Source of the DNA: Plasmodiophora brassicae
Lineage: Eukaryota
Length of the DNA: 64,000 nt
Assembly: GCA_036867785.1 (NCBI GenBank)
Contig: CP145416.1
Location: 1-64,000 of the forward strand
Direction of reading: 5' to 3'
A program made the translations under genes and the position numbers. Position 1 is the first letter of the stretch. Every line of letters starts with the position of its first letter. Below the pieces are notes generated by a model. The model saw only the letters and a program-made list of their open reading frames with translations, had not been told where the DNA came from and searched no databases. Below, piece by piece: positions 1 to 64,000 of the stretch.

Positions 1-386
1 AAAACCCTAAAACCCTAAAACCCTAAAACCCTAAAACCCTAAAACCCTAAGCCCTAAAACCCTAAAACCCTAAAACCCTAAAACCCTAAAACCCTAAAAC
101 CCTAAAACCCTAAAACCCTAAAACCCTAAAACCCTAAAACCCTAAAACCCTAAAACCCTAAAACCCTAAAACCCTAAAACCCTAAAACCCTAAAACCCTA
201 AAACCCTAAAACCCTAAAACCCTAAAACCCTAAAACCCTAAAACCCTAAAACCCTAAAACCCTAAAACCCTAAAACCCTAAAAAACCCTAAAAACCCTAA
301 AAACCCTAAAACCCTAAAAAACCCTAAAACCCTAAAAACCCCTAAAAACCCTAAACCCTAAAAAACCCTAAGCCCTAAAAAAACCC
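1..386. repeat. Telomeric repeat array (CCCTAAAA)n = (TTTTAGGG)n; left chromosome end
   Basis: Near-perfect AAAACCCT octamers from base 1, with the C-rich strand on +. Variant units (A-run lengths 3-7, CCCC, AAGCCCT) cluster proximally at ~280-386. Confidence 0.98.
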
Positions 387-1340
387 AGGCAACCGGCACA
401 CGTACTGAAAGGGCGTTGGAAATGCTGTCCGATGCACCTGGTTTCAGAGCAATATGGAATTTCCCGAAGGCGAACAGCACGCAGATGCACAGCAGTTCTC
501 AGTGGACGCCGTCACCGCCGCCGACCAACTGTCAACAGCCGCGTCTCGAATCGACAGGCAACCGGCACACGTACTGAAAGGGCGTTGGAAATGCTGTCCG
601 ATGCACCTGGTTTCAGAGCAATATGGAATTTCCCGAAGGCGAACAGCACGCAGATGCACAGCAGTTCTCAGCGGACGCCGTCACCGCCGCCGACCAACTG
701 TCAACAGCCGCGTCTCGAATCGACAGGCAACCGGCACACGTACTGAAAGGGCGTTGGAAATGCTGTCCGATGCACCTGGTTTCAGAGCAATATGGAATTT
801 CCCGAAGGCGAACAGCACGCAGATGCACAGCAGTTCTCAGTGGACGCCGTCACCGCCGCCGACCAACTGTCAACAGCCGCGTCTCGAATCGACAGGCAAC
901 CGGCACACGTACTGAAAGGGCGTTGGAAATGCTGTCCGATGCACCTGGTTTCAGAGCAATATGGAATTTCCCGAAGGCGAACAGCACGCAGATGCACAGC
1001 AGTTCTCAGCGGACGCCGTCACCGCCGCCGACCAACTGTCAACAGCCGCGTCTCGAATCGACAGGCAACCGGCACACGTACTGAAAGGGCGTTGGAAATG
1101 CTGTCCGATGCACCTGGTTTCAGAGCAATATGGAATTTCCCGAAGGCGAACAGCACGCAGATGCACAGCAGTTCTCAGCGGACGCCGTCACCGCCGCCGA
1201 CCAACTGGTCAACAGACGCGTCTCGATTCGACAGGCAACCGGCGGACGTACTGAAAGGGCAGGCGAAATGCAATCAGATGCATCTAGTGCAACGGCAACA
1301 GAGAAATCACAGGGTGAACAGCAGGCATGCCCGGACAAGT
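386..1340. repeat. 169-bp subtelomeric tandem satellite: ~5 near-identical copies plus one diverged proximal copy
   Basis: CAGGCAACCGGCACACGTACTGAAAGGGCG recurs at 386, 555, 724, 893 and 1062, and in diverged form at ~1232. The ORF track repeats with a 169-nt offset (454, 623, 792, 961, 1130). Confidence 0.95.
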
Positions 1341-1503
1341 TAAATCAGCGTCGCCTGGATAATAGTGTATGGCATTCCGCACGGTGGCCGATCGGGTGGG
1401 TGCGGTTGCGCAGCTTCAGGGCCTCGTGCATCAACAGCAGCGCAGGCTGGGCACGGATGACACCTGGACACCGAATGCCGAGCGGTTACATCAGGACAGT
1501 GTC

Positions 1504-2492
1504 GTAAACCGACGGATTTCATAACGACGCCGGCACGCACGCCAGATGTGGAGGTAGTACAAACGGAAACGCGGGACACCTGTCAGGGTCGACCTTCGCC
1601 ATGTGAGTCACGCCGGCTAAACGAAGTACTGAAGGCGCCGACGCATCGTGCCCAGACCATGACTGGAAATGCGGCAGGGCTGCAGCGTGCGGTCTAGCCA
1701 TGGTTGATCATCAGGGCGCAGGTTTGCTGGAGAACGAGACGCCAGGCGATGCCATCCATGATTCGCAAGTGCCAAAACAGTCCACACTCGGCATTTTGCG
1801 CACTCCCACGGAGTTCAGTTCTGACTTAGTGAAATCAGGAAATCTGCCCAGTCGCGCTACATTCTTGGCGATACGAGAGGAACGGTGGCACATATGCCAA
1901 CGGAAACATCCCAGCTGCCTCTGATTTTCCCTGCTCTTCCCAACGATAGCGTCATGTTCAACTGACGGTGGCCCAAACTCGCAAACAACCCCTTGTAAAC
2001 CGACGGATTTCATGACGACGCCGGCACGCACGCCAGACGTGGAGGTAGTACAAACGGACACGCGCGACACCTGTCAGGGTCGACCTTCGCCATGTGAGTC
2101 ACGCCGGCTAAACGAAGTACTGAAGGCGCCGACGCATCGTGCCCAGACCCTGACTGGAAAGGCGGCAGGGCTGCAGCGTGCGCTCTAGCCATGGTTGATC
2201 ATCAGGGCCCAGGTTTGCTGGAGAACGAGATGCCAGGCGATGCCATACATGATTCGCTGGCAGTGCGAAAACAGTCCACACTCGGCATTTTGCGCACTCC
2301 CACGGAGTTCAGTTCTGACTTAGTGAAATCAGGAAATCTGCCCAGTCGCGCTACATTCTTGGCGATACGAGAGGAACGGTGGCACATATGCCAACGGAAA
2401 CATCCCAGCTGCCTCTGATTTTCCCTGCTCTTTCCAACGATAGCGTCATGTTCAACTGACGGTGGCCCAAACCCGCAAACAACCCCTTGTAA
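1504..2492 (+). repeat. Two tandem ~491/494-bp monomers immediately upstream of LINE ORF1 (probable 5' UTR/promoter monomers)
   Basis: GTAAACCGACGGATTTCAT occurs at 1504 and 1995. Both units end ...CAAACAACCCCTT followed by GTAAA, and the last GTAAA (2489) runs into the ORF1 ATG at 2493. Confidence 0.9.
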
Positions 2493-3770
2493 ATGCAACA
2501 GACAGGCTGCATGGACCCCCAATTCAGCAAGATCGGGGAACTGACGCGGACCCGTGCCGCAAGGCCCAGTCCGGCCACGTACGCTGAAGCCGCCACCAGC
2601 AGCGCGCCTGGACCTGTTGCGGGCAGCACGACGCAAGTCATGCAGTGGCGACCGCTCTACCCCATCGATGACACCCGCGCCGTCGGCGCCCCGCCTCGGT
2701 CGACAACGATGCTCAGCTGGAAGCTACGCCCGGTGTACGTTCGCGGTTTTCGACGCCAGCCGCTCAGTGCAATCCGTCGAATCCTGAAAACGAAGGGCTT
2801 CGACATTCGCAAGATTGTCGAAATCGGGTTCCTGCATGGGACGTCGATGCTCGAGGTGTGGGCCTACGAGCACGAGACCAACGACATCGTCAACCGGCTC
2901 ATTCACCACGACTACCGGACGTACTTCGACCGGCGCCCGACAGAACCGTTCCTGTTCGATTCGGCGGCGTTCCGCAAGCTGGCCAAGCCAGAGCAAGAGC
3001 AGTTCGCGAACGAGAACTTCATCTATCGGCTGGAGCGAATCACGAGCCGCGTTGACAGCTGTCTGCGACGATCCGCGAAGCGGCAGTTCGAGGCAATGCT
3101 TGACTGGGAGCGGTCAAGGGCGGCACCGGCCCCTGATCATCACCACGTGCCCATGGCACCGGCTGGGGAGCAGCCACGCCCGCCGATGAGCTCGGGGCCT
3201 ATGAGGCCCACTGACGCGCCGCCTGCTGTTGTTCCTGTGCAGGCTGCCCCAAGTACTGACGAGAGCGTGGCGCCCGCCGAAAGCCCCACTGATGACGTTC
3301 CTGTCACGCCCGAGGACGACCGCCCAAGCATTGACATCTGCGACGACGACGCCCACACCAATGCCGATTCATGCAGCTCATGTGCGATGGAGGCGCTGTA
3401 CCCTCCAGTCGCCTCAATCATCAACGAGCTCGCGCCACCATCTTCCGACCTGGTGGAAATGCCGGCGGACGACGTCCGAGACGACAACGCGTTCCAGCTC
3501 GACAGCCAGAAGTCGTACAGCATGCGGCGTAGGCCGATCGCCAAACGCCAAGCTGTATCGCTGACGCTGGAGGAGGAGGAGGAGGATGAACCATCTGGCG
3601 CGGCGGACGAACGAGCTGGCGGCGGCCCAGCCGCCTCCGCTGACAACGATGCTGCAGCACGCAGCGCATCCCAGACCGACGAACAGGGCACCATGCGCCC
3701 TGTCCTGCCGGCGCCGGCCTCGGCCGGTCTGGCAGGGACGACTGAGACGAACCCCACGCAGCGATGCTGA
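2493..3770 (+). CDS. LINE ORF1 (putative nucleic-acid-binding protein), 425 aa
   Basis: Lies directly 5' of the RT ORF. Has a TYAEAA motif, a basic alpha/beta region (VYVRGFRRQPLSAIRRILKTKGFDIRKIVEIGF) and a long Pro/acidic low-complexity C-terminus. No CCHC knuckle. Confidence 0.8.
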   Translation: MQQTGCMDPQFSKIGELTRTRAARPSPATYAEAATSSAPGPVAGSTTQVMQWRPLYPIDDTRAVGAPPRSTTMLSWKLRPVYVRGFRRQPLSAIRRILKTKGFDIRKIVEIGFLHGTSMLEVWAYEHETNDIVNRLIHHDYRTYFDRRPTEPFLFDSAAFRKLAKPEQEQFANENFIYRLERITSRVDSCLRRSAKRQFEAMLDWERSRAAPAPDHHHVPMAPAGEQPRPPMSSGPMRPTDAPPAVVPVQAAPSTDESVAPAESPTDDVPVTPEDDRPSIDICDDDAHTNADSCSSCAMEALYPPVASIINELAPPSSDLVEMPADDVRDDNAFQLDSQKSYSMRRRPIAKRQAVSLTLEEEEEDEPSGAADERAGGGPAASADNDAAARSASQTDEQGTMRPVLPAPASAGLAGTTETNPTQRC

Positions 3771-6700
3771 TCGCTGCGTGGAATTCCGATGGCCTGGACG
3801 CTGCCAAGCTCCAGGCCACGGCCGCCTTCTTCAGAGATCGTCGCCTCACGGCGGCGGTCTTTGTGGAAACCTATGTACGTTCTGAATCGCTACTAACCAA
3901 TGTTCTCACAGATTACCAAATTCGACATGTCGCTGGCGGGCGATCCGCCAACGAACTTAGGGGCCATGGTGGCATCAGCATCATGGTCCCGGCCGCTGTG
4001 GCGCTGCGGGAGGTCGCCCGCGAGCGCAAGTGCATCACTCCAAGGTGGGCGGTTTGGCGCGTTGGCGAGGACCTTGTCGTCGCCGGCGTGTACATCCGCC
4101 CGGCCAGGTCACTGCCTGTCGACACGTACCAGATGACGCTGTTCGGCCTCGCCAACGCCATTGCGACGCACTGCTCGGACGGGGACCGTCTCGCCATTGT
4201 CGGCGACTTTAACGCTCGCCTCGGCGACGTCTCCGGCGACAGCACGTCCTGCCCGCGGAAGCCTCACGTCATGGAGCTGGTCGGCCGGTGCTCACTGTCA
4301 CTCTTGAACTATGCACTCCGCGGCGATCCCAGTCGCTGGACATTCGTGGTGCCCAACGGCAACGGACGCTCCGTCGTCGATCTCGCCTTGACCCGCGGTC
4401 TCGACTCTGCGCGCCTCAGCGTGGTCGACGCACCGATCAGCACGGCGCATCGCATGCTGGTTGTCGCGAGCGATCACGTCGTGCCGGAACGCGTTGACCC
4501 GAAGCGCTACTCCTGGGCGCGCAGGATGTTCGCTGACCCGGACGATCGCCCAGCCCTGTCGGTCCTGCTGGCCCCGGCCTACAACTATCTACGTGCCCTG
4601 TGGCTGGATGCCACCCGTGATTTCGACGAGATCGCTGACCACCCTACCGCAGCCCTGCAGGACGCCGTCGACAGCCTGTACCGCCACACCACTGACGTCC
4701 TTCGCGCCGTTCTCGAGGACATCGCCTGCTGGCCCAGCTCCCGGTCCAAGCGAGGTCGCACGGCAACGATGCGTCCCGACTGGCAGGCGCTGCAGCGCTG
4801 CGACCTGCGCTTCTACCTCAGCTCGATGCGACGCGTCTTTGCGGCCACGTCGCAGCTGCAGCCCAGCCAGCGCCCGTCCATCGAGGAATTCGCCGACCAT
4901 TGGAAAGCGGTCTTCGAGAAGCCGGGCGTGGACGACGGCCCGCGCCTGCGTTCCCCGCGCCTCTCCACCGACCTGGACGACGAGGAGTGCCATGCGTTCG
5001 GCCCCGCTGTCGTCACCGCCATCATCAAACGGCATGAGTGGATGAAGGGGGTCGGCCCGGACAACATACCGATGGACCTCCTGAAGTGTGACCCGGATGC
5101 CGCCGGCCCCTGGATATCCTGCATGTTCACCTGCTTGTACACTGTGCAGCTCGTGCCGTCTGACTGGCGGTCGGCGCTCGTTGTGCCCGTGCACAAACGG
5201 AACACCGAACCCGCCGACCCGTCGAACTGGCGAGGCATTGCGCTGCAGTCCCACCTCCGGAAGGCATATGAGACGTGTCTGATCACGTACATGCACCTGA
5301 AGGGGTGGCTGCAGATGCACTTCCTCCAGTTTGGATTTCGGCGAGGCATCGGTGTCCCCGAAGCCGTGTGGGTGGCCGACGAGCTGACCACCCACTGGGC
5401 GGCACGACGCAAGCCGCTGATCGAGGTCCTCCTCGACATGAGGAAGGCGTATGATAGCGCCCGCCGCATTCATGTCTACTCGAAGCTACGCAGACGAGGC
5501 GTACCTGCACATATCATCGCCGTTCTGCAGGCCTTGTTTGACGGCTGCCATTTCATCATTGCTCTGGACGGGCAGCTGTCCGAGCGGATCGCCGCGCTCG
5601 TCGGCCTATTCCAGGGCGCGATTGGCTCCCCTGACTTATTCAACGTCCTGATCGACGACCTGCCGTACCTGATCGTGTCGCGGTTCGGCGACGAGGCCCC
5701 GATGTTCGACCACATGCCGGTGCCCTGCCAGTTCTACGCCGACGACACCCTGCTGCACGCCTTCACCGACCAGATGGCCCAGGCTATGATGGACCTCTGT
5801 CAGGAGTACGCGCAGCGGCACGAACTCGAGTGGAACGCGACGAAATCGATCGTCTCCAGGCCGAGGACGTCGACCGCCGCGCAGCCGGCAGCCCTGACCA
5901 TCGGCGGCAACCGCGTCGTCGAGGAGCACGAGCTCGACAAGCCGGTGTGCTTCCTGGGCGTCGTCATGAAGGATGGTCGCCTCGATCATCGAGCCCAGCT
6001 CGCCTCGCGGACAGCCAAAGCCGAGAAGGCCATGATCGGGATCATGCACTCGGGCGTGTTCAGCACGAAGCACCTGTCGATCGTCCGGAAGACGCGCGTC
6101 GTCGGCGCCTGGATCCGTTCGCGCGCCGAGTACGGACTCGCCATCAGCAACAGCCACGTCGGCCTACTGAAGAAGCTCGACCAGCTGCAGAAGTCGGCCG
6201 CCGCCCTGTTCTTCGGTGGATACCGCCGCCGCATCGGCTCGTCCCTGATGCTCCGGTACGCGGGACTCGTGCCCGCCGCTGCCCGCCAGGCCAAGCTGCG
6301 CGCCCGGTTCGCGTTCAAGCAGATCACGTGGTCGGAGCAGATCAAGGATGGCGATCGCGTCCCGTTCCTGGTCCGCGTCACGCGCTGGGCGCTCAGCAAC
6401 CCGCGCAGCCGATTCAACATGATGCTGAAGGGCTGCAAGGTCTACGCGGACGCAACCGCCATCTACAGGAACGGCCGTGACGCCCGCGAGCAACGCGCCC
6501 GTGAAGAACTCGCCGACGCCGAAGCCGGCCGCCCGACGCGGAAGCGCCCACGCCTGCCCGATCGGCAAGACGCCCTGCTGCAAGCGCTCGAGCTCCACAC
6601 GTGGGCTGCCGCTGATGCGTCCTGCAAGCTGATGCGCCTGCAGCTACAGCCGTATAACCTCCCGTTTCCGGCGGCGTACCACTCGGGCGACGACGCATAT

Positions 6701-7528
6701 GCGGTGGCTTCATGGGTCACGAACCGCATACCGGGCTCGAACGCCCAGTGCCGGGCGTGCAACGACAAGAACCTCTCGAGGTATCACATTGCTGCCCGTT
6801 GCACTGAATCGTCGCGCCTGCTCAGGCCAATCATCGACTGGCGCATCCGTGCCTTGCACTTCAACAGGGCGGACACGGGCGTCGCCATCGACTACGTCGC
6901 CATCCAGCTCAACGATTACGCACGCCTGACGGCGCCGCCCGCCAGAGAAGACGACCGTCTACGACCGCGCCGCATGCCGGATAAGCGCCACCCGACGTTT
7001 CGGCTGAGCGATCGCCAGCGACGCTGGCTGGCCGTCCTGGGCACGTTCATCCGCGCCGTTGCCGCCCGCTGCATCCGCGGCGAGTCGCTCGCCATCTCCG
7101 CTCAGGGCGTCGCTGCGCTTGCTGGCCTGGACGCGACGCTATGGAACGAGATCAGCGACGATGAGGACAACGAGAACGCGCGAGTCGCCGTTGAAGTTGC
7201 CGAACACGTCCTCGACGACCCTGCACTGGTCGGGTTCCTGGGCGGTGCGGACATAGCCGGCCCAGAGATCGATGCCGATGCCCGAGTTCGTCGACGCGCC
7301 CACCATCTCTCGCCGACGGCGATAATGACGGCCATCGTGATGAGATGTATTGCCAACGCGACCGGGCGACCGGCGGAAGCCGACGCTGGACCCCAGCATG
7401 AAGCTCGTGTGCCGCTGCGCCCCGACGCGCCGTCGCCTGCATCGTCGCCCGGCCGTGTCCAGTCGCCATTAGACGGGCACAGTGCGGCCGACATAGAGCG
7501 CCGCGCGCGTTCATGGCGCCCGCCGTGA
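3764..7528 (+). CDS. LINE ORF2: apurinic-like endonuclease + reverse transcriptase + C-terminal CCHC-type motif, 1254 aa
   Basis: APE motifs AWNSDGL, VETY, GVYI, GDFNARLG, VVDLAL and STAH. RT motifs GPDNIP, VVPVHK, NWRGIAL, QFGFRRG, LDMRKAYDS, GLFQGAIGSPDLFN and FYADD. C-terminal CRACNDKNLSRYHIAARC. Confidence 0.97.
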   Translation: MLIAAWNSDGLDAAKLQATAAFFRDRRLTAAVFVETYVRSESLLTNVLTDYQIRHVAGGRSANELRGHGGISIMVPAAVALREVARERKCITPRWAVWRVGEDLVVAGVYIRPARSLPVDTYQMTLFGLANAIATHCSDGDRLAIVGDFNARLGDVSGDSTSCPRKPHVMELVGRCSLSLLNYALRGDPSRWTFVVPNGNGRSVVDLALTRGLDSARLSVVDAPISTAHRMLVVASDHVVPERVDPKRYSWARRMFADPDDRPALSVLLAPAYNYLRALWLDATRDFDEIADHPTAALQDAVDSLYRHTTDVLRAVLEDIACWPSSRSKRGRTATMRPDWQALQRCDLRFYLSSMRRVFAATSQLQPSQRPSIEEFADHWKAVFEKPGVDDGPRLRSPRLSTDLDDEECHAFGPAVVTAIIKRHEWMKGVGPDNIPMDLLKCDPDAAGPWISCMFTCLYTVQLVPSDWRSALVVPVHKRNTEPADPSNWRGIALQSHLRKAYETCLITYMHLKGWLQMHFLQFGFRRGIGVPEAVWVADELTTHWAARRKPLIEVLLDMRKAYDSARRIHVYSKLRRRGVPAHIIAVLQALFDGCHFIIALDGQLSERIAALVGLFQGAIGSPDLFNVLIDDLPYLIVSRFGDEAPMFDHMPVPCQFYADDTLLHAFTDQMAQAMMDLCQEYAQRHELEWNATKSIVSRPRTSTAAQPAALTIGGNRVVEEHELDKPVCFLGVVMKDGRLDHRAQLASRTAKAEKAMIGIMHSGVFSTKHLSIVRKTRVVGAWIRSRAEYGLAISNSHVGLLKKLDQLQKSAAALFFGGYRRRIGSSLMLRYAGLVPAAARQAKLRARFAFKQITWSEQIKDGDRVPFLVRVTRWALSNPRSRFNMMLKGCKVYADATAIYRNGRDAREQRAREELADAEAGRPTRKRPRLPDRQDALLQALELHTWAAADASCKLMRLQLQPYNLPFPAAYHSGDDAYAVASWVTNRIPGSNAQCRACNDKNLSRYHIAARCTESSRLLRPIIDWRIRALHFNRADTGVAIDYVAIQLNDYARLTAPPAREDDRLRPRRMPDKRHPTFRLSDRQRRWLAVLGTFIRAVAARCIRGESLAISAQGVAALAGLDATLWNEISDDEDNENARVAVEVAEHVLDDPALVGFLGGADIAGPEIDADARVRRRAHHLSPTAIMTAIVMRCIANATGRPAEADAGPQHEARVPLRPDAPSPASSPGRVQSPLDGHSAADIERRARSWRPP

Positions 7529-7674
7529 ACGCTGCGCACTCCGCCGATCCTGTCACTCGAGTCAAGCCTGTCCTATTCACGTCCGTTCCCGCCGAGCTCA
7601 CGACGCTTTAGCTGTATCTGACAAATACAAATAGAAGTTCCTTTGCCCTACGGATTTGGTTCCTGCTTGTTTTA

Positions 7675-7804
7675 ATCGGGGTTGGCGTCGCGGACGTCTT
7701 TGAGAGGCTTGTTCGCCGCCGCGTTCGCCGTGTTCAAGCAGCGCGACGCCGACGCCGCGGCGGCGAACAAGGCTCTCAAAGACGTCCGCGACGCCAACCC
7801 CGAT
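7675..7804. repeat. Inverted repeat/hairpin with 49-bp arms (one mismatch) and a 32-nt loop
   Basis: 7675-7723 (ATCGGGGTTGGCGTCGCGGACGTCTTTGAGAGGCTTGTTCGCCGCCGCG) is the reverse complement of 7756-7804 at 48 of 49 positions. Confidence 0.95.
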
Positions 7805-8030
7805 GACCCGCGCCTGCCCGACATGGAGCGCGACGCCGCCGCCGCCGAGCGTGCCCGCGACGCTGCCGTGGCCGTCTATGTCGCGTCACGTACCGCCGCC
7901 CCGCCCGCCGGTACTTCTTGCCTCGATTTACGCGTGGCTATATTTTGATAACGCTGGTTGGACTTCTAGAGGACACGACGACCCTCGTAGGCGATTGGTT
8001 TCTCGTCGCTGCAAGAAAGACGGTTGCTCA
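7724..8030 (+). pseudogene. 5'-truncated gene fragment (Ala-rich helical exon plus probable intron 7911-7969); no ATG
   Basis: GC-rich coding-like frame AVFKQRDADAAAANKALKDVRDANPDDPRLPDMERDAAAAERARDAA followed by a GT...AG intron. The upstream part is replaced by an inverted copy of itself. Confidence 0.45.
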
Positions 8031-8329
8031 TGTATATGCTTTATTTCGGCGTCCATGGCCGGATTGGCAACAATTGGGGTCCACTGCTGATAGTTCTCAA
8101 CGGCGTTATCGCCAACATGCACCCGCCCTCAGCCGTAGATTTTCGCTGATAAATGTTCGCGAACAGTTTTTTGATATTATAGCGCGCAGCCATACCTGTC
8201 GGGGACGGGTGGGATCGCGGCGCTGTTCCTGTTCCTGTTTCGAGTCTGCAACCGCCGTCGTTAAGGGCTGGTGCACTTCGACGACGAGCGAAACACAATT
8301 AAATCTATCGTGTTGTCCCGCGTCTGCAG

Positions 8330-9356
8330 ACCCTTGACGGTACCCAATGTCACACTATTAGGGTGTTGAACGCGTTTGAGCCAATTGCACCGGTCCATAT
8401 CCTTCGCTGTTTGCCTGGATGGAACCGCGTATCGGGCACGGCGCCCTGGGTGGACCTGTACAACCAGGTGATGAACCCAGCCCTGGATGCGAACGTGGCG
8501 TCGTACGTGCTCGTCGAGCTCATCAGCCGCCTGGGCGACGCCGACCAGGCGACACGGTCGTTTCCTGCCGGGTATCAGCACGACGCCGACGATTTCGTCC
8601 TGGAACTGCTATCGCAGATGGAGGCATACCGTATGGTCGGGCATACCGTATGGTCGGTTCTGATGGACACGCTATTGTTCGCAGTCTCGTCGAAGACGTA
8701 ATTGACACATGTGCGACCTGCGGCCATGCCTCGTCGCGCCCGCCTTGTCAGCAGCCCGTCGTGATGCTGCAGGGTTGCCACCAGCGAGTCAAACTGTCAG
8801 CGGTTCTAGTCGGGGAGCAGTCAACAACGATAACCAGGAGGTGCACCTCCAAGAGGCCTTGCAAACCTGGTCACGATGTCGAGCATCGGTCAACGAACTT
8901 CCGCCACATGGCCAGCATGCCCAGGCCCGGATCACTGTTGATTGTTCGACAGGATCCAATGGAGATCGTCCAGGAATCCGGCCCTGATGGAGCGCAGATC
9001 AGCATGGCGCGTCGTAGGACCACTGTGGTAGGTGCAGGACATCAAGCGATGATGATGGGTGGATCTCTTGGATATCTGATATCTCCTCTGTGCAGGACGT
9101 GGTGCCAGAATTGGCATTCCAGGTCGGCAGTGCTTTCTTCGACCTCGTTGGCCTGGTCGATTATCAGGGTGGTGACACCCAGTTGGCTGGGAACGATGAA
9201 GGGCATTACATATCGTGGGTTAAGCAACCCGGCGGTTCCTGGGCCTTCTGCGACACCAGTCGCCTAGTGCGGTATGGAGAGTCCCAAGTGGCTCGCCTGC
9301 TCGACAAGCGCGTCTACAGGCTGCTCTTCTACCGATGCATTGGTATCCGTTTATAA
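8330..9356 (+). CDS. Divergent ubiquitin-specific protease (USP/peptidase C19)-like gene, spliced; start not identified, possibly a pseudogene
   Basis: Cys-box-like LDGTQCHTIRVLNAF; QHDADDFVLELL (QQDA.EF box); finger CATC; His-box DLVGLVDYQGG...GHYISWVK...WAFCD; terminal YRLLFYR. Introns at ~8631-8684 and ~9028-9096 join the three frames. Confidence 0.72.
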
Positions 9357-9599
9357 ATTCGCCTTTTTAACTTTACGCACGGGACGGGTCTGTTTGACAT
9401 GCAGCATCGCGAGCGTCGATGCTCGAGTGCCAATGTCTAAGGGTTGGCATTGCCTGGCGAAACCAGGCATGGCAACGTCGTGGAAGGATCTGCCATGGTC
9501 GACACGCAGGGACGGGCGTAACGTCGACGTACTCGCCGGGGACGGACGGCGTCCCGCCGTGCACCGATTGCACGGAACGCTGCCGGTCGGCACCAGCTG

Positions 9600-12500
9600 A
9601 CGCCAGGAAGCCATGCATGGCCGGTGTACACGCGTGACAACTGGTTTTGCTTGTATTGAACGGTCCTGGTTGCCGCGATACGCCGGCCGGGATGGTGACG
9701 ATCGTCATCAGAAAGCAGGCGTTCGCGTGGCGGCCTGTAGAAATGGACGCTGGGCACCGCTGAACTGCTGGGCAACCAGCAGCGTAGGCAGGCGCAGTCG
9801 GGCTTGCAGACGTTGGCGCTGGCGGCGCCCTTGCTCGCTGTGCCCGACATCGAATGATGGGTCTATGACAGGGACGCAAACGACCAACCGCAGCGATCGA
9901 CAGGGGGTAGGCGTCGCCTCAGGCGTGGGGCCAGGTGGCCGCAACCCTGACGATGCGCTACAGCTACGGTTGCCGTCTTCTGTCCATCACATGTCAGAGG
10001 CCATGGTCGCTTGTCAGACGCGAAACGACCGACCTGTTCTGGATATAATTCATCCAGGGATACTGAGCGCGTGGACACACCAGCAGCAGGTTGCATTGCC
10101 TTCCCCGGGGATGCGCTTTACACGTGCCAATATAGTCGGCGGCGACGTCGGCGTGGACCTGTCGTCGGGGATACGCGACATGCGATAGCCCCAGGTGCGG
10201 AGCAGGTGGTCGGACCGCCTGGCACCGCCCGGCATCGACGGCTGCCGTCTCCTGTCCAGCACATGTCTCAGCCCATGGTTGCTTGTCATACGCGATACTA
10301 CTTACCTGTTCTGAATACAATTCATCATCCAGTGGTACTGAGCCGCAGCAGGTTGCGTTGCCTTCGTTGGGGACGCCTTGGCCCGTGACGATATGGTCGG
10401 CGGAGACGGCGGCGGGGACGCAAGCAGGTCAGGCAGGCACGACATGTCGTCGGCGACCCGCGATGTGCGACGGCGAAGAACACCCGTTGAACCGTGTATG
10501 GCGATGTAGTGGACGACGTTGACGACAGGCAGCGTAGCCGGGTCGTCGGCGACGACGACGACGCAATTACGGAGTGGGTGCGCCCTGCTTGACTTTCGCC
10601 GAGGCCAGCCTTCATTGGAAATTCATATACCGACATGGACTAGATCAGTAGGTACGAACTCGACCAGGACCATGCCCTCGTTTAATGTCGAGTACCTACC
10701 CTCCGAAGAACGGCGAAGAGAAATTCGGCACTCTCCACCCTTTGCGGACAGCGGGTCCCACACATCCGACTGTATTGTTCCTCGGTTACGTTCCCTTTAC
10801 GTTTGTCGGGAACTCGTAAACGTTTGGCCCCTGCATCTTGCTGAAATTGTTAAAATGTGTTAACGCTCCCGGTTACGACGAGGAGCAATTCGGCACTCTC
10901 TCCTCGTTGCGGACAGCGGGCCAAACACCTCCGAGTGTATTGTTCCTCGGTTACCTTCCCTTTAGGTTTGTCTTATTGTCGTAAACTTGTAAAGGGATGG
11001 CCTCTGCACCGTATTGAAATTCGTAAAATGTGTTAACGCTCCCGGTTACGACGAAGGGCAATTAGGCACTCTCTCCCCGTTGCGGATAGCGGGTCTGAGA
11101 CATCCGATCGAGAGTATTGTTCCTGGGCTACCTTCTCCTTCGGTTGGTCTTATTGTCATCAACTCGTAAATGTATGGCACCTGCACCTTACTGAAATTCT
11201 GAAAATGTATTAACGCCCGCTTACGACGAGGAGCAACACGGCACCCTCCGCCCGTTGCGGGCAGCGGGTCTCACACATGCGAATGTACTGTTCCTTGGTT
11301 ACGCTCTTCACGTGTGGGTGTACGGCTGTACGCGCATGTCAACATGTTCAGCGTGTATTGAACGGCCCCGGTTATCGGGATATAGCGTCAAGGATGCTGC
11401 ACGATCGTTGTCGAAAGTCAGGTGTCCGCGAGGCTTCCGGCAGCAACGGGCGCTGGGCACCGCTACCCTGCTGGGCAACCAGCAGAGTTGGCAGAGGCAG
11501 CCGACCAGGCAGATGGGGGGCCGGCGACGCATTTGCACCAGTGCCCGTCATCGCAGGATGGTTCAGGGTAGACGACGATTTGCAGCCAGCGACTATGGAG
11601 GGGCAGTCGACCGCCTCAGGTGTGGACCAGAATGACGATTTGGCAGAACCACGCCTGCTTGAAGGCTCACATGATGGACAAGCGACGTCCCGCGACAGCT
11701 GGCGTGTCCTGTCCATCACATGTCAGAGGCCAAGGTCGCATCGCATCAGCCGACAAACCATACCTGTACTGGAGCCGCTCCCAGAGATACTGGGCGCGCT
11801 GACGGAAGATCACCACGTTCCGCTGTTCTTGTAGAGGATGCGTTGGCCCGATCGCGGCGACGTCGGCGCGGACGCAAGCACGGCAGGGAGCCGTATCAGG
11901 GCGTCGGCAACATGGGACATCTTGGCAACGACACGCCCCTGGCCAGGAGATGCACAGGAGCCCGGCAGGCCCCCTTATGGTCGCGTCGCAGGTGATCCCG
12001 TTGGCCCGTGTCGGTGCTCGGCGGCGACTTCGACGCGGACGTAAGCACGGCAGGCAGGCACGTCTGGGACCCGCAGCCTGCTGAGGCGAGCGTAGACGCA
12101 TATCGCAATGTAGTGGGCGGCATTGACGACCGGCAGTGTCGTACTGGCGACGGCAGGTATGTCCTGTGCAGAACGTGTGAGGCCGTTATCCTTTGCATTA
12201 GACAACGGTCCGTACCGGAGCATGGCGTCGCCCAGACGTGTTGGGCGCGTTGGCATACGTCCAGTGGTGTGCATCGTTGACGTCGCAGTCGATCGCAGGT
12301 ACAGCGAGCAGGCGCCTCGGGACATCGAAGACTCGAGATACGCGAAGACGAACACAACGCAGGCAGGCAGGCACCAGGTCGTCGGCGACACGCGAGGTGC
12401 GAGTCCTGTGCAGAACGTGTGAGGACCTGGTCCTTTGCATTAGGCGACAATCCGTACCAGTGCATGGCGTTCGCCCAGAAGTGTTCGGCGCGTCTGCAGA

Positions 12501-12640
12501 CATCCTGCAGGATGCAACGACGATGTCGCAACAGTCGCTGGTACGGCGATCACGCGCCTCGGGACGTCGAGGACTTGCGACATGCGATGCCGAACACAGC
12601 GCAGGCAGGCAGGCACCGCTCGACGCTTAGGAAAGCAGCC
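9600..12640 (+). repeat. Decayed complex repeat region (diverged duplication ~9620-10100 vs ~11320-11830; ~240-270-bp units at ~9980, 10254, 11710, 12160, 12403)
   Basis: Recurring diverged blocks: TGTATTGAACGG...GCTGGGCACCGCT...CTGCTGGGCAACCAGCAG twice; GTCCA(T/G)CACATGTC three times; GTCCTGTGCAGAACGTGTGAGG twice, 242 bp apart. Confidence 0.75.
10700..11310. repeat. Diverged AT-richer tandem repeat, ~165-177-bp unit, ~3.5 copies
   Basis: AAAATGTGTTAACGCTCCCGGTTACGACGA-like blocks at ~10852, 11025 and 11202; GGCACTCTC-like blocks at ~10726, 10892, 11065 and 11240. No ORFs. Confidence 0.85.
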
Positions 12641-12982
12641 TCCGCAATCCGCAGACACGCGTGCGCCCCGGAATCGGGCATCCAGCCATGCGCCTAGTTT
12701 TTGGTGCGGATTTCTTCTTGCTTACGCGTTGTCACCTGTCAAACGGGTCTACTCATCCTTCGTCCAAACCGAGAATATGGAGTCGTCACATCGCGCGCGG
12801 GTATGCTGCGCTTGCGACGTGCTGGGTCATGGCAGTGTCGGCCGTCTCCGGGTTGGACTTCAATCTAACAGAGGCTGGTCCCGACGTCCATGGCATCATT
12901 CGCGCCGTTCGTCCCTTTGATTGCGTGCTTGACCATTAATAGACGCTGAAGTACTGGACACGTACAGGGATCGATCACGCTC

Positions 12983-14527
12983 ATGACGCCAGTGCGGTCG
13001 GCTGGCGTACTCGACATGTGCGCCCCTGTTCGCGCCACGTGGGCGGCGATGACGCTCATTCTACTTGCGAGAGTTTGGCCAGAAGGGCATGGCTACATGG
13101 TCATTGTTGAGCCGCCCGATTCCCCATTCGCAGGGATTCGCATGCGAAGCGTACCATGGAACAGATATCTTGGGCCGCAAGGCACTGACCCAGTCCTGGT
13201 GAATGTCACGGCCGAGATTATTATCGTGAACGGCGACCATCTTTGTCAGACGGACCGTGACATCCCGGACGAAGTTCGAGGTCGTGTCGTGGTCCTGACA
13301 TCATTTGGTGATCCATCAATATTCGGATGCCCGAAGGCGAAACAGTTCGCCGCTATTCAAAACAAAGGTGCCGCCGCATGGATCCAGATCTTCCGACCTG
13401 GATCTCACGCAATGATCCCTTTCGACTCCTTCTCCTTGGACAGACGATATCTGCCAAACTCCGCCTCTAACAATATGGTGTTTGTTGCTGTAGAAGCGCC
13501 AGGTTCAACGTCGCTGTCGCTTCAGGATTATTTACTGGACAGCGGGCGAGCGGCAACGACTGTGGTCAGCATCCAACCCGATGTGAACGACTGGGACGAA
13601 TTCTACCCTCGATGGTATGTTCAGCTGCTGATCAGATGGATTCCGGCTACCATACTCGGCACAGCGACCGTTTTCGCCGCTTGGTTTCTGTACAAGCATT
13701 GGAAGAAAATCAACGCCAAGTTCGACAAATTGCACCCGGTACCGACCATGCGCACGCGGCGACGCCGGCTGAAACATGTCCGAACGAGCGTTTCCACAGT
13801 CCACCTGATTCTCGTCATTGAACTTGTGACCACTTTCGTCCTGTTTCTGTTTGTTGCTATTGGCGGATGGCAGAGTAACGACCTTTTGCCGTTGGAACTG
13901 ACACATTTCTTCGTCACTGGGCTGGCCGGATGGGGATTCACTTGCGACGTTCTCAGTGCCGTTCTGTGGACGAACTTGCTCAAAGCGACCGATGGCACAA
14001 TTGAAGATACGTGGTTGGGAACGTACCTGGAGCGTTACCCCCTCCTAAAGCTAGCTTTGTGTTGTCTCCCGGTTCTGCTTGATACGGCCTCGTCGGCCGG
14101 CGCTGCACTCTACATTGCACTTCCGTCCTGGAGTACGACAACGTCAACCCTGATCTTGATTCTGCAACTGGCCGTTGGCATCCAGTTCCTTGTGCAGTCG
14201 TTGAGGTTCCAGTCGCATGCCAAGAAAATCATGGAAGATGTCAGCGGCGCGCGGCAATCGGATCCTGCTATGGACAGCCTTTTACGACGTCTGAACACCT
14301 GGACCTTTCTGCTGTCTTTGGCCATGATTGCGTTCGTATGCTTCGTGCCGATCGGCGGGACCATGTTCTTTTACACTTTGGGCGGGTGGGTCGTCTTTTG
14401 GAGCGGGGCCGGATCGGCGCGCGGGCTGACCAGCCTCTGTCGTGTGATGCTGGCACAACCAACCGCCGTGAAAGAAGGCACTCAGATGCTAACAGTCCAG
14501 ACGAGTCCAGGGTACACACCAAAGTAA
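12983..14527 (+). CDS. Intronless membrane protein: signal/anchor + PA (protease-associated)-like ectodomain + ~7 TM helices (GPCR-like)
   Basis: 514-aa ORF. PA-like segment HLCQ...EVRGRVVVL...GCPKAKQFAAIQNKGAAAWI, and about seven hydrophobic segments in the C-terminal half. Confidence 0.7.
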   Translation: MTPVRSAGVLDMCAPVRATWAAMTLILLARVWPEGHGYMVIVEPPDSPFAGIRMRSVPWNRYLGPQGTDPVLVNVTAEIIIVNGDHLCQTDRDIPDEVRGRVVVLTSFGDPSIFGCPKAKQFAAIQNKGAAAWIQIFRPGSHAMIPFDSFSLDRRYLPNSASNNMVFVAVEAPGSTSLSLQDYLLDSGRAATTVVSIQPDVNDWDEFYPRWYVQLLIRWIPATILGTATVFAAWFLYKHWKKINAKFDKLHPVPTMRTRRRRLKHVRTSVSTVHLILVIELVTTFVLFLFVAIGGWQSNDLLPLELTHFFVTGLAGWGFTCDVLSAVLWTNLLKATDGTIEDTWLGTYLERYPLLKLALCCLPVLLDTASSAGAALYIALPSWSTTTSTLILILQLAVGIQFLVQSLRFQSHAKKIMEDVSGARQSDPAMDSLLRRLNTWTFLLSLAMIAFVCFVPIGGTMFFYTLGGWVVFWSGAGSARGLTSLCRVMLAQPTAVKEGTQMLTVQTSPGYTPK

Positions 14528-14897
14528 GGAGTCAGACGGCGCCTCAAGGTCGAGGAAACGACAGGAACGAGCGGTTGAACGAAATGTTACGTCAACTCCA
14601 CCGTATGCATCGCTTGTGACGACCGTTCCTCAGAATAAAAGCGGCAACTGGTATTTCCCTCCCCCGGCGTCTGCTCAGAACCGACGATACCTGCTGAGGC
14701 AGAATGGCAGGAGCGTCCAGTGTTGCAAGTATACCATACTGTTGCTGTTGTTGTTGTCCATCTTCGATTGCGTCTGGGTGCTCACGTTCCTGCCTAATTC
14801 AGGAATGGGCGCAGCCCGTCCGCGTCGCACGTCTTGCGCAGGTGCTCTCCCCGGGTCCACAATCGGGACGTTGATGGCGTCCGCCCGATGACCTGTG

Positions 14898-17130
14898 ATG
14901 GACGGCGGCGACGACGATGAACCATCCATTCAGGATCGCCTGTGGCGCACGCTGCGATTCGACTGGTCGTTGTGGAGCCCGGTGACGTCCCCTACGGCGC
15001 CCACGACGTCGAGCACAGTGGCGCCCGTGCCGTCACGCAGCGACAACGATGATCCCGATCGCCCCCAACTGGATCGCCAGGTCGTGCGCTCCCCCTCACG
15101 TTTGCTTATGCCAGCGTGTGGTGACACGCGCTCGCCAGTGGGTCGTCCACCATGATCAGCATCGAGCACTGCTGCAGCGTCTGGCGGCCCAGACCAACGC
15201 CCTGCGTACGTTTGTACACCCCGGCGCCTGCGATCCTGCACGCCTAACAACGCTAGGCAGGTGCTGTCGAGCGGGCACTGCGCCAGGCCGATCGTCGCCT
15301 GCTGGAGGCGCAGCAGGCTGAATCGGCCGCCCTGGGATCGCTGACGCAGGTGCGCTCATCCCTATCGTCGTCATCGTCGTCGTCGTCGTCGGTAGCCTCG
15401 TCTACGCCCATGACGGACCTGACCGGATACGACAGCCAAATATCGAACGTGCAACGCCTGATCGACAGTCGGCGTCGGCGCCTGCAGGCGTGCGACGCGC
15501 AGCGATCATCGATCGGGAATCGGATCGGGCAGCAGACGTCGATGCTGTACCGTCTGGAAGCGGGCGGCGCCGCAGCTGATTCGGAGGTGGCCGTCTGCCG
15601 GTCCGAGCTCGTCGACCTGCAGCGCCAGATGGAGGCGGCGCAGGCGGAATCCGGCCAGCACCGCCAGGCGCTGGAGGCCCTGCGGGCGCAGCTGGACGCG
15701 TTCGCCCTGGAGCGCGCCCGGCACCAATCGGCACAGGCCGCCGACCGCGGCCGCCTCGACGACGTCCAGCGACGATACGACCTGTGCCATGGCGAATCCG
15801 TCAGCGCCAAATCCGACCTCGACAGGCTCATGGTCGCCCAGTTGCACGGCCTGGTCCGCCTGGATCGCCTGCGGGATGCCGTCTCCTCGTCCGGGGACGT
15901 CCTCGCCGGCCTGCTTGCCGCCCACAACGCCAGCCGAGCGACGACGACGACGGCAGCGCGGCGCGCCTCGGAGCCGGCCGACACGGCGGAACGTGTGGAC
16001 CGGTACGTGGCACGTGTTCACTGGCTCGGTGCGGGTGCGTCGTGCCTGCGTGGGTCGCTGACGCTGACCTCGTTCCTGGTCCTGTTCGAGTCCGACGCCG
16101 GACGACGGCACCACCTCTGCCTCGACCTGCCCGACATCGTCCAGTGCACGATGGACGTGGGCATGGCCGGTGTCCAAGTGCACACGCGCCCGCACCGTGT
16201 GAACCGGTTCGTGGGCCACGACCAGCTAGACACGGTCGACTGGGGCAACCCGGTCCGCTTCCGGGCGGACGAATCCGTTGCTAGGCAGGTCCACAGGTTC
16301 CTGTCGGCGCGACTCGCCAGGTACCACAAGGAGGCGCAATTCGCCGCCGAGTGCCAGCAGACTGGCATCGACGTCGACAGGGACGCGCCCGTCCGGACCC
16401 TGTCTGACGTCGTCATTCGCGTGACGGGCGACAGCCACATCGTGACGCGGGCCGAACTGGTCGACCTGATCCGGCGGGTCCCCGTTCGGCACCATTTCGA
16501 CGAGTGGCGCCGCCTGTACACGCTGACCGAGGACGGCATGTCGCTCAGCGCGATGTACAGGGCCGTCCAGAACGCGCCCGTCGCCGTCCTCGTCATCCAG
16601 GTCTGTATTGTCAGCGGCTTCATCCGGTCCGGATCTAACATGGCATTTGTAGGACAACGGCCGCAAGAGGTTCGGCGCGTTTGTCTCCGATCGCATTCAT
16701 GTGCGGCCGTCGTATTTCGGTACGGGCGAGGCGTTCGTGTTCCAGTACGTGCCGCGATCGACGTCGTCCGATCCTCCGTCCAGGACGCCAGCGTCGTCTC
16801 CCGTATCGGCCAGAGCGTCATCGTCCGAATCCGTCGCCGTGTACCAATGGAGGTACGTTGCGTGGCCTAGTGCAGATGGCGCGGGTGCTCAGTGCCCATA
16901 GTGGAAAGAACAAGTTCTTCGCGTTGTGCCGGCCGGATTCGATGGCCGTGGGCGGCGGATCGCATTTCGCAATCTACCTGACGTCCGCCCTGCGGCACGG
17001 GTCGTCCGGCGCCAGCGACACGTTCGACTGCCCGATGCTGAGCGCCGCGCCGGACTTCCTTGTCGCCCAGCTCGAGGTCTGGGCATACACCTGCGCCAGC
17101 ATCGACCTACATACACACACGTATAATTAA
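14898..17130 (+). CDS. TLDc-domain (OXR1/NCOA7-like) protein with N-terminal coiled coil, multi-exon; start uncertain
   Basis: WRRLYTLTEDGMSLSAMYR, FGAF, YFGTGEAFVF, SGKNKFF, SMAVGGGSHFAIYL and GSSGASDTFDCPMLS...LEVW across frames joined by GT-AG introns. Confidence 0.85.
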
Positions 17131-17383
17131 GCATGACGCGCGCGCCTCGGCGGCAACTGTCCTAAGTTGCCCGTGACACTTGTTGCTGTGCAGCTAGCGG
17201 CGCTATGTGGAGCTGCACCCACGGGGATGTTGAGAACTGCGCCGTGACGCAGTCGGCGTTGCCGTCAGTGGAGGACGCGCAGTCCGTGGGGCATCACCTT
17301 CGTCAGGGATCTGCCGCACGACTATCAGTGGTTCGTGCCGAGGCAGTCAGGCAGCAGCGTCGGGGGTCCACCGATTCGACGAT

Positions 17384-18726
17384 ATGACGCAGACCGGTGC
17401 GGACGCGTGGATGGGAGCCGGCGGCACCGATGCCGTCGTGGCGCACATTCGCACGCGGCTCACCGACTCGACGTTCAAGGAGGAGCCGACGCCCCGCCTC
17501 ATCCGTCGGTACCTGGAGAGCCAGCTCGACCTGAAACCCGAGGCGCTTGACGACGACGCCCCTAAGGCCGTCATCAAACGGCTGATCAAAGTCGCCCTCG
17601 AACAGATCAACGCCGAGGAGGAGGACCAGGAGGGCGACGAAGAGGACGATGTGGCCGAAACGAAACGCAAGCCGGCGTCGAAGTCGAGGAAGGCGACCAC
17701 GACGTCGAACAGCGGGCCGAAATCGTCTCCGCTGTATACGCTCCTGCGTCGCCTGGCGCAGGCGTCCGGCATCAACCCGAACAAGGCCGTGTCGGCGTCC
17801 ATGGCCCTGCAGGACAAGATCTCGGCACTGAAGGAGGCGCTGATCGACGCTGGCTACTCGGACGAGTACGCGTGCTGCCTGCTGTGTTGCTTCTGCACTC
17901 ATCTGAGCGCACTGTGGGCTGTAGGGACCTGAAGATGAAGACCCTGCCGGAGACGATTGATGTTGCTGAGGCGCGCAAGTCACTGGACGAATCGGCTGCA
18001 AAGGCCAACCAGGACAGGGAAGACGAGGACGTGGGCACTACCGCCGGAGGGCGGCGACGACGACGTGCTGCCGCCGCCGTTGACTTCAAGAAAATGTTCG
18101 CCAAGGTGCCCATCGAGGGCGTCGACGACGAGGATGAAGAGGATGCGGAGCAGGGCAGCGAGGCGGCCGAGGACAATGAAGAGGCGGAGGACGACGACGG
18201 CGAATCCAGCGGCAGTGAGGACTATGAACAGGAAGAGGACGAGGAGGACGAGGAGTCCGACTACGACGACGAGGAAAGCGACGCGGAGGAAAGCGATCGA
18301 CCGCGAGGGCGAGGGCGTCCGCGTGGTGGTCGTCGCTCGGCGGTTGACGACGGGGAGTCGGAATCCGAAGAGGAGGAACCTGAGATGTCGTCCGACGACG
18401 ACGACGAGGATGAGGACAGCGACGAGGACGGCCGTCGGCGCAAGAGGACGCAGAAGGGGCGGTCGAAGAAGGCGGGTGCGTCCGGCGGTAGGAAGGCATC
18501 CCGTCCATCCGATGTACTCAAGAAGCGCCGGCGCGGCGACGATGATGACGAAGAGGATGACGTTGACGATGAGGACGCCGACCCAAAGCCGAAGAAGCCG
18601 AAGTCGACGTCGAAGGCGGCGTCGAAGCGGCGCGTCGAGGAAGACGGTGCATCCGACGATGATGACGTGGAGGACGCGCCCAAGTCCAGATCGAAGGTGG
18701 ACGCCAGCGATGACGACGACGAGTGA
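17384..18726 (+). CDS. Acidic/basic low-complexity nuclear protein with N-terminal DEK-C-like helical domain
   Basis: TPRLIRRYLESQLDL resembles DEK-C. An intron at ~17866-17924 joins it to the D/E- and K/R-rich ORF 17872-18726. Confidence 0.65.
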
Positions 18727-18827
18727 CCGCCTGTCGGGCCCCGTCCGGGTGCACCGCAGGCAAACTAATACCAATCGGGTCGTGCCTCGTCCCTGGCAAT
18801 GTACTGTCTCGGGCAATTCGTTTATCA

Positions 18828-19524
18828 TTATTGTGGCGCGCGCCCTGGCGTTGTCGTGGCATTGACCTGGACGGTAATACGGGGCGACGACGAGTTCGTG
18901 ATTACCGCCACACTGGTCGGCTGCTTCTCGGCCGTCGCATTGTTTGCCGACAGGACGACAGGCTGGGCGACATACCTGTCGACGGGTGCCGTCAGATCCG
19001 GTGTCCACACAGGCCACGGGGCGACCCAAATACCATTCGTCGAACGAGACGACGACGCCGCACCTGACCTTGATGCTGTCGGCAGCGGACGCGGGCGCCG
19101 GCGCCTTGTAGGTGAAGGTCAGGCCGCTCATCTTGTCGTCGCTGTCCAGATGGGTCAGCGTGCTGCCTTGGTCGCATCCTGCGATGGCCATGGGTTTCGC
19201 ACGCGATTCAGCCACCTGAAGCCACTCGCCGACGCGAGTCCCGTTGCCGTTCTCGGCGAACAGGAGGAACCCTTTGAAGGTCGCGTTCCGGTCGTTGCTG
19301 TTGATGGCGACGTGGAACAGGTCCGGGCCGGCCCCCGGCGTCACCGAGCGAAGCGGGACGGCGGACAGCGAGAAGTGGCGACCGGGGCGGCGGCCCGTCG
19401 GTTCCGACATCTTCGGCAGCGACTCAATGAAACAGGAGGGCGACCCGTCCGGGTTCGCCACGCAGACGCAGCAGCACGCGCATAGGAACGTTACTGCGGC
19501 GACGACGCCGACCACGCCCTGCAT
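18828..19524 (-). CDS. Secreted Reeler-domain protein
   Basis: Signal peptide followed by NPDGSPSC, FKGFLLFA, RVGEW, LTHLDSDDK, FTYKAP and VVVSFDEW. One intron (~18977-19033), then a short S/T-rich tail to the stop at 18828. Confidence 0.85.
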
Positions 19525-20061
19525 CCTATGCTGTTTGGGTATCCGTTAAGTTGACGACCTGTCGCTGGGCGAACGTCGATAACAATATGTGTGTTTGGGG
19601 AGGGAGGCGCGGGCGTGATTCAACCACGTGATTTCCACGCGCTCTACTTGACCTGGACAGTGTGATTCATCCGTGGGCGGTCGCTGACACGACTGCACCC
19701 GTGCCGAGGACCTGCTGTCGCTGGCACCGACGTCAGCACGCCCATCCGCTTGCCGAAGTGGCCGACATTCGTCGGCGGTTACAATTTTCTATTTCTATTT
19801 CCGGCAATGGGGCGGTTGGAGTCCGCGCCGCTGGACGCCGACGACTGCGGCGGCAGAGTGGCGCACGCCGGCGTTGCTATTTTCGCCGCACTTCAAAAAT
19901 CGTCTCTTGTCGGCAGCTGCTGCCGCGGCTTCTCAGTTCTCCATCTCGGCCGCGGTGAGCGTTTCACACGCGCTCACACACACACACACTCTAAGGTGAC
20001 GCCCAACGCGACGTATCGCCGTCTGTAACGTCATCGGTTCGCAGCCGCCCGCCCGCGCGTC

Positions 20062-21252
20062 ATGCATCGCTCGTCCCGACTCGTGTTCGGTGCCCTTGTC
20101 GTCCTGTTGCTGTCGGTTGCGCTCGCCCACGAATACGACGATGATGGCGACGATGCGGCCTGTTCGTCGACGTTGCCGACCTGCCCGCGCGCCGTGTCGT
20201 CGACGCTGGCGTCGGCGTCGTCGGTGACGAAGTCGTTCATGCGGCGCGTCGGCGTGCTCTGGCTGGTGTCGACGGTGGCGTCGTCGGTGGCCCGTGCGCA
20301 TTTCCGACAGTCGAGCCTGTACCCGACCGTTGTTCGCGCCGTCAACTGGTACCACGCCCGGCTGGGGTACTCGACCTGGGAACGGCGCCGGCGCCTCGGC
20401 CGGTGCATGTCGTGCGTCGACCCGGCCGTTGGCGAAGGTGCCGCGCGTGTCACCGACATCACCGCCGACTTCATCATCGACCTCGTGTTCTACTACATTC
20501 CCGTCGGCGTCGTCGTTGTCGCCCAGGTCGTCCCTCGGGCGCTGATGCGCCCGTCCGACGTGCCCGGCATGGTCGACCAGGCGCTGGAAATGGGCGCCGA
20601 TGCGATCATTCAGAGCGTCAACGGGCTGCTCTCCTCGCTGCATCGCAACGCCCTGTTCCTGCTGGAGATTGGTGCCGTCGTGGCGCTGGCCGCTCGTGTC
20701 CACCCGGTCGTCAACGGCTACCTGCTGGAGCGCAATGTCAACCAGCGTATTAACAAGGCCGTTATTGCGCCCATCGCCAAGCGGATGCCGTCGTTCGCGC
20801 TGCGGACGTTCCTGACAACGATCGGCCCCGACCTCGTCGATTCCGCCGTCTACGCCGTCATCGTGCAGGTCATTGCCGGGACGTTCCGATTGGCGCGCTA
20901 TGGCATCCGTCGTGTGCTGTTCGGGAAGAAGCGTCGAGCGGCTGCGGTGCCGCCTGCGGGACCCGATCGCCCTGCGCCTGCTCCCGCTCCCGAGATGTGC
21001 GACGCTGCTTATGCGGATGCAGAGAAGGTGGTTGCTGAACAGGAGGCAAAGCCGGAGTCGAGCGCGAGCGAACACGGGCTGAATGATGACGTTCCTGTGT
21101 CTGCGGAAACGACGCGCCAGCAGCAGTCGTCCCCGTCGCCCCATGCGACTCCAAGTCATCCTGTGGTGACGCACCTGGCGACTGGAGGGTTGACATCTCG
21201 TGCGGCGATGGATGTCGCCGGTGACCCTTTGTCTATGGAACTTTCCGTGTGA
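20062..21252 (+). CDS. Hypothetical signal-peptide/membrane protein
   Basis: 396-aa ORF with an N-terminal hydrophobic signal and further hydrophobic helices. No family recognised; may contain an in-frame intron. Confidence 0.6.
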   Translation: MHRSSRLVFGALVVLLLSVALAHEYDDDGDDAACSSTLPTCPRAVSSTLASASSVTKSFMRRVGVLWLVSTVASSVARAHFRQSSLYPTVVRAVNWYHARLGYSTWERRRRLGRCMSCVDPAVGEGAARVTDITADFIIDLVFYYIPVGVVVVAQVVPRALMRPSDVPGMVDQALEMGADAIIQSVNGLLSSLHRNALFLLEIGAVVALAARVHPVVNGYLLERNVNQRINKAVIAPIAKRMPSFALRTFLTTIGPDLVDSAVYAVIVQVIAGTFRLARYGIRRVLFGKKRRAAAVPPAGPDRPAPAPAPEMCDAAYADAEKVVAEQEAKPESSASEHGLNDDVPVSAETTRQQQSSPSPHATPSHPVVTHLATGGLTSRAAMDVAGDPLSMELSV

Positions 21253-22026
21253 TCGGTGGTTGTTGGGCCAATCATTACACGTATTATGGCGTTCGTTTCA
21301 GAACGCGGTACGTTGCTGTATATAAGTAGTGCTTGGTTGGTGGCCGCAACCCATGTGGTGCAACGACCTACAAGACCAAGTCCAAAGGCGCATGCATGCG
21401 TTTTCATGCACAACATGGTAGCGCAGCTGACGGACAGGAATGACCCATAGCCACTGCCGGGTTCGATTATGGCGAGCAAGAGGACGGATGCGAGCGTGAA
21501 CAACCTGAGCAGTTCGCCAAATAGGAAAGTCTGCGTTTGTAACCAAACAGCAGGCAGCCGTATGTGTCTCGATGGCCTCTGCAGCCATGATGAATGGTAG
21601 ACGTGAACGACCCCGAGTCGCTCGTCGTCGGAGCGCCGGCGTCGGAGTTCGGGATCGGTGTTCGGCGTTGGGACGAGAACGATGATGATGGCGGTTGTGG
21701 TCCCCACGGGGTCCGCCGTACAGGTCAAAGAAAACTGCGCCACTTGGCGGCCACGATCGTTCCGTGGCGAGTTTCGCGTCACGCTGAGGCGACGGAGGCG
21801 CGCCCGGGTCCGTCCAGCAGCGCGTGCTGCTGACTGATGGTGTCCGGCGGCGGCCTGTACGTATCCGGGTCGATCTGGGCGCGTTGCGATCGCCGGACGA
21901 TGCGCGTGGAGATCCCACGATGCCCGTTCACGTCACGACCGGTGAGTCACGCGCGCGCAGGACGTGCCCCGATGACGTCATGCAGGGGGATCGATCACAA
22001 TCATAACGCGCCCGTCGTCGTAGATT

Positions 22027-22904
22027 ATGCAATCGCCCAGCGCCGGCCCAGCGTCGTCGTCACCGACGGCCGACCCCCTGCCGGACCCGTTCGCCATATA
22101 CCAGTCGTCGCTCGATCCGCCCCACGTCGACGAGCGCTTCCAGCAACCAGCGGCGGTGCCACAGCCGCCCGACACGCCGCTGCCCATGCTGAACACGCCG
22201 AGGCACCCGGGCGAATTCCCGGTCGTCGACTACGACCCGACGCCATTCTCGGCCGTGACGCGCGTCGGCGCCGCCGCCGGCCAGGTCGCCCAGGACGCGT
22301 CCGACGAGGTCGCCCGGCGCCTGCAGGTGCGCCTGCACCATTTCGGCGCCGAGTTCCCGTCGTTCGCCGCGTCGCCGACGCTGACGCCGATGGTGTGGCA
22401 GCAGTCGCCGTACCAGTTCGACGGCATGGGCCCCGTGCGCGACATGGGCACTGACCCAGCGACACCGTACCGGGCGCGCAACGTCACCGGGTTCAAGCGC
22501 GCGGCGCCGACGGCCACGACGCCGCCGGCGGATGCCGATGCTCGACGGAAGAAGCAGCGGTCGCGGTTGCCGCCCGCCGCCATCGCCATCATGCAGAACT
22601 GGTTCATGGACCACCTCGGCAAGCCGTACCCGACCGACGAGGAGAAGAAGGTTATCGCCGAGCAGACCAACCTGAGCGTCGCCCAGGTGGTCAACTGTAA
22701 GCGGAGCGGGGCCCAGCGCGTGTTGCAACCGGCGTGCTGACGACAGCGTGTGTGCGCCTAGGGTTCACGAACACGCGCAAGCGACTATGGATCCCGAACC
22801 GGGAGCGCTTCGTGGCGCAGGCGCAGCGCATGCAGCAGCGGGAGGCGGCGGCATCGGGTGACGACACGCCGTTAGATACGACGATCGCATCCGGGTCCAT
22901 ATGA
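22027..22904 (+). CDS. TALE-class homeodomain transcription factor
   Basis: RSRLPPAAIAIMQNWFMDHLGKPYPTDEEK...LSVAQVVN | WFTNTRKR contains the PYP loop. An intron at ~22697-22761 splits the Trp codon. A possible upstream exon ends at 21941. Confidence 0.92.
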
Positions 22905-23031
22905 TGACCGCGATCTAGACGACATAGTAGACCGAGATTAAACATGGGGCCGATATATATGATTGGTATCATCATCATCGTTGGTTTCATGTGTTCGACG
23001 TCTCCGCGCGCGTGACCGCCTCGCCGGGCGC

Positions 23032-23729
23032 CTACGACCTCGGCAGCGGGTTGATCTGGTTGTGGATGCGCAGGGCGCGCTGGTAGTGCAGCGTGCACAG
23101 GTCGTGGTTCGCCGACGGGTTCGTGCAACCTGTCACGATCTAGTCTGGGCGGTCAGCGCAGGCGCGTCGTTCCCGCCATTGGCCCATACGCATTGCGATG
23201 CCGGAAGCGCGATGGTCAGCGGGTCGTCGGCGATGGACGCGCTCCTGCTGTGCGGGATTGGCGGCACCTTAAGCATCGGAGCCATGACCTTGCTGGTCTG
23301 CGGCATGCCCGTGTTGCGGCGCTGGGACAGCTCCATCAGCATGGGGTTGTCGCGCGCCAGCCGGATCGTCGGACGCCGCACGATGGCCTGGCCGTGCCCG
23401 TGGCTGCTGGGCGATGTGGCCACGAACAGGACCTGGCCGTTGTCCAGGACGGGGTGCGACGGCGTCGGCGGCGCCGCCGCATCGTCGCCGCCTCGCTTGT
23501 CCATCACATCCAGCATGCGCATGTACTGCATCGCTTTCGCCTTGTTGTCCTTATGCTCGCCCGGCATCGGCGTCTTGCGACGCAGGCGCAGGGCGGAGGC
23601 CGCTGGCCCGAACGGCGCATCCGCCGCCGGTCCCGCTGGCGCATTGATCTCCAGCGCCAACTTGGACGACGACGTCGCGTCGTCAACCAGCAGGTGATGC
23701 GAACGGGGAGCGACGTTGCTCGCGATCAT
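23032..23729 (-). CDS. Hypothetical protein with C-terminal Cx4Cx9Cx2H putative zinc finger
   Basis: Removing intron 23140-23189 gives CIVTGCTNPSANHDLCTLHY and a stop at 23032. Confidence 0.6.
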
Positions 23730-24434
23730 GGCGGGCGTCCAGTAGACTGCAGATATCTGTGGATTGCTAGCTCGTACCTGAAGATTCGACCTTTTAAGAG
23801 GTACCCGTCGAATGGTCCAATCCTGTACGGCGCAAGTCCGTGGCTGCAGTCGACGTGCACTGCACGTGCACTGCGCGTCTGCACCACGGGCGGCGAGCGG
23901 CCACATCGGAACGCCCAGCGACTGCGCCGTCACTGCTACGGCGTCAGCCTGGTATTCGATCTCAGGGGCGCGTGGAGTCGGGTGTCACGCGCGATCGTAT
24001 TGCAGGATGAGTTTGACGTGCGTCCGCCTGGCGACGTCCGGTGCGTTGCTCGTGCTCTGTCCCGGAGCGAACGACGGCGAACGTCGGTTGGATTTCAGGG
24101 GTCCGGCAGATCGAGGTGCGCTGGGTACAGGCGCGGGAAACATCACCATCGGCGCAAAGACGCAGAGAATTCGTGTCTGCCAGAACGGCGGTACGTAGTC
24201 CCGTTGCGTGTCCCTACCCTGGCGGGAACAAACGGCTAGCCTTCATGCATGAAGGTTCCAGAACCGGGCACCGGTCTGAAACGATGCACAATCTGCAGCA
24301 CGAGTAGATGGTTATTGGCGTCACAAATCGCGAGCTTCTGAACGAGTATGTAACTAAATCTGGTCTTCGGCTAGCATTGTTCCGCTGACGGCGTCACGGC
24401 GGTTACCCGCGTCCCTGTCAGCGAGTTCATGAGC

Positions 24435-24477
24435 GGTCAACCGGTCAGACCAGTGGTCAACCGGTCAGACCAGTGGT
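24435..24477. repeat. 20-bp direct tandem duplication
   Basis: GGTCAACCGGTCAGACCAGT twice. Confidence 0.9.
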
Positions 24478-24516
24478 TCCCGCTGAGATTCGAACCGTGT
24501 CGAAACGCGTTTATGA

Positions 24517-24765
24517 TGAGTCAGGTGATGCGCGCGCACACGGTGACTCATGTGGGCGCTAGCGCTCGCGCTCTCTGTGGGCCTCCAGATGCGCACACCC
24601 GCACCTGGTGAGTCACGATCAGCGCAGCTTACTGTTCACCTCATGCCGCACCCAGTTCATTATACATTTCGTCGCGACAAGGTAACAGGTCGCTGATCCA
24701 AAGTCCTGGTCGATGTCTGACGGCGGCGCAGGTCCTAATTTAATTTAACTTCAGCTCTATATATT
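24517..24765 (+). promoter_or_regulatory. GH114 gene 1 upstream region with three TGA(C/G)TCA (AP-1/Gcn4-type) motifs and a TATA-like element
   Basis: TGAGTCA at 24517, TGACTCA at 24544, TGAGTCA at 24609; ATTATAC at ~24659. Conserved in the paralogous upstream region. Confidence 0.5.
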
Positions 24766-27404
24766 ATGGCCAACATTTCTATCATGAGCATTGCAAGAGC
24801 GCTGACGATTGCAGCAGCAGCCCTGTACGGGTTCGCCCACGTCGAAGCGGCCTGGACACGCCCGCAAGTCGGCATGGCATGGCAGGTATGTGATTGTCTT
24901 CTAGTACCGGATCGGCCGTACACGACTGACACTCGGATGGTCTGCTTATTTAGTGGGAGCTGACGTCCGAGGGAGTCCCCGATGTCACAACGCCAAATGT
25001 TCCTGTCTGGGACATTGACCCTGAAGCACTGGATGTGGGAGAGATCCCCACGCTGATGAACGCATTGCACGCCAACGACAGATACATCATCTGCTACGTG
25101 AACGGTACTTATCTGCTATCACATTCAAGTGTGTACTCGCCTGACTCGAGGCATGCCCATGGCCAGTCGGATCCCTGGAACCGGATCGGATGGATGTGAA
25201 CGCGTTCAAATCCGTCAGCCCAACGATCATTGGCGACAAGTACCCGGGTTGGGATGAGCAGTTCCTCGACATTCGCAGAAGCGAGACGCGGTCGCTGATG
25301 AAGGCGCGGTTCCAGCGCATGGCGTCGTACGGGTGCCATGGTATCGAGCCCGACAACCTGGATACCTATTTGCAGATTACCGGATTCAGTCTGAGCCCTG
25401 CGGACGCTCTGGACTACATGAACTGGATCGCGAGCACCGTGCACGGCCTGGGCATGGCTGTGGGCCTGAAGAACTGCGGCGACCTGATCGCAAAGAACAA
25501 TCTGGCTGACGTGTTCGACTACGCCATTGTCGAGAACTGTGCCGCCAAGGGCAACTGCCCGGATTTCGCTCCGTTCATTCAGGCGGGCAAGCCGGTGTTC
25601 GCCGCCGAGTACACGGACGCTGGTGCGGGAGGGTGCAACCCGACAATCTCGTCAGTGCCGGCTGCGTGTGCTGTCACGAACGCGCAGAACCTGGAGGCCA
25701 TCATTAAGTCCTGCAACCTGGGCCCGGAATGGCAAGCCTGCCAGACGTACAGCAATACCGGGTACCGATCCGTTGCGACGACGACACCATACGCAACACC
25801 AACGCCGTCCCCCACACCCCTGCCAACACCAGCTGCACCGTCGCCAACTCCTGCAGCGACTCAGGCACCGACTCCGGCACCGACCCCCAAACCGACGGCG
25901 GCACCAACTCCGGTACCAACATCGGCACCGACTCCCAAACCGACTGCGACTCCGACTCCCAAACCGACACCAGCACCAACTCCCAAACCAACGCCGGCAC
26001 CGACTCCCAAACCGACCCCGGCACCCACTCCGGCACCGACGTCGGCACCGACTCCCAAACCGACACAGGTACCGACTCCGGCACCGACGTCGACACCAAC
26101 ACCCAAACCAACCCCGGCGCCGACTCCCAAGCCACCAACCCCGGCACCGACTCCAGCACCGACACCTGTGCCAGCGTCAGCGTCATGGACACGACCACAG
26201 GTCGGCGCGGGTTGGCAGGTATGTACAGGGCATTTCGCGAACTTTGACGGCACATAACTGACCATGCGCTGACGTCTGCTTAGTTGGAGCTGTCCTTCAG
26301 CGACATCCCAGACGTGACGACCCCGGACGTTCCCGTCTGGGACATCGACCCGGAGCAACTGGACCAGGACCAGATCCCGGCGCTGATGGACGCATTGCGC
26401 TCCAGCAACCGGTACATCATCTGCTACGTCAACGGTACGTCTCTCCTGTTTAACTTCCGATGCGGGCACCCTAACACGACCCATGGTGATCATCGACAGT
26501 CGGCTCCCTGGATGCGTCAGCTGTCGATGCAGGTGCGTTCCAGGACATCGAGCCCTCGATCGTCGGGAACCCGTATCCGAATTGGCCAGCGGAATCGTTC
26601 TTGGACATTCGCAGGGAGGAGACGCGATCGCTGATGAAGGCGCGGTTCCAGCGCATGGCGTCGTACGGGTGCCAGGGCATTGACGCCGACAACGTGGACA
26701 GCTACTCGTACAAGACTGGATTGGGCCTGGACGTTTCCGACGCTCTGGACTACATGAACTGGATCGTCGACACGGTGCACGGCCTGGGCATGTCTATCGG
26801 CCTGAAGAACAGCGCCGACCTGGTCGCGCCGAACCACCTGGCTGCCTCGTTCGACTTCGCCGTCGTTGAGGCGTGCGCGGAAACGGGCGACTGCCCGAAG
26901 TTCGATCCGTTCATCCAGGCCGGCAAGCCCGTCTTCGCCGTCGAGTACACGAACAGCGGCCGGTCGGGTGGGTGCGACCCAAAGGTCTCGTCGGTGGCAC
27001 ACGCGTGCGCTGTGACGAACGCGCACGATTTCGAAGGCATCATCAAGTCGTGTGATCTGCGCGCTGAATGGACGTCCTGCCAATCGTACGACGGATCCGG
27101 GTACCGATCCGTCTCGACGCCGGTAACTTTCCCGACGGACGTTCCTGCGACGGCAACGCCGCCTCCGACACCCGTGCCAACAACAGCGACACAGTCGCCA
27201 ACCCGCACGGCCACTCCGGCACCGACTCCCAAACCGACGTCGGCATCGACTCCTGTGCCCACCTCGGCACCGACTCCCAAACCTACCCCTTACCCAACGC
27301 CGGCACCGACACCTGTTCCGACACAGGCAACACCGACGCCTACTCCCGCACCTTACGGTGGCGGCGGGGGTTGGCGCTCCTGGAATCGACGCGGCCAATA
27401 CTGA
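24766..27404 (+). CDS. Secreted glycoside hydrolase family 114 (endo-alpha-1,4-galactosaminidase-like), two catalytic domains with Pro/Thr-rich linkers
   Basis: Signal peptide. Each domain shows WQ|WEL, WDID, IICYVN|VGS, FLDIR, G(C)xGIxxDNxD, GLKN, FDxAxVE.C and GKPVFAxEY, with two introns per domain at the same positions. Confidence 0.9.
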
Positions 27405-28084
27405 GCATCATCTGCGAAGAGCCCCCGATGGGTTGGCCGGGCCAACGTTCAGGGTAGCTGCGTTAACGCTCTAACGTTATAAAACGAGACAAAGAATTCC
27501 GTGACGAGATGCTTCCTGTTCCTCGGTCGCCATCAGTAACGGTAGAAGCCACTACCATCTCAACTGAATCTACAAGTGACGTATACGGCGCCCGCCACTA
27601 AACCACACTGCATGCTCGTACCCTCTTCGTCCAGCAAATGCCTGAGCTGCTGGGCAACGACGCGACCGTCCTATAAATCCTCTTGCAGACGTACATGCTG
27701 TAACGCGCGGGACAGTAGTACTGCCGGTTGTCGCCGGTGGCAAAATGCCTGCTCATCGCAGCGTCGGCGACGCCGACCCGACGTGCATGACGTATAGATC
27801 TTCTCCTGTCGTCAGTGTACCCTCGTGACAAACACAACGAAGGCCGACGGTACCTGGCGAGTTTTGTGCGGATCGATCAATGGACAACCGTCGCGATCAC
27901 GCTCGCCATTGCGGTCAATCGTGCATGATGTCAAGTGCGAACTGGTAAACCATTTGAGTAGACCTGTGCCGGAACGTCTGTAGTATTGGAATCGTACACC
28001 ACGTACCAGCCATTCTCATCGTGGTATCGGTAGACGGAATGGATGCCTTCTCGTCTTAACTTTCTAAACGATGGTCGTTGGACG

Positions 28085-28760
28085 TCATGGCTCCAACGAG
28101 ATCTCCTCTATGCGTCCACTCTGGTCCAAATTATAACGTATGTGCAGCCAAAAGTAAGGCCTTGTAGAAGGCGCCGTCGTAGAGTTCTCGAGTCGCTGGA
28201 GAACGACCTGGTTCACCAGCGAGATCATCGTCTGCGCCAGATCATGGGGATCGGAACATGCGCCTGCAGTAGTTGTTCCAGTTGCTGGAACGCCGGCGTT
28301 ACTGGCATATCGCGCTCTGCCAGCGAAACGAACTGCATCAGGGACACGGACGCCGGATCGACCCGGAGCTGTCGCGACGTACATCGATGCCAACCCGGGT
28401 ATCGAGCTCGACTGCGGCGGGCACCTGTTATCGAGAGCGATCCGCCGATCGTTGCGCAGGTTCTCCAGGAAGATCGGCTCCCACTTGGGCGTCAACGCCA
28501 ACACGTGGCTGTTCGTCCTGCGCGCCCGGGCCAGCAGAGCTTTCGAATCGCGGTAATACAATTCCGCGTTCTTCAGCGTCTTGTGGCGCGCCGCTTGCCT
28601 GATGTGATCGAGGTCGCCACCACCCCAGATGGCGAACAGGTACGCCGTCTTGCGCATCGAGTGCGGGCCGTACCGGTGCATCGTGTCGTCGCCGACGACA
28701 GGCCTGCAAACACGAACGAACTCGGCGTTATTGTAGTCGCGTATCGGCGGTCAAGTGCAT
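28085..28760 (-). mobile_element. Tyrosine-recombinase C-terminal fragment (Crypton-like DNA transposon relic)
   Basis: GPHSMRKTAYLFAIWGGGDLDHIRQAARHKTLKNAELY shows HxxR...H...Y catalytic spacing. The N-terminal catalytic Arg region was not found. Confidence 0.72.
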
Positions 28761-29116
28761 TGCTGGTCAACTTATATTAAAGACGCTTCCGTAGCAAAGA
28801 CATCCCGGCATCTTCCCATATGTCACGGAATGGCCATCGCATTGTGCTGCGACATGAGCACCCTTGTGGTCGGCAAGGCGCGGTACTGGTCCGCAGTACG
28901 TAATCGGCCTCAATGACACGCTCGGCAAGCAGCGCGCTCTGACGCTGGATCTTGATAGTTCCAGCGCCTGCAGCGACCGACACACCTGGTCCCGCATCGT
29001 CCTCTTCATCGCCGCCGACCGGTCTGCGGTCGCCATCGGACCCGACTGTGCTAAAATAGTGGCGATCGAGAACCCCGCGCACGCGACGGGATTCCTCTGT
29101 TGACGCTTCACGGGCT

Positions 29117-30182
29117 ATGGGACGCCCGTCGTGGATGATCATTGCTCTGCCGATCGTGATCGAGTTCATGTGGGGTGCAGCGTCATTGAAGGGGACCCGC
29201 CCTTACCGTTTCGACAGCGCAGCGCCGGCCTCATGGTCGTGTGTGCTGGAGGATTGGCTGTACCTAGGCGATGGGCGCTCGTCGCGCAACTTCGACGAGC
29301 TGCGGATGCGGCGCGTCACGCACGTCGTGAACGCCGCTGCCGTGGAGATGCGGCCGCTGTTCGAGGATAAGGGCATCGCGTATCTGAATCTGCGGATAGT
29401 CGACAAACCGTCACACCGGATCTCGCAGCACTTTGACGAGGCTATCGCCTTCATGGAGCACGCCAGATCCGTCAATGGCACCGTGTTGGTCCACTGCGCG
29501 GCAGGTCGTCAGTATCGTTTCGCTATGTGCACTGTCCTTGTTGCTAATCGAGATGCATTCAGGAGTTAGCCGGTCGGCGACCATCGTGCTTGCGTATCTT
29601 GTGTCCCATGGCTGGTCGTTAGCATCGGCAATCGTGCATTTACGTCTTATCCGGCCTCAAGTCTGGCCCAATCGTGGGTTCCAGGAACAACTGATCGACT
29701 TCGCACAACAATACCGCAATGCTACGTTGCAAGCGGGCTTCGTGCCTGTCCGATTCAACTCTCTGTTCCATTTCATGACTTTCGTAACCGATCCGTTCTG
29801 GGCGATGCCTGCGCCGTTCGTCCACCTGATCCCCGCAATGTTCGCCTCCGTGCCGCTGCCTCAGCAGGATTTACCTGAACTGGCCGACGCTCTTCTCGCA
29901 TGGACCGTCAACCCTGGCAAAGCCTGCTTCTACGCCGGTCGCGTGTTTCGGGCGCTTCTACTTAATGATGCCATAACGTACAGCGACTTGACCTTGTTCT
30001 TCTCTGGGGTATCGTCTGATATCCAGTACGACGTCCCACGGTTCCGCGAACATCTTGACTTGTTTGTCAAGGCACTCGCCAGTGACGAGTTCGACTCGGT
30101 CTTCGGTGGGTCTTGCCCGGACAAGATCGCAGGTATTGATACGTATTTATCAACTACTTGCAACTGGACGCATCGTACATAA
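29117..30182 (+). CDS. Dual-specificity protein phosphatase with hydrophobic N-terminus
   Basis: LYLGD, VTHVVNAA and VLVHCAAG|VSRSATIVLAYL (HCx5R), followed by RPQVWPNRGFQEQL. Intron 29505-29562. Confidence 0.93.
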
Positions 30183-30357
30183 CGCAAGACGCTGTTTTGT
30201 CGGAAGTGCCCCGAATGGTTTGATTGTCCAGTCGATGTCAGCTTGCATTGACAGGTGACAACGCTTGTACCCCTTCGTTTCAGAAAAGGAATAATGTGTG
30301 AAACATCGAAAGATTAAGTTCATTTTTAGAGACGTATGGTATTGAAACATAGGTTCT

Positions 30358-30616
30358 ATTCGTGCCCGGGATGCGGTTCGTCATCCAGGACGCCACAGCG
30401 TTCGCGTCGGCTCCCGCGTAGGACGCGGGTGGGAACGGGAGGTTATATGGCTGGACCTGAAGGCGCATGAGCTTGCAGGGCGCGTCGTCGGCGTTCCAAG
30501 TATGCAGCTCGAGCGCTTGCAGCAGGGCATCTTGCCGATCGGGCAGGCGTGGGCGCTTCGGGGGCGGCCGGATTCGACGTCGGCGAGTTCATCTCGGCTA
30601 CGTTGCGCGCGCGTCT
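30358..30616 (-). pseudogene. Frameshifted relic of the same LINE family (ORF2 post-RT region)
   Basis: Encodes ELADVESGRP / KRPRLPDRQDALLQALELHTW...MRLQVQPYNLPFP...VASWMTNRIPG, matching ORF2 at ~6478-6740. Confidence 0.92.
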
Positions 30617-30639
30617 GTTCCAAAACTTGAGGCGAAATT

Positions 30640-30880
30640 CCAGGTCTGGGTGATATTTCCCAGATTCTGGGTGTTGTCTTCCAAACTCTAGGTGCTATGT
30701 CCCAAGGTCTGGGTGATATTCCCGAGAAACCAAACCCACCCTAGGTGCTGTGTCCCAAACCCTAGGTGCTCATGAGTTCCAATGAGGGTGAGACTTACCA
30801 TATTCTAGGTGCTGGGTCCAAAGTCTGGGTGTCGGTCCAAAGTCTGGGTGACAATGTCCAATTTTGAAGGTGCTCGGACC
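30640..30880. repeat. Degenerate ~20-21-bp minisatellite (core TCTGGGTG/CTAGGTG...TCC)
   Basis: TCTGGGTG at ~30646, 30666, 30708, 30823 and 30843; CTAGGTGCT at ~30688, 30741, 30762 and 30805. Confidence 0.75.
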
Positions 30881-30904
30881 CTTCCCTCTCGCAACGCACG
30901 ATAG

Positions 30905-31183
30905 TGAGTCAGGTGATTCGCGCACACAGGTGACTCATGTGGAGGGCGCGCAAATGGTGAGTCACTCTATGCGCTCGCGCTCTAGGTGGGCCTCGTGATG
31001 CGCACACGCGCACCTGGTGAGTCACGCATCAGCGCCTGCGCTTCTTGTTCACCTCATGCCGCATCCAATTCATTATATATTGTCGCAACAAGGTAAAAGG
31101 TCGCTCATCCGCACCCCTCGTCGATGTCTGACTGCAGCGCAGGTCCTCATTAATTTAACTTAAGCTTTCTATATATTATTATT
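30905..31183 (+). promoter_or_regulatory. GH114 gene 2 upstream region with four TGA(C/G)TCA motifs and a TATA-like element
   Basis: TGAGTCA at 30905, TGACTCA at 30931, TGAGTCA at 30958 and 31018; TTATATA at ~31073. Paralogous to 24517-24765. Confidence 0.5.
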
Positions 31184-34100
31184 ATGGCCAGCACTTCTAT
31201 CATGAGCATCGCAAGAGCGCTGACGATTGCAACAGCAGCCTTGTACGGGTTAGCCCACGTCGACGGGGCTTGGACACGCCCGCAGGTCGGCATGGCATGG
31301 CAGGTACGTGAAAGTCTTCTACTATCAGTTCGGCCGTACACGACTGACACTCGGATGGTCTGCTTATTTAGTGGGAGCTGACGTCCGAGGGAGTCCCCGA
31401 TGTCACGACACCAAATGTTCCTGTCTGGGACATTGACCCTGAAGCACTGGATGTGGGAGAGATCCCCGCACTGATGAACGCATTGCACGCCAACGACAGA
31501 TACATCATCTGCTACGTGAACGGTACGTATCTGCTGTCGCTTCCACGTGTGTACCCGTCTGACTCGAGGCGTGCCCATGGCCAGTCGGGTCGCTGGAACC
31601 GGATCGGATGGATGTGAACGCGTTCAAATCTGTCAGCCCAACGATCATTGGCAGCAAGTACCCCGGTTGGGATGAGCAGTTCCTCGACATTCGCAGAAGC
31701 GAGACGCGTTCGCTGATGAAGGCGCGGTTCCAGCGCATGGCGTCGTACGGGTGCCATGGTATCGAGCCCGACAACCTGGATACCTACTTGTCGGATACCG
31801 GATTCAGTCTGAGCCCTGCGGACGCTCTGGACTACATGAACTGGATCGCGAGCACCGTGCACGGCCTGGGCATGGCTGTGGGCCTGAAGAACTGCGGCGA
31901 CCTGACCGCGAAGAACAACCTGGCTGACGTGTTCGACTACGCCATTGTCGAGAACTGTGCCGCCAAGGGCAACTGCCCGGATTTCGCTCCGTTCATTCAG
32001 GCGGGCAAGCCGGTGTTCGCCGCCGAGTACACGGACGCTGGCGCGGGAGGGTGCAATCCGACCATTTCGTCAGTGCCGGCTGCGTGTGCTGTCACGAACG
32101 CGCAGAACCTGGAGGCCATCATTAAGTCGTGCAACCTGGGCCCGGAATGGCAAGCCTGCCAGACGTACAGCAATACCGGGTACCGATCCGTTGCGACGAC
32201 GACACCATACGCAACACCAACTCCGGTACCAACTCCCAGACAGACTGCTGCACCGACTCCCAAACCGACACAGGCACCAACTCCGGTACCAACATCGGCA
32301 CCGACCCCGAAACCGACTTCGGCTCCGACACCCAAACCCTCAACGGCACCAACTCCCAAACCAACGCCGGCACCGACTCCCAAACCGACTCCGGCACCCA
32401 CTCCGGCACCAACGTCGGCACCGACGCCCAAACCAACGCCGGCACCGACTCCCAAGCCACCGACGCTGGCACCGACTCCAACGCCGACGCCTGCGCCAGC
32501 GTCAGCGTCCTGGGCACGGCCGCAGGTCGGAATGGGTTGGCAGGTATGTGAATGTCTTCTAATACCGGCTTGGCCGTACACGACTGACACTCGGAAACGA
32601 AATTTAGTGGGAGCTGACGCTCGAGGGAGTCCCAGATGTCACAACGCCAAATGTTCCCGTCTGGGACATTGACCTTGAAGCACTGGATGTGGGCCAGATC
32701 CCCACACTGTTGAACGCGTTGCACGCCAACGACAGATACATCATCTGCTACGTGAACGGTATGCGTCTGCCATTACTTCCACTTGTGTACCCGTCTGACT
32801 CGAGGCGTGCATGGCCAGTCGGGTCTCTGGAACCGGATCGGATGGATGTGAACGCGTTCAAATCTGTCAGCCCAACGATAATTGGCAACAAGTACCCGGG
32901 TTGGAATGAGCAATTCCTCGACATTCGCAGAAGCGAGACGCGGTCGCTGATGAAGGCGCGGTTCCAGCGCATGGCGTCGTACGGGTGCCATGGTATCGAA
33001 CCCGACAACCTGGATACCTACTCGTCGAATACCGGATTCAGCCTGAGCCCTGCGGACGCTCTGGACTACATGAACTGGATCGCGAGCACCGTGCACGGCC
33101 TGGGCATGGCTGTGGGCCTCAAGAACTGCGGCGACCTGATCGCGAAGAACAACCTGGCTGACGTGTTCGACTTCGCCGTTGTCGAGAACTGCGCGGAAAC
33201 GGGCGACTGTCCCATGTTCGCTCCGTTCATTCAGGCTGGCAAGCCGGTGTTCGCCGCCGAGTACACGGACGCTGGTGCGGGTGGGTGCAGCCCAACCATC
33301 TCGTCAGTAGCGGCCGCGTGTGCCGTTACGAACGCGCAGAACCTGGAAGCCATCATTAAGTCCTGCGACCTGGGCACGGAATGGCAAGCCTGTCAGACGT
33401 ACAGCAGTACCGGGTACCGATCCGTTGCGACGACGACACCATACGCAACACCAACTCCGGTACCAACTCCCAGACAGACTGCTGCACCGACTCCCAAACC
33501 GACACAGGCACCAACTCCGGTACCAACATCGGCACCGACCCCGAAACCGACTTCGGCTCCGACACCCAAACCGACAACGGCACCAACTCCCAAACCAACG
33601 CCGGCACCGACTCCCAAACCGACTCCGGCACCCACTCCGGCACCAACGTCGGCACCGACGCCCAAACCAACGCCGGCACCGACTCCCAAGCCACCGACGC
33701 TGGCACCGACTCCAACGCCGACGCCTGCGCCAGCGTCAGCGTCCTGGGCACGGCCGCAGGTCGGAATGGGTTGGCAGGTATGTGAATGTCTTCTAATACC
33801 GGCTTGGCCGTACACGACTGACACTCGGAAACGAAATTTAGTGGGAGCTGACGCTCGAGGGAGTCCCAGATGTCACAACGCCAAATGTTCCCGTCTGGGA
33901 CATTGACCTTGAAGCACTGGATGTGGGCCAGATCCCCACACTGTTGAACGCGTTGCACGCCAACGACAGATACATCATCTGCTACGTGAACGGTATGTGT
34001 CAGCCATCACTTCCACGTTTTTACCCGTCTGACTCGAGGCGTGCATGGCCAGTCGGGTCTCTGGAACCGGATCGGATGGATGTGAACGCGTTCAAATCTG

Positions 34101-34927
34101 TCAGCCCAACGATCATTGGCAACAAGTACCCGGGTTGGAATGAGCGTTTCCTCGACATTCGCAGAAGCGAGACGCGGTCGCTGATGAAGGCGCGGTTCCA
34201 GCGCATGGCGTCGTACGGGTGCCATGGTATCGAACCCGACAACCTGGATACCTACTCGTCGAATACCGGATTCAGCCTGAGCCCTGCGGACGCTCTGGAC
34301 TACATGAACTGGATCGCGAGCACCGTGCACGGCCTGGGCATGGCTGTGGGCCTCAAGAACTGCGGCGACCTGATCGCGAAGAACAACCTGGCTGACGTGT
34401 TCGACTTCGCCGTTGTCGAAAACTGTGCCGAAACGGGCGACTGTCCAAAGTTCGCTCCGTTCATTCAGTCTGGCAAGCCGGTGTTCGCCGCCGAGTACAC
34501 GGACGCTGGTGCGGGTGGGTGCAGCCCAACCATCTCATCAGTAGCGGCCGCGTGTGCCGTCACGAACGCGCAGAACCTGGAAGCCATCATTAAGTCCTGC
34601 GACCTGGGCACGGAATGGCAAGCCTGTCAGACGTACAGCAGTACCGGGTACCGATCCGGTGCGACGGCGACACCCTACTCAACACCGACTCCCAAACCGA
34701 CTCCGGCATCGACTCCCAAACCGACGCCGGTACCGACTCCGGCATCGACTCCCAAACCGACGCCGGTACCGACTCCTGTGCCCACCTCGGCACCAACTCC
34801 CAAACCTACCCGTTCGCCAACGCCTGCTCCGACACCTGCACCGACACAGGCAACACCCTCGCCCACCCCGGCACCGTACGAAGGCGGCGGCGGTTGGCGC
34901 TCCTGGAGTCGACACCATCAACACTGA
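31184..34927 (+). CDS. Secreted GH114 family protein, three tandem catalytic domains with Pro/Thr-rich linkers
   Basis: Same motifs and intron positions as gene 1, with an internal tandem repeat of period 1234 bp (e.g. 32122 vs 33356). The stop comes only after the third domain ([14 protein letters not shown]). Confidence 0.9.
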
Positions 34928-35333
34928 TCACCATCTGCGAGTCGGCTGGCGTGTTGGCAGGGCCAACGTTCTACCCAGGTAGCTGCGTCTGCGCTCTTAC
35001 GTGCGCTCTTACGTTATAAAACAACGAGATGAATAATTCCATGACGAGATGCCTCCCGTTCTTCGGTTCGTCATCAGTAGTGGGGTCGTTATGATGGACG
35101 GTTCGAAAGCGGACGCATGGTAATGCTGACATAATTGGCGTACTATCTCGGATGGCGCCGAGCACCCTCGCCGCAACTCAGAGCACGATGCCTCCACGTA
35201 GACGAGTCCGCGTTTCTGCCGACGTCGTTGGCGGGATCTATGCTTCGAAGCTATTGGGCGTCCGTATCGCTATGCGTTAGACAGTTGTTCATATCGATGT
35301 GGGGCGTTCATGATGAACGGACGGGCATCCACG

Positions 35334-38300
35334 CTATGATGTGGACGCGTTAAGGGCGTCCTCGTAGCTGACGGCGCCGCTGGCAATCCCCCGGAGCAGG
35401 GCGGCATTCGTGGGGCCGGTCTCGTTGACCAGGGACGACAGTATGGAGTCGTCGCGGGCCAGCAGGGCCGCCGGCGTGTCGAACTCGGCGACGCGGCCCT
35501 TGTCCAGGACCAGGATCCTGTTGTAGTCGATGACGGTGTTCAACCGGTGCGCGATCGTCAACAGCGTCCGATCGCGGAACGCCACCCGAAGCGCCCGCTG
35601 CAGGAGGGCATCCGTCGACAGGTCGATCGACGCGGTGGCCTCGTCCAGAATGACGATCCGGGCGCGCTCCCTTAGCAGCGCCCGCGCCAGGCACAGCAGC
35701 TGCTTCTGGCCGACGCTGAAGTTCTCGCCCTGTTCCGCCACGATCGCGTTCAGCTTGCCGCCCTGCGCGTCGATGTACTCGGCCATGAAGGCGCCTCGCA
35801 ACGCCGCCCACACCTTGTCGTCGTCGAATTCGTCGAACGGGTCCAGGTTGTGCCGGACGGTGCCCGAGAACAGGATCGGGTCCTGCGGGATGATCGCCAG
35901 CGACTGGCGTAGCCGTCGCAGCCCGACCGTCCGCGTCTCGACGTCGTCAATGAGGATCCGGCCCGACGCCGCCTCCACGATCCGGAACAGGGCGATCATC
36001 AGCGACGACTTGCCGGCGCCGGTGCGCCCGACGACCCCGATCTTCTCGCACGACCGGATCGACAGGGAGATGTCGTTCAGGACGGGCGGGAGCTCGGGTC
36101 GGTAGCGCAGCGTGAACTTGTCGAACACGATCGTACCCGATTCCGGCCAGGAGGCGCGCGGATCGACAACGTCGACGACGGCGCTCTTGGGCGGGCGCAT
36201 CGCCCTGACGACGGCAACGTCGGCAGCGTCGGCAGGTTCCTCGATCGGCAGGCCGTTCGCGTAGTAGTCGAGGCGCTCGACGCTGTTCATCTGGATTTCC
36301 GTGTCGGCCGCCTGCCGGACGCACCAGTTCATGACGGAGGTGACCGTCAGCGCGTACGAGATCGTCAGGCCCGTCAGCGACGACGACACCGACATGAGGA
36401 CGCACGACAGACTGGCCGCCAGCACCATCAGGTTGCCGATCGTCTCCAGGCGCAGCGACAGCCAGCGCTGGATGGCGATCTGGCAGAACTGCGGGCGGTT
36501 GTCGGCATCCAGCAGCGCGCGGTGCCGCCCGACGAACGCCGCCTCCTCGCGGTACGCGCGGATCGTCGCCAACCCGTTCAGCGTTTCGCTGAACTGGGCG
36601 TACAGCGGCGAACGCATCAGCGCGTCCAGGCGCTTGAGCTCGCGCGACGTCGACCGGTAGAACCGTTGCACGTAGTAATAGACGACCAGCCTGAGCAGAC
36701 GGGAGCACACGGCACGTCAGTAGGAACGAAGGAGTGGCCGTAAAATTAAAAAAAAAAAACGCCGCGACTGCAGCGCAAAGAGTGCGCGACAAGCCGCCGC
36801 GCGAATCGACGGTCACGGCGACAGTGGGGCCGAAAGTGCGAAGACGCACGTAATACGTACAAAGGGAGCAGGATGGCGATGAAGGGCGGCGTGACGACGC
36901 AGATCAGGATGAACGTGGCGATGCAGGAAGCCGCCGTCTGCAGGAACGAGGACAGCGACTGCGGCAGCAGCGAGTCGACGCCGTCCTGGTCCTTGCTGAA
37001 CCGGTTCAGGATGCGCCCCATCGGCGTCGTCTCGAAGAAGAAGACCGGGGCGCGCATCACGCGCTGGATCGCGCCCATGTGGATGCGGATCGCGCCGCGC
37101 GTCGACCCGTACGCGTTGACGGCGCCGAAGACGAGTGTCAGGACGGCGCTGGCGGCGCCCAGCAGCACGTAGATGTCCATGGCGTTCTTGTTGGCGTTCG
37201 GATCCGCGATCCAGACCGCCAGCCACGTGTTGACGCCGACGTTGGCGACTTGCGACGCCGCCAGCGTCAGGAACAGGGCGACGATGTACACGACACCGCC
37301 GCACTGCTTCAGGTACACCAGGTAGTACCTGGAGTCGACGGCCCCCATGGCACGTTCCTCGCTCGTCATCAGCTTGGCACCGGGCGCCTGTTGCGTCTTG
37401 AGGCGCGTCGGGTCGCCCCCGCCGACGTCTGCCTGCGGTTTCGCGGGCGGCGCAGCGGCTGGGCCGTCTGCCGGCGGCGCCGACGACGACGCGTCCGAGG
37501 CACGACGCGTACCCACGCCGCCGTACTCGTGCATGAGGCGGGTGAACTCCCCGTTGGCGTTCATCAGGTCGGCGTACGTGCCCTGTTCCGCGATCCGCCC
37601 GGCGTCCATGACGACGATGTAGTCGGCGCGCGGGACAAAGTGCAACTGGTGGGTGACCAGGACGCGGGTCTTGCCAGCCAGACGCTGCATGAGGCACTGG
37701 TCGAACAGCGCCTTGCCGACCATGGCGTCGACGGCGGACAACGGGTCGTCCAGCAGGATGATGTCCGGGTCGAAGTAGACGGCACGAGCGAGGTTGACGC
37801 GTTGCTTCTGCCCGCCGGACAACGTGATGCCCTTCTCGCCGATCTCGGTGCGGTCGCCGTCGGGCAGCGCCTCGATATCCGGGATCAGGCAGCAATCCTC
37901 GATCGTGCGCAGGTACGTCGCCGCGTCGTACGCCTGGCCGAACAGGACGTTGTCCCTCAGCGACGTGTTCTGGATCCACGCCTGCTGGGGACAGTACCTG
38001 GACGGGGAAACGCTGTCAGACGATGGAGCCGCCCACGCGATGCAGCAGGGGGAACCGGCGACCCGACAGAGCCGTTGAACTCGATGGAGCCCGACTCGTG
38101 CGACATCTCGGCCACCATGGCGGACAGCAGAGACGTCTTGCCCGACCCGACCGGGCCGACGACGCAGACCAGCTTGCCGACCGGAACGTGCAGGTTGATG
38201 TCCCGTATCCTGAATCCGGACGATGGACCCCGGTCCTTGTCAGCGACGGCGGCCTTGCCGTTGGCAGGCGGGCTCGGGGCGGCGGGCGCCGTCTCCCAGA

Positions 38301-39787
38301 GAAAGTTCGCGCTGGTGATCGAGATGGCGTCCGGCGACGACGGGTTGATGGCCGGGCGGTACGACAGTTCCTGCGCGAGCAGGTACGCCTGGATGCGCTT
38401 GACGGCGACGCTGGCGTCGACGATCTGCCCGAGGATCATGGGCAGCATCATCAGCGGGAAGCGCAGCAGGTTGAAGTAGGCGACGCACGGGAAGATGACG
38501 TCGGCCGTCAGCGGGTTGCCGACCAGGTTGTACACGACGAACGAGACGATGGAGGCGAACAGCGGGATGGCGCCCGAGATCATCATGAACCCGGCCCTGA
38601 AGTACGCGATCCGCTTGATGCGGTGCATCTCGGCGGAGCGCAGACCGAACAGATGCGCCAGGAACGACGGCTCCCAGGAGTAGAACTTGATCACGCGAAT
38701 GCCGTTCAGAATCTCCTGCATGAGTTTCACGCGCCGGTCCGTGATACCCGACGTCTCTACGAAACAACAACAACAACCGTGTTAGCGACGCTCGCTGGAA
38801 GGCACGGAGGCGAACCCTTTCGCAGCTTGGAAAGGTACCGCATGACGCTGGCCTGAACAGGAAGCGCGACGAGCAGCAGCCCGACGCCGACGAGGGACGG
38901 CCAGCCAAGCGTGGTCAGGAGCAGCGCAAGGATGAGGACGATCTGGAACAGGCCCGACCACGTATAGTGCAGGTACCCGGACAGCATTTCGATGCGCGTC
39001 GTGTCGGTCGACACCATGTTGACCGCCTGGCCCGAGGAGAACTGCTGCCGCGCCGACGACGACAACCGCAACGACTTCTCGTAGATCTCGGTCGTCAGGG
39101 ACGTCCGCAGATCGAACCCGACATTCATCGTCAACTGGTGGCGCAGCGGTTTTAGTCTGCGCGGCGGTGAAGCAGGACATGGGTCGGTCGGTACCTGGAA
39201 GTAGTAGTTGACGAAGAACGTGGACCCCTCCTGCATGGCGAACATGAGGACGCAGAGGCCGCATAATCGCAGGTAGGACTGTTTGCCCATCTCCCGGAGC
39301 AGCAGCGACAGGACCAGCGGCGTCAGTATTGTGCTGAGGTCGCTGAACACCTTGAGGATGCCTATGCAGACGTGCAAACGTTACGACGACGGTGATCCGT
39401 TGCTATAAGCCTGAAGGTATAGGACGTCATACCGGCTGGCAGCCAGGTCGGGCCAAACGCGGCAAACATGGCGCGCAGGATGGACGCCTGTCGAGGCGGG
39501 GTGGCGGCGGCCGCGTGCTCGTGTTCGCGCTGCCAGGCAGCGCCGAAATGGGCGCTCAGGCCTTTGCTGCTGTGCGCGTCGTCCATCCTGTAGACGTCGT
39601 CGATCTCCAGCGGGCGTTTCGCGCCGAGCCGCAGCAGGTCGCCGATCCAGGCGTACGTGACGCGCGACGCGATCGACGCCGACGCCAGCGGCATCACGTG
39701 CGACCCGTCGCGGGCGGCGTCGGCAGGCAGATCGACGACCACGCCCGTCGCATCGATCTGCAGCGCATCCGGCGCCTTATCCGCCAT
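35334..39787 (-). CDS. ABC transporter, subfamily C (MRP/YOR1-like, short form), multi-exon
   Basis: NBD1 VGPVGSGKTSLL and LSGGQKQRVNLARAVY...LLDDPLSAVD; NBD2 VGRTGAGKSSL, NFSVGQKQLLCLARAL, LDEATAS and IAHRL; TMD motifs PMGRILNRFSKD and SRELKRLD. Confidence 0.97.
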
Positions 39788-40261
39788 CTGCAATGCAACG
39801 GGCGCACTGAGGAGCGAACCGTTCGTCGTGGCTCCAAAATAGTGGGCCAACATGACGCCCCCAATTTTGTCGAGACCAACAAACGAAACGGATCTGTTCC
39901 GGTCCGTACCACCTACGCCATTTCATGGCCGGCTTTCGCCTGCGGAATTGGTTTTTCACGATCGCCCGCCGGCCTGCACCTCTCCGAAGTGACGAAACGA
40001 CCTACTGCGTACAGAGTCCGGCCTCACTTTAGTCGCATACAATTGTACCGGGGGTGGCGTAGGGGTGTGTGACTTGTGTGACAATTTCGAGGTGGGACGA
40101 GGTGGCCTGGAACAGGAGTGCTTCTGCCACGCGGCGATCGCAGATTGTGGTGCCAGTCACAGGCGGAAACGTCGGACGTTGACGATGGGCGCCTCTCCAA
40201 GCTAGTCACGTCATAGCAAGTGAGCGTCATACGTACGTCGATCATCAGCACGCTCGTCGCC

Positions 40262-41518
40262 ATGGCGCCCCGTGTGGCAATTATTGGCGCCGGTCCGGCG
40301 GGATGTATGTTGGCCCGCCTGCTGACCCTGCGATCTGTCCCCGTTGTCGTTTTCGAAGGCGAACCGTCGCCGAACTACCGGTCGCAAGGCGGCACCCTCG
40401 ACCTGCACACCGAATCAGGGCTGGCCGCCATGCAAGACGCCGGCCTGTTCGACGAGTTCCTCGAGCACGCGCGCTACGACGGCGAATCAATGGTCCTGGC
40501 CGACAAAAACCTCAAGGTCTACTTCCGGGAGAGCCCGTCGAAGCAAACGGCCACGAACAAGCTCGGTGGACAGCGGCCTGAAATCGACCGCGCCGAGCTC
40601 AGGCGCATCCTGACGGAAAGCCTGCCCGAAGGCGTCATCCGCTGGGGACATCGCTTGAAGCAGGTCGAAGACAATGGCACGCTCGTGTTTGAGCACACCA
40701 GTGAGTCGGGATTCGACCTGATTGTCGGGGCTGACGGCTGCTGGAGCAAGGTCCGCAACGCGTTGACTGGCCAGCATCCCATCTTCGCACGCGTTGCCTG
40801 CTTTGAACTCCAGATCCTGGACCCGGAGACGACGGTTCCCACCTTGCACGGCCTTGTCAACAGGGGCAGCGTCTTCGCCCATGCCGATGGGCGCATGCTG
40901 TCCGTTCAGCAGATGGGCGATGGAAGCCTGCACGTGATGGCCATTCAGGCGCGCGACTCAGAGAAGTGGCAGGAGTCGTGCGGGTTCGACACCCGGTCGA
41001 TCAAGGACGTCAAGGCCGCGTTGATCGGCGAGGGCGGGCCGTTCGCCGACTGGCACCCGACGCTGAGAACGGCCATCGAGACTGCGAACGACGCGAAATG
41101 CGTGCCGAGGTCCCTGTTCATGCTCCCGGTCGGGTTCACGTGGCCGCACCGTCGCGGGTTCACCGTCATTGGCGATGCGGCGCACGTCATGACGCCTTTT
41201 GCCGGCGAAGGCGTCAACCTGGCGCTCGATGACGCGCGGAAACTGGCAAAGGCCATCATTTCCGCTGCACCGGGCGATGCGCACGACCTGGACGACGCGG
41301 TGATCGCATCCGAGAAAGAGCTGTGGCAGCGCACCGTGAAGGTCACGAAACTGACGGACGACGTCACGCAGGCGTGGTTTTTCACGCCCGGCGTGCCGAA
41401 GAGCGTCATCGCCCGCATCATGTGCATGCACCTGAAGGAGCACATCCCCGCGATCCTCTATCCGTTCGCGGCCGCCTTCGTCCACTGCTACTACTTCATC
41501 TGGAGCCTTTGGAATTGA
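40262..41518 (+). CDS. Intronless FAD-dependent monooxygenase, TetX-like family
   Basis: IIGAGPAG, QGGTLDLH, RPEIDRAELRRIL, DLIVGADG and IGDAAHVMTPFAGEGVNLALDDA. Confidence 0.92.
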   Translation: MAPRVAIIGAGPAGCMLARLLTLRSVPVVVFEGEPSPNYRSQGGTLDLHTESGLAAMQDAGLFDEFLEHARYDGESMVLADKNLKVYFRESPSKQTATNKLGGQRPEIDRAELRRILTESLPEGVIRWGHRLKQVEDNGTLVFEHTSESGFDLIVGADGCWSKVRNALTGQHPIFARVACFELQILDPETTVPTLHGLVNRGSVFAHADGRMLSVQQMGDGSLHVMAIQARDSEKWQESCGFDTRSIKDVKAALIGEGGPFADWHPTLRTAIETANDAKCVPRSLFMLPVGFTWPHRRGFTVIGDAAHVMTPFAGEGVNLALDDARKLAKAIISAAPGDAHDLDDAVIASEKELWQRTVKVTKLTDDVTQAWFFTPGVPKSVIARIMCMHLKEHIPAILYPFAAAFVHCYYFIWSLWN

Positions 41519-41723
41519 ACGGACGCAGCGCTGTGTTTCGCGTTTTTCCGCCTCTTTTCTATACATACAGCGTCTTCGACACATGGTTAGGGTCAACATG
41601 GGAGCTGCGCCGGAGCCGCACCTGGGGATGGGCGACGGGGGAACGCGAGTCCGTCGGCGCCGCCTCCGCCGCCGCCGCGGAGTCCGTGACGTGCTGTTGT
41701 TGCAGTCGGTGGCATTGGGAGAC

Positions 41724-42449
41724 ATGGCGACGACAACGTCGACGCTGGACAAGTACCAGCGCGTGCCGGCGACGATGGCGCCGGCGTCGCCGGATGAGAT
41801 CCGCGTGACGACGAAGGGCGTGATGAAGTCGTACCTGACGGCGGTGATCGGGCGTCTGGCGTCCGGCGAGGACGCATCGGAGCATGTGACGTTGCAGGGC
41901 ATGGGCAACGCGATCTCGAAGGTCGTGTCGATTGCGGAGATTGTCAAGCGTCGTATTCCGGCGGTGCACCAGCTGACGTCGATCTCGTCGACCGAGGTCG
42001 TCGACACGTACGAACCGCTGGAGGAGGGCCTGGAGACGGTCGTCATCAAACGTCAGGTCCCGTCCATCGCCATCACGCTGACCATGCAGACGCCATCCGA
42101 CGACGCCATTCGCAACTGCGGATACCAGCCAGGCATGCCTGGCGCCCCGGCCGTCATTGATCACCCGCCGCGCCGCAAGCAACGCCCCAAGAAACCAAAG
42201 AAGGCGCCGCAACCGGACCGCACCGAACAGGACGAACCTGCGCAACAGCAGGACGCCCCACAGCAGCAACAACAACAACCAGAACAGAACGAACAGGTAG
42301 CCGGCGATGCTGAACCGAAACCAGCGACCCGCAAGAACAACAATCGTCGTGGTGGAGGTGGGCGTCGTGGACGACGCCCAGCAAAGGCGTCGACGGTGCC
42401 ACCGCCTGCGTCGGAACCGGGCGTGGACAGCGCCCAGCCGGCGACGTAA
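41724..42449 (+). CDS. Alba-domain nucleic-acid-binding protein (RPP25/Mdp2-like)
   Basis: EIRVT...GMGNAISKVVSIAEIVKRRIPAVHQ...YEPLEEGL...GYQP, with an RGG-like tail. Confidence 0.9.
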   Translation: MATTTSTLDKYQRVPATMAPASPDEIRVTTKGVMKSYLTAVIGRLASGEDASEHVTLQGMGNAISKVVSIAEIVKRRIPAVHQLTSISSTEVVDTYEPLEEGLETVVIKRQVPSIAITLTMQTPSDDAIRNCGYQPGMPGAPAVIDHPPRRKQRPKKPKKAPQPDRTEQDEPAQQQDAPQQQQQQPEQNEQVAGDAEPKPATRKNNNRRGGGGRRGRRPAKASTVPPPASEPGVDSAQPAT

Positions 42450-42625
42450 CCCGGCACCGCATACGCCGCCACAACTCCTAATGCTAAACTCGCAAACATC
42501 ACGATGCTGGGCGTGCAGTGCCGTCTGGCTGCAATAGCTGCGCCGTATCGGTTCGGTGCCAGACGCAAGCCGCGCGTGGGACGCTGCGGACCTGGACCTG
42601 TTTATTCGGCGCTCTTCTCCGCCTC

Positions 42626-45600
42626 CTAAGCCCGCGCAGCGTAGGTGGGCCTCTGGATGCGCATCTGCTTCGATGGCCTGGCGAGCTGGCCAGGCGATTC
42701 GACGGACGCTTGATGCGAGGTCGACTCGGACACGGAGGAGGAGGAGCACGCTGCCGCCAGCGATTCGACGGTGTCGTTCAGGGCCTGGATTTCGTCGTCG
42801 CTGGCGAGCTGTGCCCATTGGCGAACATGCGCGTCGGACAGGAGTTTCAAGTTGTTCGCCCTGGCCGTTTGGGACAAGGCCGTTGAGGCCGGTGCCGTGT
42901 TCTGCGTCCAGTACGACCCGAACGTCATCCCGGACACGATCGTGTACAACGTTGGGTACCTCCAGGGATCCAGGTTGCGGCTCAGTTCGACCAGTATGGT
43001 CCAGAGTGCGAACAGGAGCGAGGCAACAAGAACGATGAGGGTCAGGGATGACACCAGCTGTATGCTCGCCGCGTTGCCGGCAGGGACCGATTGCATGGCA
43101 AGAAGAAGGACGATGATCGACAGGAGAGACGTGCCGAGGATCAGGTCCAGGCGATTGTTGGCGTTGTGGAAGTACGGCCGATATTTGACGCAGCAGACGA
43201 GATAGATGCAGATGATCATAACCGCGATGGCCATCGTCGATGAATCTCCCGGTCCTACAGACGACAGCAGGATCGACAGCGACAGTTTCCACAGTAACAT
43301 GGGACAGTACCAGAACCACATCTGGGCGAACACGATACGGTTATGTTTCCAGTCGGCAATGAGCGGCCGCAGATACCTTGTTCTGGAATGGACGGAAGTA
43401 ATGGGCAAATGTCTGCTCATTCGGTGAGTTCCAGGTCGACGTGATCGGCAAGCATCCGCCGTACAGACCTCGAAGAAGCCGTCGTTGTATGTTTGCGATG
43501 GGGCGCTCCACATGACAACGCCCACCATCACCGGGTAGACTAAAACCCATATATAGTATCCCCATGTCAAACGGGCATTTGGGCCCGCAGACTGTAAACG
43601 TACCGAGTGTGGTCAGGAACAGGCCTGCAACTGTTAGCGGGAGCATGGACGACCATTCGCCGGGTGCATAACAACGTATGCTGGCTGTGTACCACGAGGA
43701 GTAGAACCCGGGCACGTTCGGCTGCTCGTAGCAGATGAAGACTTCCACCAGACTTGAGAGGTGCTGGACACCAAATTTGCAATCAAAATTGGATATGAAT
43801 CGTTCGGAGCCCAGTAGCGCGTAATTATGTACGTACGTAGATGTAGAGCAGGTCGACGAGTCGCAAAGATGCCGACAATACCCTGTTCAGCTTTGACGAG
43901 AAGACGGTGTTGCGCGTGAACTGTTTGGTCAGCGTGGCCGTTGCGACCAGGGCGCTGAAAATGTTCAGCACAGCGCATCTGACCGTGTAGGACAGCCCCC
44001 AGGTCACTTGGAGAAGACATCCGACCCTGAATTTGTCGGGCGACAACGAGAATATGGCGGCAGTGCTCGCGAATATACTGATGGAGTTCGGGACGACAAC
44101 GTTGGAATCTCGAAGAATCTGCCTCCCAACGACGGATAGGACCTGGCAGAACTCAATGGTCTGCTTCGCGGCAACCGTCCAGCTGACAGAACTGTGCTCG
44201 TTCTGCCTGTTCTTCGCCATATCGATCATCTACAGCAATTGTTAACGTCTGCTCGGCGGGGAAAGTGCGATTGTAATATTTACAAGGAAGATAACAACGC
44301 AGGGTATGGCGATGAGCAAGAAGAAGGCACCGGTCAGGACAACCTCCCAAGCCGAACGTCGGCACTCTCGGCAGAGAATTCCGTCCGTGTACCAGCCAGG
44401 TCGGCATCGAGCACAGAGCGCGCCCTCGTATCCATCGGGGCACTCGCCAGGCGCCAGGGCTCCCGGACATCGCTCCGGCGACGAGCATAGGTAGAAGTCC
44501 AATGGAGCATCCGTACTGCTCCAGAATCCAACCTGAGTGTTGTAGGAGTCAGGCGCCAGGTTCAGTGGCCTCCAAATGAACGCATGGTACCTGTGCGGAA
44601 GGTGTCGCCTGGCGGCCAGCACAGTTTGCTCCACCCGGGCACGGCTGACACGAGCCGTTCCGGACCTCGAAGAATCTCGTGATGCATCCACAGGCACCGG
44701 CAGACGTGGCTCCCGTTGTGTTCGTCGCCGCATGGGCCTGACAGGGTGTGCAACGCAGCTGCCCAGGGCCGGATGTGTAACCTGACTCATCGCAGGCGAT
44801 GCAGACGAGCTCAGAGTGGCTTCGGAGGTGCTCATAGGATCCGGATGCGCATTGGCATTCAGACACGGACGTAGCGCCAGGCGCCAGCGTTGTCGAAAGG
44901 TATGGACAGAGGGCGCAGGACGACAATCCCCGCCCGTCGGCGTACGTGCCAACAGGACACGGTTGGCAACGGCCGGTACCATTGGCCGAGAAGCGCCCAG
45001 CTGGACAATCGTTGCAGAAGGTTCGATTCAGGGCATCCGCGAACCTGCCGATGTTTTCGCGGCCGGCGGCGCAGACCTCACTGAGGAAGAACTCGGTGGG
45101 GATCCACTGCTTCCACCGGTGCTCGTTGGCGCGCGCCCACTGACAAGCGGTGCTCTGATCGGAAACGATCTGCTGGCCTTCCGACGATTGCATCCACATG
45201 TAGTCGTCGTCAGTGAAGTCGAAACGCGTCATCACCTGCAAACGCATTGAGAATCCATCGCGGGGTGATTCAGTAGGAGCGAGCATTGTACACGTACTGT
45301 GTACGCCCAAGGCGATGTGACGTTCAAATCCGGGGCGACGTACTTCGCAAACCGATAGACCGGAAAGTCGCACAGGCCAGAGATCGTGCCCGTGCCGTAA
45401 TCCAGGTACGTGTTCGGGTCGAAAGGAGGCAGGCGGACTCGAGTGGCGTTTAGATCTGGGAAATGGTAGTCCTGAGGGGACCACCAGAACAGCGCCGGTG
45501 CCCTACCGGTCTCCATTGATACGATATCGGAGACCCACGTGGCGCTCGTTTTGTAGTCCAGAATGGTGACGTCGATACCCAACCTGGAGAACAACGTGCG

Positions 45601-46143
45601 GTAGTCGTCGTAGTAGTACCAGGAGCTCGAATCGTCCCACATGAATGCCCCAACTGCGGAGAGGTTCGCACCCGGAAACGACGGCGGATTCCTGGAAAAC
45701 ATCTTGATGGTGCCCGGGTTCAAGTACGTTCTCCAATCGCTCAGGTTTGGCGACGTCTCGTACAGCCAATCAGCAATGTACAGCCCTTCCCAGTATTGTT
45801 TCGAGATCAGGCCGAGCATGTCCATGCCAGCAGGTGGCTGATCCCCATACGTGTAGTCGCCCGGGGCAGCCGGCAGCTGAATAGCCGGGCTGATCATAAT
45901 CGGTGGCGCACCGGGTGCAACGTTCAGACTGTTGCCCAGTACAATCGAGTATCCCATGAAGTCGCCAAAGATGGCGCGCAGGACGAGCTGGGGGCCGATG
46001 CCATAGTACGAGCCTTGATCGATGACAAGCGGGCGCCGGATCTGCGGGTCCGATGTCGGGACGGTCTGGAAGCACCCGCCGGCGACAACGACAGCCAGCA
46101 GAGCGGAGAATAGCGGCGCGTAGGCCGTTGTCACGACAGGCAT
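42626..46143 (-). CDS. Large receptor-like membrane protein: solute-binding (glycine-betaine/OpuAC-like) ectodomain + ephrin-receptor-like Cys-rich repeats + multi-TM region, multi-exon
   Basis: Signal peptide; EGLYIADW, ALFWWSPQ and TACQWARANEHRWKQWIP; CPAGRFS/CPVGTY repeats; CPDGYEGALCARC; several TM segments and YRPYFHNANNRLD. Confidence 0.72.
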
Positions 46144-46439
46144 TGGTTGGCGCTAATCCACGAACTCTGAGGTACGCCGTACGCGCCTCCCCGATCAATA
46201 TGGTGGTACCGAAGATCGTCCCTTAAGTAACCCCAGGGTACACCAATCGCATTCGTCCTGTGGCAGCAGAACCCAGACACTCGACCAGCGTTGAGGGCGG
46301 AACGGCCACGTGAAACTGCCCCTCCCTCATGAGTACCACGTATTCGCAGGGTTGTTTTATTCCGGGTATATGAAGCTGCGCTCCCCACAGACAGAGCGGC
46401 GGCGGCGACGTTCACAGCACGGCCCAACAGAAACACCAT

Positions 46440-47073
46440 TTATGTCGTCAGCGCCCTGCAACGCAAACACACAGTCAGCCGATGCGAAACGAGAACACGG
46501 GTCGTGCGTCACGTACATGATGGCGTTGACGATGTCGCCATCGTGTTTACGGAGGGCGTTGATGGCCTTCGCACGCGATACGTTCGCCTGGGCCTGCACC
46601 ATCTCGATGTCACCCTGGTCGAGGCCGGTGTCGTCGGCCTCCTCGTCCTCTTCCTCAACGACTTCACCCTTGGTGGCGACCAGCTCGGGCATGGCCTCCT
46701 CCTCATCGCCGCCGGCGGCGGCCGCTGCACCCTTCGCTGCCCTGAACTGCTGGGCAGCCTGCATGGCCGCGTTCTGCGACAGGTCCTCCATCTTGGCCTC
46801 GCCAAAGATCACGTACGTGTCGCTGACGGCGCTCTTGTACACGTCCGGGTTGGCGATCACGAACAGCATGTTCTTCGATCGCTTCACCGTGATGCGCGTC
46901 ACGCCCGTCACCGGCTTCAGGCCCAGCTTCTGGATCGCCTTGCGCGCTTTCTTCTCCTGCCGGTTCTGGACTTTGCTGAGGCCCTCGTCACCCGCCTCAG
47001 GCGCGCCGACATCGATCTCCTCCTCGGAATCCTCGACGCCGACCTCGACGTTGCGTTCCTCGATATCCGCCAT
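46440..47073 (-). CDS. NACA: Nascent polypeptide-associated complex subunit alpha
   Basis: EKKARKAIQKLGLKPVTGVTRITVKRSKNMLFVIANPDVYKS...FGEAKMED, and UBA DIEMVQAQANVSRAKAINALRKHDGDIVNAIM|ALTT* after the final intron. Confidence 0.96.
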
Positions 47074-47231
47074 CGCTACGAACTATCCACCGAACGACGA
47101 CACGACCAGTCTACGCAGCAACCGCAGGAATGATGCCGCCGTACGGACTCCGCCACGGACTTTTGCGCGTCCAGCGACGCCCGCATTAATCCCGCCACAG
47201 CCACTATTAACCTACATACGTGTTCGGATGT

Positions 47232-50200
47232 TTATCGGCTGCGTTTGATGGCGACTGATTCCTGATCGTGCTCTTCCTGGGTGGATCCGGACCCGCACAG
47301 CTGGAAGTCGACGGGCGGGCCGTGGGCGATCTCGAGGCGGTACCTGCAGAGGTATCGGCGCGGTCGGCGCGGGTTGAACACGACGACGAGGTCGTCGCGC
47401 GCGCCTTCGAATTCGCCCTGCACCGCGGCGAACTCGAACACCCGCGGGTCGTCGTCCGCCTCCGCGTCCACGTCGAACTCGGCGTTCTCCAGCGCTTCCA
47501 ACAGCACCGGATCGGTCGCCTTCAGATCGCGACGCGGCAGCGTCCGCCGGACTAGGTACGCACCCGCAACTGGTCAATGCACTGCGCAGCGCAGCACGCG
47601 CAATGTAACGTACCGTGCACCACGCGCCAGACGATGCGCCTGCAGGTCGACACGTTCGTGATGGTGAATCGCGTCGCGTTGGAGCAGCTGTCGATGTGCA
47701 CCTGCGGGAACTCGTGGGCGGCGCGATCGAGGGCGACGCACGGGCGCCGAAGCTGGGCCAGCATCGGCACGTGCTGCGCGGACCCGTTGGCGAACGTGAT
47801 GACCAGGTCGGCGGGCACGTCCTGCACCAGCGGCATGGGCGGCCAGCGCGTTGGCGTGCGGAACTCCACGCCAACGCTAATGTTGTCGCCGGGCGATGCC
47901 AGCATCTGTGATCCACGATCCGTCGGTTCGTGCACGACGTCGACCTTGGCGATCCGGAACGTCGACGGTGCCGATGTCGACAAAGTGAAGAGCAGCGGCG
48001 TGGACAAGTCGTTCATCAGCGGCAACCACTTGATGACGCTGCGCGACGCAGCACCCGCCTCCACGACGAACTTTAACGGCGGGTGCGAGTGCTTGCCGAC
48101 GCGCAGCCTCGGGACGATCGCTTCGGCGGACAGACGCAGTCGCAGGGCGTTCCGTTGCAGGACATCGGGGGCGGGCAACCATTCTCCATCGGCCACCGCG
48201 CCGCTGCCCGGTGCGAACAGGCCCGATTGCGCCTGTAACGTCGCCAGCGACGCCGACCGCATCAGCATTCGCGACTGAATCCACCCGCGGATCGGCGCGG
48301 TCGTCGGGTCTGCCGGTGCCGCCAACCGCAACGTAATGACCGACGACGATTGCGCCGGGACGACTTGGTCGACGGGTTCCACCCGGAACGGGAACGGCGA
48401 CGTGGCCAGGTCGATCGGTCTCGGGTCTGTGGGCATCCAGGTATCAAATACATCGATGCGCAGCGAATGCGTCAATGGCGGAGTACCGTATGGGACCACG
48501 GTGCAGGACAGGTTGCCACACGGGTCGGGTAGCGAGATGTCGACCCGGACGACAGCGTTCGGATCGACAACGGACTCGTCGTAGACGTCCCACTGCAGGC
48601 GGATGTCGAACGATCCGCTGTTGCAGATCGTGACGAGCTTGTCGTGCCGACCGGATCCGACCGGGACAGGCTGGTACTGCACAAGGGGGCCCGGTCGCAA
48701 CCCGACCGTCGTCGGCAGAATCGACAGCGGCGACCCGGTGATGCACACCTGGACTAAACCGTTAGCGACCCGCCCGCACCCGGTGGTGGCAGAAGCGCCT
48801 CATGAGCAACCTGAGTCGGGATACGAATCGGGCTGGGAAGGCCGTCGACTGCGCAGATGAGTTCATCGTTGAACTGGCCGCAGAGGCTATTGAACGAGAA
48901 CAGGCCGATCTCGACCATCGCCCACGGTGGCAGGACGCCCGATCTCGGGTACGCGACGAACGCGGCCGCCCGACCCGTCAGCAGCCGTTTGATGTTCTCA
49001 GCGCGTTGACGCTGCTGGATGAATCCGCGGCCCGCGTCCGAATGAAAACTGAACTTCTCGTAGTCGTTCGCCAGTAGGCGATCGAACCCCTGAGGCCGAA
49101 CAGGTTAGCGGGCGCGTGTCATCTGCAACTGCGCGACTGCATCACGGACCCGAGCCGTGGCTGGCGCGTTCCGATCACCACTGATGCATTCGATCCAATC
49201 GTCCGGGTGGTTCAGGCGTCGCAGTTCGTCGACGGTGCGGTCCAGGCCCGGGTCAAGGTCGTCCCCGGACGCCATCGACAGCCGGAACCGCGACGGCACC
49301 GCTGAATGGTTCCGCAGGCAGAGGCGAATCTGATGTTCGCTGCGTTCGCGGAACATGCACGTTAGGCGGCTGATTGGGACACTGTACGAACGACGCACGT
49401 CCCAACCTGTAGATGTCCACCACGCCGAAATCGGCAACGGGCGCGCTCTCGGTGTACGGCAGGGCGCGGGCGAGCTCGTCGCGCAGTTCCTTGTGCCTGT
49501 CGATCGTCTTGGATTCCTGCGCTCGCGCGTCCTGCCGAGCCGAAATCCGTATCGATTCCCGAATCAGGTCGTCTCGTCCGGCGACGCCGTCGGCAACGTC
49601 GCGAAGGTGCGCGGACACGCCTGCAACAATCCATCGTCAGGGCGACTGAGTTGGACGACTAGAGCGAGACGCTCTCCGACGAAGATCATGGACGCGCGCA
49701 CGGACGCGGACGCCGAGAGGGACGGCGATCCCGCCAATGTCGACAGCCAGGATCATGTCCAGGTCGCCGGGCTGGACGCACGTCAGGGACACTTTCGAGA
49801 CGACTTCGGTGAGGCCGCCCAGCGACGCTTGCGACGGCGAGATGCGGCACTGGCCGACCATTGCTGCCACGAATATTAGGGCGCGCGGTCATATACGACC
49901 GGCGGGCGTACCGTTGCCGGACGACGACGAACCGTCCCATTGCAGGACGGCGGGCAGATTCGTGCGATTCACGACAGCGACTTGGAACTGCGACGGGACC
50001 CGCACGTAGACGTCGCCGAGGTCGATGACGTTCTGTCGCAGGACGATGTCCGGGGCCTGCACCTCGGCGCGAGCTTCGACGTACGCGCCCGTGCCGCCAT
50101 CCGGCACCTCGACAGCGACCGTTGCACGGTACCGTCCGCACCGAATCGGCGAGAACGACACGGCGACCTGCAGGGTCGCACCGGCGGGGATCACGCCCGA

Positions 50201-52725
50201 GCTCGGTGCGAACGACAGCTGCGACCCAGGTGCGTGCCCGGTGCGATTGCATTGTCGGCACCCGCGCCGATCCGGGAACGGAGGCCCAGGGAACCCGAGC
50301 TCGGTGACCCCAAAGGCAACCGGGACAGTCAGCACATTCCTTAACGTTAGCAGGCGCGTGTGCCGCACTGCTGCAACGCCAAAGTTCACCAAGCCGAACT
50401 CCAGCGCGCTCTCCTCGATGGATACCATCGGCCCGATGACATCCGCTTCGAGGCGCACGTGAACGGGCGCACCCAGCGCGACATCGCAGTCGAGGTGTGC
50501 GACCAGTTGATCCAGGCGCGTGGCACGCCCAGCAACGACCACGGACTGGACGGCGCCAGGCGCGATCTCACCCTGGCGCGGTACGACCGTGACGTTGTCC
50601 AGCGATGACCGCCAGCAGAACGCCGTCTGAGAATCACCCGCGTTCCGAATCGAGATGGTGGACGAGAATTCCGCGCCGACGACAACGGGGTCCGGTAGGC
50701 GAAGCACCCGGGGCGTGCAGATCAGGTCGCACCCGGTGCTGTTCCCGCACAAGCGCAGATCGAGGTACGGAGACAGGTCCACGATCGCGTCGGGGGCGAC
50801 CTCGACCGGCACGGACCAGTGATCCACGGGCGCCGGTTGCAATTTCCGGTGCCGCGCCACGCTCCCTTCCACGACGCGGCGCAGGGCCAGGACCGCAGTT
50901 TGCTGCCAACTGCGCGCGCAGCGAATAAATGCGGGAGCCGCGCGCTACATCCGTCCCCCGTGCGGCTCACGTACCTGTCGATGCAACCCGGACGGAATTC
51001 CACGACGAACTGGACGACGGAGTGTGGCAGGAAGTCGCCCTTGATGGGGACGATGGAGAACGGGCCGGCGCATCCGTCGCCGAACTGCCAGACGAAAGCG
51101 GCGCCGATCGACGACACGTTCCTCAACGAGAACGCCTTACGGGCGATGCCCTGGACGGTGATAGGGCGGAAGACGATGGCGCGGATCGGGTCGTCGCCGA
51201 CGCATTTCGCGCCGCTGATGCTATCCAAGACAATGTCGACCTCGGCGCTGTCGCCGGCAATGGTCAGCGTGCGTTCGCTGCACGTCTCCTGGCAGCGGAT
51301 GGTGAACGTCTCGACGATTGCGCCGCGGTCTTCGCCTTTCGGCGCGAACGTCACCGATAGGGACATGGTCATGCCGGTGTCCAGCTCGAACGCCGCCGGA
51401 CTCAATGTGATTGGACCGGCCTGGACCGCATCGGCGGTCGATGCGCACGCGTCCTCACGCGCCGACATTATCGTAAACCGGCCCGGGCCGCCTTTGTTCG
51501 TGAACGCGACGTTCAGGACGCGCTGTGAGAACAAGGCGCACGGAGGGATGGCGACCCGACCAGGTAGGGTGAGCTGCGGCGGCAGACGTAGCGCGACAAG
51601 GGGGACACGCACGGCAGTGCTCGGCCCGCGACCATGGGCGGCATACACGAGCAGCTCGTCATGGTAATCGCGGAGGTCCTCAGGCGTGAACTGAACACGC
51701 GCCCGCATGCACATGCCGGGTGCGACCGCGCCGGACGCACCTTCGTCCTGCAGGTCGATGCGGAACTCGGGCGTTCCCGGGCCTTCGACTCGAAACCGTG
51801 TGGAGTGCGGGCCGGCATTCATCAGTGCCAGCGCCATCTCGTACGTCCGACCGACCTGGAAGTCGCGAAACTCGATCCGTGCCGGCCGTGGCACAACCGG
51901 CACCGTCGACCCGATCGTCGGGTCGTGCAGTGGTGCACGAATAAAATCCAGCTTCCGGCGCATGCGCCGAAGCAGGGCCCGGTTCGCGGCGATCTGTTCG
52001 CTGTCCAACGCATCGATCGGTGCGCCACGCGCCTCCTTCGCGAGCTGACGGCGTTCGCGCTCCTCCCGCACCTTTCCTCGCACCTCGTCCACGAGCGTCA
52101 CGTTCCTCTGCGCGTGCACGCCAGTCACGTCAACACCGGTAGAGTCCCGGCGTTGGACGGAGAACGGCGTATCTGGAGGGGCGGGCGCCGATCCGGGTGC
52201 TGGCACAGGAGGAGTGTCGACTAGCGGGAGGCATCGCTGGAGGACTCGGCGCGTATCGTTGGACATAATGCATCGCATGTCGACGAGGTTGTTCCGGGAG
52301 AGGACGTCCGGGTCCAGGCGAACCTTGGACTGGGACGTGGGGATGTCGACGCGCGGGATGATGCCTCGGGCAGAGAGCGACGCGTCCTGGTCACCCTGTT
52401 CGGTGCGCCCGCGGGCGATACGCGCGGACAGGTATGCGCTGAGCTCAACGGCGCGAGTCTGCGTTTCCTGAAGGCGGCCGACGATTGCGGCTGCGGTTGC
52501 TTTTGTCGTGGACGATGGCGCCCATTGGGAGCCGTCAGCGGCAGCGGCGCAAGCATGATCGGCATCGGTGATCGACGTCGTGTACAGATGGGGGAATGAA
52601 AGCTGCAGGGAGGCCTGCAGGGAGTCCTGAAGGACGCTAGCGGGTGGTGCGGCCGCATCCGGGACAGGAACAGGTGCAGACGTCGCTGCTCCGGGGTCGG
52701 GGACCACGGGCGCCGCCGCGCTCAT
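47232..52725 (-). CDS. DLEC1: DLEC1/CFAP81-like ciliary protein with repeated ASH/PapD-like domains, multi-exon
   Basis: IEFRDFQVGRTYEMALALMN...VAPGMCMRARVQFTPEDLRDYHDEL...LPPQLTLP...NKGGPGRF matches the DLEC1 N-terminal pattern. Many LEFG/IDLG...lxN repeats; C-terminal GSTQEEHD. Confidence 0.8.
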
Positions 52726-52861
52726 CTCGTTAGCGCCAAACGTGCGCCGGCCAGTATATGGAACTAACGATAACGGAGTACTGTTCGATCACCATGGGAC
52801 TGGAACGACTATCTATCCGTCTTGGAAACTGCCAAGGCACGCCGCTGCCGTGTGCTAATAG

Positions 52862-52933
52862 TTCGGTATAGTTCAGGGGTCAGAATACGGCGCTTTCACC
52901 GCCGAGACCCGGGTTCGATTCCCGGTACCGAAA
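52862..52933 (+). tRNA. tRNA-Glu (anticodon TTC)
   Basis: Acceptor stem TTCGGTA/TACCGAA, anticodon arm CGGCG-CTTTCAC-CGCCG, T arm CCGGG-TTCGATT-CCCGG, and a T5 Pol III terminator at ~52938. Confidence 0.96.
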
Positions 52934-53412
52934 ACTGTTTTTGCGCCTGCCCGCCGACGCCGTCAGCTATATTGTCGTTTTCATCCAAAATGGAATTTCT
53001 TGCGACGGTTGTTAGCCGTGAGTCCAATTATCGCGACTGGTGAGGATTGCCCCGGATGGCCAAAAATGCCGTACGCCGCCTGCGACCAGCGCGGGTCCGG
53101 TTGCCAGCTATTGGACCCGCGATGGTGTCGTCCGGCTCCGGCGATCGTGCATACGCTACCAGCATCTCCTATCACACCTGGACGAACATTTGCAGCATCC
53201 TGTCCCTGTATTTCGTGGAAGCTACAGGTTTCAAGTCAAACCAGCCGAGCCACCGCGCTCGCGATAGTTGGTGCCAACTATCGCGAAAAAACTGCGTGGC
53301 GATGGTTGATAGTCGGGGCGATTGCATTTCGGACGGCAATCGCCAATACTTTGGCAAGCGTCTGCCCCACGCCCCATTGGTAAACAATACGTTGCTCTGT
53401 TTTATCGAGCCG

Positions 53413-54895
53413 CTATCCGTACAGAGCGACCAGCATGCAGTAATCGCGAATCACGTCGGGATCCAGCGACGATTGCGGGTATGCCTCTTTCGTGTATCGC
53501 TGTTCGTAGAAGAACACGGTTTTGGAGAAATACCTCGGGAATGTGATGCCTAGCGACCGTGGCTCAGACGGACATTGCCTAGTGGGGTGCGCTTTGGGAT
53601 ACGTGTGTACTTCTCACCTTGCCAGCAGTGGATGTGGTACACACCCGCTGTGGGATCCTTCGACGTACTATCCGCATCGATTTGCGACGGATTGCTATCG
53701 TGCTCGTCGTCGTCCAGCAGATGGTTGACGGCGAGCTCCCCGGCGTACATGCTGGTGACGCCTCGCCACCACTTTGGCCAGACGATCTCCTCACCGGGGC
53801 CGAACTCCTTATCCAGGAAGTGCCGCGCCACGTGCTCCGTCAGATTCGTCAACGCGATCACGGTCTGCACTGCGATCAGTGAGCACCGCGGAATGGCAAC
53901 CGTTCCCCAGCCGTACCTTCGAGTCGCCGAACCAGGTGCTCCCGACGCAGAACGCGCGCCGGTGCCGCAACCCGAGCTTCTCAGCAATGCCGACCAGCCT
54001 GTCCTGCGTGTACCGCATCGTGGAATAGGCGCCGCGCCCAGTGACGAACCGCGTCGGGCGCCACGTGAAGAACGACGGCGTCAGGAACACGTCCAAGTCG
54101 GTCCTCAGCAACTTCGAGTACGACAGCAGCAACCGCCGATACCGCTCGTCGTGAACATACACGAGGCTTCGCATGTACTCGTAGGATGCCTGACGCGGCA
54201 GAAGAGCGTCAATCGTTGTGACGTATACACGACGGCGTCGCAGGCGCGCTTGCCTGGCCCCAGTAGTCGGTGCCATTGGGGGTCTGCTCGACAACGACGC
54301 AGCGATGCCTGCGGCGCTCCCGGGTCGACACCTGCACGCCCGACGTGAACGTTTTCGGGTCGACAACGACACAGTCGCCAGGCAGGTGCGCGACGGCGTC
54401 GCGGTGCGAGAACAGGACCAGATCCGTCGGCCGCGAATCCGGATCCAGCTGGAGCGGCGCCGTGCAACGCGCCCAGGAGCCGTGCAGCATGTGGTGGACC
54501 TCGCTGAGGAACTTGCTGCCATCGGGGACGTACGCGATGACGGCGACCGCGTCAGCGGCAACCGCCGGCTCGCTGCGTAACTCCACTGGCGCAGGCGACC
54601 CTGGATCGTTGCCAGCCTGCAGGTCGCCGCCCGTCGTCGCAGTCGGCGTGTCCGGACCATCGTCCGGCGATAACGACGCCATCGGCGGTGTTCTGGTGCC
54701 GTTCCCAACTCCGATGTCCTCGGGGCGCCGCACCGCGTCAAGCGTCGACGTCGACGCCGCCCCGTCAGCGATGACCATCGGCGGCGGCGTCGCCCCGACG
54801 GCGAGCAGCTGGAGCGACAGGACGGCGGCGCCGACGGCACAGACGACCATCAGCGCGTACAGCAGCGGCCGTCGCAACCATCCGTCGGCGGGCAT
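53413..54895 (-). CDS. Type II membrane protein of uncharacterised family with DxD motif (glycosyltransferase-like), multi-exon
   Basis: N-terminal TM; LLRTDLDVFLTP, GRGAYS, VGSTWFG, WPKWWRGVTSMYAGELAVNH, YHIHCWQ and YFSK. Confidence 0.6.
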
Positions 54896-55172
54896 GGCGA
54901 CGGTGCGCGCGAACGCGACGCGCGCGCGGACGGGTCCGCCGGGGACGTTGTATACATGGCCACAAGGTGCGCGTGCGCGCGCTCTCCTCACGAGACAAGC
55001 CCGACGGTGCGCGCTGCAACGTCGTCTGAGCCGCGTTTTTTGTGGTCAGCAGCGCGCCGCGTCGCCGTGGCAGCGATGAGGTCCCGGGTTCGACTTACCG
55101 GATCGCGTGCGGAGTGCTGCGTCTTTTGGGATTCCGACCGTCGGTGCGACGCGCCCCGTCGCTGCGTCGAAG

Positions 55173-56131
55173 ATGATCTGCGTCGAGTGCGGCCACGATG
55201 TCAGCGACGTGTACAAGGAGTTCTCGCGCGGGTCGTTCCGCCTCACACGATGCGTGCGTGCCGGGCGGCCGGGGCTTGTCGTCCGGCGTCGTCGTTCGCT
55301 GACGTCTGCCCCGGCAGGACCGGTGCCGGAAGACGGCGGACAAGTACGTCGAGTTTGAGCTCATGCTGGTCATCATCGACCTGATCCTGCAGAAGGCGCA
55401 GGTGTACCGGCACCTGCTGTTCAACCAGCTGCCGACCGTCGAACCGACGCTCCTGCATCGCACGATCCTGAAGCTGGTCCCGGGCATCCTGTTCTTCGAC
55501 GTGTACCTGCACTGGCATCGCCTGCGCCTGCACTACAGCGTGCGCCGGCCCGCCCTCGTCGTGTTCGACGTCGCCCCGTTCGATCGGTACGCGTCGCTGT
55601 TCTGGTCGGGCGTTCGCATCCCCCCAGCGGCCCACGCATCGCCTGACAATCCCTGTCGCGCCGCAACAGGATCGCCACCGCCCACTTGTTCGTCTACATC
55701 GTCGTCATCGTGGTGGCGACGAGGCTGCTCTACGGGAAAGGCATGGCGCGCCGCGTGCCTGCCGTCGCCCGGCCGACACCGGCGTCTGACTGTGACGCAG
55801 GTGTCGATTACGGGCAGCTGGTGCGCTCGATCGTCATATCGAGCTTCGGCAAGCTGCTGGTCGTCCTGATGATGATCTGGGAGAGCAACGCGTACTACGG
55901 CCCGATCGTCAACCTGTTCGTCCTGACCAGCAATGTCACCGCGCTGCGCGTCTTCCTGAAGACGACGCTGCTCAAGGTTGGTCACGCGCTGCGCGTCCGC
56001 TGGACGCCCCCCGCGCTGACAGCACATCGTCGCAGAGCGTCTGCATTATCAGCGCTGCGGTCGTGGCCAAGATCTGCCTGCAACTGGTCATCGTTGCGCT
56101 GGACCCGGGCATGATTGTCACTGTACTCTGA
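55173..56131 (+). CDS. ARV1: ARV1 (ER sterol/GPI homeostasis protein), multi-exon
   Basis: MICVECG...RLTRC|DRCRKTADKYVEFE...IDLILQKAQVYRHLLFN, and SSFGKLLVVLMMIW. Confidence 0.93.
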
Positions 56132-56279
56132 TGGGTCCCGTGGGGGTCGCTGCCGCCACCATCGGTCCGCCTGACACATCGCCCTGTGGGAATACTGTCT
56201 TCATCCGACAAGATTGGGCCAGGGGGAATGGTGCGAACTGCGAACGCGCGTCTGTCCCTAAAATAGTCACTGGCACACC

Positions 56280-56765
56280 ATGTCGCTGTCGTCGTCGTCC
56301 CCGACCGATCATGAGTGGGTGCATGTTGAGGACCTGATCAGTCAGCTGCAACTGGAAGACGACGCTGCGCGCGACAGGAGCACGAGGGGCCCGGAACCGC
56401 TGCCGTTGTACCGGTTGCCCGCCGGCAACGCCCTGGGGCACGGCGTCATCCTTCCCGTTGCCGAGTGCCCCGTCTGTCGTGTCGACCTGCGCGGCAGGCC
56501 GACCTTCGCCAGCCGGTGGAACCATGTCGTCGGTTGCGCGCGAACCCATCGACGACGACCACAGACGATGCCGGACGCGGGCGACGTCGCGCTGCCCGCT
56601 GCGTTCCGGTTGCCGCCCGGGTCGCCGCTGGGCCAGGGCGTCCTGCTGCGCCACGACCAGTGCCCCGTCTGCGCCGTCGACCTGCGCTCCCGGGCGTCGT
56701 ACATGGCGCAGTGCAACCACATCGTCGGCTGCGCCCGGGCCAGACGGCCGAACGCGTCGCAGTGA
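56280..56765 (+). CDS. Small protein with two duplicated C2HC (UBZ-like) zinc fingers
   Basis: CPVCRVDLRGRPTFASRWNHVVGC and CPVCAVDLRSRASYMAQCNHIVGC, each preceded by RLPxGxxLGxGV. Confidence 0.65.
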   Translation: MSLSSSSPTDHEWVHVEDLISQLQLEDDAARDRSTRGPEPLPLYRLPAGNALGHGVILPVAECPVCRVDLRGRPTFASRWNHVVGCARTHRRRPQTMPDAGDVALPAAFRLPPGSPLGQGVLLRHDQCPVCAVDLRSRASYMAQCNHIVGCARARRPNASQ

Positions 56766-56847
56766 ACGCGCGCGCCCTCGTGTACATACAGGCGGCCTAC
56801 ATAGTTGACCGTCGCAGGTCGGGTGTATTCATCGGGCGGGCGCCGTC

Positions 56848-59800
56848 CTACGGGAAGATCTTCTTGCACAGCTCGACCAGGGCCTTGATGTTGGGCAGCA
56901 GGGCCTTGACCTCGATCCACGAGTCCGTGATCAGGGCGATGTTCGCCTGCGTCACGCCGGCCTTGTTCCGCGCCGCCAGCGCCTGCGCCAGGCGCGCCAG
57001 CGCCCGCGTCGCCTCGGGCGACATCTGCCCGCGCCGCACCCGGTCGTACAGGTCGCCGTCGAACCGCGCCTGCGCCGCCTGGACAACGTCCCGGTCGCTC
57101 GGCGACTCGCACAGGGACGCGACCGCGTCCAGCGCCGACCGCAACTCCTCGACGAGGTCGTCCCCGGCGCCTTCCGCCGCCGTCGTCACCGGCGACGGCG
57201 GACGACGAGGCACCACCGGCGACGGCGGACGCTGACGGTGCACGTCGGGCGCCGGCGCCTGCTCGCTGAAGAAGCTGCTGCTGCTGGGCGGCGATGCCGT
57301 CGCCGGACGATGCGCCGGCGACGACAACGCGCCGTTCACCGGGCGGTGCGGCGCCCCCCGCGACGACGCGTCGGCGGCGAGCGGGAACGGACGCCGCGCG
57401 CTGGACGGCGGCGGCCCTGAGAAGCTCGCGTGTGGCGGCCCTGAGAAGCTCGCGTGTGGCGGTGGGGGCGCTGCCGGGCCCCGGAACGGCGTCGTCGGGA
57501 CGCTGCGCGCGTGCTCGTCGACGACCGGCGGGGCGTACCGCGGCGCGTCACGAGACGGCCACCCGTGATCGGCAACAGGCGCCCGTGGACCGGCACCTGG
57601 TCGCCCAGAACGGGCGGCGGCCGGCGGTGGAGGCGCACCGCGACCCGTCCAGGACGGCGGCGGCCCTCGTGCCGCTGGGTGGGTTGGACCCGGAGGCGGC
57701 CCTCGTCCTGCTGCTGCTGGTGGTGGTGGACCCGGCGGCCCACGTCCTGCTGGTGGGTGGGTCGGACCCGGTGGCCCACGTGGTGCACCCGGTGGCCCAC
57801 GTGCTGATGGTGGTGGTGGGCCCGGTGGCCCTCGTGCTGATGGTGGTGGTGGTGGACCCGGTGGCCCTCGTGCTGATGGTGGTGGACCTGGTGGCCCACG
57901 TGCTGTTGGTGGTGGTGGTGGACGTGTCGCTGGGTGGGTCAGCGTCGACGACCCGCGACCGGGCCAGGGCCCCGGCGGTTGTCGTGCCGCCGGGCTGGAC
58001 GGCACCGGGGAGGAGCGCCCGCCGGGACGGGACGGCGGGCGACCGGGCGGGCCGACAGCTCCGGGCGGCGGCGGTGGCCCTCGAGGGCCTGGCGTGAGGC
58101 GCACCGGGCGCGACGCCATCGGTGCGGGTGACGCCGACGATGCCGACATGGGGCGACCGGGGACGGGGGCGCCGCGCCCAGGTGGTAGACCGCGCCCGGG
58201 GGACGGCGCCGGTGGCCCTCGCCACGACGAGGCATCCGGCGGAGGCGGTGGCCCTGGGCGACGATGTGGGGTCGGGGGGCCGGCCGCGCGGAACGGGCCC
58301 GGTGGTGCACGCGACAACGACGACGGCGGCGGGACGGACACGGGGCGACGGTCCTGGGCGGCGAACCCGGCCGCCGCCTGCTGCGGCTGCTTCATGTAGG
58401 CGGGGCCGGGCGAGACGGCCTTGCGCGCGTACCCGCTGGCCGCCGGGCGCCGCTGCGAACGAACGTTAGGGGACGCAACAGCAGCGACGAGCGGTGACGT
58501 CGCGGTGGTCCTGACCGAGTCGAGTGGGGCGGCTCTGGCGCCGTGCGACGACGACGCGACGGGGCGGACCGGGAAGGGCTGGGGCGGGGGCGCGAACCCG
58601 GCCGGCGGCACGTCGCTGTAGTAGATGCGGTAGGCGAGCTCGCCGGCCGACCCGCCCGTCAGCTGCAGGAACGCGAGCGCCTCGGACGTGGCGCCCTGCG
58701 CCGACAGCAGGCCGGCGTACTCGCTGTACAGGCCGGACGCCTGCGCGCCGACCGGCAGACCAGTCGCCTACACACACACACTCGTGTTCAGCGGGAGCAG
58801 CACGGGCGGGCGCAGGCGCGCGCGTACCCTGGCCATGACGAACAGCTTCTCGACGGCGCTCTGGAGCGCGTCGACGGGCGACCGGGCCTGCCCCTGGCGC
58901 TGCTGGCGCTGCTTCTGCCACTGGGCGGCGGCGCCGTCCAGGTCGCGGCTGCACAGGCAGCAGGTGACGGCGGCGTTCGCCTGGCCGGCCCGGTCGAGGC
59001 GGTCGACCAGGACGCGGACGATGTCGACAAAGTCGCCGGGCGCCGCGTACGTCAGGATCAGCGCCAGCGTCTCGCGCCAGCGTCCCAGGTCGGACCGCGA
59101 CACGTACGCCCGCATGTCGTCCTTGCCGGCGACGCAGGCGGCAACGGACCGGATGTAATGCTTGCGGTGCTGGGCGATGTAGAGCGCGTGGATCTCCGCC
59201 TGCAGGGCCGGGTCGCCCAGCGACGCGATCAGCAGGGCGTCGGCCATGCGGTCGTGTTTCGCGCAGAAGCGCGCCGCCCCGGGTAGGTCGCCGACGACCA
59301 GCGCGTTGTTGATCGACGTGTCCACGGGTGACATGTGCTCGGCGTCGTCTTCGACCGCCGGAGGCGCCCGCGCGGCCGTCTACACACACACACACACACG
59401 TTAGGGGTCGGAGAGGCACGCCTGGCGCGCGCACAGGAACGGCCCTACAGGGGACGATGATCGCGACCGCGACGTCGGCCCGTTGCTCGTCGGGCTGAGA
59501 CGACCGGGATCCGCCTCGTGGCTCTTCTCGTCGCGCGACAGCTGCGTGAAGAAATCCTCGTCGGACACCTCGTCTGGGGGCGCGCGCGCAATCAGATGGG
59601 GCGTCAGGGCGAACGCTCAGGCAGGTCTCCCGGGAGGGCACGTACCGATCCGCGGGTGCTGCACCGGCCGGGACCCTCTGGGCGGTGGTGGTTCGCTCTC
59701 GGACGACGCCGGCGATCGCGCCGATTCGGGCACGGCAAACCCGAGCCGGGACAGGTACCGCGCGCGGGCATCGGGCTCGAACGACATCTGCAGGAACTCC

Positions 59801-61675
59801 CAGGTGGCCTCTGACACAACGCAGACGGACAGTTAGGCGACAGGGCGGACGGCACGCTGGCGAACGATGGCACGGACGCTCGTCGGGGTCGTCGCCGACC
59901 TGTGCCATCTTGAGCGCACACAACGCGCGCAGGTCCGACATTCGGGAGACGGAATCCTGAAACCTGCCCCATTCCAGTCAGCGCGCGCGCGTCGGAACGC
60001 AAGGGTGGGGCGCGCGCTCCTACTCGCTGGCAACGCGAACGAACTCGGGCTCGGTGGACACCTTGTGGATGCGGACGGCGCCCGGCGAACGCCCGTTGCC
60101 GAACGAGACCAGGCGCGATCCGAACCCAAAGATCGCACCGCAGGGATGCCCTGGCACGCACAGGTGTGGTGAGCGACGGCGCCTCGCCAGGCCAGCAGTG
60201 TACAACCTTTCCAGGCGGGGACGTGGGACCCCGTATTCGACAGGCTGCGGACGGCCACCTTCCCTTCGTACGTCGACGTCGCCAGCAGTTCGGGATTGAA
60301 CGGGTGCCATCGCATGCTGAACGTCGTGCCAGGGTCCTGCGCGCGCACTCAGTGAGGGTCGCGAACGGCGCGATCCCCGCCGAACGACGCATACCTTAAC
60401 GGAATCCAGCAGAGAGCCGTCCCGCGCGTTCCACATACAGGTCTGCGCGTCTTCGCCTGCGTTGCACGATGGCCGGTCAGCCTACGCGGGGCAGGACGAC
60501 GGGGACGGAGCAGCGGCAGTACCTGACGTGACAATGATCGTGGAATCGTGCTGCGACCAGGCAGCCGTGAGGATGCTGCCGCGCGAATGCCCGTTCTGCA
60601 GGACGACGAGCGGCTGCAGGGCATACCGCAGGTCCCAGACCTCGGCGACGGGGCTGGCGTACGCGACGACGAGCTGGCGCGCATCGGACGGGTCCCACGC
60701 CACCGCCGTGGCCGATATGTGACGATGCGACGCCTCGTGGAACGAGAAGATCGCGCGTTTCTCCTTGAGGTTCCAGACATTCGTTGCGCCCGCCGACGTC
60801 GAGCACGCCAGGATGTGCGGCACTTTCATGTTCCACGCCAGGTCCACGATGCTGGCCCGACGACGTTAACGACCGCCCGTATCCAAACGGCGGCAGCCGC
60901 GTGGCACGTACCCGGATCGGTCCGTGCTGTTGTGGACGTACGGCGAGCAGGTCGGCGACGACGGGTTCTTCAGGTCCCAGATGAGGAGCTCCGCCTCGGC
61001 GCCGGACGCGATCAGGTTCGGTTCCGTCGGGTGGAACGCGAGCCCCGCCACCGGCCCAGCGTGCCGTTTCGCAACGACAGGTGCTCGATGGCTGCCTCTA
61101 CACGCGATCCAGCGTTAACGGGGCAGACATCAGCGAACCAGAGGCGGACGTACTCAATGAGGTCGCGGGCGTTCCAGAACAGGACGGACCCATCGGACAT
61201 GCCGCCAGCAATCAACCCGTAGCTGCCATCGGACGACCCCTTCTTGCCCCAGCCGAGCCGAACGAAATCAACGTCCTTGACCTTGGCCTGGGGCACGACA
61301 CGACGACCGGTCAGCGGGAACGACAACGCGCAGGACGGCGGGGAGGCATCGGGGTCCAACCTGTCCGAGCAATGGCATCTCCTGGTGGGGGTCCGCCAGC
61401 GACGCGTCGAAGATCTGCAGGCGCGACGACGTCTGGAAACTGTCGTCGATCGTCCCCGTGACGGTGCCGGCCGCCAGCAGCGCCGGGTGCGATCGCAGCG
61501 GGCACCAGGCCACCGTCGACGACGTCGACACCTGCCCGGCGAATCAGACACGCTGCGTATCGTCCCCAACACCACCGACTTCTTTCAGAACTGGAAATCT
61601 GCCGGACGGGGCCGCCGCCGCCGCGCCATGCGGCACCTCGTACGCATCGCCACCGGCGTACGCCGCGTACGACAT
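56848..61675 (-). CDS. SEC31: COPII coat protein SEC31, multi-exon
   Basis: WD40 region (AWCP...LLAAGTVTGTIDDSF, LIAGGMSDG, IWDL, WPFNP-type blades), FGFGSRLVSF, WEFLQMSFE, INNALVVGDL, WRETLALILTYA, a long Pro-rich region and a C-terminal helical domain. Confidence 0.93.
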
Positions 61676-62081
61676 TCGCGGGTCAGTCGCCCGGTCGCAC
61701 TCGTCGTCGTCGTCGTCGACCACCTCGGGGGGGGCAACAACAACAACCGACGCGGACGCCGCGCACGCGCTCGATCTGCCCCGACGTCTGCAAATAAAAA
61801 GCCCGACGCGAGCCAGGCGCGCCAGCAAAAACAGGGGTGACGTGCCGCCCGCCCGCCGCCCCTCAAAATTCAGGGGCGGTCAGCAGCCTGGCGGGACACG
61901 ACGCGATGACGACGACGCGTCCAAAAACCCCAAAAACGAAACCAAATGTCGATGCAGCGAATGCCACGACAAACGCCGACGACGACGACGAACGATGCGC
62001 ACCAATCGTCGACGTACACACACACACACAGTTTTGAAGGGCGATTTTCATTGCGATACACAAGGAACGGCATGATGGGGA

Positions 62082-62693
62082 TCAGAACTGGGCGACAAGG
62101 AGGATGGCGGCGAGGGCGACGGCAGGAACGGTGACGGTGGCGGCTCCGGAATGGGCGTCGTGCTTGGCGGTGGTGGTGGTGGCGGACCCCTTGGCGCCGG
62201 CGGATGATCTCCCGGTCAACGCGTTGATGGCGAGGCCGGCGGTGACACCGGCGGCGACGGCGCCCGCGACGGCCTTGCCGTACTTGGCAACGACGCCGTT
62301 CGGCGCCGTCTCGACAGGTGCGACCGGTGCTGGGACGGGAGACGGCGGCGGCGGCGGCGTCTTGCTCATGCGACGGGCGACGGCTTTGGCAGTTTTCCAG
62401 AGCGGGACACCGGCAGCGAGGGCTGCAGCGACGCCGGCGACGTCGACCCCGGTTGCGATGGTTTCATTCTGGACGTTCTTCATCCATTCCCCGCAGTACT
62501 TGTTCGTGCGCAAGCAGTACGCGACTTTGTCCACGATGGCGCCCCGCACCGCTTTGACATTGTCCAACAGATTCGGCTTCGTATTGTTGTTCACCGGATC
62601 GGGTATACTATCAGCAGGGCCAGGCTTTGTCGACGCTGCCAGCTGAAAGGCACACGTTGCCAGCAGGACGACGGTGAGGAACGCGACTCTCAT
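62082..62693 (-). CDS. Small secreted/surface protein (signal peptide; hydrophobic, possibly GPI-signal C-terminus)
   Basis: MRVAFLTVVLLATCAFQLAAS...; ends HSGAATVTVPAVALAAILLVAQF. Intronless; no family recognised. Confidence 0.7.
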   Translation of the reverse strand: MRVAFLTVVLLATCAFQLAASTKPGPADSIPDPVNNNTKPNLLDNVKAVRGAIVDKVAYCLRTNKYCGEWMKNVQNETIATGVDVAGVAAALAAGVPLWKTAKAVARRMSKTPPPPPSPVPAPVAPVETAPNGVVAKYGKAVAGAVAAGVTAGLAINALTGRSSAGAKGSATTTTAKHDAHSGAATVTVPAVALAAILLVAQF

Positions 62694-62794
62694 CGTAGCG
62701 GACCAGACGGAACGCAAATGACGGCAAACTCCCAGCTCAGTCCGTCCGGGCAGGGCAGACCCGAAGTCCGCACGCGCGCGCCTATGTATAGAGC

Positions 62795-62919
62795 TGGCCG
62801 AGCGCGATCTATATATAGGTTTGCCTGGGCCCTGTGCGAACATGGGTGGCCAGCTACCCGAAGTGGCCGAGCCCGTTCTATATATAGGTTTGCCTGGGCC
62901 CTGTGCGAACATGGGCGGC
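62795..62919 (-). promoter_or_regulatory. 69-bp-period direct repeat, each copy carrying TATATATA, upstream of the secreted-protein gene
   Basis: CTATATATAGGTTTGCCTGGGCCCTGTGCGAACATGGG at 62809 and 62878. Confidence 0.6.
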
Positions 62920-63348
62920 TCGTGTGTTCGGATCGCCCTTGTCGAGATCTTCAGGCAACGCATGACGACACAGGGAATCAACGGGACCGGCGACCGCCAA
63001 CGGCAGCCCATGCCTAGCGCAAGTGTGGTGGCCTGCGCGCGATGCACCCGACCTGCCAGCGCCGCGTTTCTGGGCGTGCATTCCCATCTGGAAGTTGGCC
63101 CGTCAGAGCCGTACGTTTATTTTACCGCTGAACAGCCGTTGCTGGCCGCTATTTGGGGGGTGGGGGTGCGCCCGAACTAACGATCCACGTACTAACGATC
63201 CACGTGACCCGGGTCAACTAAATTGCGACGTTCCCAAGACCGCGCGTGTTGAACCGTCTGACCCCCATTAGTGCAAATCGCTACGACGTTGACGCAACGA
63301 AACCTGATGAACACGACGTGCGTAGTCGACCGCGTCGCAGACAATACC

Positions 63349-64000
63349 ATGGAGAAACGGTCGATTCGTAGATACATTCACATCGCAAAGCGCCGTATTA
63401 ACGGATCCTTGCGGTGGACGGGGAAACGGCTGCGATTCAATGAGGCGAAAGCGGCGGATCTCGTTACGTCGTATTACTTGACGGATCGTCTGCTGTTCGC
63501 GTACCGCCTTGCCATACTGCTATATATCACGTGGGCGACCGGCATGCAGATGTACCACTTCTTCACCTCCAGCGAGAAGCAGGGCTGGAGCCTGATGTCC
63601 CCATTGGACTACTGTATGTCATGATCTCAGCTGCGTTGGTACCGTCGGCCTAATTGATCTGACCCGCGCCGTTTGCTCTGTTACAGATATGTATCGTAAG
63701 TCGTCTGCACTTCACCCACCGTTTCCCCATATCAGCGTTCAAACGGTTTCGTATCTGTGTAGTAACTCACTGGTGCTTCTCGTTCGTCTGGCTGTACTAC
63801 CTGGTGGGTCGACAACACTGTTTCTACGATACCAGCATCGGGAACTGACGATGGCGAATCTAGTTGTCAACGCTGGCTTCCGGGTACCGGGTGGCCAGCA
63901 ACCTGGCGCGCAACGTCGATTCCGATTGGGCCGATTCGGCCACGGTCATGCAATCCGCTCACGCCTCGCTCACGTACAGCGCATTCATTGTGTCGCTATT
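63349..64000 (+). CDS. Multi-pass membrane protein (rolling stone/FAR-17a-like), partial; runs off the window
   Basis: LFAYRLAILLY..., and spliced YYMYLTHWCFSFVWLYYL (YLTxW motif). Start codon uncertain (63307 or 63349). Confidence 0.6.

What the first reader, a model, noticed from the sequence alone, without database searches (positions are those of the whole stretch)
1..7804. Candidate telomere-capping retrotransposon system: telomere - satellite - monomers - intact LINE (5' end distal) - fold-back junction
Seen: apart from repeats, the terminal 7.6 kb holds only one intact APE+RT element. Its 5' end points to the telomere, its A-rich 3' end joins the chromosome body, no target-site duplication is visible, and the next gene is truncated. 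Established: Drosophila HeT-A/TART/TAHRE attach by their 3' ends to chromosome termini in this same polarity; TRAS/SART (Bombyx), MoTeR (Magnaporthe) and GilM/GilT (Giardia) are other telomere-associated non-LTR elements. Inference: this family may be reverse-transcribed onto broken or eroded ends and then capped by telomerase, a hybrid end-maintenance system. I know of no description in this lineage but cannot search.
Basis: partly seen in the sequence, partly recalled or inferred. Interest (0 to 1): 0.85.

Follow-up and report, generated by a model that had tools for sequence, protein, structure and literature searches.

The report
Telomere-repeat-seeking LINE at clubroot chromosome end
A complete jumping gene (a LINE) lies 2 kb from a chromosome tip of the clubroot parasite, and it and its relatives end at telomere-like repeats, so the family probably homes to telomere DNA, though nothing shows that it protects the end.

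Summary
The anatomy is real: a TTTTAGGG telomere (1-386), a 169-bp satellite, two 491-bp repeats, one uninterrupted two-ORF APE+RT LINE with its 5' end outward, and a 49-nt fold-back. ORF1 is 351/353 identical to PBRA_009705, so the organism is Plasmodiophora brassicae.

Corrections from contigs of other runs: the element is 2525-7639. The 491-bp repeats and the satellite are not part of it. There is no A tail.

The closest relatives are four families at 31-35% identity, in six metagenome loci. All 5 loci that keep the 3' end carry 1.5-5 telomere-type C-strand units on the sense strand, in one register, right after a conserved UTR end. Unit lengths are 6, 7, 8 and 9 nt. One contig shows copy, five units, next copy.

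The window copy is followed in that register by CCTTTGCCCTA. This loose motif occurs once in 127,200 positions. A second P. brassicae copy is followed by CCTAAAGCCC.

Best reading: a telomere-repeat-primed LINE clade, like TRAS/SART in behaviour. A capping role is unproven: telomerase-type repeats form the tip, the endonuclease is conserved, and the junction beyond 7650 is a repair patchwork.

The parts
1..386 (.). Telomere: (AAAACCCT)n, which is TTTTAGGG on the other strand. Variant units crowd at the inner edge.
   Evidence: this repeat type is reported for P. brassicae in PMC6823432 (passages)
386..1260 (.). 169-bp subtelomeric satellite, 5.2 copies, with a degenerate further unit reaching to about 1361
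   Evidence: D4
1504..2493 (.). They are multi-copy in other runs, have a variant about 99 nt shorter, and are also joined to sequence like 9487/9651. They are not part of the LINE.
   Evidence: D13/D14; joints 1757>1857, 1757>2351, 1908/2402>9487, 1998>9651 (shorter side only 22-43 nt)
2494..2524 (.). 31 nt between the last repeat and the LINE. It is not shared with the other LINE copies.
   Evidence: loose ends before 2525 in X9 and X14
2525..7639 (+). Full-length LINE, 5115 nt: 5' UTR 2525-2708, ORF1, ORF2, 3' UTR 7529-7639
2709..3770 (+). ORF1, likely starting at M73 of the 425-aa frame that opens at 2493. It is 351/353 identical to PBRA_009705. No known domain.
   Evidence: ORF1 of relative L004 aligns from its residue 3 to residue 91 here (weak, E 2e-5)
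3764..7528 (+). ORF2, 1254 aa: APE endonuclease, reverse transcriptase (YADD), C-terminal CCHC. Its start overlaps the ORF1 stop (ATGcTGA).
7640..7650 (+). CCTTTGCCCTA: a telomere-like site in the clade's register. It is the presumed priming or target remnant.
   Evidence: the motif CCT.{3,4}CCCTA occurs once in 127,200 positions, here
7640..7679 (.). 40-nt piece that an X14 contig (or two contigs) holds with different sequence on both sides
   Evidence: loose ends at 7640 (before) and 7679 (behind). Both flanking 30-mers are absent from the window.
7675..7804 (.). Fold-back. The left arm 7675-7723 is an inverted copy of 7756-7804; the loop is 7724-7755.
   Evidence: (I2)
7756..8400 (+). Start of a spliced plus-strand gene of unknown family, with introns at 7910-7968 and 8135-8189
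   Evidence: (GT..AG joints in X14)
30298..30617 (-). Isolated 320-bp internal piece of a related LINE (ORF2 residues 906-1008; 81% nt identity), in the opposite orientation
   Evidence: (I1)

Best explanation
The window opens at a true chromosome end of Plasmodiophora brassicae. At 2525-7639 lies a full-length, open-frame member of a clade of APE-type LINEs that I did not find described. In this clade reverse transcription starts on the G-rich strand of telomere-type repeats.

Proposed mechanism: the 3' OH of a ...TTTAGG end primes cDNA synthesis at the 3' end of the element's RNA. That end is either cut by the element's own endonuclease in a fixed register or already free. Every new copy then lies with its 3' end next to C-strand telomere units and toward the chromosome body, and its 5' end outward.

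This copy used a near-cognate site, CCTTTGCCCTA. It sits in a subtelomeric block that has been reshuffled by break repair: a 40-nt foreign piece and a 49-nt fold-back of the neighbouring gene. Other subtelomeric repeats and an ordinary telomerase-type telomere form the actual tip. It behaves as a telomere-seeking parasite, like TRAS/SART, and may heal ends incidentally. It is not a demonstrated cap.

Shown: the anatomy, the element borders, the telomere-type units at the relatives' ends and their common register, and the rarity of the site motif.
Inferred: priming on the G strand, endonuclease specificity, and the order of events at the junction.
For: 1. Relatives. Of the 80 loci kept (160 confirmed, 478 matched), only L001-L006 are close, at 31-35% over ORF2. 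They form four families, 35-46% alike to each other.
- All 5 loci that include the 3' end carry telomere-type units on the sense strand 120-170 nt after the ORF2 stop: L001 CCTAAAAACCCTAAAAACCCT; L002 CCTAAAACCCTA; L003 CCTAACCCTAAC; L004 CCTAAA(CCCTAAA)4CCC; L006 CCTAAA(CCCTAAA)3CCC.
- All begin CCTAA directly after a conserved UTR end, AAG or CAG followed by two of C/T/A.
- In L004 the units run straight into the 5' UTR and ORF1 of a next copy, and the contig overlaps itself. L006 is the same family (99.6%) and there the units are followed by unique DNA.
2. Window. ...ATAGAAGTT|CCTTTGCCCTA stands in the same register, and its UTR end is most like that of L002. The motif CCT.{3,4}CCCTA occurs once in 127,200 positions outside the telomere, exactly here.
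3. A second P. brassicae copy (run X9) reads ...CCT then AAAGCCC, that is CCTAAAGCCC, before unrelated sequence. The variant unit AAGCCCT also occurs twice in this telomere.
4. Polarity and place fit: the 5' end is outward, 2.1 kb from the telomere.
5. The element is complete. The frames are open, the catalytic boxes are conserved, and two copies share their 5' end at 2525.
6. Summed contig depth rises about 2-fold from 5' to 3' along the element in the three DNA runs, as with 5'-truncated copies. It does not rise in X14, and the tool warns that this depth is no copy number.
7. Proteins XXQ39268.1 and XXQ39269.1 have consecutive accession numbers on one 741,057-bp contig. The first is a 5'-truncated copy of this family and the second belongs to a second LINE family. 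The gene model PBRA_006577 reads both in one strand, head to tail.
Against: - The window's own site is degenerate: CCT and CCCTA flank TTG instead of AAAA. It fails the stricter pattern used on the loci.
- In every relative only 1.5-5 units are followed by non-telomeric DNA. None is shown inside a long telomere array. Assembly may bias this either way.
- The hosts of L001-L006, and so their real telomere repeats, are unknown.
- The two P. brassicae 5' flanks seen are not telomeric.
- Only two P. brassicae 3' junctions were visible. 177 loose ends and 1173 contig pieces were not shown.
- A related fragment lies 30 kb inside the window in reverse orientation.
- RT proteins of this and sister families, named P. 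brassicae, lie on contigs of six different lengths from 0.74 to 1.37 Mb. Their positions on those contigs are unknown.
- Endonuclease specificity is untested. The APE domain alone finds no solved structure.
- No DNA contig in the rows shown is seen to bridge 7639/7640.
Confidence: 0.55

Rival explanations
1. The family needs no cut. Its RNA anneals to eroded or broken ends, is reverse-transcribed onto them, and telomerase then caps the new end. This would be a back-up end-healing system running beside telomerase.
For: - The relatives' 3' ends are followed by only 1.5-5 telomere units and then unique DNA. That is expected if elements join critically short telomeres.
- L004 shows copy, five units, copy.
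- The window junction is break-like: a 49-nt fold-back exactly as produced by a 3' end folding on itself, a 40-nt foreign piece with 5-nt (ATCGG) overlap at its right border, no target-site duplication and no A tail.
- XXQ39268/39269 lie head to tail.
- End-priming without endonuclease is documented for Drosophila elements and for an engineered L1 (PMC2881922, passages).
Against: - The APE domain is kept in all 8 aligned full-length members.
- The telomere is not on the LINE. 2.1 kb of other repeats lie between them.
- The constant CCTAA register across five families is equally explained by a site-specific nick.
- It cannot be shown that the two X14 loose ends belong to one contig. The fold-back may therefore be unrelated to the LINE's arrival.
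Confidence: 0.15
2. An ordinary LINE whose simple-repeat tail merely resembles telomere DNA. It sits near the end because subtelomeres tolerate insertions, and it was spread by duplication of subtelomeric blocks among chromosome ends.
For: - The LINE and its flank up to 10.5 kb break into short contigs with variants within single runs. The block is multi-copy.
- Repeats 1504-2493 are joined to 9487/9651-like sequence elsewhere.
- There is an interstitial reverse fragment at 30.3 kb.
- LINE-family proteins lie on contigs of six lengths.
- Both subtelomeres of one chromosome are reported as highly divergent among isolates (preprint 10.64898/2026.10.14.759018, section 11).
Against: - Four different unit lengths (6, 7, 8, 9 nt), each of telomere type and all in one register, are hard to credit to chance tails.
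- The site motif is unique in 127,200 positions.
Confidence: 0.2
3. Assembly artefact: the terminal 7.7 kb was joined wrongly to this chromosome across repeats.
For: - No listed contig spans the stretch, and the region is repetitive.
- The junction contains a fold-back and a foreign 40-mer.
Against: - 20 of the 24 listed runs, from 9 studies, hold at least 0.61 of the sampled words of 381-10000.
- All 30 depth bins are covered in all 4 runs laid.
- The telomere has the right orientation and a graded inner edge.
Confidence: 0.05

Closest known systems
TRAS1 / SART1 of Bombyx mori (telomeric-repeat-specific APE LINEs, R1 clade)
   Same: APE+RT LINEs that integrate into telomeric repeats in a fixed register and a fixed orientation. 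TRAS1 inserts between T and A of (TTAGG)n (PMC2868851, passages). SART1 needs at least three repeats (PMC7265360, abstract).
   Different: Here there is no poly(A) tail. The junction register is ...TTAGG^G rather than T^A. Only 1.5-5 units are seen, followed by unique DNA. Clade membership was not tested, and the hosts are protists.
HeT-A / TART / TAHRE of Drosophila
   Same: The 3' end is toward the chromosome body and the 5' end outward. Head-to-tail pairs occur.
   Different: Drosophila lacks telomerase repeats and the elements themselves form the telomere. Here TTTTAGGG repeats form the tip, and exclusive terminal location is not shown.
Zepp of Chlorella; GilM/GilT of Giardia; MoTeR of Pyricularia; Tx1-1_ACar of Anolis; Athena of rotifers (listed as telomere-associated elements in PMC10088271, passages)
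   Same: Retroelements found in or beside telomerase-made repeats in organisms that have telomerase.
   Different: As I recall, Zepp and GilM/T copies are capped directly by telomere repeats on truncated 5' ends, MoTeR has a restriction-like endonuclease, and Athena lacks an endonuclease. I did not read those primary papers. Here the endonuclease is an APE, and the window copy is not directly capped.
Endonuclease-independent L1 insertion at breaks and dysfunctional telomeres (Morrish 2002, 2007; seen only as citations and in the review text of PMC2881922)
   Same: No target-site duplication, no A tail, foreign filler and short overlaps at the junction.
   Different: That is a property of an endonuclease-mutant L1 in repair-deficient cells. 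Here the endonuclease looks intact, and the telomere-like site suggests targeting.

Membership tests
APE-type non-LTR retrotransposon (LINE) | N-terminal APE endonuclease plus reverse transcriptase in one ORF | tested here: met
   Exo_endo_phos at 5-238 (E 8e-6) and RVT_1 at 478-707 (E 1e-18). YADD and other RT columns are invariant in 9 sequences.
APE-type non-LTR retrotransposon (LINE) | Upstream ORF1 and a C-terminal CCHC in ORF2 | tested here: met
   ORF1 lies at 2493/2709-3770 and overlaps the ORF2 start. C996, C999, H1008 and C1013 are invariant. The ORF1 fold is unknown.
APE-type non-LTR retrotransposon (LINE) | Poly(A) or simple-repeat 3' tail, and a target-site duplication | tested here: not met
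   This copy has no A tail and no duplication of 7 nt or more. Relatives end in telomere-type units.
Telomeric-repeat-specific LINE (TRAS/SART-like behaviour) | 3' end abuts telomeric repeats in a constant register and orientation | tested here: met
   5 of the 5 related loci that keep the 3' end do so. The window site is near-cognate and unique. A second P. brassicae copy is followed by CCTAAAGCCC.
Telomeric-repeat-specific LINE (TRAS/SART-like behaviour) | Copies embedded in telomere arrays, with repeats on both sides | tested here: inconclusive
   In L004 units precede a 5' end. The window copy and the other P. brassicae copy have non-telomeric 5' flanks. No long array was seen.
Telomeric-repeat-specific LINE (TRAS/SART-like behaviour) | Endonuclease cuts telomeric repeats specifically | not testable with these tools
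   This needs a cleavage assay. The APE domain alone has no hit among solved structures.
R1 clade (TRAS/SART) or any named LINE clade | Placement in an RT phylogeny with named references | not tested
   No named references were on hand. The best solved RTs are R2 (6e-13) and L1 ORF2p (1e-9). Names of 20 relatives were uninformative.
HeT-A/TART-type terminal array | Elements replace telomerase repeats and occur only at chromosome tips | tested here: not met
   A 386-nt TTTTAGGG array forms the tip. An interstitial reverse fragment lies at 30.3 kb. A genome-wide census was not possible.
Endonuclease-independent break healing | No duplication, no tail, filler and short overlaps at the junction | tested here: inconclusive
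   These features are present. However, the foreign 40-mer and the fold-back cannot be tied in time to the LINE's arrival.

The most novel reading that the evidence does not exclude
An old, protist-wide clade of LINEs tracks its hosts' telomere repeat: its terminal units are 6, 7, 8 or 9 nt long in different families. Besides cutting telomeric DNA, it would add itself to critically short or broken ends by pairing its RNA end with the G-rich overhang. Telomerase-positive protists, including the clubroot pathogen, would then have a retrotransposon back-up for healing ends. That back-up would also build and reshuffle their variable subtelomeres.
Probability: 0.15. Interest if true: 0.8.

Novelty: new member of a known kind. 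Interest (0 to 1): 0.55.

Why it matters
Telomere-specific LINEs are known from insects, a lizard, Giardia, Chlorella and a fungus. I found none described for Rhizaria or for P. brassicae. That rests on two searches and on passages of the genome papers.

A clade whose terminal units change with telomere repeat length would be a natural experiment in how a LINE endonuclease or RNA end follows its target.

In P. brassicae the subtelomeres are among the most divergent regions between isolates. An active element that homes there is a plausible driver of that variation.

Tried and rejected
- Whole-genome census: no genome is held.
- No RNA holder was listed by the look-up of sequencing runs. X14 is only guessed to be RNA, although it shows GT..AG splices.
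- Metagenome scan for the last 25 nt of the element: 0 hits.
- Four 30-nt flanks from other copies: absent from the window.
- ORF1: no Pfam family; AlphaFold pLDDT 41, not searched further; Atlas scores below 0.9; no longer form found.
- APE domain alone against solved structures: nothing.
- Names of 20 relatives: hypothetical proteins only.
- The bacterial promoter scan is irrelevant to a eukaryote.
- Rfam: the fold-back hits MIR4374 on both strands below threshold (72 and 69 against 105 bits). I read this as a generic hairpin.
- Flank ORFs: no Pfam family.
- Earlier readings dropped: that the 491-bp repeats are a mouse-L1-like 5' UTR; that the copy is 5'-truncated inside ORF1; that the 3' end is at 7642; and that the copy is purely an endonuclease-independent repair insert.
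- I tried to place the XXQ-numbered genes along their chromosomes from accession and locus-tag arithmetic. Two plausible numberings gave opposite answers, so I dropped it.
- The 8-mer ACGGATTT is shared by the 3' flank and the start of each 491-bp repeat. It remains unexplained.


Full report
**What is there**

The window starts with 46.5 units of AAAACCCT. 36 units are perfect and 11 are variants, which crowd at the inner edge. This is the C-rich strand of TTTTAGGG in the orientation of a left chromosome end.

After the telomere come:
- a 169-bp satellite, 5.2 copies, at 386-1260, 98% alike;
- a spacer;
- two 491-494-bp tandem repeats at 1504-2493, 96-99% alike.

Two overlapping open frames follow. 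ORF1 is 2493-3770. ORF2 is 3764-7528, 1254 aa, with Exo_endo_phos at 5-238 and RVT_1 at 478-707. At 7675-7804 lies a 49-nt inverted repeat with a 32-nt loop. Its DNA fold is -78.8 kcal/mol, z = -12.2.

Genes of ordinary kinds start near 13-15 kb: TLDc, Reeler, a GH114 array, an ABC transporter and a CFAP65-like protein.

**Organism**

ORF1 residues 73-425 are 351/353 identical to PBRA_009705 of Plasmodiophora brassicae. TTTTAGGG is that species' telomere repeat (PMC6823432, PMC11191646 and PMC13547706; passages).

**Borders of the element, from other data sets**

No genome is held. 20 of the 24 listed public runs, from 9 studies, hold at least 0.61 of the sampled words of 381-10000. All of them are stored as contigs. 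I laid four runs on 1262-10500.
- No contig spans the stretch. Contigs are 250-900 nt long over both the LINE and the flank up to 10.5 kb.
- Single runs carry two variants at some positions, for example 5482 and 8265-8304. The whole block is therefore multi-copy.
- Contigs of X9 and X14 share sequence with the window from 2525 onward and differ before it. One X14 contig of 2379 nt carries about 1046 other nucleotides upstream.
- ORF1 of a relative (L004, 217 aa) aligns from its residue 3 to residue 91 of the window frame (weak, E 2e-5). The annotated P. brassicae model starts at M73.

I therefore place the 5' end at 2525 and the ORF1 start at 2709. The 491-bp repeats are neighbours and not a 5' UTR. 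They also occur elsewhere with a deletion of about 99 nt, and joined to sequence like 9487/9651. Those joints have only 22-43 nt on the shorter side.

At the other end, an X9 contig leaves the window after 7642. An X14 contig stops at 7642 plus 5 letters. Another X14 contig matches only from 7640.

**The turn in the analysis**

A profile of ORF2 and its nearest relatives (alignment A1) was used to scan the metagenome contigs. It gave 478 matched stretches, 160 confirmed and 80 kept. Only L001-L006 are close, at 31-35% over ORF2. They fall into four families: L001, L002, L003+L005 and L004+L006. The families are 35-46% alike to each other, and L004 and L006 are 99.6% alike.

L005 ends inside ORF2. 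All 5 other loci carry telomere-type C-strand units on the element's sense strand, 120-170 nt behind the ORF2 stop:
- L001: CCTAAAAACCCTAAAAACCCT
- L002: CCTAAAACCCTA
- L003: CCTAACCCTAAC
- L004: CCTAAA(CCCTAAA)4CCC
- L006: CCTAAA(CCCTAAA)3CCC

All start CCTAA directly after a conserved UTR end, AAG or CAG followed by two of C/T/A. The unit lengths are 6, 7, 8 and 9 nt.

In L004 the units run straight into a 24-nt 5' UTR, ORF1 and ORF2 of a next copy. The contig overlaps itself by about 99 nt, which indicates a head-to-tail pair. In L006 the same tail is followed by unique DNA.

A looser pattern hits 9 of the other 74 loci: 6 on the minus strand and 3 on the plus strand relative to the RT match. 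I checked three of these against the RT match and they are not at 3' ends.

**The window in that light**

Its UTR end...ATAGAAGTT, is most like that of L002...TTATAAGTT. It is followed in the same register by CCTTTGCCCTA, that is CCT and CCCTA around TTG instead of AAAA.
- This fails the stricter pattern.
- The loose motif CCT.{3,4}CCCTA occurs once in 127,200 positions outside the telomere, at 7640.
- The X9 copy reads CCT then AAAGCCC, one unit of the variant type that also occurs twice in this telomere.

So the element ends at 7639, and both visible P. brassicae junctions are telomere-like.

**Mechanism**

If the 3' OH of a ...TTTAGG end primes cDNA synthesis on the element's RNA, the copy must lie with C-strand units behind its 3' end and its 5' end pointing outward. 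This holds for the window copy, 2.1 kb from the telomere.

The primer end could arise in two ways:
- A site-specific nick, as in TRAS1. TRAS1 cuts T^A of the G strand and C^T of the C strand (PMC2868851, passages). SART1 needs at least three repeats (PMC7265360, abstract). The conserved APE domain in all 8 aligned full-length members favours this.
- A natural or broken end, as in the Drosophila elements and an engineered L1 (PMC2881922, passages). The very short unit tracts followed by unique DNA, and the break-like junction here, favour this.

I cannot decide between the two.

**The junction beyond 7650**

The left arm, 7675-7723, is exactly what results if a minus-strand 3' end at 7724 folds back and copies 7756-7804.

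The 40 nt at 7640-7679 occur in X14 with other sequence on both sides. The overlap with the arm is ATCGG. Neither flanking 30-mer is in the window.

This points to break repair with template switches, or to copying from another subtelomere. I cannot show that the two X14 loose ends belong to one contig, nor when these events happened relative to the LINE's arrival. No duplication of 7 nt or more flanks the element.

**Spread of the family**

- PBRA_006577 joins a 5'-truncated copy of this family to a second LINE family in one strand. Its residues 138-841 align with ORF2 551-1214 at 85%. Its residues 888-1307 align with ORF2 382-818 at 48%.
- In a newer annotation the two parts are XXQ39268.1 and XXQ39269.1, consecutive accession numbers on one 741,057-bp contig.
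- Related RT proteins named P. brassicae lie on contigs of 741,057; 923,546; 1,123,131; 1,127,679; 1,206,894 and 1,371,253 bp. Their positions on those contigs are unknown.
- PBRA_008386 begins with 55-62 residues of a related ORF1.
- In the window, an isolated 320-bp piece of a related element lies at 30298-30617 on the minus strand, 81% identical in nucleotides.
- Summed contig depth rises about 2-fold from 5' to 3' along the element in X1, X7 and X9, but not in X14. The tool warns that this depth is no copy number.

**Literature**

Searches, and passages of the P. brassicae and rhizarian genome papers, mention LINEs only as a repeat class, and subtelomeric repeats as divergent regions. I found no telomere-linked LINE in them. 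Supplementary repeat tables are closed and may bear on this. Known telomere-associated elements are listed in PMC10088271 (passages). The primary papers on Zepp, GilM/T, MoTeR and endonuclease-independent L1 I know only from citations and recall; one search failed.

**Verdict**

- The capping function is not shown.
- I file the element as a new member of the known kind 'telomeric-repeat-specific LINE', first seen here in Rhizaria. Confidence in that reading is 0.55 and interest is 0.55.

Noticed in passing
window 24762-34940: Five tandem copies of a 1.23-1.34-kb unit encode GH114 glycoside-hydrolase domains (E 1.5e-43 for 25190-26257). Each carries a long run of 12-nt repeats. The array is split by about 4 kb that holds the reverse LINE fragment.
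   Followed up: partly
window 9625-12617: A 173-bp tandem repeat (3.5 copies, 78% alike) lies at 10710-11302. Several dispersed 70-80% repeats surround it (9625-9863 ~ 11327-11564; 9916-10158 ~ 10188-10419; 12161-12375 ~ 12403-12617). Together they form a 12.6-kb repeat-rich subtelomere ahead of the first ordinary genes.
   Followed up: partly
window 7671-7808: The 49-nt fold-back scores as a miRNA precursor (MIR4374) on both strands, below the family threshold. This is probably a generic hairpin match. Since small RNAs are reported in this species, it could still be a small-RNA source.
   Followed up: no
proteins P0159, P0009, P0003 (not in the window): Gene models in public P. brassicae annotations fuse or juxtapose two different LINE families head to tail (PBRA_006577; XXQ39268.1 and XXQ39269.1). 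PBRA_008386 starts with a LINE ORF1 fragment. These are likely transposon-derived mis-annotations.
   Followed up: partly
window 7650-7657, 1512-1519, 2003-2010: The 8-mer ACGGATTT, preceded by CC and one variable base, stands just behind the LINE's telomere-like site and at the start of each 491-bp repeat. The count is at chance level, but the positions at three borders are odd.
   Followed up: partly
window 3764-3770; L004 1801-1804; L005 1018-1021: The ORF1 stop and the ORF2 start overlap (ATGcTGA here, ATGA in two relatives). This suggests that ORF2 is translated by termination-reinitiation across the clade.
   Followed up: no
window 8623-8657: A perfect tandem duplication of 17 nt (GGCATACCGTATGGTCG, 2.1 copies) lies inside the 8419-9267 open frame.
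   Followed up: no
L006 2680-3200: The unique DNA behind the relative's telomere-type tail holds cysteine-rich coding-looking sequence within a few hundred bases. In that unknown host the element therefore lies close to an ordinary gene.
   Followed up: no
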